This document shows, piece after piece, positions 1-64,000 of a DNA stretch of 64,000 bases; the stretch's first letter is position 1, and each line of letters opens with the position of its first letter. The stretch is from NCBI GenBank assembly GCA_038087875.1, contig JAXLNO010002870.1, positions 1-64,000 on the forward strand. The letters are read 5' to 3'. The translations under genes and the position numbers were made by a program. This DNA is from Malacoraja senta (lineage: Eukaryota). The notes beneath the pieces are model-generated. The model made no database searches. It was given only the letters and a program-made list of their open reading frames with translations, and had not been told where the DNA came from.

Positions 1-790
1 TTTCCCCCTTCTCTCTCTCTCTCCTCTCTCCCCCCTCTCTCTCTCCTTCTCTTTCTCTCTCTCTCTCCACACTTTCTCCCCTTCTCTTCTCTCACCCCCC
101 CTCTCTCTCTCTCTCCTCCCCCTTTCTCTCTCTCTCTATCTCTCTCTCCCCCCTCTCTCTCTCTCCCTCTCTCCTCTCTCTCTCTCCCCCTCTCCCCCAC
201 TCTCTCTCCCCTCTCCTACCACTATCTCACTCTTTCTTTCTTCTCTCTCTCTCTCTCTCACACCCCCTCCCTCTCCCCCTCTCTCTCTCACACTATCTCT
301 CTTTCTCTTGTGTCTCTCTCCCCCCCTGTCTCTATCCCTCTTCTATCTCTCTCTCTCCTCCTCTCTATCCCCTTCTCTCCCTCCCCTCCCCCCTCTCTGT
401 CTCCGCCCTTCTCTCTCTCTCTATCTCCCCCCTCTCTCTCCTTCGCTCTATCTCTCTCCCCCCCTTGTCCCTCTCCCTCTCTCGCTCTCTATCTCTCTCT
501 CTCTCCCTCCCCTTCTCTCTCTCTCCCCCTCCCTCTCTCTATATATATCCTCTTTCTCTCTCCCCTTCTCTTTCTCCCCCCTCTCTCTCTCTCTTCTCTC
601 TCTCCCTCTCTCTCCCCCACTTCTCTCTCTCTCGCCACCATTCCTCCTCCCCTTCTCCCTCTCTCTCTCTCTCTCTCTCTATCCCCTTCTCCCTCTCCCG
701 CCCCCTCTCTCTCTCTCCCTCTCCCCCCTTTCTCTTTCTCTCTCTCTCTCTCCCCCCTTCGCTCCCCGTCCCCTTCTCTCTCTATCTATT
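1..790. repeat. Polypyrimidine (CT/CCT)n low-complexity tract
   Basis: Almost exclusively C/T, with degenerate (CT)n. The S/L/P-rich ORFs over it are compositional artefacts. Confidence 0.95.
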
Positions 791-1385
791 CCCTGTACAA
801 ATAGGTCATTCTGCAGTTGTACAGGGCCCTAGTGAGACCACACCTGGAGTATTGTGTACAGTTTTGGTCTCCAAATTTGAGGAAGGACATTCTTGCGATT
901 GAGGGAGTGCAGCGTAGGTTTACAAGGTTAATTCCCGGGATGACAGGACTGTCATATGCTGAGAGAATGGAGCGGCTGGACTTGTATACTCTGGAGTTTA
1001 GAAGGATGAGAGGTGATCTTCTTGAAACATATAAGATTATTAAGGGTTTGGACACGCTAGATGCAGGAAACACATTCGAGATGTTGGGTGAGTCCAGAAC
1101 CAGGGGCCACAGTTTAAGAACAAGGGGTAAGCCATTTAGAACGGAGACTAGGAAACACTTTTTATCAAAGAGAGTGGTGAGTCTGTGGAATTCTCTGCCT
1201 CAGAGGGCGGTCGAGGCTGGTTCTCTGGATACTTTCAAGAGAGCTCTTAAAGATAGCGGAGTCAGGGGATATGGGGTGAAGGCAGGAACGGGGTACTGAT
1301 TGGGGAAGATCAGCCATGATCAAATTGAATGGCGGTGCTGGATCGAAGGGCCGTATGGCCTACTCCTGGACCTATTGTCTATTGT
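791..1385 (+). mobile_element. CR1-type LINE 3' fragment
   Basis: ORF 817-1299 encodes the CR1 ORF2 C-terminus (RPHLEYCVQFWSP...SRTRGHSL...WNSLP), followed by the 3' UTR and a ctattgt tail. Confidence 0.9.
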
Positions 1386-2138
1386 GTATTTGAGTGTGGT
1401 CCACACACATTTAAAGAGCTGGTTCTTGCCACAGATTTGCCCATTCACTTCATGTATCCTTATCTCAGCAAGGATACCATCCAGATGCTCTGTTCACACT
1501 TCTGCTTGCCTTGTGTGAGCGGCAAACTTGGTCGTGTGGCTTTCTATCCGACATCTCAACTATCAATAAATATAGTGAATAGCTTCAGCCCTGAACATGT
1601 TGCCACAGGCAAAGCTCATCACTGGCCCTTCCTTCTGTAACTTTCCACTTTCTGAATGAGTTTATCAAATGCATTCACAAAGATGATCAAAACTCCTTTC
1701 CCTGTTCATTAGCTTTGAATATTTTAAAGACCAGAAAGGTTCATCACGAATGTGTGGGAAGGAACTGCAGATGCTGGTTTACACCAAAGATAGACACACA
1801 ACTCTGTAGGACATGCAGCATCTCTGGATAGAAGGAATGGGTGACGTTTCGGGTCGAGACCCTCCTTCAGAATGTTCTATTCTTTGGACGGAGGAGACTA
1901 ATACATGCATATTTACATAATCTGTAGAAAGACAATGTGCAATCTTAGATCCAGGTCACGTGTTCCCCACCAACTTGGCAACACCTCCCAAAACACACCA
2001 ACAGGGAACACCAACACCAACACTACATGTATATTCTTTATTGAACATTGATAGGTTACATTGACACAAACACACATGTAGCCTCTTGTGGGGTCTCTGC
2101 AGGTTTCATGGAGGATCAGACCTGACACAAAGATGTTA

Positions 2139-2660
2139 TCATAGTAACTGCAAGTTCTCTGAAACTTTGGTAATTGATATTTCAAGAGTCAAGAGAGTTT
2201 TATTGTCATGTGTCCCAGATAGGACAATGAAATTCTTGCTTGCTGCAGCACAACAGAATATGTAAACATAATACAGAACAGGAGATAAAAGTTCAGTGTG
2301 TCTATAGACCATATATATATATACATACACAATAAATAAACAGATAAAGTGCAATAGGCTGTTATTGTTCAGAGTTTGTTTGATGGCTGTGGGGAAGTAG
2401 CTGTTCCTGAACCTCGATGTTCCAGATTTCAAGCTCCTGTATCTTCTTCCTGATGGCAATGGAGAGATGAGTGAGTGGCCAGGATGGTGTGGATCTTTGA
2501 TGATGTTGGCAGCCTTTTTGAGGCAGCGACTGCGATAGATCCCTTCGATGGTAGGGAGGTCAGAGTCGATGATGGACTGGGCAGTGGTCACAACTTTCTG
2601 CATTCTTTTCCGCTCCTGGACGTTCAAGTTGCCGAACCAAGCCATGATGCAACCAGTTAT
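2139..2660 (-). mobile_element. Rex1/Babar-type LINE 3' fragment
   Basis: ITGCIMAWFGN...MQKVVTTAQSII...GRRYRSLK...FRNSYFP motif with a (tcttga)n tail. Related fragments lie at ~3900-4390 (+) and in arm 2. Confidence 0.75.
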
Positions 2661-4523
2661 GTTTAACCAAAAAATGATGTTTGATATGGATTTGATCTGG
2701 AATCCATTTTCATTCTCAGTTGACGTTCTCTCCCTAGCTGAGTAATGTGAACTCTGGAACACCAGTCTGCACAAGACACTGCATAGCAGTGACTTTCTGG
2801 AGAGACATTCCCTTTCCTCAAGAGTAGCAACTGCTCAACTAACCACAGCCTGGTCTTGTTACTATCGGCACAATATCACAAGAGGAGATAACCACATTTG
2901 ACAGAGTGCAGGAGATGGTTAGACACACATATGTACAACCAGGCTCCTTCACCCAGAGTAGTGCAATCAAGAACCAGGACATGGGTTTAAAGTGAGGGGG
3001 GACAGATTTAATGGGAATCTGAGGGGCAACTTTTTCACACAGAGGGCACTGGGTACATGGAATGTGCTGTGGGAGGAGGTAGTTGACGCAGAAACTATGA
3101 CAATGTTTTAAAGTTATTTGGACAGGTACATGGATAGGACGAATAGTGAAAGGCCTGGACAGAGCGGATGAAAAGAGGATGATTCCACTGGTGGGAGAGT
3201 CGAGGACCATAGCCTCAGAATTAAAGGAGGTTCCTCAGGAAGATGAGGAATTTGTTTTGTCACAGGGTAGTGAATCTGAGGAAGTCATTGCCACAGAAGG
3301 CTGTGGAGGCCCACTCAATGGGTATTTTTAAAGCAGAGATAGATTGATTCTTGATTAGTATTGGTGTCAAGGGGAGAAGGCAGGAGAATGGGGTTAGGAA
3401 GGCGAGATAGATCAGCCATGATTGAATGGCAGAAGACTTGATGGGCTGAATGGCCTAATTCTGCTCTTATCACATGAACATGAGATGATCAGTGATTTAG
3501 GCCAAACACGGGGAGACGGGACTAGTGTAGATCGGGCAGCTTGGTTGGCAAAGGCAAGCTGAGCCGAAGAGCCTGTTACCGTCCTGTATAAATCTATGAC
3601 TCCATGATCACTCCCATGCCAACACCCAGCTCCATCCACTCAATGGACTTTCTGATGGACCTCTTTTCCAGTGTCGACAAACAATTGTACAAGTACAAAT
3701 ACTCAACTCCACTCTTCAAATTAGCAGCAAGCCAACTAGACTGAGATGCCACACACAGAGGGCCGACAACAATGAGTGGACTGACCCTGTGACACTAATT
3801 TTGAAGAACAGCAGGCTTCGTCTACTCAGTGTCCTGGCTACTGAGCAGTTTTGGAATAAACTGAAGATGTAAAAGTACAGAAATATTTAGCATTGTGCCC
3901 TAGTTCTGGTTGCATCGTGGCCTGGTTCGGCAACGAACGTCCAGGAGCGAAAAAGACTACAAAAAGTTGTGACTACTGCCCAGTTCATCGTCGGCTTTGA
4001 CCGTCGAAGGGATCTATCATAGTCGCTGCCTCAAAAAGGCAGCCAAATTCATCAAAGACCATCCTGGCCACACACTCATCTCACCATTGCCATCAGGAAG
4101 CAGTTACAGGAGCCTGAAAACTGTAACGTCCAAGTACAGGAACAGCTTCTTCCCTGCAGCCATCAGGCTATTAAACACAATGAATAAGCTCTGAGCTATG
4201 AACTGCAAAAGATTACATTATTATTTGTTATTTGCACTATTTGTTATTTATTGAACTTTTTCTATTTTTCTCTTCCCCCGTTATGTACTATGTTTACATA
4301 TTCACATATTCTGTTGTGCTGCAGCAAGGAAGAAATGCATTGTCCTGTCCGGGACATATGACAATAAAACACTCTTGACTCTTCTTGACCCTAGTCTAGG
4401 CCTCTTGGTTATCACTCACTCACTCACACACTGCAACACCTGTCCTTCAGTGCTAAACTTGCCTGGCCCTATTTTGTGACGGGGTAAAAGATGTGATCAT
4501 TAGAGTGAATCCCAGCACCGTAC

Positions 4524-4841
4524 CTTGAAAGCTTTTCACTTCCCGACTGATACTGGTGTTCGAGGGGGGATGAGACACTGTACAGCCGAAGACTGAGCCT
4601 TTCTTCCAATCCTCTGAACTCACAGTCAGGAAGTGGCTGGCACTGAAAGTCCCCCCCTGCTCCAGAGCAGTCGGTGTAGCGTTGGTGGTGGAGGAGATCG
4701 GGGCTCCGTCTTTCTCCCAAGTGACGTTTATGAGGTCCGGGTAGAAACCAGAGAGCACACATTCGAGGGTGGCTGTGTGGCTACGCGTGGTCTCTTGATG
4801 AGCTGGAGGCAGCAGGCTGACCTTGAGTCTTTTTGTTTCAA
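4524..4841 (-). CDS. Immunoglobulin heavy-chain constant (C1-set) exon, IgW/IgX long-form type, open and intact
   Basis: The 318 bp phase-1/phase-1 exon is bounded by cttttccag and Ggtacgg. It encodes ETKRLKVSLLPP...TATLECVLSGFYPDLINVTWEKDG...SHFLTVSSEDWKKGSVFGCTVSHPP...VKSFQ, with both core Cys and the Trp present. The IgW assignment rests on linkage to the IgX-like V and CH1; the domain number is not determined. Confidence 0.9.
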
Positions 4842-4882
4842 CTGGAAAAGAGGTGCAAAGTAGATGTGAGACCCTCTTCCTC

Positions 4883-5630
4883 AAGGGCCTGTCCCACTTA
4901 CGCGACTTTTTCAGCGACTGCCAGCACCCGTTATTGGTCGTTACAGGTGGCCGAAAATGTTCAACATGTTGAAAATCCAGAACAAGGTACGACTCTTTTG
5001 GCAACTACTCACGACCATACAGGCTTCACCCCGCGACATGTCGCCAGTATGGTCATGAGTAGTCTCCTCAGTCTCCCAAAGAGTCGTAGAGTCTTCTGGT
5101 CACCGTTGGATTTTCAACATGTTGAACATTTTCGGTTACCTGCTGCGACTATGACGGGTGCCGGTAGTCGCAGAAATTTTTTTCGGAGCTCCCGCAACGG
5201 CAACTTCTCCCGCCTGAGTTGCGGGGTTGAAAATGACCTGGAGCGGGGCCTTACATCGCACAGCGCGGCTTTAAATGGCCGCGGAACTTGCTAGCGCCCG
5301 CCAAGGGCTCCAACATCAAGACCCGGAGCGCGGCCTTGCATCGCCCGGCGCGGCTTTAATGGCTGTGGGACTTACTTACCATCGCCCGCTGGGGGCTTTC
5401 ACTTTGACATCGGGAGGAGAATGAGGAGAGCAGGGGAGAGACAAGACTTTGCCTTCCATCACAGTGAGGAGGAGATTCACTGTGATGAATGTTTGTGTGT
5501 AAATTGTGTTGTGTCTTGGTTCTTTGTACTTGTTTGACTGCAGAAACCAAATTTCGTTTGAACTTAGGTTCAAATGACAACAAATAAATTGTATCATTGT
5601 ATCAAAATTGCGGAATTGGGACAGGCTCTT
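4883..5630. mobile_element. MITE-like non-autonomous DNA element with internal palindromes, interrupted by a short repeat
   Basis: Imperfect terminal inverted repeats AAGGGCCTGTCCCA (4883) and TGGGACAGGCTCTT (5617-5630); internal palindrome ttttcaacatgttgaaaa. Confidence 0.45.
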
Positions 5631-5700
5631 TATGGAAAGCCAGGGCAGGTCCAAACAGGTGTCTTATAAAAGAACTTTAAGATGTTTATGTCATCACATA

Positions 5701-5800
5701 AAAGACTGATCAATGGCAGATCAAATTATACACTGGCTAGATTTATTGCAAAAGACTGACCAATGGCAGATCAAACTATACACTGGCTAGATTATTGAAA
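5701..5800. repeat. Tandem duplication, two units of ~49 bp
   Basis: aaagactga(t/c)caatggcagatcaaa(t/c)tatacactggctagatt occurs twice and is mirrored in arm 2 at ~54850-54950. Confidence 0.85.
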
Positions 5801-7449
5801 ACAGAATAGCAGAAAAACTCGTGTTAAATAGCAGGTTGGGTGTTTTGACTGAAGAAAACCCAGAACAAAGGAGCCGTCAACTGGGATTTGACTCTCTTTC
5901 CCATCACCATGATCAGCTGGTACATTACAGGGGCACAATTTGATATGTGCTTTGCTTGGAACCCCTGCAGCATCGATTAGTAATACTGAGCAACATGAAT
6001 GAGAAAATCAATTTTTCTCCTTGTAGGCCAAGCCTGGGATTCCCTCGGTTTAAGAATGTCACATGCTGATATCGCAGTCTTACTCGGACCATGTGTCTCA
6101 CCATCTCTGAAACCTTCACCACAAACACAACCTTCTGTAAAGGTGTCATTCTTCCAACTCTGGGCACTCATAAGCCTGCACTCCTTTCACCTTTGTACCA
6201 CTTGCTGTGTCACGTTGCAGTGTTGCTCACAAGCACCAAAGCAGACTCAGCAGATTCATCCCCCGCATCTCTCCTCCTTGAAATGAAGACTGACAGTAAA
6301 TGTCAATCCAGAAGTTGTCGATCTGGTGACATGAGCTCAAAATTCCAACCCATGATCTGGGAATTTCAATTTTATTAATAAATGCATTCTGACGTAAAAT
6401 GCTTCCGTTGGTGGTGACGCATGTCGATAGTTCACTGCTGCACTTCACGGAAGGGAATGTGTCAGCATATCTGTTCTGGCCAGTACGCAACTACATACCT
6501 GTAGCAAAATGGCTACAGACTAGTGTCAGTTTAGTGTGACTGTGCTCCAGTGAAGACTTTGAGGCGTTTCAGTAATTGATAGAAACTATCTGAAATAAAT
6601 TAGTGGCTGACTCTCCAGCGACAGCAGAGCAAATCATAAATGGTTAGAAGTATCAAGGTCCCCCTCTGCTGCAGATTGGGATGAAATTCTGCATTAGATG
6701 TATTTTCCCATTTCACTTCAGAATCATTGGGGGAGGAAGAGATTGATTCATTCATTCATTGCCGCTGACTGACCTGCACTGCCACTTGTCCTCTGAAGCA
6801 GTATCATGAGTCTAGTTCCACTCAGCTCACTCTCGTGTGTGCACTGTTTACACACTTAGTCACTTGAGCCACATGAGCTGATTTTGCTTTCAAACACTTA
6901 TTGTGGAGGGTGATAACGTTTGTGTCAGAATTGAAACTATCAGAGCCCGGAGATCAAAGTCTTCAACTGCATAGAAAGCAGAGTCATAAGAAGGGTCTCG
7001 ACCCTAAACGTCGCCTATTCCTTCGCTCCATAGATGCTGCCTCACCTGCTGAGTTTCTCCAGCATTTTTGTCTACCTTCGATTTTGCAGCATCTGCAGTT
7101 CCTTCTTAAACACGTAATACACACTGTGTATGTCTGACAGGAGACATCACATTTGTCAATGTAAGATGTTGTCTATTTCACAACCCCTCCTTCTTTAAGC
7201 AAAATGGCGAGCAAATTCCTTTAAACAATAGTTATGTGCGTGGTATTAGTGTGGATCACAGTTGCTGCAGTGTCATCAGAAATTTGTAAGCCTAGTTTAA
7301 CAGTGTACATTGTTCTTGCTTTGTGAATCTTGTTTTAATCAGCAATGTGATATTGTTAAACATGTGTGTTTGCAAGGTGCTCAATCCCATCCCATATCAG
7401 TGACAGTCATGGAGTTCCACCATCGCGGTGTTGGGGGGAAATCACCTCA

Positions 7450-10232
7450 TATAACCATATAACCATATAACAATTACAGCACGGAAACAGGCCATCTCGA
7501 CCCTTCTAGTCCGTGCCGAACACGTATTCTCCCCTAGTCCCATATACCTGTGCTCAGACCATAACCCTCCATTCCTTTCCCGTCCATATAACTATCCAAT
7601 TTATTTTTAAATGATAAAAACGAACCTGCCTCCACCACCTTCACTGGAAGCTCATTCCACACAGCCACCACTCTCTGAGTAAAGAAGTTCCCCCTCATGT
7701 TACCCCTAAACTTCTGTCCCTTAATTCTCAAGTCATGTCCCCTTGTTTGAATCTTCCCTACTCTCAATGGGAAAAGCTTATCCACGTCAACTCTGTCTAT
7801 CCCTCTCATCATTTTAAAGACCTCTATCAAGTTCCCCCTTAACCTTCTGCGCTCCAAAGAATAAAGCCCTAACTTGTTCAACCTTTCTCTGTAACTTAGT
7901 TGTTGAAACCCAGGCAACATTCTAATAAATCTCCTCTGTACTCTCTCTATTTTGTTGACATCCTTCCTATAATTAGGCGACCAAAATTGTACACCATACT
8001 CCAGAATTGGCCTCACCAATGCCTTGTACAATTTTAACATTACATCCCAACTTCTATACTCAATGCTCTGATTTATAAAAGCCAGCACACCAAAAGCTTT
8101 CTTTACCACCCTATCTACATGAGATTCCACTTTCAGGGAACTGTGCACAGTTATTCCAAGATCCCTCTGTTCACCTGCATTCTTCAATTCCCTACCATTT
8201 ACCATGTACGTCCTATTTTGATTTGTCCTGCCAAGATGTAGCACCTCACACTTATCAGCATTAAACTCCATCTGCCATCTTTCAGCCCACTCTTCCAACC
8301 GGCATAAATCTCTCTGTAGACTTTGAAAATCGACTTCATTATCCACAGCCCCACCTATCTTAGTATCATCTGCATACTTACTAATCCAATTTACCACACC
8401 ATCATCCAGATCATTGATGTACATGACAAACAACAGTGGACCCAACACAGATCCCTGTGGCACCCCACTAGTCACTGGCCTCCAACCTGACAAACAACCA
8501 TCCACCATTACTCGCTGGCATCTCCCATTCAGCCACTGTTGAATCCATCTTGCTACTCCACCATTAATACCCAACCATTGAACCTTCTTAACCAACCTTC
8601 CGTGAGGAACCTTGTCAAAGGCCTTACTGAAGTCCATATATACAACATCCATGGCTTTACCCTCATCAATTTCCCGAGTAACCTCTTCAAAAAATTCAAG
8701 AAGATTAGTCAAACATGACCTTCCAGGCACAAATCCATGTTGACTGCTCCTAATCAGCCCCTGTTTATCCAGATGCTTATATATATTATCTCTAAGTATC
8801 CTTTCCATTAATTTGCCCACCACTGATGTCAAACTAACAGCTCTATAATTGCTAGGTTTACTCTTAGACCCCTTTTTAAACAATGGAACAACATGCGCAG
8901 TACGCCAATCCTCCGGCACTATTGCCGTTTCCAATGACATTTGAAATATTTCTGTCATAGCCCCTGCTATTTCTACACTAACTTCCCTCAATGTCCTGAA
9001 TATCCTGTCCGGACCTGGAGACTTATCCACTTTTATATTTCTCAAAAGTGTCAGTACTTCCTCTTCTTTGAATCTCATAGTTTCCATAGCTACTCTACTT
9101 GTTTCCCTTACCTCACATAATTCAATATCCTTCTCCTTGGTGAATACCGAAGAAAAGAAATTGTTCAATATCTCCCCCATCTCTTTTGGCTCTGCAGATA
9201 CCTGTCCACTCTGACTCTCTAATGGACCAATTTTATCCCTCGTTATCCTTTTGCTATTAATATAGCTGTAGAAACCCTTTGGATTTACTTTCACCTTATT
9301 TGCCAAAGCAACCTCATATCTTCTTTTAGCTTTTCTAATTTCTTTCGTAAGACTCTTTTTACATTTTTTATACTCCTCAAGCACCTCATTTACTCCATGC
9401 TGCCTATAATTATTGTAGATCTCTCTCTTTTTCCGAACTGTGTCCAATTTCCCTTGAAAACCATGGCTCTTTCCAATTTTTACTATTTACTTTCAACCGA
9501 ACAGGGACATAAAGATTCTGTACTCTTAAAATTTCACCTTTAAATGTCCTCCATTTCTCTTCCACATCTCTCCCATAAAACAAACTGTCCCAATTTACTC
9601 CTTTTAAATGCTATCGCATCTCCTCAAAGTTAGCCTTTCTCCAATCAAAAATCTCAACCCTAGGTCCAGTTCTGACCCTCTCCATAATTATATTGAAACT
9701 AATGGTATTGTGATCACTGGTCCAGAACTGTTCCCCAATGCATACCTCTGCCACCTGACCCGTCTCATTTCCTAACAGGAGGTCCAGCACCGCCCTTTCT
9801 CTAGTAGGTACGTCTATGTATTGCTTCAAAAAACTATCCTGCACACATTTTACAAACTCCAACCCATCCAGCCCATTTACAGAATGTGTTTCCCAGTCTA
9901 TGTGTGGAAAATTGAAATCTCCCACAATCACTACCTTGTGCTTACTACTAATATCTGCAATCTCCTTACATATTTGCTGTTCCAATTCTCGCTCCCCATT
10001 TGGCGGTCTATAATACACCCCTATGAGTGTTGCTACCCCTTTCCCATTTCTCAGTTCCACCCAAATAGCCTCCCTAGAAGAGCCCTCTAATCTGTCCTGC
10101 CAAAGCACTGCTGCAATATCTTCCCTGATAAGCAATGCAACACCTCCACCTCTTGCCCCTCCAATTCTATCACACCTGAAGCAACGAAATCCTGGAATAT
10201 TTAGTTTCCAATCACAGCCCTCCTGCAACCAT
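7450..10232 (-). mobile_element. CR1 LINE, 5'-truncated in the endonuclease domain, ORF2 broken
   Basis: RT ORF 7534-9447 (SKYADDTK; RSCLTNLLEFFEEVT); APE endonuclease motifs (GVYYRPP, GDFNFP, SDHN) in 9611-10232; (ataaccat)n tail at 7450-7470. Confidence 0.95.
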
Positions 10233-10554
10233 ATGAAACCTGGCAGAGTATAGATACTCTCCATGCTGTAAAATATTGGTATCTTCCACGAGAGACATTT
10301 TGTATTGCTCATCCTTGGATGATTATAACCAAACACGTCCATTCCTTGCAACATTCCTTGCAATCCCTGAATTTTTCCTTTGGACTGAGGTCTGTATCTG
10401 GGAGGTGGGTTAATAAATATGTGGCAATTTGTGCTAACCACGGTTTTCACCCAAAGTCAGTATAGGACTGGACACCGGTTATAGCCCTGGATCTTGCCTC
10501 GCCAGTTTGCCTTTATTAAAGGGTCACCCAATTTTTTACTGAGCCACTTTGACA

Positions 10555-12450
10555 TAGGGGCAATACGGGCTGAAAAGATTAAGTACGGGGGGAAGCTGGC
10601 CAGGAATATAAAGAAGGACAGTAAAAGCTTCTTCAGATATGTTAAGGGAAAAAGAGTAGCAAAGTCAAATGTGGGTCCCTTGAAGGCGGACACGGGTGAA
10701 ATTATTAAGGGCAACAAGGAAATGGCAGAAGAGTTGAATAGGTACTTCGGATCTGTGTTCACTAAGGAAGACACAAACAATCTCCCAGATGTACTGGAGG
10801 ACAGAGGATCTAAGGGGGTAGAGGAATTGTAAGAAATGTTCATTAGGCGAGAAATAGTATTGGGTAGGCTAATGGGACTGAAGGATGATAAATCCCCTGG
10901 GCCTGATGGTCTGCATACCAGGGTCCTCAGGGAGGTGGCTCTAGAAATAGTGGACGCATTGGTGATCATTTTCCAATGTTCAATAGATTCAGGATCAGTT
11001 CCTGTGGTTTGGAGACTAGCTAATGTTATCCCACTTTTCAAGAAAGGAGCGAGAGAGAAAACGGGGAATTACAGACCAGTTAGCCTGACTTCGGTGGTGG
11101 AAAAGATGCTGGAGTCAATTATTAAAGCGGTAATAATGGGGCATTTGGATAGCAGTAAAAGGATTAGTCCAAGTCAACATGGATTTATGAAAGGGAAATC
11201 ATGCTTGACTAATCTTCTGGAATATTTTGAGGATGTGACAAGTAAAATGGATGAAGGGGTGCCAGTGGATGTAGTGTATCTAGACTTTCAGAAAGCCTTT
11301 GATAAGGTCCCGCACGGGAGACTGGTGACTAAAATTAGAGCACATGGTATTGGTGGTAGGGTGTTGACATGGATAGAAAATTGGCTGGCAGACCGGAAGC
11401 AAAGAGTAGGAGTGAACGGGTCCTTTTCATAATGGCAGGCAGTGGCGAGTGGAGTGCCGCGAGGCTCTGTGTTGGGGCCACAACTGTTTACCATATATAT
11501 TAATGATTTGGAAGAGGGAATTAGGAGCAACACTAGAGAGTTTGCAGATGACACAAAACTGGGTGGCAGTGTGAACTGTGAAGAGGATGTTAGGAGGTTG
11601 CAGGGTGACCTGGACAGGTTGAGTTAGTGGGCAGATGCGTGGCAGATGCAGTATAAAATAGATAAATGTGAGGTTATCCACTTTGGCGGCAAAAATAAGG
11701 GGGCAGATTATTATCTCAATGGGGTTAGGTAAGGGGGAGGTGCAGCGAGACCTGGGCGTCCTTGTACACCAGTAACTGAAAGTTGGTGTGCAGGTACAGC
11801 AGGCAGTGAAGAAAGCTAATGGAATGTTGGCCTTCATAACAAGAGGATTTCAGTATAGTAGTAAAGAGGTTCTTCTGCAGTTGTATAGGGCTCTGGTGAG
11901 ACCACATCTGGAGTATTGTGTCCAGTTTTGGTCTCCTAATTTGAGGAAGGACATCCTTGTGATTGAGGCAGTGCAGCGTAGGTTCACGAGATTGATCCCT
12001 GGGATGGCGGGATTGTCATATGAGGAAAGATTGAAAAGACTAGGCTTGTATTCACTGGAGTTTAGAAGGATGAGGGGGCATCTTATAGAAAAATATAAAA
12101 TTATAAAAGGACTGGACAAGCTAGATGCAGGAATTTTTTTCCCCAATGTTGGGCGAGTCCAGAGCCAGGGGCCACAGTCTTAGAATAAAGGGGAGGTCAT
12201 TTAAGACTGAGGTGAGAAAAAACTTTTTCACCCAGAGAGTTGTGAATTTATGGAATTCCCTGCCACAGAGGGCAGTGGAGGCCAAGTCACTGGATGGATT
12301 TAAGAGAGAGTTAGATAGAGCTCTAGGGGGCTAGTGGAGTCAATGGATATGGGGAGAAGGCAGGCACGGGTTATTGATAGGGGACGATCAGCCATGATCA
12401 CAATGAATGGCGGTGCTTGCTCGAAGGGCCGAATGGCCTCCTCCTGCACC
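10555..12450 (+). mobile_element. CR1 LINE (second subfamily), truncated, with stops and frameshifts
   Basis: RT pieces [31 protein letters not shown] and RPHLEYCVQFWSP, followed by the 3' UTR. Confidence 0.9.
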
Positions 12451-13204
12451 TATTTTCTATGTTTCACACCATTCACCTTAAACATCTCCTGCCTTGCGAT
12501 CTCTGCGTGGTCCTTGCTGACTAGAGTCTGAGCATGAAGAAATCTGGCCAGTGGCAACTGGGATGTGAAGCAGCAATGTCTGCAAATGAATGAATATACA
12601 GGCAATTAGTGAAGGGGAGAGGGAGGCAGCTTGAATTGAGTATTTTCCCCCCTCTGGTACACTGAACCCAATGGATATCAGGGGTTGGATTTGAATCTTA
12701 TAAATGGGTTGCAATAATAGAATGGGAGTGCAGCGTAGGTTCATCAGGTTAATTCCCGGAATACTCCAGGTGTGGTCTCACTAGGGCCCTGTACAACTGC
12801 GGAAGGACCTCTTTGACAAAGTGCCCAAGCGGAAAATGAATGTATCACCGTCTATTTCTCTCTTTTCCCTTTCCCGACTCTCAGTCTGAAGAAGGGTCTC
12901 GACCCAAAACGTCACCAACTCCATTTCTCCAGAGATGCTGTCTGACCCGCTGAGTTACTCCAGCTGTCTATCTTCACTTTAAACCAACATCTGCAATTCC
13001 TTCTGACACAACTTTAAGTTTAATAGGAAAGGAGGTCAGATGGACGAGAAACATATTTTTTTATGGCAGCAATAATTTGATCAGAACTGGAAGGCAGTGG
13101 TTAAAAGTGAGAGTGGAAGCAGATTCATGTCATTTCCACAAGGAGACTGGATTTCACTTGGTGAGGGGTTGGCTGCAGGGTTGAAGGGAAACTGCAGGAA
13201 GAGT

Positions 13205-15300
13205 GAGGAAGGAAATAGTAAAAATTGGAAAGAGCCATGGTTTTCAAGGGAAATTGGACACGGTTCGGAAAAAGAGAGAGATCTACAATAATTATAGGCA
13301 GCATGGAGTAAATGAGGTGCTTGAGGAGTATAAAGAATGTTAAAAGAATATTAAGAAATAAATTAGAAAAGCTAAAAGAAGATATGAGGTTGCTTTGGCA
13401 AGTAAGGTGAAAGTAAATCCAAAGGGTTTCTACAGCTATATTAATAGCAAGAGGATAACAAGGAATAAAATTGGTCCATTAGAGAGTCAGAGTGGACAGC
13501 TATCTGCAGAGCCAAAAGAGATGGGGGAGATATTGAACAATTTCTTTTCTTCGGTATTCACCAAGGAGAAGGATATGGAATTATGTGAGGTAAGGGAAAC
13601 AAGCAGAGTAGCAATGGAAACTGTGAGATTCAAAGAAGAGGAGGTGCGGACACTTTTGAAAAATATGAAAACGGATAAATCGCCAGGTCCTGACAGGATA
13701 TTCCCTAGGACATTGAGGGAAGTTAGTGTAGAAATAGCAGGGGCTATGACAGAAATATTTCAAATGTCATTAGAAACGGGAATAGTGCCGGAGGATTGGC
13801 GTACTGCGCATGTTGTTCCGTTGTTTAAAAAGGGTTCGAAGAGTAAACCTAGCAATTATAGACCTGTTAGCTTGACGTCAGTGGTGGGCAAATTAATGGA
13901 AAGGATACTTAAAGATAATATATATAAGCATCTGGATAAGCAGGGTCTGATTAGGAACAGTCAACATGGATTTGTGCCTGGAAGGTCATGTTTGACTAAT
14001 CTTCTTGAATTTTTCAAAGAGGTTACTAGGGAAATTGATGAGGGTAAAGCAGTGGATGTTGTCTATATGGACTTCAGTAAGGCCTTTGACAAGGTTCCTC
14101 ATGGAAGGTTAGTTAAGAAGATTCAATTGTTGGGTATTAATGGTGGAGTAGCAAGATGGATTCAACAGTGGCTGAATGGGAGATGCCAGAGAGTAATGGT
14201 GGATGGCTGTTTGTCAGGTTGGAGGCCGGTGACTAGTGGGGTGCCTCAGCGGTCTGTGTTGGGTCCACTGTTGTTTGTCATGTACATCAATGATCTGGAT
14301 GATGGTGTGGAAAATTGGATTAGTAAGTATGCAGATGATACTAAGATAGGTGGTGTTGTGGATAATGAAGTAGATTTTCAAAGTCTACAGAGAGATTTAG
14401 GCCATTTGGCAGAGTGGGCCGAAAGATGGCAGATGGAGTTTAATGCTGATAAATGTGAGGTATTACATCTCGGCAGGACAAATCAAAATAGGACGTACAT
14501 GGTAAATGGTAGCGAATTGAGGAATGCAGTTGAACAGAGGGATCTAGGAATAACTGTGCATAGTTCCCTGAAGGTGGAATCTCATGTACTGTAGATAGGG
14601 TGGTAAAGAAAGCTTATGGTGTGCTGGCCTTTATAAATCAGAGCATTGAGTATAGAAGTTGGGATGTAATGTTAAAATTGTACAAGGCATTGGTGAGGCC
14701 AATTCTGGAGTATGGAGTACAATTTTGGTCGCCTAATTATAGGAAGGATGTCAACAAAATAGAGAGAGTACAGAGGAGATTTACTAGAATGCTGCCTGGG
14801 TTTCAGCAACTAAGTTACAGAGAAAGGTTGAACAAGTTAGGTCTTTATTCTTTGGAGCGCAGAAGGTTAAGAGGGAACTTGATAGAAGTCTTTAAAATGA
14901 TGAGCGGGTTAGACAGAGTGGACGTGGATAAGCTTTTCCCATTGAGAGTAGGGAAGATTCAAACAAGGGGACATGACTTGAGAATTAAGGGACAGAAGTT
15001 TAGGGGGAACATTAGGGGGAACTTCTTTACTCAGAGAGTGGTAGCTGTGTGGAATGAGCTTCCAGTGGAAGTGGTGGAGGCAGGTTCGATTTTATCCTTT
15101 AAAAATAGTTTGGATGGGTATATGGACGGGAAAGGAATGGAGGGTTATGGTCTGAGTGCAGGTACTGTAGATGGGACTAGGGGGAAGTAAGAAGCAAGAA
15201 GGGGGGGGGAAAAAGAAGGAAAAAAAAGTGTTGGGCACGGATTTGAAGGGCCGAGATGGCCTGTTTCCGTGCTGTAATGGTTATATGGTTATTATATATG
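13205..15300 (+). mobile_element. CR1 LINE, 5'-truncated, frameshifted by a 5-bp insertion at 14587-14593
   Basis: ORFs 13395-14594 and 14600-15190 encode RT and the C-terminus; (tggttata)n tail at ~15277-15300. Confidence 0.95.
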
Positions 15301-15645
15301 GTTTCAATCTCCACACTGTGCATGGGCACAATAGGTGTGACTGTGCACAGCAGCTGATCTGCAGGGAGGTGTTTGGGGTGGTAGAGAGCTGCAGGAATTA
15401 GACAAAACAGTGGATAGAATGGAGGCAGTTCAAGACGAGATGCTTCCTCCGTGAACACCCCACCCCCCACCATTATCTCCTTCCACATAAATTCTCACTG
15501 TCTTTTTCCTTGTGCAGCAGCACTCTGGCTGATAGGAGAATGAATGAGCAAAATAATTAATTGGCTTCCTCCTACATTGTTCGACAAAGGCTTCCACTTC
15601 AGTTCTATCATTAGCTTTAAATGGACAACAAAATCTCATACTAAC

Positions 15646-15942
15646 CTTGAGGCTTCTGGAACTCCGTTCTCACCATGTTGTCCACCTTGCAGTAGTAGAC
15701 GTTTTTCTTGTTCCAATCTGCCACAGGGACTCGCAGCAAGCTGCTCATTGTGTACATGTTGTTTTGTCCCAACACAGGTGGGTACTTTGTGATTCCAGTG
15801 GTGATGTCCCCACTGCTGGTGGACCATGTCTGACTGATGATCTCAGGCTGGTAGTCCTTGACCAGATAGAGGATGCTGATCTCTTGGTCAGATTCTGTGT
15901 TGCAGGAAGAGGTGATGTGGACTGAAGGCAAGGTCTTAATCT
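15646..15942 (-). pseudogene. IgW/IgX CH1 exon with the first canonical Cys mutated to Tyr
   Basis: The 297 bp phase-1 exon runs from ttacttttcag to Ggttagt. It encodes IKTLPSVHITSSCNTESDQEISILYLVKDYQPE...QTWST...TKYPPVLGQNNMYTMSSLLRV..DWNKKNVYYCKVDNMVRTEFQKPQ, very close to skate IgX CH1 as recalled. TAT at 15866-15868 occupies the B-strand Cys position; the SC light-chain Cys is kept. Confidence 0.9.
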
Positions 15943-16782
15943 CTGAAAAGTAAATAAATTAACAATTGGTTCTGTAGTAAATGGATTATTACCAGCGCAT
16001 GCAACAGGTTCATGCTGATTGTTGAGTAAATGCAGGTGATTCAGGCTGAGAGAAGGCCAGGCAGAACAGAGAATTGGTTCCTTTCCCCAATCCCTTTCAC
16101 ACCGTGCATGACCAAGCAGTGAAATGCTGATCTCACACTGGCGAAGCAACTTCTGCCAACCAGAGGGACAAACCGGCCTGTGCTCTGGGTGATGTATCCC
16201 AGGTCAGGAAGCACATGGTACGATGCCAGATGGACCATATCCACATGCACCGGGCCAAATGGTGCTGGATCTGGCCTGTTGTGGACCTTCCTCAATGCTG
16301 GGGCCCGGGGAGTGTTGTACAACTAAGGGATCTTGGAGTACAGGTACACAGATCCCAGGAAGCGTTGTCACAGGTAAATAGGTTGGTAAAAAAAGCTCTT
16401 CATGAGTCAGGGAATTGAGATACAGTAATCCCTCATTTTAACAGACCCCATTATAACAGATTTTGGATATAGCAGACGGACCTGCCAATACCACCCTTGC
16501 ACGTATGGCTCCTGACCGCTTAGAGCCCCGGCTTCCAACTCCACCTCCGACTCGCAAGTGAGCCCTTCTTCACCCACCACCATATGGTCCATGATGCTGG
16601 TGTTGTTGCGGCTCACGGAGCCCCCGGGATGAGCACTTTCTTCAAGCTGCCATCCTCGACAGGACGTGCTTGGTCACCATGAGGCTCCCTCCCCTCCCAC
16701 CTGCTGCTGTCCACTCCCTGTTCGACCGCCATCTCCCCCTCGTCCTCCCCTCGCTCTGTCCACTCGGCCTCTTCCCCCCTCC

Positions 16783-16993
16783 TGTAAAGACTGTCCTGGT
16801 CACATGGTGTCTTCACTCTAGTTTATTGCATACATTGTATTCGTATACACACATATTGCCCTAGCTGTTCGTGGTCCGTTACCGGAGCTAGAGAGCGAGC
16901 TAGGGGTGGGAAGGTTACATTTATACTGAAGCTAATGGGGAGTGGTTAGTAGAAGTGAGGTCACCATGTTAAAGGAACATGCACGGCTCTACA
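16783..16993 (-). repeat. Gypsy 3' LTR (211 bp)
   Basis: Identical by eye to 21185-21375 apart from a 20-bp segment; preceded on the minus strand by the polypurine tract. Confidence 0.95.
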
Positions 16994-19900
16994 TCCTTCC
17001 CCTTGAAAAGGGAAACATAGCAATGATGACAGTGAGACCACGACTCATACGCTAGGCACAAACCCGCGCGTACATCGTCAGGAAAAACTTAAAACATTCA
17101 AGCAAACTCCCCGTAACGTTCAGGCGGCTTGACCAGACGCCCGGAGCGGGTATGCAGCCCGCCTCCCCCCCCCTCCGAAGGTAGAGTGGGCACCGGGGCA
17201 GGAGCGACGATAGGTGAACCGAAAGGGGAGTGAGCAGGAGGGGGAGAACGAGGAGACCGGGGAGGAGACAAGGGCACCGCTACGGGCACGCGAGCGGGAG
17301 ATGGCTGATGGGGGGGGCCAGGAGGAGCAGCGGGAGAACGGGGCGCCAAGGGTCGCGAGGGCAGAGGAGCGGGAGGCAACGAGGCGGCAACCGGGGGAGC
17401 AAAAGGGGCTGCAGGAGGCGGAGCGGGCTCGTTGACCGGCAGCAAATGCTGGCGGGACCGGCGGTAGATTGTGCCCTCGTAGTCAACCAGGTAAGAGCGC
17501 GGAGAGTCGGCAAAGCCGATGACAACAGCCAAGCGGTGGTGTCCGGAGGGGGACTGCATCCGGACGACCTGGCCCTCGAAGAGGGGCTGAAGGGGACGGC
17601 ATGACTTGCCGTGGGAGCGCTTCTGGACGACCTGTTTCTGGGTAATACGCTTCTGGACAGCAGCAGGGCTGCGGACTGCGGGCTGTAGCGACCGCTGGGA
17701 GACAGGGATTGGAGGGCGAGTGGTGCGGGACATGAGCCGTTGAGCCGGTGAGCCTATGGCAGGGTCGCGACTAATATTTCGGAGATTCAGTAGAGCGAGA
17801 TAAAAATCCGAATGCGACAGTCTGCAATGTTCCAGCAGCTCCTTGGCACTGCGGACGGCGCGCTCAGCAAGGCCGTTGCTCTGCGGGTACTCCGGGCTGC
17901 TGGTGATGTGGCGAAAGTTGTAGGCGGCGGCGAATGCGCGGAACTCAGCACTCGTGAACTGGCCCCCGTTGTCAGACTGCACAGTCACAGGAATGCCAAA
18001 GGTTGCAAAGAGGGGTTGCAACGTCCCGATGACCGCAGCAGAAGTGAGGGAGTGCAGACGCTTAATCTCGAACCAGCTGGAGTAAGAGTCGACCAGGACC
18101 AGGAAATGTTTGCCACGCCACTCAAATATGCCCGTAGCGACCGCCATCCACGCCAGGGTGGGGGCAGGCTGTTGCAGGAGTGGCTGGCGTTGCTGGTGGG
18201 GAGAGAGAGTATTGCAGGTGGAGCAGGCAGAGACCCTCTCCCGGATGTCCTGTGCCATGCTGGGCCAATAAAATTGGCTCTGGGCCTGGGACAGGGTGGC
18301 ATCGGCACCGGGATGGCCGTTGTGGGCAGTTTGGAAATAGTGGTCCCGCAGAGCGGCAGGCACCACAACCTTGTGGCCCTTCACCACCACGCCGCCCTGC
18401 AGCACAAGTTCGTCCCGGACTAGGAAGTAGGGCGCAGCACCAGCCGGCAAGGGTGAGCGACGGTCAGGCCAGCCGCGACGGATGACGTCTATAAGCTGTT
18501 GCAGGGCAGGGTCCTTGGCAGTGTGGTGAATCAGGGACTGCATCTGCTGGGAAGGCATGAAGTTGACGTTTAGCACTATCAGGTCGGATGACTCGTACGG
18601 GTGGCGGGCTGTAGAAGCCAGCGGTGCGCGGGACAGCGTGTCAGCCACAAACATGTCCTTGCCCTTGTGGTACACGATTTGAAACGTGAAGCGTTGGAGT
18701 TGCAGCATCATACGCTGCAAACGGGAAGAGGCAACGTGGATCGGTTTGTTTAAGATCGTGACCAGCGGCTGGTGGTCGGTTTCGATAGTGAAGCTGTTAC
18801 CTATAATGTAGTCCCTGAACTTCGAGCAGGAAAACACCACGGCAAGGAGCTCTTTCTCGATCTGAGCGTAGCGTTGCTCGGTTGGAGTCATGGTGCGGGA
18901 GGCGTAGGAGACAGGTAGCTGCAGGCGGTCGTGGATCTGCAGGCAGGCGGCACCGAGACCGAAACTTGATGCATCGCAGGTAATGACGATAGGGCGCTTT
19001 AAGTCGAAGAACTTCAGAGTGGGGGTGCGAACCAGCCGGGATTTCAAGTCATCGAAGGCTGCCTGATGCAGCGGGTACCAAACCCAGGCAGTGTCCATCT
19101 TGGTCAGTTCCCTCAGGGGCGCACTCAGCCCCTGAGTTTCAGACCCTCAGCCGTAAAAACGTGGCCCACGTAGGTGACCTCCGGGACGCGGAAACGGCAC
19201 TTCTTGGGGTTCAGTTTGAGGTTGATTTCCCGAGCCCGATCCAGGACCAGACGGAGGTGGAGGTCGTGCTCAGCGACGTCCCTCCCGTACACCAAGATGT
19301 CATCAACGATGATAGCACACGGCAGACCTGCAAATAGCTGTTCCATGGTGCGCTGGAAAACCTCGCTGGCAGAATTGATCCCGAAAGGCATGCGGAGGAA
19401 ACGGAACCTGCCGAAAGGTGTACCAAACGTGGTCAGTAAAGATGAACGTTCATCCAGCGGAATCTGCCAGAAAGAGTTCTTGGCATCGAGGACAGAGAAT
19501 ACAGTGGCCGGGCCAACCTTTGCAGCGACATCCTCCACCGTTCGCATGGGGTAGTGCGGGCGCTTGATGGCAAGGTTTAGGTCCTTGGGGTTGATACAGA
19601 TCCGAATCTCACTCTTGTCCTTCTTAGCAGCAACGACCATGGTGGAGACCCACCGGGTGGCATCGCTCACTTCCTTGATGATGCCCATGGCCACCATCTG
19701 GCGTAGAGTGGACTCCACCTTGTCCTTCATAGCAAAGGAGACGCGGTGAGGAGGGCGGACTACCGGATGGACCTCCGGGTCCACCTCGATTTCGTACTTG
19801 CAGGGTAGTTTGCCCAATACTTCGTCAAAACGGTCGGGGTACTCGCACATGGGATCCACCATGTGCGAGTCGTGGTGGAAGGACACCAAACCGAGGTCCT

Positions 19901-21184
19901 GGCACGCACGGGCGCCCAACAGAGTAACATTCTCAGATTCCAGCAGGAGGAAAGAGAGGGGCCGAGAGGCCTTCAGAACTGAGCAGATAAGGGTGGCCTT
20001 GCCGACTGGGAATAGCATGCTCCCCCCATATGCACGGAGGCGGGAGTGATCAGCGGTAATGTTCTCACCAGCTCTTATCTGTTGAAAAAGACTTAACGAC
20101 ATAATATTCGTAAACGCCCCCGTATCTACCTTAGCAGAGAAGGTCATCCCATTCACAGTAACTCGAACTGATGGATCAGCTATCAAAGCATGTGCACCCA
20201 GGACTGAAAAAACAAGCGATTCATCATGGGAGGAGCTGTTATCAGAATCAGGGAGTTCGACTGGAAGGTATTCGGAGTCATAAACACTGTCAGTAGCAGT
20301 CAGGTTGTGTAGACTCTTTCTCGGAGCAGGGACAGGCTGGCCCCTGGAACGGCACGCTGCGGAGAAGTGATTAAGCTTCTTACACAAATTACAAGTCTTA
20401 CCCAGAGCAGGGCAAACATCAAATTGATGATTGACAAAGTTGCAGTTTGGGCATCGGCGAGGGTTGACCCTTGCAGGCGCAGGGGTGCTACGCTGGCGTG
20501 GCGGGCCATCGCGCCGCGGGCGTCCAGCAGCACCGGCATAGTTAATGTCCTCAGCTTCAGGGGGAGATATGGCGTCGACAGCAGCAGACATGCGAGAGGC
20601 ATGCAAAGCGTCGTTTAAAGTGAGGTCCGGCTTTCTCAGAAGCTCAGCCCGTAGCTTCACGTCCTGTAGACCGTGAACTAGGACATCTCTGATCAACTGA
20701 TCGGGGGTCAACGTCTCCAGGTGGCAACGCCGGGCCAGGTGACGCAGCGATGCCACGAAGGTATCGATGTGCTCCCCGGGTTTCTGGCGCCTGCTGAAAA
20801 ACTTGAACCGCTCTAGAATGGAGTTGGTGGGAATGTCACACAGCGCGGCAAATTTATTGATGAGACACACGGGGTCCTCTGCATTCTCACCATCGGCGTA
20901 CTCAAAAGATTCAGAACGTTCCATGGCCTCCGGGCCAGCCAGGTTGAGGAGCAGATGTGCTGTAATCGCAGGGGTAATATTAGGATGAGCGATGGCGACA
21001 TAGTGCTGGAAGTCGCGCCGGAAAATAGTCCACCGGTGGACGATGTCCGAGTCAAACACCAGAACGTCAGGCTTTCGACACGAGGTGGCCATAGTACATA
21101 AATAGTTGGAAAGGAAAATAAACACTTGGAGAAAAGAAAACAAACCCGATGAACAGGAGACGCAGGGTTAACTTCTTGACACCA

Positions 21185-21375
21185 TGTAAAGACTGTCCTG
21201 GTCACATGGTGTCTTCACTCTAGTTTATTGCATACATTGTATTCGTATACACACATATTGCCCTAGCTGTTCGTGGTCCGTTACCGGAGCTAGAGAGCGA
21301 GCTAGGGGTGGGAAGGTTACATTTATACTGAAGCTAATGGGGAGTGGTTAGTAGAAGTGAGGTCACGGCTCTACA
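21185..21375 (-). repeat. Gypsy 5' LTR (191 bp)
   Basis: Followed on the minus strand by the primer-binding site TGGTGTCAAGAAGT. Confidence 0.95.
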
Positions 21376-21559
21376 CCTCCCCCCTCCACCGCCATCTCCT
21401 CCTCCTTCTCCCTGGAGTCACCAACATACTGCACCTTGGAAGCAGCAGCTGGTGAGAGGAGAGGGTGCCGCATGGTGAGCGTGCACCCTGTCAGTGGCAG
21501 CGACCTGAAGAAAGCACTGCCAGCCAGAGGCTACAATGTGAGCCACAACCACAGCCATG

Positions 21560-22370
21560 TCACATAGAAACATAGAAACATAGAAAATAGGTGCAGGAGT
21601 AGGCCATTCGGCCCTTCGAGCCTGCACCGCCATTCAATATGATCATGGCTGATCATCCAACTCAGTATCCTGTACCTGCTTTCTCTCCATACCCCATGAT
21701 CCCTTTAGCCACAAGGGCCACAAACTCCCTCTTAAATATAGCCAATGAACTGGCCTCAACTACATTCTGTGGCAGAGAATTCCACAGATTCACCACTCTT
21801 TGTGTAAATTTTTTTTTTCTCATCTCAGTCCTAAAAGATTTCCCCTTTATCCTTAAACTGTGACCCCTTGTTCTGGACTCCCCCAACATCGGGAACAATC
21901 TTCCTGCATCTAGCCTGTCCAACCCCTTAAGAATTTTGTAAGCTTCTATAAGATCCCCCCTCAGTCTTCTAAATTCCAGCGAGTACAAGCCGAGTCTATC
22001 CAGTCTTTCCTCATTTGAAAGTCCTCACATCCCAGGAATCAGTCTGGTGAACCTTCTCTGTACTCCCTCTATGGCAAGAATGTCCTTCCTCAGATTAGGA
22101 GACCAAAACTGTACACAATACTCCAAGTGTGGTCTCACCAAGACCCTGTACAACTGCAGTAGAACCTCCCTGCTCCTATACTCAAATCCTTTTGCTATAA
22201 ATGCTAACATACCATTTGCTTTCTTCACTCCCTGCTGCACCTGCATGCCCACTTTCAATGACTGGTGCACCATGACACCCAGGTCTCGTTGCATCTCCCC
22301 TTTTCCTAATCGGCCACCATTCAGGTAATAGTCTACTTTCCTGTTTTTGCCACCAAAGTGGACTGTCAAA
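21560..22370 (-). mobile_element. CR1 LINE 3' fragment
   Basis: ORFs 22025-22408 and 21662-21988 encode the CR1 ORF2 C-terminus; (catagaaa)n tail at ~21563-21590. Confidence 0.9.
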
Positions 22371-23200
22371 GCTGCCACAGCCAGATATAAAAACAGTTGT
22401 TTTTCCACGAGTAGTGGCTCTACTCAATAACCAAAAATCTGTACCCTCCTTTTGCTCTGGTATTATAATTAATTCACATGTTTAATCAATGTTTTATTAT
22501 TAATATTTACTATTTTACATGTCATTCCTAACTGTCACTGTATGTCGTTGTCACTTGCGGGCGGAGCACCAAGGCAAATTCCTTGTATGTGAATACTTGG
22601 CCAATAAATTTATTCATCCATTCATTCATTACAACACGGCTGTACTGTGAACATGCCTCGCTGCCTGTGAAAGGTGCGGGGACACCATGAAAGGTGCTCT
22701 GTGAATGACCACTGAGATTCACTGAGACACCAGCAGCCCTGGTTAAAGGAGCAAAGCACATGTTGGACAAACCCAGAAATTAGAGCCATTCCTCTGTCTG
22801 TGAACTGAGAAAAAGCAGTTCTTTTGTGCAGCAAAACTCACATCAAAAACACCAAGTAACTGGACTCAGAATCTAATCTACGACCATCAGTGAATTCACA
22901 ATGAAGAATAAAAGGTATTGACTTACTAAGGATCTCTAAATGTTGAAATTCAATACAAGATGCAAAGAAAACCTGGTGTACTAAACCCCACATCCAGAAC
23001 CATGTACAACATTCTCTCATTATGTTCAAATCATTCATTGTTGTGAACCTTTGTTTTTGAACCAAACAGCATCAATTTGTTTTACAATCTAGAGAACCTT
23101 CTGTGTTCTGAAACAAGGAGTGTTTGACAGAGCAATGTAGAGGGAGCTTGACTCTGTGTCAAACACTCTGTCCCTGCACTGGGAGTATGTAACAGTGTAA

Positions 23201-23317
23201 AGGGAACTTCACTCAGTGACTAACCTGTAACCTGGGTGTGTGTGGGGACAGGTTGGAGGGAACTTCACTCAGTGACTAACCTGTAACCTGGGTGTGTGTG
23301 GGGACAGGTTGGAGGGA
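23201..23317. repeat. Tandem duplication, two units of 56 bp
   Basis: agggaacttcactcagtgactaacctgtaacctgggtgtgtgtggggacaggttgg repeats exactly at 23201 and 23257. Confidence 0.9.
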
Positions 23318-23509
23318 GCCTCACTCCTTTTCTAACCTGTGCTGTCCCTTCCCTGGGAGCGTTGGGATAGGACAGATGGAATGTTGTATCTAATCTGTAG
23401 CTGACAGCACAGTGACACGGGGAGATATATTCTGCATTTGACTCGTGCTTTGTCTGACCTGGATATGTTTGATGGGATCTCTTTGCGGGAGCAGGTATTG
23501 GAGACATTG

Positions 23510-24800
23510 AGTCATAGAGTGATACAGTGTGGAAACAGGCCCTTCAGCCCAACTCGTCCACACTGGCCAACAATATCCTAGCTACACTAGTCCCACTTGC
23601 CTGCGCTTGGTCCATAACCATCCAAACCCATCCTACCCATGTACCTGTCCAACTGGTTCATAAACCGATGGGATAGTCCCAACCTCAACTACCTCCTCTG
23701 GCAGCTTGTTCCATACGCCCACCACCCTTTGTGTGAAAAAGTTACCTCTCGGATTCCTATTAAATCTTTTCCCCTTCACCTTGAACCTATGTCCTCGATT
23801 CCCCTACTCTGGGTAAAAGAATCCGTGCATCTAATGATTTTGTATACCTCTATAAGATCTCCCCTCATCCTCATGCGCCATGGAACAGAGACCCAGCCTA
23901 CTCAACCTCTCCCTACAGCTCACACCCTCTAGTCCGGGCAACATCCTCGTAAAACTTTTCAGAACCCTTTCAAGCTTGACAATATCTTTCCTATAACATG
24001 GTGCCCAGAACTGAACACAATATTCTAAATGCGGTCTCACCAATGTCTTAGACAATAGACAATAGTTGCAGGAGTACGCCCTTCAGCCCTTCGAGCCAGC
24101 ACCGCCATTCAATGTGATCATGGCTGATCATCCCCGATCAGTACCCCGTTCCTGTCTTCTCCCCATATTCCCTGACTCCGCTATTTTTAAGAGCCCTATC
24201 TAGCTCTCTTGAAAGCATCCAGAGAACCTGCCTCCACCGCCCTCTGAGGCAGAGAATTCCACAGACTCACAACTCTCTGTGAGAAAAAGTGTTTCCTCGT
24301 CTCCGTTCTAAATGGCTTACTCCTTATTCTTAAACTGTGGCCCCTGGTTCTGGACTCCCGCAACATGTTTCCTGCCTCTAGCGTGTCCAAACCCTTAACG
24401 ATCTTATATGTTTCAATGAGATCTCCTCTCATCCTTCTAAACTCCAGAGTGTACAAGCCCAGCTGCACCATTCTCTCAGCATATGACAGTCCTGCCATCC
24501 CGGGAATTAAACCTACACTGCATTCCCTCAATAGCAAGAATGTCCTTCCTCAAATTAGGGGACCAAAACTGCACACAATACTCCAGGTGTGGTCTCACTA
24601 GGGCTCTGTACAACTGCAGAAGGACCTCTTTGCTCCTATATTCGATTCCTCTTGTTATAAAGGCCAACATGCCATTCGCTTTCTTCACTGCCTGCTGTAC
24701 CTGCATGCTTACTTTCATAGACTGATGAACAAGGACCCCCAGATCCCGTTGTACTTCCCCTTTTCCAAACTTGACACCATTTAGATAGTAATCTGATACA
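23510..24800 (-). mobile_element. Two adjacent CR1 3' fragments
   Basis: RPHLEYCVQFW motifs in ORFs 23831-24055 and 24476-24865; CR1 3' UTR tails at ~23510 and ~24055. Confidence 0.85.
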
Positions 24801-26559
24801 ACTGCAACTGGATTTACAAAATAAATAATAGATTCATTGAATCTCAGAGCACAGAACGGGGCCATTCATCTGATTGTGTCCGTACTTGTCCTTTAGCTGA
24901 GTTGGATGAATAATAGTGTGGTATTAGTGGGAGATTTAAACTTCCCTCATATTGACTGGGTATCCCACAATATTAAGTGCTAGGATGAGATAGAATTTGT
25001 TAACCGCATCTCAGAAAGATTCCTTAATCAACTCAAAGAGGGTTCTGCTGGAACCGCTATAGAGAATACAACACTAAACCTCCGCTTCAGATATGAGGCA
25101 AGGGATGAGATGTCAGTGTGGAAGCATTTTTAGACCAGTGACCATAGTTCTTCCAGTTTTAAACACAAAAAGCTAGAGTGCCTCTACAGGTCAGACAGCA
25201 TCTCTGGAGAAAAGGAATAGATGGTGTTTCAGGTCAAGACTCTTCTTCAGCCTGAGAGTCCTTTCCCCTGACTCTCAATCTGAAGGGTCTCGACCCTAAA
25301 TGTCACCGTTTCCCTCTCTCCAGAGATGCTGTTTGACCCGCTGAGTTATTCCAGCTTTTTGTATCTATATTCAGTTTAAACCAGCATCTGCAGTTACGTC
25401 CTACACCTCTACTAGTTTTAAAGTAGTTATCGAGAAGCATGAAACTGGCCCACAAATGAAGATCCTAACTGAGTTAAGGCTGATTTTGGAAGCATTGGTC
25501 TGGAACTTGCATAGTTTGTTTGGGAGAGTCTATTAGTGGTTAGGGGATGGCTGACATGTGGGAGGCTTTCAAAAGTGGGATAGCCAGAGTGCAGGGGCAG
25601 CTTATTAATGTTAGGGTGAAGGGCAAGTCTGGCACGTTCATGGAATCCTGGTTTTTGAGTGATGTTGAGTCTCTGGTCAGATAAAAGCAGGAGACATACC
25701 TCAGATTAAGGCTGTCGCGCTCAAGCGAATGCCTCAGTGGGTATAAGAAGCGTAGGAACACACTAAAGAATGCACTTGGGCAATAAAGAGGCCATGAAAT
25801 GGTTCTGACAGGCAAGGTCAAGGAAAACCCTAAGAGGGACTCTATAGTCAAATAACGATAAAGTAGTTTGGGGAAGAATAGGTCCCCTTAAAATTCAGAT
25901 CAGCATGGCCACCTTCGTGTAGATGCAAGAGATGGGCGAGATATTAAATGAATATTTCCTATCCGCAGTAACTAATGAGAAGATCATGGAAGCTAATGAG
26001 ATGAATCATAGGAGTTGTGATGTCTTAGATCATAACCAAATGACCAAAGAGGAGCTAATGGCAGCGTTCAAGTGCATTACGGTGGATAAATCCCCAGTGC
26101 CTTACAACTGCATCCTCTGATCTTGTGGGAAGCTCAGGAAAATAATTTACTTTCCGTCAGAGGTATTTACATCATCTTCCGCTGCAGATTAATCTCCAAA
26201 TGACTGGAGGGTGGCTGATACTGAAGTGTAATTGAAGAAGGACATTAGGGCCAAGCCAGGGATCTGCACCAGTGAGCCTGACGTCATTGGTGGGAATGTC
26301 CTTCATGACAGGAACTACCAGTATTTGGACAGGCACGGACTGATTAGGGATAGTCCTAAGTTTACACGAAGATCTAGATCACTTGGTAGGGTGGGCCAAG
26401 GATTAGGGACTGCATGGCTTGTGTTTGGGAAATTGTGCCTCATGAACCTGATAGGTCTGGCATGGTGGGCTGGCGTGGAAGGTTAGATCATATGAAACCC
26501 AACATGAGCTAAATTAGCTTGGAGAAAGTGGACTGCTGCAGGGGTCAGTGCTGAGACCA

Positions 26560-27205
26560 CTGTTGTTTGTTATCTACATTAAAATTTCTTGGCACTCACA
26601 TAAGCAATAACTTCAAATGGAAAATCAATTCAGATCACATTTATAAAAAAGCCAATCAAAGACTTTTCTTTCTCCGTCAGCTCAAGAAGTTCAGAGTGAG
26701 GAAACATCTCCTAATCCGATTTTACACAGCCATCATCCAAAGCATGCTCACTTCATCAATAACAGTTTGGTACAGCAGCTTAGACACTCACTCCCGTAAT
26801 AAACTACAGCGCATTGTCAACAAAGCATCCAAAATCATCAGCACCCCCTCCCATCAATAGATTCACTCAATCTCAAACGGTCTGTGTCAAGGGTGAAGAA
26901 AATCATTTCTAATCCCTCCCACCCAGCTCACCACATCTTCCACCTGCTGCCGTCAGGAAGGCGCTACAGCTCACTGCCCGCCAAAACATCACGATTTAAA
27001 AACAGTTTCTACCCATATGCAATTCGAACTCTGAACACTCTATGACAACATCACATAGCCACCTTGTGCATGTACTGTATACTGTATGTTGTTGTGTTTT
27101 ATGTTATGTTTGACGGGAATCAGCCTATTGTGTAACATCCTGTACTGAACATGAATTCCACCAGCTTGACTGTGTGGTCATTAAATAATCTGAATCTGAA
27201 TCTGA
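26560..27205 (+). mobile_element. Rex1/Babar-type LINE 3' fragment
   Basis: KFLGTHISNNFKW...KKANQRLFFLRQLKKF...FYTAIIQSMLTSSITVWY motif; (aatctg)n tail at ~27186-27205. Confidence 0.8.
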
Positions 27206-27906
27206 TTAACAGTTTGCCATACAATATAGTGGACATTGATAGTAAGTTTGCAGATGACACCAAAATCAGTGGACAGTGAGGAAGGATAAGTTTACCAAAA
27301 GATCTAGATCAGCTGGGAAGGTGAGCCAAGGAATGCCAAATGGAATTTAACTCTGACTTGTGAGGGGGTGTTGAACTTTGGTCGATCAAACCAGGGCTGG
27401 ACTTACACATTAAATGGTAGAGCCCGGAGAGTGTTGTAGAACAGACAGATGTGGAAATGCAGGGGCATGGTTCGCTGAGAGTGGCGAGTTAGGTGGACAG
27501 GGAGCTGGGGTGGCTTTTGGCAGACTGCCTTCAATAGGCAGTATCTGGAATGAGTTGCCAGAGGAAACTATAAAAGTAGATAGAATTCTTATTATCAAAC
27601 AAATCCGATATATGGATGAGAAGGATATGTGGCCAAAGGGACGAGCCCAGAAAACCAGCTTGGTCGGCATGCACAAGATAGATGATGGCGAGACTCAGGG
27701 AAAGAACAGCCTGTGGGGCAGTTCAACGCGGTGGGAAATGTACTGTTGCTGGGTAGATTCTAACTCTGCAGAAACCCGCCAGTCTCCGGGAAATCCGTGC
27801 AATTGTTCCAAATATCTCACCGAGTTCAGGTCAATTACAGAATTTCCAAAGACCATAAATTAATGAAACACAACTGGGTAAAATGGAATTGAGGAATTGG
27901 TCTTAC

Positions 27907-28237
27907 CTGAAGTCACTGTCAGCGAGGTTCCTGCACCCCAGTTGTCATCTCGCACAGTAATAGGTGGCCGTTGTAGTCCAGTCTCAGGCCGTTCATTTGG
28001 AGATAGACATTGCTGATGTCCTTGGAAACCTCGAATCGGCCGCTGAAGACAGGCGCGTAATTTTTGTCACCATTATACCTCATCCTCGCCACCCACTCCA
28101 GCCCTTTCCCGGAGACCTGTTTCACCCAGTGTAGCTGCTGAGGCTGAACCCGCTGGTTGCACAGGTCAGTTTGAGGGACCCTCCAGACTTTGCCACCCCG
28201 GTCGGGGTCTGATTCAGCACGACCGCGGATCGAACGC
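27907..28237 (-). pseudogene. Germline-joined IgW/IgX VH-JH exon, copy 1, frameshifted
   Basis: After the acceptor ttattggcag it reads GVRSAVVLNQTPTGVAKSGGSLKLTCATSGFSLSSY, then a frameshift, then WVKQVSGKGLEWVARMRYNGDKNYAPVFSGRFEVSKDISNVYLQMNGLRLD, then +1 nt, then TATYYCAR. This is fused directly to T-GAC-AAC-TGG-GGT-GCA-GGA-ACC-TCG-CTG-ACA-GTG-ACT-TCA-G/gtaaga (DNWGAGTSLTVTS). There is no RSS between V and J. Confidence 0.95.
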
Positions 28238-28338
28238 CTGCCAATAAAAGAGAAACAATGTTGAATAAAAAGTTGAAGAGGCAGAGGGTGAAAGAGTGTC
28301 CAAGAAGTAGCTCGGCCCCGAGTGGGGGTGACGCCCAC

Positions 28339-28384
28339 CTGGCAGACAGGACAGAAGGAGACAGAGATAAGCAGCGACCCCCAT
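28339..28384 (-). pseudogene. Ig VH leader exon, copy 1
   Basis: ATG GGG GTC GCT GCT TAT CTC TGT CTC CTT CTG TCC TGT CTG CCA G/gtgggc (MGVAAYLCLLLSCLP), followed by a 101-bp intron to the V exon. Confidence 0.92.
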
Positions 28385-28417
28385 CACTCTGAGCACTGAC
28401 ACACACTTGGACACTCC

Positions 28418-29866
28418 TTTTTTTTTAAATTTCAAAATATACTTTATTCAAGTAATAAATATATACAATACGTGAACCGTGCGAAAAATTAATCCGGCAT
28501 TTTCGGAGGCTATACAAATTGTCCAATGCAGTTAATACATTTTTTTTCAAATTCCACAAATCCGTCCCCCACCCGTGCCACTCATGTGGCCCCCTGGCGT
28601 GGGATACCTTCCCTTATTTTGAGGGGCGTCTCCACCATACCGTGCCCCCCATGTCCAGCAGCGGGAGGACCCTAGACTGTGGCCCTCCCCCATCGAGCCT
28701 TGGCGTTGGCTGCACCAAGCTTAAGTGCGTCCCGCAGCACGTACTCCTGCAGTCTGCAGCGGGCCAGTCGGCAACATTCCCTGACGGACATCTCGCTCTG
28801 CTGGGTGGTGAACAACGCTGGGGCAGACCAAATAGCGTCTTTCGCCGAGTTGATGACCTTCCAGCAGCATTCGATGTCAGTCTCTGAATGTGTCCCTGGG
28901 AACAGTCCGTAAATCACAGAGTCCTCTGTGACGGAGCTGTTCGGGATAAAGCGTGCCAGGGATCCCTGCATACTTCTCCAGATTCTTTTTGCAAATCCAC
29001 ACTCTGCGAAGAGGTGGGCAACCGTCTCCTCTCCATAGCAGCCGTCCCGTGCGCCGGCAGTGAGGTTCCCGACGGTGCAGGAAAGATCTGACTGGGAGGG
29101 CTCCCCTCACCGCTAGCCAAGCCAGGTCTTGGTGCTTGTTGGTGAGTTCTGGCGATGAGGCATTTTGCCAGACAAGCTGGGCAGTCTGCTCTGGGAACCA
29201 CGCCACCGGATCAATCGAGTCCTTTCCCTGCAGTGCCTGCAGGACGTTCCGTGCTGACCACTGCCCAATGGACATGTGGTCAAAGGTGTTGGTCCGGAAG
29301 AACCTTTCCACAGACGACAGATGGGGCAGCAATGTCCAGCTGACTGGCACATTGCGTGGCATCTGCGCCAGGCCCATCCTTCGCATCCTTTAGCAGGTAG
29401 TGACACTTGGTGCCCATGTGCCTTGGCTCTACACTCCGCCTGATGCAGCCACACACAAAGGTGGCCATCAGGGTGAGGGCGACGTTGGGCACGCTTTTAC
29501 CCCCGTTGTCTGCTGACTTGTACATTGTGGCCCGTCGCACCCGGTCTATCCTCGACCCCCAGATGAACTGGAAGGCGGCCCGGGTGATCCCTGTGGCGTA
29601 GGAGGGAGGGACAGGCCACACTTGCGCCAAGTACAGCAGCCCCGAGAGCACCTCACACGTGATGACCACATTTTTTCCGGTTATGGAGAGGAGCGTTGCC
29701 TCCACAGCTCCAGCTTCTTCCCCACCTTGACTATCCGCTCCAGCCAATTCTTGTTACACGCCTCAGCCCCCCCGAACCAGATCCCCAGCACCTTCAAGAA
29801 GTCAGGCTTGATGGTGAAGGGGACAGAAGTTCGGTCGGGCCAGTTGCCAAAGAGCATGGCCTCGCT
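28418..29866 (-). mobile_element. Tx1-type LINE 3' part (duplicated copy of 36890-38338)
   Basis: C-terminal ORF2 pieces, AATAAA and poly(A) (T-run at 28418-28426); cut off at the L1 junction. Confidence 0.9.
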
Positions 29867-30442
29867 ATGAAGTCAGAAATAGATAGTCTCAAGAACCAAG
29901 TCACAAAGGTTTCGAATAAATGTGTTGACCTAGAAGCTCGCTCAAGACGTCAAAATATAAGAATACGTGGTGTAAAAGAGGGAGCTGAGGGGGACAATGT
30001 TTGTGAGTTCGCTGCCAACCTAATTAAACACGTACTGAAGCTACCAGAAGTACCTGTAATTGAAGTAGCACATCGACTCCCCAGATTTAAATCAAGATCT
30101 CAAGGAGAACATGCCTACCCACGACAGATCATAATTAAACTTCGGGATATCTCAACAATGGAAGCGCTGATGAAAAAAATCAACCACGGAGAGAAGATGA
30201 TGTACAGAGGTGATACTATTAAACTCCTACGGGACTACCCTTATGAGATTGAGCAAAAGAGAAGAAAGTTCTCACAGACCAGAGAAGTTCTTTATGGTGT
30301 TAAGGGAGTTTTGTGTGGAGTGTTCTATCCGGCTAGAATGCGTATTACCTTTGAGGGAGTGTCAAAAACATTCACTAATTCGGATGAATCTCTCAAATAC
30401 GCTCAAGAAATCGCGACTAAGGCTGCATCAACTGGAGATTGA
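29867..30442 (+). pseudogene. L1 ORF1p C-terminal part (coiled-coil end, RRM, CTD)
   Basis: MKSEIDSLKNQV...DLEARSRRQNIRIRGVKEG...IEVAHRL...RQIIIKL...IKLLRDYP...FYPARMRITFEG is the typical L1 ORF1 signature. The upstream part of listed ORF 29696-30442 is antisense Tx1 read in frame by chance. Confidence 0.9.
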
Positions 30443-31660
30443 AAACCAAGACGACATGAACAAACGAACTTGCTTATTCTCCCAACAAGAGTATCACAAG
30501 GAAAGTGAATTAACTGAACACTGATTTTTTATTTTTTATTTGACTTCAAGCAACAGATTCTTAGTGAGACGTGGCTAGACATTATTATCTTCGCTGGAAC
30601 ATTGTGCTATGTAATTCAAGGACACTACGTGCTCAAACGAGGAAAACCTGATAACACGGGACGAACTGCTGGGCTGAGAGTGAAAAACATCACATGGCTT
30701 ATATTGTTTATAAAAAACTGAAAAAACTGAGAACTAATAATAATTAATAATTAACAATACTAATATAGAAATAGCAATTGAAATAGATAAAAAATGTGCA
30801 GCCTGCTCTGTTTAGCAGATAACAGCAAGTGCTATGCAGCTCGAGAGTGGAGGGAGGGGGAGACCGGGTACCTGGCATAACTCCAGGAGCCAGACTCCCG
30901 TTAACCCTTCCAGCGAACAGCTCATTTTTAACAATATTAAAACCAATTTAAAATAGTTAAGAGATAATATACACTCGAGGTTGGTATGAAAAATATATAC
31001 GGCTTATATAGTTTTACAAAATGCTGAGAATTAATCATAATTAATAATTAACAATACTAATATAGAAATAATATTTGAAACTGATAAAACTGTGGTGCCT
31101 GCATCATAACGCAGACAGCAGTTATCACATATGTTCGCAGCTCGTGGAGAGGAGAGGAGATCAGGCACCTGGCACAATTCCAGGAACCTGACTCCGGTTA
31201 ATCCACTCAGTAAACCGCTCACTTTAACAATACTAAATTCATTTTAAAATAGTTAAGAGATAAAGAGTGAGTAGGATATGGAATCGAATACATTTGACAT
31301 ATATATAAATTGTAACTGGGTGAAATAGAACTGAATTGGAAACGGTAATGACCCCATAGATTTTGGGTAATAAATACAGCAGGGCTAACTTTATACCAAC
31401 TACGCCGGAAGCATTATGGATGTCGTACCCCACAGACGAGTGGGCCACTCACTACGGTGTTGAAATTTTAGACACCGTAAATTTATTTGATTTATATATA
31501 TTTTTTTTAATCACAATATGTCACATCTGTGTGTTTTTTCTTCAAGGACAATCGCGCAGGAGAACTACCAAGGAAGTCTATAATAGAAATACTCCCAAAA
31601 TAACCAGAGTCCGGAGGTATGAACGCACCACAATAATTAAGGTCATTAAAACTGGTAAAA

Positions 31661-34600
31661 ATGCATGACGACAATCAAAAGAAAATAGGAGGAATCACAT
31701 TATGTAGTTGGAATATAAGGGGGATTAATGAACCTATTAAAAGGGGCAAGATACTAGCTCAGTTGAAATCATACAACACGGACATTGCGTTTCTACAGGA
31801 AACACATCTTAAACAGCAAGATCAGACAAGACTGAGGGCGAACTGGATAGGCCAAACATTTCACTCTTCATTTACCTCCAAATCTAGAGGTACTGCAATT
31901 ATTATTCGTAAAGGAATTCCATTTAAATCAAAGAACACTATTTTAGATAAGGAAGGGAGATATCTTATAGTAGCAGGGGAGATCAATAATATGCCAATTA
32001 CGCTGGTAAACATATATGCGCCCAACTTTGATAACCCTCAATTTTTTAATAAAATTCTGAATATAATTGCAGAATCTAATTATCAAAATGTTATAATCGG
32101 AGGAGATTTTAATTGTGTTTTAGATCCTTATTTAGATAAATCGATGCAAAAACAAAAAGGTCAGACGAAATCTAAAACCAGTGAACTCTTACACACATAT
32201 ATGGAAAACACAAATATAACAGATGTATGGAGGATTGCAAACCCGACGGGAAGGGATTACTCGTTTTATTCAATGGTGCATAAAACATATTCACGGATAG
32301 ACTATTTTCTTGTGGATACAAAATTAATTCCGCAATCTCTGAATCCTAAATATCATATTAATGCGATCTCAGATCATTCTCCGTTAACTTTTGTTCTAAA
32401 ACTAGAAGGAATGTCTATGAATAAACCGTTCTGGAGGTTTAACTCACAAATTTTAAAAGACCCTCAAGGGAGTATCTATCTAAAAAAACAGATGGATCTA
32501 TTTTTTTAGTTAAATGATACACCAGAGATATCCCCCACGTTATTATGGGAATCCTTCAAAGCATTTATAAGAGGAGTCATTATTTCATTTCAAGCTTATC
32601 AAAATAAAAAGAATAAGAATGAACAAAGACACTTAGAAGATCAAATAAAACAGTTAGATATAGATAATGCTAAAGACCCAACTATGGATAAACATAATAA
32701 AATACTACTACTGAAATTTCAGTTAAATAAATTACTGTCAGAGAAAGTTATAACATTATTTCAAATCACAAAACAAGAACACTTCGAATTCGGGGACAAA
32801 CCCCACAAACTTCTAGCACGACAACTTAAAAAACGGGAAAAAGAGAATGCAATATTAAAGATTAAATCAGATAGAGGGGAAGTATTAACACTACCCAAGG
32901 ATATTAATAAAAGATTTGCTCAATTTTACCAGAATCTATACACATCTAAAACGTCAATAGACAATAATAAAATCTCAGAATTTTTAGATAATTGTAATCT
33001 ACCACAATTAGAACGCAGGGAACAAGAGGAACTGGGAGCACAAATTACTTCTAAGGAGATAGAAGACACAATAAAAACACTAAAAAATGGAAAAACACCA
33101 GGACCAGACGGATTCAGTAATGAATTTTATAAATCTTTTTATGATATAGTTACTCCACGATTACAAAAAATGTATACATATGCTTATAAAGAGCAAAACC
33201 TACCTGAAACACTAGCGGAATCAACGATCATATTAATACTTAAAAAAGATAAAAATATAGAAGAACCAGGATCATATAGAGCTATTGCTTTGTTAAATAC
33301 GGATCAGAAAATAATAGCAAAAACATTAGCCAATAGATTAAGCAAGTATGTTAGTAGACTAATACATGAGGATCAAACAGGATTTATACCTAAGAGACAC
33401 TCATTTAATAATTTGAGACGTTTGCTTAACATAATGCATTCACATAAATCTTATGACCAAGAGTTAGCTATCATCTCACTGGACGCAGAAAAAGCGTTTG
33501 ATCAAGTAGAATGGGACTATATGATCAAAGTATTGCAAAAATTCCAATTGGGAGAAAACTTTATTGCATGGATAAAACTACTATATAACAAACCTACGGC
33601 TAGAATACTAACTAATAATATATTATCTTCAAAATTCGAATTATCTAGGGGCAACAGACAAGGATGTTCACTATCACCGCTGTTATTTGCTTTGGTAATT
33701 GAACCCCTTGCTGAAAAAATAAGAACACACTCGAATATTCACGGTTATAACACAAAATATTCAAACAACAAACTATCCCTATATGCTGATGATGTACTAC
33801 TGTACATCACAAAACCACAAATTAGTATACCAAATATATTAAACTTAATTGAGGACTTTGGATCCTTTTCAGGATATAGAATAAATTGGAACAAAAGTGA
33901 AATTATGTCGATTAAACCAAAAGACTCAACACATCTCAGGAAATTCCCTTTTAAAATAGCTATGGAAAAATTCAAATATTTAGGAATTGAGATTACTAGA
34001 AATTACCATGATATGTTTAAAGCTAATTATAATCCCCTACTTAAGAAATTAAATAATTTGATTAAATTTTGGAAAACACTTCCGATGTCCTTAATAGGTA
34101 GGATAAATGCTATAAAAATGATTTTCTTACCACAAATCCTTTACCTATTTCAATCAATACCTATATATCTCCCAAAAAAGTTTTTCAAAAAACTGGACTC
34201 AGACATTACAAATTTTATATGGGATTACAAATCCCACAGAATACAAAGAACACACCTTAACAAACGAAAAGAGTTGGGGGGTCTAGCGCTCCCTAACTTT
34301 ATGTATTATAACTGGGCAGTAAATATTAAAAATATGATTCACCTGCTGGACAATTCTGCCCAGCAGGTGGACTGGATTATAATGGAAAAAGGGGATTGCT
34401 CCCCGAATAATATAGGAGCGATTATTCTCTCTCCAATAAATTTGAATAATAAAAATTATAATAAAAATCCAATTATATATAGCACTATTAGAACATGGAA
34501 GCAAATAAAACAGAATCTAAAATTAAGAAACCTATCTCTCTTAATACCAATAGTCAATAACCCATCGTTTAAACCTTCAATCATAGATAAATCATTTATA

Positions 34601-35452
34601 CAATGGGAAAGAATGGGAATCAAAACGCTCGAAGATCTGTATGAATTAGAAAAATTACTATCATTCCAACAACTACAACTGAAATATAATTTGAAAAATA
34701 ATCAATATTTTAAATATCTACAAATCTGTGACTATTTGAAAACACACACAAAAGATTATTATAATATGCCTTCCGACTTACTAGATGAAGCAATGAAGAC
34801 AAAGGCGGAATCAGTTAATTTAATATCATACTTATATAATATCATCTTAAACATAGAAATACCCACAACAGATGGAATTAGAAGAGATTGGGAACAAGAT
34901 CTAGGTATAAAAATTTCAAAAGAGAGTTGGGATAATCATTTATTACAGGTGCATAAATGCTCGATCAACGTACGACATACGCTTATCCAATTTAAAACAT
35001 TACATAGATTATATTATTCAAAAACCAAACTAAATAAAATCTTTCCTAACCTCTCACCAATCTGTGATAAATGTATATGTCAAGAAGCTACCATAGCACA
35101 TTCTTTTGTTTTTTGTACAAAAATCCAAAAATTCTGGTTTGAAATATTTGATATTTTTTCAAAATTAATCAAAATAAAACTGGTACCAAAACCAGAATGG
35201 ATTATTTTTGGAATATCGGAAGGTATTCCTGAATTAAACGTGTATCAGAAGAATTTACTCAATTATGGGCTAATAATGGGAAAAAAGCTTATACTTAAAT
35301 TCTGGAAAAATGCGCCCACACCAACAATAAAAATGTGGACATCAAATATGTTGGAAACATTACATCGGGAAGAGATGAGATTCCTCCTAGTAGGCAAAGT
35401 AGACCAATTTCAAAAGACGTGGTCTACGTTTTTGGACCTATTACAAGCATGA
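31661..35452 (+). pseudogene. L1 ORF2p (APE endonuclease, RT, C-terminal Cys-rich domain) with a single in-frame stop
   Basis: ORFs 31661-32509 and 32684-35452 share a frame (offset 1023). The only lesion is TAG at 32507-32509 (FF*LNDT, probably from GAG). Motifs: SWNIRG, FLQETH, GGDFN, SRIDY, SDHS, QGCSLSP, YADD and the CDKC...HSFVFC knuckle. Confidence 0.95.
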
Positions 35453-36381
35453 GGTGCAATAGTAATTTAGAAAAACAAATAAATAAATAAAAGGTATCTG
35501 GACCTGGTAATGGGAGGTAAAACAAAAACAGACTTGGTTGGTAGTTCCTTCTCTATGAAGTATGTTATAAGAGTTATAATAGAGCGATTGCTCCGTCTTT
35601 CTTTCTCTTTCTTTTCTAGGGTCTATTTTCTAACTTTACTTCCTTCTCTAACTTCTTTTCTAAGGGGCTTTCTTTTCCCAACACTCTTTTGCACTTCACA
35701 ACCTTTGCGCACTTTCTTCACTTTTCTTACTTCTTTCTTTTTCTTTCTTAAAGTTTAAAAAAGTGAAGCGGTACAAAAAATGTATTAATATATACGTGTT
35801 GTACATTACTGTAATCTACCATACTTCTATTAAAAAAATTATTAAAAAAAAAAAAAAAAAAAAACCCAGGGCTGGACTTACACATTAAATGGTAGAGCCC
35901 GGAGAGTGTTGTAGAACAGACAGACGTGGAAATGCAGGGGCATGGTTCGCTGAGAGTGGCGAGTTAGGTGGACAGGGAGCTGGGGTGGCTTTTGGCAGAC
36001 TGCCTTCAATAGGCAGTATCTGGAATGAGTTGCCAGAGGAAACTATAAAAGTAGATAGAATTCTTATTATCAAACAAATCCGATATATGGATGAGAAGGA
36101 TATGTGGCCAAAGGGACGAGCCCAGAAAACCAGCTTGGTCGGCATGCACAAGATAGATGATGGCGAGACTCAGGGAAAGAACAGCCTGTGGGGCAGTTCA
36201 ACGCGGTGGGAAATGTACTGTTGCTGGGTAGATTCTAACTCTGCAGAAACCCGCCAGTCTCCGGGAAATCCGTGCAATTGTTCCAAATATCTCACCGAGT
36301 TCAGGTCAATTACAGAATTTCCAAAGACCATAAATTAATGAAACACAACTGGGTAAAATGGAATTGAGGAATTGGTCTTAC

Positions 36382-36712
36382 CTGAAGTCACTGTCAGCGA
36401 GGTTCCTGCACCCCAGTTGTCATCTCGCACAGTAATAGGTGGCCGTTGTAGTCCAGTCTCAGGCCGTTCATTTGGAGATAGACATTGCTGATGTCCTTGG
36501 AAACCTCGAATCGGCCGCTGAAGACAGGCGCGTAATTTTTGTCACCATTATACCTCATCCTCGCCACCCACTCCAGCCCTTTCCCGGAGACCTGTTTCAC
36601 CCAGTGTAGCTGCTGAGGCTGAACCCGCTGGTTGCACAGGTCAGTTTGAGGGACCCTCCAGACTTTGCCACCCCGGTCGGGGTCTGATTCAGCACGACCG
36701 CGGATCGAACGC
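36382..36712 (-). pseudogene. Germline-joined IgW/IgX VH-JH exon, copy 2, frameshifted
   Basis: Same sequence, same two frameshifts and same AGA-T-GAC-AAC-TGG junction as copy 1. Confidence 0.95.
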
Positions 36713-36813
36713 CTGCCAATAAAAGAGAAACAATGTTGAATAAAAAGTTGAAGAGGCAGAGGGTGAAAGAGTGTCCAAGAAGTAGCTCGGCCCCGAGTGG
36801 GGGTGACGCCCAC

Positions 36814-36856
36814 CTGGCAGACAGGACAGGAGACAGAGATAAGCAGCGACCCCCAT
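36814..36856 (-). pseudogene. Ig VH leader exon, copy 2 (one Leu codon shorter)
   Basis: MGVAAYLCLLSCLP-G/gtgggc; 43 bp versus 46 bp in copy 1. Confidence 0.92.
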
Positions 36857-36889
36857 CACTCTGAGCACTGACACACACTTGGACACTCC

Positions 36890-39800
36890 TTTTTTTTTTA
36901 ATTTCAAAATATACTTTATTCAAGTAATAAATATATACAATACGTGAACCGTGCGAAAAATTAATCCGGCATTTTCGGAGGCTATACAAATTGTCCAATG
37001 CAGTTAATACATTTTTTTTCAAATTCCACAAATCCGTCCCCCACCCGTGCCACTCATGTGGCCCCCTGGCGTGGGATACCTTCCCTTATTTTGAGGGGCG
37101 TCTCCACCATACCGTGCCCCCCATGTCCAGCAGCGGGAGGACCCTAGACTGTGGCCCTCCCCCATCGAGCCTTGGCGTTGGCTGCACCAAGCTTAAGTGC
37201 GTCCCGCAGCACGTACTTCTGCAGTCTGCAGCGGGCCAGTCGGCAACATTCCCTGACGGACATCTCGCTCTGCTGGGTGGTGAACAACGCTGGGGCAGAC
37301 CAAATAGCGTCTTTCGCCGAGTTGATGACCTTCCAGCAGCATTCGATGTCAGTCTCTGAATGTGTCCCTGGGAACAGTCCGTAAATCACAGAGTCCTCTG
37401 TGACGGAGCTGTTCGGGATAAAGCGTGCCAGGGATCCCTGCATACTTCTCCAGATTCTTTTTGCAAATCCACACTCTGCGAAGAGGTGGGCAACCGTCTC
37501 CTCTCCATAGCAGCCGTCCCGTGCGCTGGCAGTGAGGTTCCCGACGGTGCAGGAAAGATCTGACTGGGAGGGCTCCCCTCACCGCTAGCCAAGCCAGGTC
37601 TTGGTGCTTGTTGGTGAGTTCTGGCGATGAGGCATTTTGCCAGACAAGCTGGGCAGTCTGCTCTGGGAACCACGCCACCGGATCAATCGAGTCCTTTCCC
37701 TGCAGTGCCTGCAGGACGTTCCGTGCTGACCACTGCCCAATGGACATGTGGTCAAAGGTGTTGGTCCGGAAGAACCTTTCCACAGACGACAGATGGGGCA
37801 GCAATGTCCAGCTGACTGGCACATTGCGTGGCATCTGTGCCCGGCCCATCCTTCGCATCCTTTAGCAGGTAGTGACACTTGGTGCCCATGTGCCTTGGCT
37901 CTACACTCCGCCTGATGCAGCCACACACAAAGGTGGCCATCAGGGTGAGGGCGACGTTGGGCACGCTTTTACCCCCGTTGTCTGCTGACTTGTACATTGT
38001 GGCCCGTCGCACCCGGTCTATCCTCGACCCCCAGATGAACTGGAAGGCGGCCCGGGTGATCCCTGTGGCGTAGGAGGGAGGGACAGGCCACACTTGCGCC
38101 AAGTACAGCAGCCCCGAGAGCACCTCACACGTGATGACCACATTTTTTCCGGTTATGGAGAGGAGCGTTGCCTCCACAGCTCCAGCTTCTTCCCCACCTT
38201 GACTATCCGCTCCAGCCAATTCTTGTTACACGCCTCAGCCCCCCCGAACCAGATCCCCAGCACCTTCAAGAAGTCAGGCTTGATGGTGAAGGGGACAGAA
38301 GTTCGGTCGGGCCAGTTGCCAAAGAGCATGGCCTCGCTCTTCCTGCGGTTCACCCTGGCTCCCGTGGCCGACTCAAACTGGTCGCAGATACTAATCAGTC
38401 TGCGGACCGACCCTGGATCCGAGCAGAAGACAGCGACATCGTCCATGTACAGGGAAATTTTGACGAATGCCCCCACTGCTTGGCAATGTCACTCCTCTTA
38501 TGCTCGCATATTCCTGATGGACTCGGCAAAAGGTTCAATACAGCAGATAAACAAGACAGGAGAGAGAGGGCACCCCTGCCTGACTCCAGACCTTACAGGG
38601 AAACTGTCTGATTCCCACCCATTGATTTGGACTGCACTACGGATATTGGTGTAGAGCAGTTTGATCCAATTTCGGATTCCCTCCCCAAAACCCATTTTGG
38701 AGAGCACGTCCCTCATGAACGTGTGCGATATCCTGTCGAAGGCCTTCTCCTGGTCCAAGCTGACTAGGCAGGCATCCACCCGTCTGTCCTGCACGTAGGC
38801 GATGGTATCTCTCAGCAGCAGGTACAGCACAGGTTTGTGTTGGATCACCTGTCCCAGAGCTGACTTGACCCGGTTGGCGATGGCCTTAAACAGGATCTTG
38901 TAATCTACATTCAACAATGTGATGGGTCTCCAATTCTTTATATCCTTCATCTCCCCCTTCTGCTTGTAGATTAGGGTGATGCTGCCATTCCTCATGGAGT
39001 CTGACATGCTGCTGGCTAGAAGCATGTCGTTGTACACTTCCAACAGGTCCGGGCCCACCCAGTCCCACAGAGCCGAATACAACTCGGCCGGTAAGCCATC
39101 GCTTCCGGGAGTTTTACTCGAGTCAAAGGAATGGATGGAGCCAGTCAGCTCCTCTAGGGTCAGTGGTTGGTCCAGACTCTCCCGCTTGCTGTTCTCCAAG
39201 ACCTCCGTGATAGAGGACAGGAAGTTCTGGGAGGCGGTGCTGTCTGTGGCCTTTTTGTCGTACAAATCCGTGTAAAAGGATTTGCAGATCCTCAGCATGT
39301 CCGTCTGCGAGGATGTTACCGAGCCATCCTCTTTCCTAAGGCTGTTCATCACAGCTTCCCCTGTGAACCTTATGGAAGAAGAAACGTGAGCACGTCTCAT
39401 CCTGCTGCACATGGCGGACCCTGGATCGGATGATCTTGGAGGATTCAGACGTAAAGAGCCGAGCTTGCCGGTCCTTCACCTCTCTAAGTTCCTCCCTCAC
39501 ATCCACCCCTCTCGACTGCAGAAGGAGCAGTTGTTGCAAATCTGTCTGGAGTTGGCACAATTCCCTCTGACTCTGTCTTGCTCTCTGAACCCCTTTAACT
39601 ATGAAGAACCTCTTAATGTTCTCCTTGGTTGCTTCCCACCAGCGTGTCGGGGAGTCAAAGAGGGGCCTCACCGTTCTCCAACATGCGTAGTCCCTCTTTA
39701 GCTCCTCAACGTTCTCTGGGGTCAACAGCTTCATATTTAACTTCCACGTCCCCCTGCCTGCCTTCCGGTCCTCCTGTAGGTGACAGAAAGCCCGAAGGAG

Positions 39801-42180
39801 GCAGTGGTCAGAGAAGAACACCGGCGTGAGGTCGGTGTGTCTCACCGTGACGGCCTTCGTCGTGAAGATGAATTCTATCCGGGGTCGGGCTAAACCGTCC
39901 GATCTCGACCAGGTGAAATGCAGCTGGGACCTGCCTGCAGGGTTGCTGAAGGCGTCGTGCAGCTTTGCGTCTTTTACCGTCTCCATGAGGAACTTGGACG
40001 TGCTGTCCAGTCTGTTGTCGGCACTGCCGGATCGTCCAGCCGCATCGATGATGCAGTTGAAGTCACCGGCCAGAACGAGCTGCCGGGACGTGGCCAGCAG
40101 CGATGGGAGCTGCTGGAGAACGGCCAGCCGCTCGCTCTGCACGGGTGAGGTATACACATTAATCAGCTGGAGCGTAGAACCACGGTACATAACATCCACC
40201 ACGGGGAGACGGCCCCCAACCACCTCCCTGACCTCAGCGATGGCGAAGTTCCCTCCCCGCAGCAAGATCCCCAGGCCGGAATCGCAACAGTCATTGCCCC
40301 CCGACCACACCGACAGTCCGTGGGGCCACCATCGCGACCACCTCCGATAGCAGCGGAGGTGCGGCAGCCCGCACTCGTGGGGAAAAGTCACATCTGCCTT
40401 GACGTTGGCCAGGTACTGCAAGGCATTTACACATCGCCCAGTGCTCTTTATACTGCGCACGTTTAAAGATGCCAGTTTTATCTCCATTGTCTTTAGAGTC
40501 ACTGACCATTCTCGTGTCCCCTCATGCCCACCGCTTCGGTGAATTGCCTCAGCTTTCCTGGGCTCAGGAACCCAGTGCCGGCATCCTCAATGAGGTGGGT
40601 TTCCTGTGGCGTAACCCAAGGTGTCGTTGGGAGGGGCCTACTCGTTCCACCCACTTCAGGGCGCGCTGCTTCCTCCGTAGCTGGGGTACGGTGGCTGGTT
40701 CACTGCTCCTGCAAGCCCGGGGTTGGGGCCCATCGGCCGCTGCGATGATCCCGGTCTCCAGGGGCTGGAGCCCCTCGGCCTCTGCACTGCTTCCGATGTC
40801 CTGGCGCTGGAGCCCCTCGGCCGCTGCTCTGCTCTCGGTCTCCTGGGGCTGGGGGATGATTGGCGTGGCCTTTCTCTTTTCCTCCCCTGTTTTCTTCCTC
40901 TGCCTCCATCGTTGGGACTTCCCGGTCGCCTCATCCTCCAACGAGGAGAGGTTGCTGCCTTCTGTCAGGGAGAAAGATCTTTTTTGGGATTTATTTTTGG
41001 ACTTACCAGCCCTTTCCGACCTCGGCTCTTTCGGCTGAACCCTCTGGTGCTTCTTGTACATCACCGTCGTCCATTTCTCCTGCTGTCCCCCCTCCTCCAT
41101 CGACTCTCCCTCCTGGGCAGGGTGATGGGGGTCTCCTTCCGGCACTTGGGGGCTCGAGGTGGTCGGGCTGTCCTCGTCCCTGTTCCCCCTTTCTGCTGCA
41201 GTCTTGGCAATGGTGAGGGGTGTCTCACCCACCCTGGGGGTGCTGGCAGCAGCCCCTCTTGTCGCCTGTGCATAGGTGCAGGCTCTTTTAGGGCAGGCCC
41301 TGTAAAGGTGGCCTGCCTCCCCACACAGGTTGCAGTTCTTGCTGGCCTGACAGTCCTTTGACAACTGCAGTGCATTGGACCATCACATGCCCAGGCTTGT
41401 TGCATTTCCTGCACAGCCTGGGTTGCCCCGTGTAGCTCATGTACCCTCGGTTCCCTCTGATAGCGAACAACGAGGGAGGGTGGATGATGGCTCCGTTCTT
41501 GTCCACCCTCAGCTTCACCTTCACTTGCCGCTTGCTCGTCCAGATCCCGTACAGGTCCTTTATGTCCACACAGTTCCCTGCTCCCTCGACATGACGAGCA
41601 AGGAAGGTGAGGACATCCACTACGGGCACATGTGGGTTGAACATGTGCAACGTGATCATCCTTTCCTTCTGGGTGGGGGGGATGAAGAGCGGCAGCGGAG
41701 CTTCATTCCCCTTCTCCCGGAAGTCTTCCATCAACTTTTGCCATCCCGTCGGATACTTGAAGGTAACATCAATGTATCCATTACCCGGGAACTCCTGGAG
41801 GCAGTAGATGTCCTTGGCCTCAAATTTGCAGGCCTCTAGCAAGACCTTCTTCATGAACAGGTCCCGTGAGAAGGGAACCCCCTTGCTGAGGTCCTTAACG
41901 CTGATTCTCAGGGTATTGCGGATACCCTGTACTCCCGCTCCAGTTGCTGCTGCCATTGTGGCTGAATGAGGTGTTAGGTTGGTTGCCCAACCAGCATGGA
42001 TCCACCTCTAAGCCCGCAGCCGACCGACTCCTCGTCACTGATTCTGCTCCGCGGTCCACGGCCCTTGTCCCCAAGGGGCCGCCAGAACTGTTCTAATAAG
42101 AACAGAGAGTCTCTTTTACTCAAATACTCGTCCTGGGAGAACCTCCTTGGTGATCAAGGTTTCTCCCCTGCCAGGTGTAC
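36890..42180 (-). mobile_element. Tx1-clade non-LTR retrotransposon, near full length, multiple frameshifts
   Basis: ORF1 starts at 41956 (ZCCHC3-like, HMFNP motif, CCHC knuckles CRKCNKPGH and CNLCGEAGHLYRAC). ORF2 starts at 40502 (SLNVRSI, AGDFNC, FFSDH endonuclease; WRPITLLNVDYKIL, SLDQEKAFDRI, GVRQGCPLSP, LYMDD RT) and ends at ~37144, followed by AATAAA and poly(A) at 36890-36899. Confidence 0.95.
42127..42180 (-). ncRNA. U1 snRNA-derived segment (nt ~7-56, stem-loop I) forming the Tx1 5' head; not a complete U1 gene
   Basis: The minus strand reads ACCTGGCAGGGGAGAAACCTTGATCACCAAGGAGGTTCTCCCAGGACGAG. Vertebrate U1 nt 7-56 as recalled is ACCTGGCAGGGGAGATACCATGATCACGAAGGTGGTTTTCCCAGGGCGAG, giving 44/50 identity. 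Stem-loops II-IV and the Sm site are absent. Confidence 0.85.
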
Positions 42181-42600
42181 AGATATCCTGGTGAGAGAGA
42201 GGGACTGAGAGACACCAATTAGTGCAGATATCCACATCAATGAGAGGACTGAGAGACAGTGAGTCGGGTTTATTGTCACATGTACCGAGGTACAGTGAAA
42301 AGCTTTAGTTGCATGTTAACCAGACAACAGACGGACAATATATGATTACAATCGAGCACAGTGAGCAGAAACATGATGAAGGGAATAACATGAATAAAGT
42401 TCAGTGCAAGATAAAACCAGTAAATTCTGATCAAAGATAGTCCGAGGGTCTCCAATGAGGTAGATAGAGCACAGAAGTCAAGCTACAACAGCCAGTCGTG
42501 ATGCTATGAATGAAGTCCATCTACACCTATATCGGCGACAATCTACGACAATGTATGACCATACCGACAACAAGCTACGACCTTACTGGCAACATGTTAC

Positions 42601-43169
42601 TGTGAATGTAAATCTTGAATAAACGCTGTAAGATTGTTCTGTGAAGGTAAAATGGTTTGGCCAGGTGGACTGGATTAAAACATAAAATGTCTGCTGACCA
42701 AAGTTGCTTAATATGTAGCTGCCGGTTTCAAGAAGTTGTGGTCAGGAGAAATACACATTGTCCTGCTGTTACTGCATATTCGCGACTATGGTATTACCCG
42801 CACCCATCTGACTGAGATGGCTGGCTCTCAGAAGTCTGAGGAATATACAAACCGCCGCGCCCAGAAGTCTGAGGAATGTACCTGTCTTATCTCTAGTATT
42901 GTTCCACTAAATAACACCTCCCAATATGTACGTGCCTGTTATCCTGACCATTGCGTACGTGTCTGTTGCTTTGTTTCAGTAATATGGGAGGCATAAACCG
43001 TAGCCTTAAAGTATATAAGGCATTACGAATAAAGGCATTGAGCTTGACTCTTTGCTAGGTTGCTAACCTGTGTAAAGACTCCTGCTGAATAAACGTACAT
43101 TTAAACCAACCCAGGTGTCCGGTCCATTATTGTCGAAACAACCGATGTAAGAGAAAATGGAGACTCACA
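42601..43169. mobile_element. Probable solo LTR inserted in a ctacgac-rich repeat
   Basis: TGTGA...TCACA ends, internal AATAAA motifs, and flanks ttac/ctac (imperfect 4-bp TSD). Confidence 0.4.
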
Positions 43170-43534
43170 CTACGACAGCTGGCGACCATCGGCAACAGTT
43201 GACGTGACTAGCTACATCAGGCTACGACAGTGACTCCTCCGTGGGTCTCCTTTTTCTCCAGGATAGGGCCCACCCAGTGTCTTCAGCTCCTGAAACAGCT
43301 CTGGGGGAAGCCTGGTGAAGTTTCTGAAGGCATCCTCATCTTCTTGCTGGAGCTCAATCGTCAGGTTGTCATACTGGCCCAACCTGGGTCTCTACAGGGA
43401 CAAGGGCTTCAACCACACACACCTCTTCTTGGGCTTCCTCTTCCCCATTCTTCTTGTCCTTCTGTCTTGCTGATCTTTAAGCATGAGGGCTGCTGCAAGC
43501 AGCAGGGCTTCTTCTTGTGAGAGCAATGCAATTA

Positions 43535-46500
43535 TAAACCTAGCAATTATAGACCTGTTAGTTTGACGTTAGTGGTGGGCAAATTAATGGAAAGGATACT
43601 TAGAGATAATAAATATAAGCATCTGGATAAGCAGAGTCTGATTAGGAAGTCAACATGGATTTGTGCCTGGAAGGTCATGTTTGACTAATCTTCTTGAATT
43701 TTTGAAAGAGGTTACTAGGGAAATTGATGAGGGTAAAGCAGTGGATGTTGTCTATATGGACTTCAGTAGGGCCTTTGACAAGGTTCCTCATGGAATGTTG
43801 GTTAAGAAGATTCAATTGTTGGGTATTAATGGTGGAGTAGCAAGATGGATTCAACAGTGGCTGAATGGGAGATGCCAGAGAGTAATGGTGGATGGCTGTT
43901 TGTCAGGTTGGAGGCCGGTGACTAGTGGGGTGCCTCAGGGGTCTGTGTTGGGTCCACTGTTGTTTGTCATTTACATCAATGATCTGGATGATGGTGTGGA
44001 AAATTGGATTAGTAAGTATGCAGATGATACTAAGATAGGTGGTGTTTTGGATAATGAAGTCGATTTTCAAAGTCTACAGAGAGATTTAGGCCATTTGGAA
44101 GAGTGGGCTGGAAGATGGCAGATGGAGTTTAATGCTGATAGATGTGAGGTGCTGCATCTCGGCAGGACAAATCAAAATAGGACGTACATGGTAAATGGTA
44201 GCGAATTGAATTATGCAGTTGAACAGAGGGATCTAGGAATAACTGTGCATAGTTCCCTGAAGGTGGAATCTCATGTACTGTAGATAGGGTGGTAAAGAAA
44301 GCTTTTGGTGTGCTGGCCTTTATAAATCAGAGCATTGAATATAGAAGTTGGGATGTAATGTTAAAATTGTACAAGGCATTGGTGAGGCCAATTCTGGAGT
44401 ATGGAGTACAATTTTGGTCGCCTAATTATAGGAAGGATGTCAACAAAATAGAGAGAGTACAGAGGAGATTTACTAGAATGTTGCCTGGGTTTCAGCAACT
44501 AAGTTACAGAGAAAGGTTGAACAAGTTCGGTCTTTATTCTTTGGAGCGCAGAAGGTTAAGGGGGGACTTGATAGAGGTCTTTAAAATGATGAGCGGGTTA
44601 GACAGAGTTGACGTGGATAAGCTTTTCCCATTGAGAGTAGGGAAGATTCAAACAAGGGGACATGACTTGAGAAGTAAGGGACAGAAGTTTAGGGGTAACA
44701 TTAGGGGAACTTCTTTACTCAGAGAGTGGTAGCTGTGTGGAAGGGTTGCACTTGAACCCGAGGGGGACCAATATCCTGGCGGGGAGATTTGCAAAGGCTA
44801 CTGGGGAGACTTTAAACTAGAACGGTTGGGGGAAGCGACACAAATAGAGAAACCTAGTGGAAAATGTGGGAGGCAGGAGGCAGAGAAGGGAAGCACTCGG
44901 ACCCAAAATGTAGGGGAGAAAGAAGAAAAAGGATAATAAACAGAGAATAAGTGGTGGAGGGTTTCTTAAATGTGTATATTTTAATGCTAGGAGCATTGTA
45001 AGAAAGGTGGATGAGCTTAGAGCCTGGATTGACACCTGGAAGTATGATGTTGTGGCGATCAGTGAAACATGGTTGCAGGAGGGGTGTGATTGGCAAATAA
45101 ATATTCCAGGATTTCGTTGCTTCAGGGGTGATAGAATTGGAGGGGCAAGAGGTGGGGGTGTTGCATTGCTTGTCAAGGAAGATATTACAGCAGTGCTTTG
45201 GCAGGATAGATTAGAGTGCTCGTCTAGGGAGGCTATTTGGGTGGAACTGAGAAATGGGAAAGGGGTAGCAACACTTATAGGGGTGTATTATAGACCGCCA
45301 AATGGGGAGCGAGAATTGGAAGAGCAAATATGTAAGGAGATAGCAGATATTAGTAGTAAGCACAAGGTAGTGATTGTGGGAGATTTCAATTTTCCACACA
45401 TAGACTGGGAAACACATTCTGTAAAAGGGCTGGATGGTTTGGAGTTTGTAAAATGTGTGCAAGATAGTTTTTTGCAGCAATACATAGAGGTACCTACTTG
45501 AGAAGGGGCAGTGCTGGACCTCCTGTTAGGAAATGAGACAGGGCAGGTGGCGGAGGTATGCGTCAGGGAGCACTTCGGGTCCAGTGATCACAATACCATT
45601 AGTTTCAATATAATTATGGAGAGGGTCAGAACTGGATCTAGGGTTGAGATTTTTGTTTGGAGAAAGGCTAACTTTGAGGAGATGCGAAAGGATTTAAAAG
45701 GAGTGAATTGGGACATGTTGTTTTATGGGAAGGATGTAGAAGAAAAATGGAGGACATTTAAGGGTGAAATTTTAAGAGTACAGAATCTTTATGTCCCTGT
45801 TCGGTTGAAAGGAAATAGTAAAAAATGGAAAGAGCCATGGTTTTCAAGGGAAATTGGACACTTGGTTCGGAAAAAGAGAGAGATCTACAATAATTATAGG
45901 CAGCATGGAGTAAATGAGGTGCTTGAGGAGTATAAAGAATGTAAAAAGAATATTAAGAAAGAAATTAGAAAAGCTAAAAGAAGATATGAGGTTGCTTTGG
46001 CAAGTAAGGTGAAAGTAAATCCAAAGGGTTTCTACAGCTATATTAATAGCAAAAGGATAACAAGGAATAAAATTGGTCCATTAGAGAGTCAGAGTGGACA
46101 GCTATCTGCAGAGCCAAAAGAGATGGGTGAGATATTGAACAATTTCTTTTCTTCGGTATTCACGAAGGAGAAGGATATGGAATTATGTGACGTAAGGGAA
46201 ACAAGCAGAGTAGCAATGGAAACTGTGAGATTCAAAGAAGAGGAGGTGCGGACACTTTTGAAAAATATGAAAACGGATAAGTCTCCAGGTCCTGACAGGA
46301 TATTCCCTAGGACATTGAGGGAAGTTAGTGTAGAAATAGCAGGGGCTATGACAGAAATATTTCAAATGTCATTAGAAACGGGAATAGTGCCGGAGGATTG
46401 GCGTACTGCGCATGTTGTTCCGTTGTTTAAAAAGGGTTCGAAGAGTAAACCTAGCAATTATAGACCTGTTAGTTTGACGTCAGTGGTGGGCAAATTAATG

Positions 46501-48065
46501 GGAAGGATACTTAAAGATAATATATATAAGCATCTGGATAAGCAGGGTCTGATTAGGAACAGTCAACATGGATTTGTGCCTGGAAGGTCATGCTTGACTA
46601 ATCTTCTTGAATTTTTCGAAGAGGTTACTAGGGAAATTGATGAGGGTAAAGCAGTGGATGTTGTCTATATGGACTTCAGTAAGGCCTTTGACAAGGTTCC
46701 TCATGGAAGGTTGGTTAAGAAGATTCAATTGTTGGGTATTAATGGTGGAGTAGCAAGATGGATTCAACAGTGGCTGAATGGGAGATGCCAGAGAGTAATG
46801 GTGGATGGCTGTTTGTCAGGTTGGAGGCCGGTGACTAGTGGGGTGCCTCAGGGGTCTGTGTTGGGTCCACTGTTGTTTGTCATGTACATCAATGATCTGG
46901 ATGATGGTGTGGAAAATTGGATTAGTAAGTATGCAGATGATACTAAGATAGGTGGTGTTGTGGATAATGAAGTAGATTTTCAAAGTCTACAGAGAGATTT
47001 AGGCCATTTGGAAGAGTGGGCTGAAAGATGGCAGATGGAGTTTAATGCTGACAAATGTGAGGTGCTACATCTCGGCAGGACAAATCAAAATAGGACGTAC
47101 ACGGTAAATGGTAGCGAATTGAGGAATGCAGTTGAACAGAGCGATCTAGGAATAACTGCGCATAGTTCCCTGAAGGTGGAATCTCATGTAGATAGGGTGG
47201 TAAAGAAAGCTTTTGGTGTGCTGGCCTTTATAAATCAGAGCATTGAATATAGAAGTTGGGATGTAATGTTAAAATTGTGCAAGGCATTCGTGAGGCCAAT
47301 TCTGGAGTATGGAGTACAATTTTGGTCGCCTAATTATAGGAAGGATGTCAACAAAATAGAGAGACTACAGAGGAGATTTACTAGAATGTTGCCTGGGTTT
47401 CAGCAACTAAGTTACAGAGATAGGTTGAACAAGTTAGGTCTTTATTCTTTGGAGCGCAGAAGGTTAAGAGTGGACTTAATAGAGGTCTTTAAAATTATGA
47501 GCGGGTTAGACAGAGTGGACGTGGATAAGCTTTTCCCATTGAGAGTAGGGAAGATTCAAACAAGGGGACATGACTTGAGAATTAAGGAACAGAAGTGTGG
47601 AATAGCTGTGTGGAATGAGCTTCCAGTGGAAGTGGTGGAGGCAGGTTCGATGTTATCCTTTAAAAATAGATTGGATGGGTATATGGACGGGAAAGGAATG
47701 GAGGGTTTTGGTCTGAGTGCAGGTAGATGGGACTAGGGGGAAGTATTTATTTTTAATTTTTAAAAAAAAATTTAAAAAAAATGTTCGGCACGGACTTGAA
47801 GGGCCGAGATGGCCTGTTTCCGTGCTGTTATGGTTATATGGTTATATGGAATGAGCTTCCAGTGGAAGTGGTGGAGGCAGGTTCGATTTTATCCTTTAAA
47901 AATAGATTGGATGGGGATATGGACGGGAAAGGAATGGAGGGTTATGGTCTGAGTGCAGGTACTCTAGATGGGACTAGGGGGAAGACAGAAGGAAAAAAAA
48001 ATGTTCGGCACGGACTTGAAGGGCCGAGATGGCCTGTTTCCGTGCTGTAATGGTTATATGGTTAT
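43535..48065 (+). mobile_element. CR1 host copy (43535-44742 plus 47847-48065) split by a nested CR1
   Basis: The host sequence gtagctgtgtggaa / tgagcttccagtgg rejoins across the insert. It carries the same 5-bp insertions as the 13205-15300 copy. Confidence 0.85.
44743..47846 (+). mobile_element. Nested CR1 LINE with ORF1 C-terminus and nearly complete ORF2
   Basis: It begins with GLHLNPRGTNILAGRFAKATGETLN* (end of the CR1 ORF1 esterase domain). Endonuclease 45007-45501, one stop, then RT 45511-47736; (tggttata)n tail; flanked by tggaa on both sides. Confidence 0.9.
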
Positions 48066-48079
48066 AATGCCGTCAGATG

Positions 48080-48735
48080 TTGGAAAGAACACATTATAGT
48101 GGCGCCTACTGGCGCACACAGGTATCGAACCCGGCGTTCGGAAGCCGCGGTCACGTGACTCGGGAGGGGCTGCTTGTTTTCGCGCGGTTTTGCTCTCGCG
48201 CGCTAGTTCAGCACTGACCACCGATGTGGCCAGACATGTCCAGAGAACCTGTTTACTGAAAAGTTAATTTTGTTCAGTTGTCGTTCTTGTAACCGCCAAA
48301 TTGGTAACCCCGACCTGTCTACCCGTCGTTAGACAAGAGAATTATGCAGGAAGACAACGTTCCCGCAAAATCAGGGCTCACCGTCTTTCAAATTGCCAGC
48401 GTTTTGGCCTGACCAACCTCAGGTGTGGTTCGCCCACGTTGAGGGACAGTTTCACCTCCATCGCATCGTAGCGGACGACACAATGTATTTCCATGTGGTG
48501 GGGGCTTTGCCGCAGGACTGTGCCTCGAGGTTGTTGCCCTACATCAGGGACCCGCCGTCCATCGCCAAATACGAAGGGCTGACGGCCCTGCTGCTCCACG
48601 CTTATGGTCTCAGCCACAGAGACAGGGCAGCGAAGCTGCTGCACATGGACAGTGTCGGCGACCGGCGGCCATCCACCATCATGGCGAAGATGTTAGCCCT
48701 GATGGACGGGCACCGCCCATGTCTGCTTTTCTGGA
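48080..48735 (+). mobile_element. Truncated Ty3/Gypsy element: LTR-like segment, PBS and gag N-terminus
   Basis: TGTTGG start, PBS-like TTGGTAACCCCGAC at 48301, then (KL)PAFWPDQPQVWFAHVEGQFHLHRIVADDTMYFHVVGAL, a typical Gypsy gag N-terminus. Confidence 0.75.
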
Positions 48736-49790
48736 GCAGATGCCAGAGGATTGGGAAACTTTCATAGGACAACAGAAGGAAACAAAACGGGCAATACGGG
48801 CTGAAAAGATGAAGTACGAAAGGAAGCTGGCCAGGAATGTAAAGAAGGACAGTAAAAGCTTCTTTAAATATGTTAAGGGAAAAAGAGTTGCAAAGTCAAA
48901 TGTGGGTCCCTTGAAGGCAGACACAGGTGAAATTATTATGGGCAACAAGGAAATGGCAGAAGAGTTGAATAGGTACTTCGGATCTGTCTTCACTAAGGAA
49001 GAGACAAACAATCTCCCAGATGTACTGAAGGACAGAGAATCTAAGGGGGTAGAGGAACTGAAAGAAATTTTCATTAGGCGAGAAATAGTATTGGGTAGGC
49101 TAATGGGACTGAAGGATGATAAATCCCCCGGGCCTGATGGTCTGCATCCCAGGGTCCTCAGGGAGGTGGCTCTAGAAATAGTGGATGCATTGGTGATCAT
49201 TTTCCAATGTTTAATAGATTCAGGATCAGTTGCTGTGGATTGGAGGATAGCTAATGTTATCCCACTTTTCAAGAAAGGAGTGAGAGAGAAAACGGGGAAT
49301 TACAGACCAATTAGCCTGACTTCGGTGGTGACATTTGGATAGCAGTAAAAGGATTAGTCCAAGTCAACAAGGATTTATGAAAGGGAAATCATGCTTGACT
49401 AATCTTCTGGAGTTTTTTGAGGATGTGACAAGTAAAATGGATGAAGGGGTGCCAGTGGATGTAGTGTATCTAGACTTTCAGAAAGCCTTTAATAAGGTCC
49501 CGCACGAGAGACTGGTGACTCAAATTAGAGCACATGGTGTTGGGGGTAGGGTGTTGACATGGATAGAAAATTAGTTGGCAGACCGGACGCAAAGAGTAGG
49601 AGTGAACGGGTCCTTTTCAGATTAGCAGGCAGTGGCGAGTGGAGTGCCGCAAGGCTCGGTGTTGGGGCCGCAACTGTTTACCATATATATTAATGATTTG
49701 GAAGAAGGAATTAGGAGCAACACTAGCGAGTTTGCGGATGACACAAAACTGGGTGGCAGTGTGAACTGTGAAGTGGATATATATGTGTGG
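48736..49790 (+). mobile_element. CR1 fragment (second subfamily), internally deleted
   Basis: Same subfamily as 10555-12450 ([29 protein letters not shown]); ends at a (TA/TG)n microsatellite. Confidence 0.85.
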
Positions 49791-49849
49791 ATATATATAT
49801 ATATGTGTGTATATATATACACATGGTAAATGGAAGCGAATTACATGGT

Positions 49850-51790
49850 AAATGGTAGCGAATTACATGGTAAAAGGTAGCGTATTGAGGAATGTAGTTG
49901 AACATAGGGATCTAGGAATAACTGTGCATAGTTCCCTGAAGGTGGAATCTCATATAGATAGGGTGGTAAAGAAACCTTTTGGTGTGCTGACCTTTATAAA
50001 TCAGAGCATTGAGTATAGAAGTTGGGATGTAATGTTAAAATTGTACAAGGCATTGGTGAGGCCAATTCTGGAGTATGGTGTACAATTTTGTTCGCCAAAT
50101 TATAGGAAAGATGTCAACAAAATAGAGAGAGTATAGAGGAGATTTACTAGAATGTTGCCTGGGTTTCAGCAACTAAGTTACAGAGAAACATAGAAAATAG
50201 GTGCAGGAGTAGGCCATTCGGCCCTTCGAGCCTCCACCGCCATTCAATATTATCATGGCTCAGTATCCAACTCAGTATCCTGTACCTGCCTTCTCTCCAT
50301 ACCCCCTGATCCCTTTAGCCACAAGGGCCACATCTAACTCCCTCTTAAATATAGCCTATGAACTGGCCTCAATTACCTTCTGTGGCAGAGAATTCCACAG
50401 ATTCACCACTGTGTGAAAAATGTTTTCTCATCTCGGTCACAAAAGACTTCCCCCTTATCCTTAAACTGTGACCCGTTGTTCTGGACTTCCCCAACATCGG
50501 GAACAATCTTCCTGCATCTAGCCTGTCCAACCCCTTAAGAATTTTGTACGTTTCTATAAGATCCCCCCTCAATCTTCTAAATTCTAGCGAGTACAAGCCG
50601 AGTCTATCCAGTCTTTCTTCATATGAAAGTCCTGCCATCCCAGGAATCAGTCTGGTGAACCTTCTCTGTACTCCCTCTTTGGCAAGAATGTCTTTCCTCA
50701 GATTAGGCGAGCAAAACTGTACGCAATACTCCAGGTGTGGTCTCACCAAGACCCTGTACAACTGCAGTAGAACCTCCCTGCTCTTATACTCAAATTATTT
50801 TGCTATGAATGCTAACATACCATTTGCTTTCTTCACTGCCTGCTGCACCTGCATGCTTACTTTCAATGACTGGTGTACCATGACACCCAGGTCTCGTTGC
50901 ATCTCCCCTTTTCCTAATCGGCCACCATTCAGATAATAGTCTACTTTCCTGTTTTGGCCACCAAAGTGGATAACCTCAAATTTATCCACATTATACTGCA
51001 TCTGCCATGCATTTGCCCACTCACCCAACCTATCCAAGTCACCTTTCAGCCTCCTAGCATCTTCCTCACAGCTAACACTGCCCCCCAGCCAAACTTGGAG
51101 ATGTTGCATTCAATTCCCTCATCCAGATCATTAATATATATTGTAAATAGCTGGGGTCCCAGCACACAGCACCTCACTAGTCACTGAAGAAGGGTTTCGG
51201 CCCGAAACGTTACCTATTTCCATCGCTCCATAGATGCTGCTGCACCCGCTGAGTTTCTCCAGCATTTTTGTGTACCTCACTAGTCACTGCCTGCCATTCT
51301 GAAAAGGACCCGTTTCCTCCTACTCTTTGCTTCCTGTCTGCCAGCCAGTTCTCTATCCACATCAATACTGAACACCCAATACCGTGTGCTTTAAGTTAGC
51401 ATACTAATCTCTTATGTGGAACCTTGTCGAAAGCCTTCTGAAAGTCCAGATATAACACATCCACTGGTTCTCCCTGATCCACTCTACTAGTTGCATCCTC
51501 GAAAAATTCTATAAGATTCGTCACACATGATTTACCTTTCATAAATGCATGCTGACTTTGTCCAATGATTTGACCACTTTTCAAATGTGCTGCTATCCCA
51601 TCTTTAATAACTGACTCTAGCAGTTTCCCCACTAACTGGTCTGTAATTCCCCGTTTTCTCTCTCCCTCCCTTTTTAAAAAGTGGGGTTACATTAGCTACC
51701 CTCCAATCCTCAGGAACTACTCCAGAATCTAAAGAGTTTTGAAAAATTATCACTAATGCATCCACTATTTCTGGGGCTACTTACTTAAGT
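49850..51790. mobile_element. CR1 fragments: plus strand ~49850-50185, minus strand ~50190-51790
   Basis: RT and C-terminal motifs in ORFs 49852-50136 (+) and 50369-50761, 50795-51109, 51396-51632 (-). Confidence 0.85.
51184..51211 (+). ncRNA. Minimal hammerhead-ribozyme-like core at the start of a Penelope-like short repeat
   Basis: CTGAAGA-A-GGGT(TTCG)GCCC-GAAAC-GTT. The insert is flanked by a ~16-bp direct repeat, acctcactagtcactg. Related cores lie at 61965-61992 (intact), 12886-12913, 58790-58817, 1843-1870 (minus) and ~6990. Confidence 0.5.
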
Positions 51791-51829
51791 ACTCTGGGAT
51801 GCAGCCTATCTGGCCTTGGGGATTTATCG

Positions 51830-53060
51830 GCCTCTCCTCCCCTCTCCATCCTTACTTCTCCTCTCCTTTACATACCTCTCCTCTTTCCCATCCTCCCTTC
51901 ACCTCTCCACACATCCTCTCCTCCCCTCCCCTCTCGTCTGTTCTAAACTCCCCTCATCCACTCTCCTCTTCCCTCCCATCTCCCCTCCTCTCTCCTTCCA
52001 TCATCCCGTCCTCTCCTCTCCACACCACCTCTCTTCTCCCCTCCTCCACTCCTCACATCTCCCCTCTTCACTCTCCTATCACCTCCACTACCCTCCTCCC
52101 CTCCATTCTCCCCTCCTCGCCTACATTCTCCCCTACTCTCCTCTCCTCTACCCCTACACTCCCTCTCCGTCGCCTCTCTCCCCCTCTCCTGCCATTCTCT
52201 CCTCTCCTCTACCCTGTCCTCTCTTCTACCCTCTCCTCCCCCTCCCCCCCCCATCTTCTCTCCTCCCTCTTCTCTCCTCCCTCCTACCTTCTACTCTCCT
52301 CCTTTCTCTTCTCCCCTCTCCCCCCTTCTCCTCCTCTCTCCTCTCCCCTACTCTGCCTCCCTCACCTCCCTTCTCTCCTCTCACCCCACCCCCCTCCACT
52401 CCTATACTTTCCACTCTTCTATCCCCTCCCCTACTCTTCACCCCCTCCTCTCAACTCTCCTCCCCTCCCCATCCTTATTTCTCCTCTCCTTTACTTTCCT
52501 CTTCTCTCTCCCCTCCCCTCCTCTGCCCTCTTCACTCCTCCCCTCACCCCTTCTCCCCTCTCTGCTTCTCTCTCCCCCTCCCTTCAAATCCAACACCAAA
52601 GATAATATAGTGGAGGTGAGAGATTGTTCTCTACTCTCCTCTTCCCTCTCTCTCCTCTCCTGCACTCCCCTCTCCCCTCGTCTCCACATCTCCTCTCTTT
52701 TCTTCCCCTCTCCTCCCCTGCTCTCTGCTACCTCCCTCTCTCCTCTCCTTTCTCCCCCTCTCCCCTCTCCTCACCTCTCCTCTTGCCCCTCCCCTCCCCT
52801 CCCCTCTGCTCTTCTCTCCCCTCCCCTCTCCTCTCTCCTCCTACCCACTCCTCTGCACCCCTTCTCCCCTTATCTCTCATCCCCTCTCTCTCCCCTCAAA
52901 ACCAGCACCAAAAATAATTGCAATATGGACTAGGTGAGAGATTGTCTCCTCTGCTCTCCCCTCCTCTCCCCTCTCTTCACCCTTCCCCTCTCCTCTCCCT
53001 CCCCTTCACTCCCCTCTTCCCTCCCCTCCATTCCTCCTCTTCTCTCCTCTTTTTCTTTCC
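51830..53060. repeat. Polypyrimidine low-complexity tract with an embedded ~45-nt repeated motif
   Basis: C/T-rich tract; the motif CAAATCCAGCACCAAAGATAAT...ATAG/GG..GGTGAGA occurs at 52585, 52897 and 53678. Confidence 0.9.
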
Positions 53061-53061
53061 T

Positions 53062-53635
53062 TTTCAAAAACTTTATTAAGCACAAACACAGGATACATCA
53101 AAAACACAATCAGAAGTTACAATGTATCAAATAATCATTATAGTACAATAATGCATTCATTATTTACGATACTCTCAACCCCATGTGGTGACCAGCGCCC
53201 ATGGAAGGCATCCAGAGTCCCCAAGGACACCACGTGTTCCCTCTCCAGGGACCCGCGAGCACGTATGTAGGCCCGGAAGAGGGGCAGACAGCCGACTCTA
53301 GCATGACCATCGACCGCCCACTGCCTGGACCCACGAATGGCCATCTTGGCCAGGCCCAGGAACAAACCGACAGGGAGGTCCCACCCCCCGATCGGCTCTC
53401 CTCACTCCCTGCCTTGTGTCCAAACACTAGAATCATGGGACTAAAATGCAACCAGAACTTGAGGAACAACCCCTTCAGATATTGGTACAGGGGCAGTAAC
53501 CTCTCACACTCCATATACGCGTGGAACACGGTTTCCTCCTCACCACAGAAAATACAGGCGGCCGACGAGCCCGTGATCCGACTCAAAAGTTCATTACACG
53601 CCACCACACTCTCCATCCCAGGTCCCCAATGTAAA
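53062..53635 (-). mobile_element. Tx1-type LINE 3' fragment inserted in the TC-rich tract
   Basis: ACIFCGEEETVFHAYMECERL zinc-knuckle C-terminus, AATAAA and a short A-rich end at ~53062-53080. Confidence 0.85.
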
Positions 53636-53721
53636 GGGGCTCCCCTCTCCTCCCTGCTTCTCTCTCTCCTCTCCCATCAAATCCAGCACCAAAGATAATT
53701 GTAATATAGTGGAGGTGAGAA

Positions 53722-56700
53722 TATTATGACTGCTTCCTACGCAGTTGAAGACTTTGATCTCCGGGCTCTGATAGTTTCAATTCTGACACAAACGTTATCA
53801 CCCTCCACAATAAGTGTTTGAAAGCAAAATCAGCTCATGTGGCCCAAGTGACTGAGTGTGTAAACAGTGCACACACGAGAGTGAGCTGAGTAGAACTAGA
53901 CTCATGATGCTGCTTCAGAGGACAAGTGGCAGTGCAGGTCAGTCAGCGGCAATGAATGAATGAATCATTCTCTTCCTCCCCCAATGATTCTGAAGTGAAA
54001 CGGGAAAATACATCTAATGCAGAATTTCATCCCAATCTGCAGCAGGAGGGGGACCTTGATACTTCTAACCATTTATGATTTGCTCTGCTGTCGCTGGAGA
54101 GTCAGCCACTAATTTATTTCAGATAGTTTCTATCAATTACTGAAACGCCTCAAAGTCTTCACTGGAGCACAGTCACACCAAACTGACACTAGTCTGTAGC
54201 CATTTTGCTACAGGTATGTAGTTGCGTACTGGCCAGAACAGATATGATGACACATTCCCTTCCATGAAGTGCAGCAGTGAACTATCGACATGCGTCACCA
54301 CCAACGGAAGCATTTTACGTCAGAATGCATTTATTAATAAAATTGAAATTCCCAGATCATGGGTTGGAATTTTGAGCTCATGTCGATGCGGGGGATGAAT
54401 CTGCTGAGTCTGCTTTGGTGCTTGTGAGCAACACTGCAACGTGACACAGCAAGTGGTACAAAGGTGAAAGGAGTGCAGGCTTATGTGCCCAGAGTTGGAA
54501 GAATGACACCTTTACAGAAGGTTGTGTTTGTGGTAAAGGTTTCAGAGATGGTGAGACACATGGTCAGAGTAAGACTGCGATATCAGCATGTGACATTCTT
54601 AAACCGAGGGAATCCCAGGCTTGGCCTACAAGGAGAAAAGTAGCTTTTCTCATTCATGTTGCTCAGTATTACTAATCGATGCTGCAGGGGTTCCAAGCAA
54701 AGCACATATCAAATTGTGCCCCTGTAATGTACCAGCTGATCATGGTGATGGGAAAGAGAGTCAAATCCCAGTTGACGGCTCCTTTGTTCTGGGTTTTTTT
54801 CAGTCAAAGCACCCAACCTGCTATTTAACACGAGTTTTTCTGCTATTCTGTTTTCAATAATCTAGCCAGTGTATAGTTTGATCTGCCATTGGTCAGTCTT
54901 TTGCAATAAATCTAGCCAGTGTATAGTTTGATCTGCCATTGATCAGTCTTTTATGTGATGACATAAACATCTTAAAGTTCTTTTATAAGACACCTGTTTG
55001 GATTTCTACCCTGGCTTTCCATAAAGAGCCTGTCCCAATTCCGCAATTTTGATACAATGATACAATTTATTTGTTGTCATTTGAACCTAAGTTCAAACGA
55101 AATTTGGTTTCTGCAGTCATGCAAACAAGCACAAAGAACCAAGACACAACACAATTTACACACAAACATCCATCACAGTGAATCTCCTCCTCACTGTGAT
55201 GGAAGGCAAAGTCTTGTCTCTCCCCTGCTCTCCTCATTTTCCTCCCGATGTCAAAGTCAAAGCCCCCAGCGGGCGATGGTAAGTCCCGCGGCCATTAAAG
55301 CCGCGCCGGAGCGATGCAAGGCCGCGCTCCGGGTCTTGATGTTGGAGCCCTTGGCGGGCGCCAGCAAGTCCCGCGGCCATTTAAAGCCGCGCTGTGCGAT
55401 GTAAGGCCCCGCTCCAGGTCATTTTCAACCCCGCAACTCGGGCGGGAGAAGTTGCCGTTGCGGGAGCTCCGAAATTTTTTTCTGCAACTACCGGCACCCG
55501 TCATAGTCGGGTAAAATGTTCAACATGTTGAAAATCCAACGGTGACCAGAAGACTCTACGACTCTTTGGGAGACTGAGGAGACTACTCATGACCATACTG
55601 GCGACATGTGAAGCCTGTATGGTCGTGAGTAGTTGCCAAAAGAGTCGTACCTTGTTCTGGATTTTCAACATGTTGAACATTTTCGGCCACCTGTAACGAC
55701 CAATGACGGGTGCTGGCAGTCGCTGAAAAAGTTGCGTAAGTGGGACAGGCCCTTGAGGAAGAGGGTCTCACATCTACTTTGCTCCTCTGTTCCAGTTGAA
55801 ACAAAAAGACTCAAGGTCAGCCTGCTGCCTCCAGCTCATCAAGAGACCACGCGTAGCCACACAGCCACCCTCGAATGTGTGCTCTCTGGTTTCTACCCGG
55901 ACCTCATAAACGTCACTTGGGAGAAAGACGGAGCCCCGATCTCCTCCACCACCAACGCTACACCGACTGCTCTGGAGCAGGGGGGGACTTTCAGTGCTTG
56001 CCACTTCCTGACTGTGAGTTCAGAGGATTGGAAGAAAGGCTCAGTCTTCGGCTGTACAGTGTCTCATCCCCCCTCGAACACCAGTATCAGTCGGGAAGTG
56101 AAAAGCTTTCAAGGTACGGTGCTGGGATTCACTTTAATGAACACATCTTTTACCCCGTCACAAAATAGGGCCAGGCAAGTTTAGCTCTGAAGGACAGGTG
56201 TTGCAGTGTGTGAGTGAGTGAGTGATAACCAAGAGGCCTAGACTAGGGTCAAGAAGAGTGAAGAGTGTTTTATTGTCATATGCCCCAGACAGGACAATGC
56301 ATTTCATGCTTGCTGCAGCACAACAGAATATGTGAATATGTAAACATAGTGCATAACGGGGGAAGAGAAAAATAGAAAAAGATCAATAAATAACAAATAG
56401 TGCAAATAACAAATAATAATATAATCTTTTGCAGTTCAGAGCTCAGAGCTTATTCGTTGTGTTTAATAGCCTGATGGCTGCAGGGAAGTAGATGTTCCTG
56501 TACCTGGACGTTACAGTTTTCAGGCTCCTGTAACTGCTTCCTGATGGCAATGGTGAGATGAGTGTGTGGCCAGGATGGTGTGGGTCTTTGATGATTTTGG
56601 CTGCCTTTTTGAGGCAGCGACTACGATAGATCCCTTCGACAGTCAAAGCCGGCGATGAACTGGGCAGTAGTCACAACTTTTGTAGTCTTTTTCGCTCCTG

Positions 56701-59615
56701 GACGTTCAAGTTGCCGAACCAGGCCACGATGCAACCAGAACTAGGGCACAATGCTAAATATCTCTGTACTTTTACATCTTCAGTTTATTCCAAAACTGCT
56801 CAGTAGCCAGGACACTGAGAAGACCAAGCCTTCTGTTCTTCAAAATTAATGTCACACGGTCAGTCCACTCATTGTTGTCGGCCCTCTGTGTGTGGCATCT
56901 CAGTCTAGTTGGCTTGCTGCTAATTTGAAGAGTGGAGTTGAGTATTTGTACTTGTACAATTGTTTGTCGACACTGGAAAAGAGGTCCATCAGAAAGTCCA
57001 TTGAGTGGATGGAGCTGGGTACAAGCGTGTTGGCATTGGAGTGATCATGGAGTCATAGATTTATACAGGACGGTAACAGGCCCTTCGGCTCAGCTTGCCT
57101 TTGCCAACCAAGTGCCCGATCTACACTAGTCCCGTCTCCCCGTGTTTGGCCTAAATCCTGATCATCTCATGTTCATGTGATAGGAGCAGAATTAGGCCAT
57201 TCAGCCCATCAAGTATACTCTGCCATTCAATCATGGCTGATCTATCTCGCCTTCCTAACCCCATTCTCTTGCCTTCTCCCCTTGACACCAATACTAATCA
57301 AGAATCAATCTATCTCTGCTTTAAAAATACCCATTGAGTGGGCCTCCACAGCCTTCTGTGGCAATGACTTCCTCAGATTCACTACCCTGTGACAAAACAA
57401 ATTCCTCCTCATCTTCCTAGAGGAACCTCCTTTAATTCTGAGGCTATGGTCCTCGACTCTCCCACCAGTGGAATCATCCTCTTTACATCCGCTCAGTCCA
57501 GGCCTTTCACTATTCGTCCTATCCATGTACCTGTCCAAATAACTTTAAAACATTGTCATAGTTTCTGCATGAACTACCTCCTCCTGCAGCACATTCCATG
57601 TACCCAGTGCCCTCTGTGTGAAAAGGTTGCCCCTCAGATTCCCATTAAATCTGTCCCCCCTCACTTTAAACCCATGCCCTGGTTCTTGATTGCACTACTC
57701 TGGGTGAAGGAGCCTGGTTGTACATACGTGTGTCTAACCATCTCATGCACTCTGTCAAATGTGGTTATCTCCTCTTGTGATATTGTGCCGATAGTAACAA
57801 GACCAGGCTGTGGTTAGTTGAGCAGTTGCTACTCTTGAGGAAAGGGAATGTCTCTCCAGAAAGTCACTGCTATGCAGTGTCTTGTGCAGACTGGTGTTCC
57901 AGAGTTCACATTACTCAGCCAGGGAGAGAACGTCAACTGAGAATGAAAATGGATTCCAGACCAAATTCATATCAAACATCATTTTTTGGTTAAACATAAC
58001 TGGTTGCATCATGGCTTGGTTCGGCAACTTGAACGTCCAGGAGCGGAAAAGAATGCAGAAAGTTGTGACCACTGCCCAGTCCATCATCGACTCTGACCTC
58101 CCTACCATCGAAGGGATCTATCGCAGTTGCTGCCTCAAAAAGGCTGCCAACATCATCAAAGATCCACACCATCCTGGCCACTCACTCATCTCTCCGTTGC
58201 CATCAGGAAGAAGATACAGGAGCTTGAAATCTGGAACATCGAGGTTCAGGAACAGCTACTTCCCCACAGCCATCAAACAAACTCTGAACAATAACAGCCT
58301 ATTGCACTTTATCTGTTTATTTATTGTGTATATATATGTATATATATATGGTCTATAGACACACTGAACTTTTATCTCCTGTTCTGTATTATGTTTACAT
58401 ATTCTGTTGTGCTGCAGCAAGCAAGAATTTCATTGTCTTATCTGGGACACATGACAATAAAACTCTCTTGACTCTTGAAATATCAATTACCAAAGTTTCA
58501 GAGAACTTGCAGTTACTATGATAACATCTTTTGGTCAGGTCTGATACTGCATGAAACCTGCAGAGACCCCACAAGAGGCTACATGTGTGTTTGTGTCAAT
58601 GTAACCTATCAATGTTCAATAAAGAATATACATGTAGTGTTGGTGTTGGTGTTCCCTGTTGGTGCGTTTTGGGAGGTGTTGCCAAGTTGGTGGGGAACAG
58701 GTGACCTGGATCTAAGATTGCACATTGTCTTTCTACAGATTATGTAAATATACATGTATTAGTCTCCTCCGTCCAAAGAATAGAACATTCTGAAGGAGGG
58801 TCTCGACCCGAAATGTCACCCACTCCTTCTATCCAGAGATGCTGCATGTCCTACAGAGTTTTGTGTCTATCTTTGGTGTAAACCAGCATCTGCAGTTCCT
58901 TCCCACACATTCGTGATGAACCTTTCTGGTCTTTAAAATATTCAAAGCTAATGAACAGGGAAAGGAGTTTTGATCATCTTTGTGAATGCATTTGATAAAC
59001 TCATTCAGAAAGTGGAAAGTTACAGAAGGAAGGGCCAGTGATGAGCTTTGCCTGTGGCAACGTGTTCAGGGCTGAAGCTATTCACTATATTTATTGATAG
59101 TTGAGATGTCGGATAGAAAGCCACACGACCAAGTTTGCCGCTCACACAAGGCAAGCAGAAGTGTCAACAGAGCATCTGGATGGTATCCTTGCTGAGATAA
59201 GGATAAATGAAGTGAATGGGCAAATCTGTGGCAAGAACCAGCTCTTTAAATGTGTGTGGACCACACCCAAATACACAATAGACAATAGGTGCAGGAGTAG
59301 GCCATATGGCCCTTCGATCCAGCACCGCCATTCAATGTGATCATGGCTGATCATCCCCAATCAGTACCCTGTTCCTGCCTTCTCCCCATATCCCCTGACT
59401 CTGCTATCTTTAAGAGCCCTGTCTAGCTCTCTCTTGAAAGTGTCCAGAGAACCAGCCTCGACCGCCCTCTGAGGCAGAGAAGTCCACAGACTCACAACAC
59501 TCTGTGAAAAAGTGTTTCCTTGTCTCCATTCTAAATGGCTTACTCCTTATTCGTAAACTGTGGCCCCTGGTTCTGGACTCACCCAACATCTCGAATGTGT
59601 TTCCTGCATCTAGCG
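53722..59615. repeat. Inverted segmental duplication, arm 2 (partner 1055-6989)
   Basis: Reverse-complement match; homology ends at ctagcg (59615 vs 1055) and at ttatgac (~53722 vs ~6989). Confidence 0.95.
55796..56113 (+). CDS. Orphan inverted copy of the IgW-type C1-set exon, open, with a Ser-to-Cys change
   Basis: 318 bp exon between ctgttccag and Ggtacgg; 316/318 identical to 4524-4841. The only difference is GCC AGC to GCT TGC (SAS to SAC). Confidence 0.9.
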
Positions 59616-59793
59616 AGGGAGGTCAACATTACCACAAGTCGCGTTTGGCATCAGCAAATGGCGGCCGTGACGTGACAACGTCACTACGTCAGACGATTGG
59701 TCCATCTTGCTCCTCTAGTAACTTTGGGCGGGATCGACTACATTTCCCGGCGCGCTTTGCGGCACAGCGGCCATCTACAGTGGAAGCGGGAAG
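59616..59793 (+). promoter_or_regulatory. CpG-island housekeeping-type promoter
   Basis: An abrupt CpG-rich block contains AAATGGCGGC and CCATCTT (YY1-type), TGACGT/ACGTCA (CRE/ATF-type), GATTGG (CCAAT), GGGCGGG (GC box) and GACTACATTTCCC (ZNF143/THAP11-type) motifs. Confidence 0.7.
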
Positions 59794-59874
59794 ATGTCGG
59801 CGTCGGGGAGACTGCAGAAGGACGACTTCGGCACCAAGATCGGCCGCCTGGCTCGTCGTGTGGAGGAACTCGAG
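59794..59874 (+). CDS. Probable first coding exon of an unidentified coiled-coil protein gene
   Basis: gggaagATGT context directly after the CpG promoter. It encodes MSASGRLQKDDFGTKIGRLARRVEELE and is followed by GAG/gtgaaa and a purine-rich intron-like tract. No downstream exons were identified. Confidence 0.5.
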
Positions 59875-59899
59875 GTGAAAACAAGAAAGGCCCTGGTGG

Positions 59900-60130
59900 A
59901 GACAGAGGGGGAGAGACGAGTGGCGAGGGGAGCAGTGGAGGGGGAGGTGAGGGAGAGAGGGAGGTGAGGGGTAGGGGGAGGTGAGGGGGAGGGGAGGGGA
60001 GGGGTAGGGGAGAGAAGGAGAGGGAATGGGGAAGGAGTGGAGGGGAGGAAGAGGTGAGGGGTAGGGGAGAGAAGGAGAGAGGGAGAGAGGGACTGGGGAA
60101 TGAGGGGAGAGTGGGGATAGTGGGGATCAT
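59900..60130. repeat. Polypurine (GA-rich) low-complexity tract
   Basis: gggga/ggaga degenerate repeats. Confidence 0.9.
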
Positions 60131-60227
60131 GGTTGGATTCAAATTGAGTTTATTGACATGCACAAGTATGGATAAAACAAGATATTAGTACAACAGATAT
60201 TGAGGAAAAAAGAATGTCTACTTATGC

Positions 60228-61700
60228 AATATAATAATAATAATAATAATATAACTTTAATTGTCATTCAAATATACACATAGACACAGTGCACATTGAA
60301 CGAAATTTCGTTGCATTGACTCTTCCAAGTAGCAGCAGAATATACCATTTATATCAGGCGATCAGTAAAAATGCTTAGTGTGTCCATAAAAAGTGCTTCA
60401 TGTGCATAGTTAAAAAAGGAAAGTTTTTAAAAAGTGGCAATGTATAAGACAGTTGTTTGCATCGGTTTGATTGTGAGTTCAATAATCTTATGGCCTGGGG
60501 GATGAAACTGTTGCAGAACCTGGTTGACCGGCCCTTCATGCTGCAGTACCTCCTCCCAGAGTTCAGCAGTGTAAACAGTCCATATTGTGGGTGCGTGGGG
60601 GCTCTGGTAATGCCCTTAGCTCTTGACAGACAGCGTTTGTAACCAATGTCCATGATGGAGGGAAGAGAAGTCCCAATGATTTTTTCCGCTGTCCTCACCA
60701 CTCTCTGAAGGCACTTCCAGTCCGCAGCTGTACAGCCGCCGCACCACACAGAGATGCAGCTGGTCATGACTGATTCAATGGTGCTTCTGTAGAATGTGGT
60801 GAGGATGGGAGGGTGGAGGTGTGATCTTCTCATCCTGCGGAGGAAGTACAAACGCTGCTGTGCCCGTTTTACCAGAGATGTGATGTTAGTAGCCCAAGTT
60901 AAGGTATCCGTTATATGCACACCCAGGAACTTGATGCTTTTCACCTGCTCCACTGCTAAGTTGTTAATGCACAGCGGAGTGTGACTGGGCTGATTTTTCT
61001 TTCTGAAATCGACGTCAATCTCCTTGGTTTTGTCCACATTTAGGAGAAGGTTGTTCCTGCTGCACCAGCTGCTCCACCTCCTCTCTGTATGCCTGGTTGT
61101 CGTTGTTGCGGATGAGGCCCACTACTGTTGTGTCAATAGCGTATTTGATGATATGGTTAGTAGTGGACTTGGCGACACAGTCATGTGTCATCAATGTGAA
61201 GAGCAGCGGACTCAGGACACAGCCTGAGGGGAGCCGGTGCTCAGTGTGATGACCGAGGAGGTGTTCTTCCCCACCCGCACAGACTGGGGTCTTTCAGAAA
61301 GGAAATCCAGGATCTAGTTGCATAGTGTGGTATTGAATCCTAGGGGTGCCAGTTTGCTCACCAGATGCTGGGGGATTATCGTATTGAATGCTGAGCTGAA
61401 GTCAACAAACGGCATCCGCACGTTGGTGTTCTTCACCTCCAGGTGTTGTAGGCTCAGGTGGACTGCAGAGGAGATAGCATCCTCTGTGGAGCGGTTCGGG
61501 CGATAAGCAAACCGGAATGGGTCAAAACTGGGGGGTAGTTTAGAGACCATGTGCTGCTTAATAAGCCTCTCGAAGCACTTCATTATTATTGGTGTGAGTG
61601 CTACGGGGCGGTAATCATTCAGGCAGGTTATTGTAGACTTTTTGGGAACTGGTATGATGGTGGCTGTCTTGAAACATGATGGAACAATGGCCTGGTTCAG
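60228..61700 (-). mobile_element. Rex1/Babar-type LINE, 5'-truncated RT
   Basis: MKCFERL...QFAYR-like segment, [23 protein letters not shown]...AQQRLYFLRRMR...FYRSTIESVMT; (taa)n tail at ~60228-60250. Confidence 0.9.
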
Positions 61701-62992
61701 GGAGGTGGCCCATAGTGCAATGGCCCTGTCTCACGGTGCGAGTTGACCCACGAGGTACCCCGAGTGAAAGACTCGTGGTTGTGTACGAGATTCCAAGTGT
61801 ATGATCAAGAATTTAACCGAGTTCCCACGGGTATGACTACGTTTGGCGTTAACTTGTCATTTTTGCGATGTTCCAAGTTCGTGTCCCGAGTTACCAAGTT
61901 CCTCTCCCGAGTTACTCTTGAGCCAAACGTGAATGAAGGTCTGTTTTAATAAGCAACAGTGTTACTGAAGAAGGGTTTCGACCCGAAACGTCGCATATCT
62001 CTTCTCTCCGTAGGTGCTGCCTCACCCGCTGAGTTTCTCCAGCATTTTTTGTTTGCCTTTGCATATTTACAAGCCTTGTTATCACCGTTTTTAAACAAAA
62101 CAATATTCATGCTGAACATTATGTTTATCGAAGTACGTTCACTGTACTTCCTTTACTGTAATAGACGTTGGAACCTCCTGAGTTTGTGATGGGCGCTATT
62201 TAAATACAGGGATGTCTCTTCATTGCTGGACGTTTTTCCCTGTAACATATTTAATAGAATTTAAACTTTATAATTAAACTATTCGCATCCGCATATAAAA
62301 TCTGAATTAAGCCGAATTACTCATTGAACTGGCAATCGTGACATGAAAGCCATAAAGACGGAAATGGCAGACACAGACGCAGAATATTTGTATCTGCATT
62401 GCATTTACGTGCAGTTCATTTGGACCACAGTCTATGGCCCTTCCGCTGCAGGATATTGAAATGGGGACACCCGTCAGACAAGGGTAGGGATATCACCCTA
62501 AGGGGCACATAGCGACAAGAGAGTTTTGTTTAAATATAGATGGAAACACTCCTAAGTATGACACTATTGAATGTATAGACACTGATAATGCATTGCACTG
62601 TTTTTGTTTTATGCACATTTCTTATTCTGAGTAAAGTTTATTTTAGAAAAATATCAAAGGCATTAACCACTGAGAATCTATGAAAAGATTTCACACGGTT
62701 TTTGTTTTATACATATTTTTATTCAGGAGTAACATTATTTTTGAAATTACACATGGCATTGGTGTATTGCATATCCTGTACATCTTTTTATGAATAAAGT
62801 TAAAAAATAAAAAAAAATCCACTGAAGGCACTGTTGTGTTTTTAAATTGATCTCAGTAACTGCAGGAGCATTTGTTAATGAAACAACATTCTCAAGTATC
62901 TTAATAATAAACCACGGTTTAAGTTTTCGCAAAAGCCTTTAGGAATGGCAATAACTATTTCATTTAAAGGATAACCTTTCAAATACTGACCG

Positions 62993-63452
62993 TTAATAAG
63001 GACGTAATAAATTTAAGCTGGAGTAAGCAATCCTTGGGTCTTCTCCGCCGTCCAGGTAGATCACGGCTGATCTAGTTTCTTCTTCATAGTGTGTGGAGCT
63101 CCGTCCGGCGCGGTCTGTTGGCTTGGAAGCCGCGGTCTTCGGTGGGAAGGTGGTCGTTCCTGGAACCCCAAACCGCTGGGGGTTCTCCCGACGCCGGAGG
63201 ACCATCACCCGGCGAGAACATCGGGCGCTGTGGCGGTGACTGTGGAGGCCTCAGTGGGCCTGACTCTGGGTGGACAAGAGGATGGGGACTGGACTTTGTG
63301 CCTTCCCCCACAGTGGTTCCCACTGTGGAGGGATGTTTTGGTGTTGAACTTATTTTTAATACTGTGTTGTATTTTATTAGTGTGCTGCAAGGACATCTGA
63401 ATTTCCCTGAATAAGGGGATTAATAAAGTCTAATTCAATTCAATTCAATTCA
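62993..63452 (+). mobile_element. Non-LTR-type repeat 3' end with a (ttcaa)n tail
   Basis: GC-rich body ending in taataaagtc followed by aattc repeats. The family was not determined. Confidence 0.45.
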
Positions 63453-64000
63453 ATATGATATCCTATGAATTGATAACGAGTTTTCCAGGCGAAGCAGAAC
63501 TTTTGCAATATCCGTTGCAGAAACAGGGGGTGCGCAGTTTAATATTACCTGCACCCTATAATCAGTGACTGGATTCTTGCTTTTCAATCAAAATAAGAAA
63601 GCACCACGTTAATTCACGAGAAAGTACATTGCAAAGCTCGATTCTACAAATATAGCAAACTCTCAAAATATTGTTCCTTTGTCTACAGTTTATAGTCTTT
63701 AACTATTTATTTTTTTAACTGTGGTCTAATGTATTAAACTATTGGTAAAAAAAACAACCAAAGGAAATATGCAGGATTATGTCACTTTTTAACATCTGCT
63801 GGCAGAAAATATATTTACTACTCTACATATATTTATCAAAAAAAGAAGTGTACTCTACTATATGTAGAGTAGTAAATATATTGTAAATATTTTATAAATG
63901 TCACTTGCTGTAGAATTTTGTTCAGAAATAATTAAAATAGCAAGTGAAATGTAGTTATATTGCCAGGGAACGGCTTAAAATTGCTTGCTAAATTTAGGTT

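What the first reader, a model, noticed from the sequence alone, without database searches (positions are those of the whole stretch)
27391..38338. L1 insertion flanked by a ~2.48 kb 'target-site duplication' that copied an immunoglobulin V-J gene
Seen: the layout is repeat A (27391-29866), then a 5'-truncated L1 ending in A21 (29867-35864), then repeat B (35866-38338). Copy B starts exactly at the end of the poly(A), at a site reading ATC/AAACCAGG in copy A, an A-run compatible with poly(A) priming. Copy A ends exactly where L1 begins, and only copy B continues into the interrupted Tx1. Established: this is the geometry of target-primed reverse transcription, but L1 TSDs are normally about 7-20 bp. 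Inference: second-strand cleavage ~2.5 kb away, or break repair during integration, duplicated a leader-V-J unit. That would be a retrotransposition route to Ig V-gene duplication with no RNA copy of the Ig gene. The copies differ at only a few sites and ORF2 has a single stop, so the event is recent.
Basis: partly seen in the sequence, partly recalled or inferred. Interest (0 to 1): 0.8.

Follow-up and report, generated by a model that had tools for sequence, protein, structure and literature searches.

The report
L1 insertion with 2.5-kb target duplication
In a skate genome a young L1 jumping gene sits exactly between two near-identical 2.5-kb copies of its insertion site, so one insertion event duplicated the DNA at the target, including an already dead antibody heavy-chain V-J pseudogene; such kb-scale duplications are known from human cell cultures and tumours but are rarely seen fixed in a germline.

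Summary
Copy A (27388-29866) and copy B (35862-38338) are 99.6% identical, differing by 6 substitutions and 2 small indels. They abut the two ends of a 5,998-bp, 5'-truncated, poly(A)-ended L1 (29867-35864).

The window itself shows the pre-insertion state. The flank|A boundary lies inside an old L2/CR1-like RT reading frame that runs on across it. The B|right-flank boundary lies inside the RT domain of an older minus-strand LINE that also runs on across it. So the ancestral sequence held one copy and no L1.

The poly(A) abuts a 5'-GTTT/GATC-3' bottom-strand site. The best reading is target-primed reverse transcription, completed at a top-strand break about 2.48 kb away: a giant target-site duplication.

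Caveats:
- The copied "Ig V-J gene" is a VH-J pseudogene with at least 3 frame changes and a stop, identical in both copies.
- kb-scale L1 TSDs are documented in cultured cells and tumours.
- Public reads could not validate the assembly.

The scan found this before on other DNA. Unchecked scan notes list at least 17 further L1 insertions with 0.1-2.4-kb TSDs in this genome, which hints at a lineage-wide trait.

The parts
27388..29866 (.). Copy A of the duplicated target (2,479 bp). It is contiguous with the ancestral left flank and ends exactly at the first L1 base.
   Evidence: continuity with the left flank
29867..35864 (+). 5'-truncated L1 (5,998 bp). ORF1 C-terminal part 29867-30439; non-coding spacer 30440-31660; ORF2 31661-35452 (EN 31661-32509, in-frame stop at codon 283, RT 32684-35452); 3' UTR with ATTAAA; A21 tail 35844-35864.
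35862..38338 (.). Copy B of the duplicated target (2,477 bp). It starts at the poly(A) and is contiguous with the ancestral right flank.
27905..28384 (-). Germline-joined VH-J pseudogene in copy A. Leader, FR1, FR2-FR3, YYCAR and J lie in different frames, with TGA at the joint.
   Evidence: FR2-FR3 piece matches antibody heavy chains
36380..36856 (-). The same VH-J pseudogene in copy B. V and J are identical to copy A; the leader is one codon shorter.
28418..29866 (-). 3' 1.45 kb of the older minus-strand LINE carried in copy A. Its T9 run is the element's poly(A) and abuts the Ig leader region.
36890..42180 (-). The older minus-strand L1-superfamily (Tx1-like) LINE, whole only through copy B. 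RT 38498-39412, EN 39336-40502, CCHC ORF1 40564-41364, U1-like head about 42125-42180.
27205..27650 (+). Old L2/CR1-like RT remnant (FADD ... FGRSNQG ... LNGR) whose reading frame crosses the flank|A boundary at 27387/27388.

Best explanation
A single L1 retrotransposition event in the germline created both the L1 insert and the second copy of a 2.48-kb stretch. What the sequence shows: the bottom strand was nicked at 5'-GTTT/GATC-3' (between 27387 and 27388). The T-ended 3'-OH paired with the L1 poly(A) and primed reverse transcription of about 6 kb of L1 RNA, stopping inside ORF1. This gives the poly(A)|copy B junction. What is inferred: the cDNA end was not joined to a top-strand nick 7-20 bp downstream. 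It was joined to a top-strand break 2,479 bp downstream, inside the RT-coding part of an older LINE, which gives the copy A|L1 junction. The 2.48 kb lying between the two staggered breaks was then filled in on both sides, leaving it as a direct repeat: a giant TSD. How the distant end arose cannot be told from the sequence. Candidates are an unrelated nick, break-induced or fork-associated replication from the reciprocal end, or the cDNA bridging to a break on the sister chromatid. The passenger DNA was part of an old L2-like remnant, about 250 bp of intron, a dead VH-J pseudogene, and the 3' 1.45 kb of the older LINE. No RNA copy of the Ig unit was involved.
For: The repeat exactly abuts both L1 ends. 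Both outer boundaries fall inside older TE reading frames that continue across them, so flank-X-flank with one X was ancestral. The L1 has an A21 tail and an ATTAAA signal, and the target begins with AAA after GATC, a T-rich EN-like site. GTTT/g is among the cleavage sites listed for human L1 inserts with kb-scale TSDs in PMC5223499. The L1 is young: one stop in 1263 ORF2 codons. The copies differ by 0.24%, and half the substitutions are at CpG. Both facts fit one recent event. There is precedent. TSDs up to 5-6.7 kb occur in NER-deficient human cells and above 100 bp in under 10% of HeLa events (PMC5223499). Tandem duplications of 1-10 kb are read as large TSDs in tumours and L1-induced clones (bioRxiv 10.1101/2024.12.14.628481). 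A sister-chromatid bridging model exists (PMC7058536). Unchecked scan notes list at least 17 other L1 insertions with 98 bp-2.4 kb TSDs in the same genome.
Against: No read-level confirmation was obtained. Only short Logan contigs from other individuals or paralogues could be laid, and no indexed run held the A|L1 junction 61-mer, although only 3 sampled words were tested. The top-strand break site (CGCT/CTTC) does not look like an L1 endonuclease site. Microhomology at the 5' junction could not be assessed without a full-length family member. The support from other windows rests on unchecked AI notes.
Confidence: 0.8

Rival explanations
1. Assembly artefact. A false tandem duplication was produced by stitching haplotypes or collapsing two separate L1 copies.
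For: The 0.24% difference between the copies, two of the changes in or beside homopolymer runs, is in the range of allelic differences. No independent reads confirmed either junction.
Against: An assembler cannot invent the two junctions. Both are needed, and they join positions 2.48 kb apart in exact TPRT geometry. Explaining them away needs two same-family L1 insertions 2.5 kb apart plus several haplotype switches. There are no N runs in the window. The same pattern is noted at many other L1 copies in this genome (unchecked).
Confidence: 0.07
2. An older tandem duplication arose by another mechanism, and an L1 later landed exactly on its A|B junction with a 0-3 bp TSD.
For: A junction reading GCT|AAACC would offer a GTTT/AG bottom-strand site. 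The final sequence would be indistinguishable from what is seen.
Against: It needs an L1 to hit one particular nucleotide of the genome. There is no separate short TSD. The low A/B divergence and the near-intact L1 give no sign of two events of different age. It cannot explain a recurrent pattern, if the scan notes hold.
Confidence: 0.05
3. Endonuclease-independent capture. An L1 cDNA was used as filler while a replication- or break-associated tandem duplication was being repaired.
For: The top-strand break is not EN-like. Tumour studies propose break-induced replication for such 1-10 kb duplications.
Against: EN-independent inserts typically lack a poly(A) primed at a T-rich site and are often 3'-truncated. 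Here an A21 tail abuts AAA at a GTTT/G site. This rival overlaps with the inferred second half of the best explanation.
Confidence: 0.08

Closest known systems
Large (over 100 bp to about 6.7 kb) TSDs of engineered human L1 in cultured cells, frequent in NER-deficient cells (Servant et al. 2017, PMC5223499; it cites Gilbert 2002/2005 and Symer 2002 for HeLa)
   Same: The L1 insert carries a poly(A) at a T-rich nick and is flanked by a kb-scale direct duplication of the target. The inserts are mostly 5'-truncated. A distal nick is proposed as the second break.
   Different: Those are somatic events of a marked human element in cell lines, most of them in repair-deficient backgrounds. This one is a natural germline event of a fish-type L1 (about 50% identical to the best database ORF2) in a skate.
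L1-mediated 1-10 kb tandem duplications and larger duplications in tumours and L1-induced clones (bioRxiv 10.1101/2024.12.14.628481; Rodriguez-Martin et al. 2020, PMC7058536)
   Same: A tandem duplication with a polyadenylated L1 at the junction and an EN-like motif at the 3' breakpoint. These authors explicitly regard such cases as large TSDs.
   Different: Those are somatic and cancer-associated, and most were not resolved to full sequence. Here both copies and the complete 6-kb insert are sequence-resolved in a germline assembly.
LINE families with characteristically long natural TSDs: Dualen in Chlamydomonas (median 900 bp) and rDNA-specific R9 in rotifers (126 bp) (PMC9977147, which cites Gladyshev and Arkhipova 2009)
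   Same: Germline or heritable LINE insertions flanked by target duplications of hundreds of bp or more. If the scan notes hold, the length would be a family trait here too.
   Different: Those are different LINE clades with RLE or dual endonucleases. Here it is an APE-type L1-clade element in a vertebrate.
Canonical human germline L1/Alu/SVA insertions (most TSDs 10-20 bp, median 21 bp; PMC12350158)
   Same: The order 5' TSD, element, poly(A), 3' TSD, and a 5'-truncated, dead-on-arrival copy.
   Different: The TSD here is about two orders of magnitude longer.

Membership tests
L1-clade LINE | APE-type endonuclease followed by a reverse transcriptase in one ORF2, colinear with mammalian ORF2p | tested here: met
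   Pfam Exo_endo_phos (E 4e-20) and RVT_1 (E 2e-41). Human ORF2p residues 338-1244 matched at E 9e-129. EN and RT lie in the same frame.
L1-clade LINE | ORF1p of the coiled-coil/RRM/CTD type | tested here: met
   The 191-aa ORF1 remnant matches human L1 ORF1p at E 6e-5. Pfam gave no hit, so the match is weak.
L1-clade LINE | 3' poly(A) tail after a polyadenylation signal | tested here: met
   ATTAAA followed by A21 at 35844-35864.
TPRT insertion with target-site duplication | Direct repeat of target DNA abutting both ends of the element, with the 3' copy directly after the poly(A) | tested here: met
TPRT insertion with target-site duplication | Single-copy, element-free ancestral site | tested here: met
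   Shown indirectly. Older TE reading frames are continuous across flank|A and across B|flank. No empty allele from another animal was obtained.
TPRT insertion with target-site duplication | T-rich endonuclease site at the first-strand nick (consensus 5'-TTTT/AA-3') | tested here: inconclusive
   The site reads 5'-GTTT/GATC-3'. This is a degenerate variant. The preference of this skate L1 family is unknown.
TPRT insertion with target-site duplication | TSD length of about 7-20 bp | tested here: not met
   The TSD is 2,479 bp. This places the event in the 'large TSD' variant class.
Tx1 clade (the older minus-strand LINE) | Phylogenetic placement of RT/EN with Tx1-type elements and target-specific insertion | not tested
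   Only APE EN, RT (31% identical to the L1 RT), a CCHC knuckle in ORF1 and a U1-like 5' head were seen. The Atlas look-up was uninformative.
Functional immunoglobulin heavy-chain V gene | Open leader-V-J reading frame with a promoter | tested here: not met
   FR1, FR2-FR3, YYCAR and J lie in different frames, with TGA at the joint. A LINE poly(A) lies 33 nt upstream of the ATG. VH identity itself is met.

The most novel reading that the evidence does not exclude
This event is the long tail of a lineage-wide habit. The young L1 family of this skate would routinely complete integration at a distant second-strand break, giving germline TSDs of 0.1-2.5 kb. It would then act as a regular DNA-level duplicator of exons, genes and regulatory DNA. 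It would also be a natural system for studying how the second strand is cut in L1 integration.
Probability: 0.45. Interest if true: 0.75.

Novelty: new member of a known kind. Interest (0 to 1): 0.55.

Why it matters
How L1 integration is completed (second-strand cleavage and joining) is still poorly understood. kb-scale TSDs have so far been tied mostly to repair-deficient cultured cells and to tumours. A fully sequence-resolved germline case in a cartilaginous fish shows that the outcome survives in nature, and that it can copy a whole gene-sized unit with its introns and flanks without an RNA intermediate. If the many similar notes from this genome hold, the skate L1 family would be a natural model for long-TSD integration. 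It would also be an overlooked source of small segmental duplications in multigene regions such as the Ig clusters. For immunology this particular copy matters little, because the V-J unit was already dead.

Tried and rejected
- **Read validation.** The look-up of sequencing runs was busy at first. It then listed only Logan contig sets, the best holding 0.62 of the words. Laying four runs on 24900-30400 gave short contigs, mostly 2-6% different, from other animals or from paralogous or TE copies. Among the rows shown, none bridged 29866/29867, and no informative loose ends appeared at 27388 or 29866. A 61-mer centred on the A|L1 junction found no listed run, but only 3 sampled words were tested. 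All of this is inconclusive and is not evidence against the structure.
- **Other copies of the L1 family**, wanted to test TSD lengths and 5' microhomology. The best database ORF2 is only 52-53% identical, and the exact ORF is not on record. No public collection offered here holds the rest of this genome.
- **Rfam** on the whole window gave no hit at gathering score.
- **Pfam** on the L1 ORF1 remnant gave no hit.
- **Atlas look-up** to label the older LINE as Tx1 was uninformative.
- **Literature** on long TSDs of L1 in skates, sharks or other non-mammalian vertebrates: nothing found.
- **Readings rejected.**
  - 5' or 3' transduction would need an insert beginning with the very sequence that follows the target.
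  - Unequal crossing-over between two L1 copies would leave L1 copies outside the repeat as well.
  - RAG or RSS involvement is not supported: there is no heptamer at either break.
Full report
**Observation**

A self-comparison of the window finds a single long direct repeat, 27388-29866 against 35862-38338. It has 2480 aligned columns, 99.6% identity, 6 mismatches and 2 gaps. There are no N runs in the window.

The four junctions were read directly:

| Junction | Sequence |
|---|---|
| left flank / copy A | GATC / AAACCAGGG |
| copy A / insert | GGCCTCGCT / ATGAAGTC |
| insert / copy B | A21 followed by CCCAGGG |
| copy B / right flank | GGCCTCGCT / CTTCCTGCGG |

The two copies differ as follows:
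- Six substitutions at 27450, 28427, 28746, 29055, 29366 and 29370. Three of them are CpG transitions.
- One C-run length difference at the very start.
- One 3-nt indel at 28353-28355.

**The insert is an L1**

- ORF2 (31661-35452) carries an APE-type endonuclease and a reverse transcriptase.
- Its RT-containing part (32684-35449) is colinear with human L1 ORF2p residues 338-1244 (E 9e-129).
- It has one in-frame stop, at codon 283 of 1263.
- The first 191 codons of the insert are the C-terminal part of an ORF1p and match human ORF1p weakly (E 6e-5; no Pfam hit). The element is therefore truncated inside ORF1.
- It ends in ATTAAA followed by A21.
- The nearest ORF2 proteins in the large protein collection are only 52-53% identical, and the named hits come from teleosts.

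**What was duplicated**

Read on the minus strand, the 2.48-kb unit holds three things in order: the 3' 1.45 kb of an older LINE, an Ig leader-V-J unit, and about 500 bp of the J-C intron.

The older LINE:
- Its RT is 31% identical to that of the L1.
- It has an APE endonuclease and a CCHC knuckle in ORF1.
- Its poly(A) lies 33 nt upstream of the Ig ATG.

The start of the intron stretch belongs to an old plus-strand L2/CR1-like RT remnant.

The V part is heavy-chain type. Its FR2-FR3 piece matches antibody heavy chains at residues 34-90 (E down to 4.5e-32). The joint reads YYCAR followed by TGA, and the J reads WGAGTSLTVTS.

The unit is a pseudogene:
- Leader, FR1, FR2-FR3, YYCAR and J lie in different frames.
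- All these defects are identical in both copies, so the gene was dead before it was copied.
- The LINE sits where the promoter should be.

One C1-set exon lies about 12 kb downstream at 15641-15931 on the minus strand. TE insertions, including an LTR-type element, fill the interval. The isotype was not determined.

**Ancestral state**

The window itself supplies the empty-site evidence.

- The flank|A boundary (27387/27388) falls inside the old L2/CR1-like RT reading frame, within the FGRSNQG...LNGR block. A tblastx chain against another copy of that family at 46888-47196 runs colinearly across the boundary.
- The B|right-flank boundary (38338/38339) falls inside the RT domain of the older LINE. 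The tblastn alignment 39358-38252 runs across it.

So left flank, one copy of X and right flank were contiguous before the event. Only the A|L1 and poly(A)|B junctions are new.

**Mechanism**

The layout is that of target-primed reverse transcription.

1. The duplicated stretch begins with AAA after GATC, so the bottom strand reads 5'-GTTT/GATC-3'. This is a degenerate L1-endonuclease-type site whose T-ended 3'-OH can pair with the poly(A). GTTT/g is listed among the cleavage sites of human L1 inserts with kb-scale TSDs (PMC5223499).
2. First-strand synthesis from that primer explains the poly(A)|B junction.
3. The cDNA end was joined to a top-strand end 2,479 bp downstream (CGCT/CTTC, which is not endonuclease-like). 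This explains the A|L1 junction.
4. Filling in the staggered 2.48 kb produces the direct repeat.

Steps 1 and 2 and the geometry are what the sequence shows. How the distant top-strand end arose is inference. The options are an unrelated nick as proposed by Servant et al. [quoted passage not shown]

The 0.24% divergence between the copies and the near-intact ORF2 both point to a recent event. I give no absolute date because I have no calibrated rate for skates.

**Rivals**

- *Assembly artefact.* This would have to invent two junctions that join points 2.48 kb apart in exact TPRT geometry. The only contrived route needs two same-family L1 insertions plus several haplotype switches. I put it near 0.07, mainly because no reads could be checked.
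- *A pre-existing tandem duplication hit later by an L1 exactly at its junction.* This gives the same sequence but needs a one-nucleotide coincidence (about 0.05).
- *Endonuclease-independent capture of L1 cDNA during a break-repair duplication.* The intact A21 tail at a T-rich site argues against it (about 0.08), and it shades into the inferred second half of the main model.
- *Rejected on geometry.* Transduction, L1-L1 unequal crossing-over and RSS-related breaks.

**Read evidence: inconclusive**

- Only Logan contig sets were available, the best holding 0.62 of the sampled words.
- Laid on 24900-30400, they gave short contigs, mostly 2-6% different. These come from other animals, paralogous clusters or other TE copies.
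- None of the rows shown bridges 29866/29867.
- A 61-mer across that junction was listed in no run, on only 3 sampled words.

**Comparison with what is known**

- Most human germline insertions have TSDs of 10-20 bp (median 21 bp; PMC12350158).
- TSDs above 100 bp occur in under 10% of HeLa events. They reach 5-6.7 kb in NER-deficient cells, where the median is about 1.5 kb (PMC5223499).
- L1-bearing tandem duplications of 1-10 kb in tumours and L1-induced clones are explicitly called large TSDs.
- Among natural heritable LINE insertions, the long TSDs I found described are 126 bp for rotifer R9 and a median of 900 bp for Chlamydomonas Dualen (PMC9977147).
- I found no paper on long L1 TSDs in cartilaginous or other non-mammalian vertebrates.

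The event is therefore a new natural member of a known kind, not a new mechanism.

**Lead from the scan's own notes (unchecked)**

The scan found the same pattern before on other DNA of this genome. First readers flagged at least 17 other L1 insertions with direct duplications of 98, 130, 244, 247, 314, 378, 387, 498, 502, about 700, 784 and 871 bp, 1.2 kb (twice) and about 2.4 kb. One of them was followed up as a full-length L1 with a 314-bp TSD.

I could not reach those windows. If the notes hold, long TSDs are a trait of this skate L1 lineage. That would be the really interesting result. It would also dispose of the coincidence and artefact rivals.

**Verdict**

The immunological significance is low because the copied gene was already dead. 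Interest is moderate for this single case and higher for the possible family-wide trait.

Noticed in passing
window 42125-42180 (minus strand), 5' end of the older LINE: The first 55 nt or so of the older minus-strand LINE read like the 5' end of U1 snRNA (ACCTGGCAGGGGAGA...GATCAC..AAGG.GGTT.TCCCAGG). The likeness is recalled from memory. Rfam gave no hit at gathering score.
   Followed up: partly
window 16783-21366: An LTR-type retroelement sits in the J-C interval. On the minus strand it carries protease-like, RT, RNase H and integrase ORFs (17098-19098, 19125-21143), bracketed by two 100% identical 182-bp direct repeats (16783-16964, 21185-21366). This suggests a very young insertion.
   Followed up: partly
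window 1055-6269 vs 54385-59615; exons at 4456-5004 (-) and 55633-56181 (+): A 5.2-kb inverted duplication (96.5% identical) carries an Ig C1-set exon in each arm (E about 1e-20). A further C1-set exon lies at 15641-15931 (-). The window is therefore part of an Ig cluster region with inverted paralogues.
   Followed up: partly
window 26578-27204: A 627-bp LINE 3' fragment ending in (ATCTGA)n is nested in the old L2/CR1-like RT remnant. Contigs from all four runs laid join 26577 directly to 27205 with 5 shared nt. They probably come from other copies of the host TE family that lack the nested insert.
   Followed up: no
window 30440-31660: The L1 has an unusually long (about 1.2 kb) non-coding spacer between ORF1 and ORF2, with a dispersed internal repeat. 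Tandem Repeats Finder found no tandem array.
   Followed up: no
window 28353-28355 vs 36827/36828: The only difference between the two Ig pseudogene copies is an in-frame 3-nt indel in the leader exon (LCLLLSC vs LCLLSC).
   Followed up: yes
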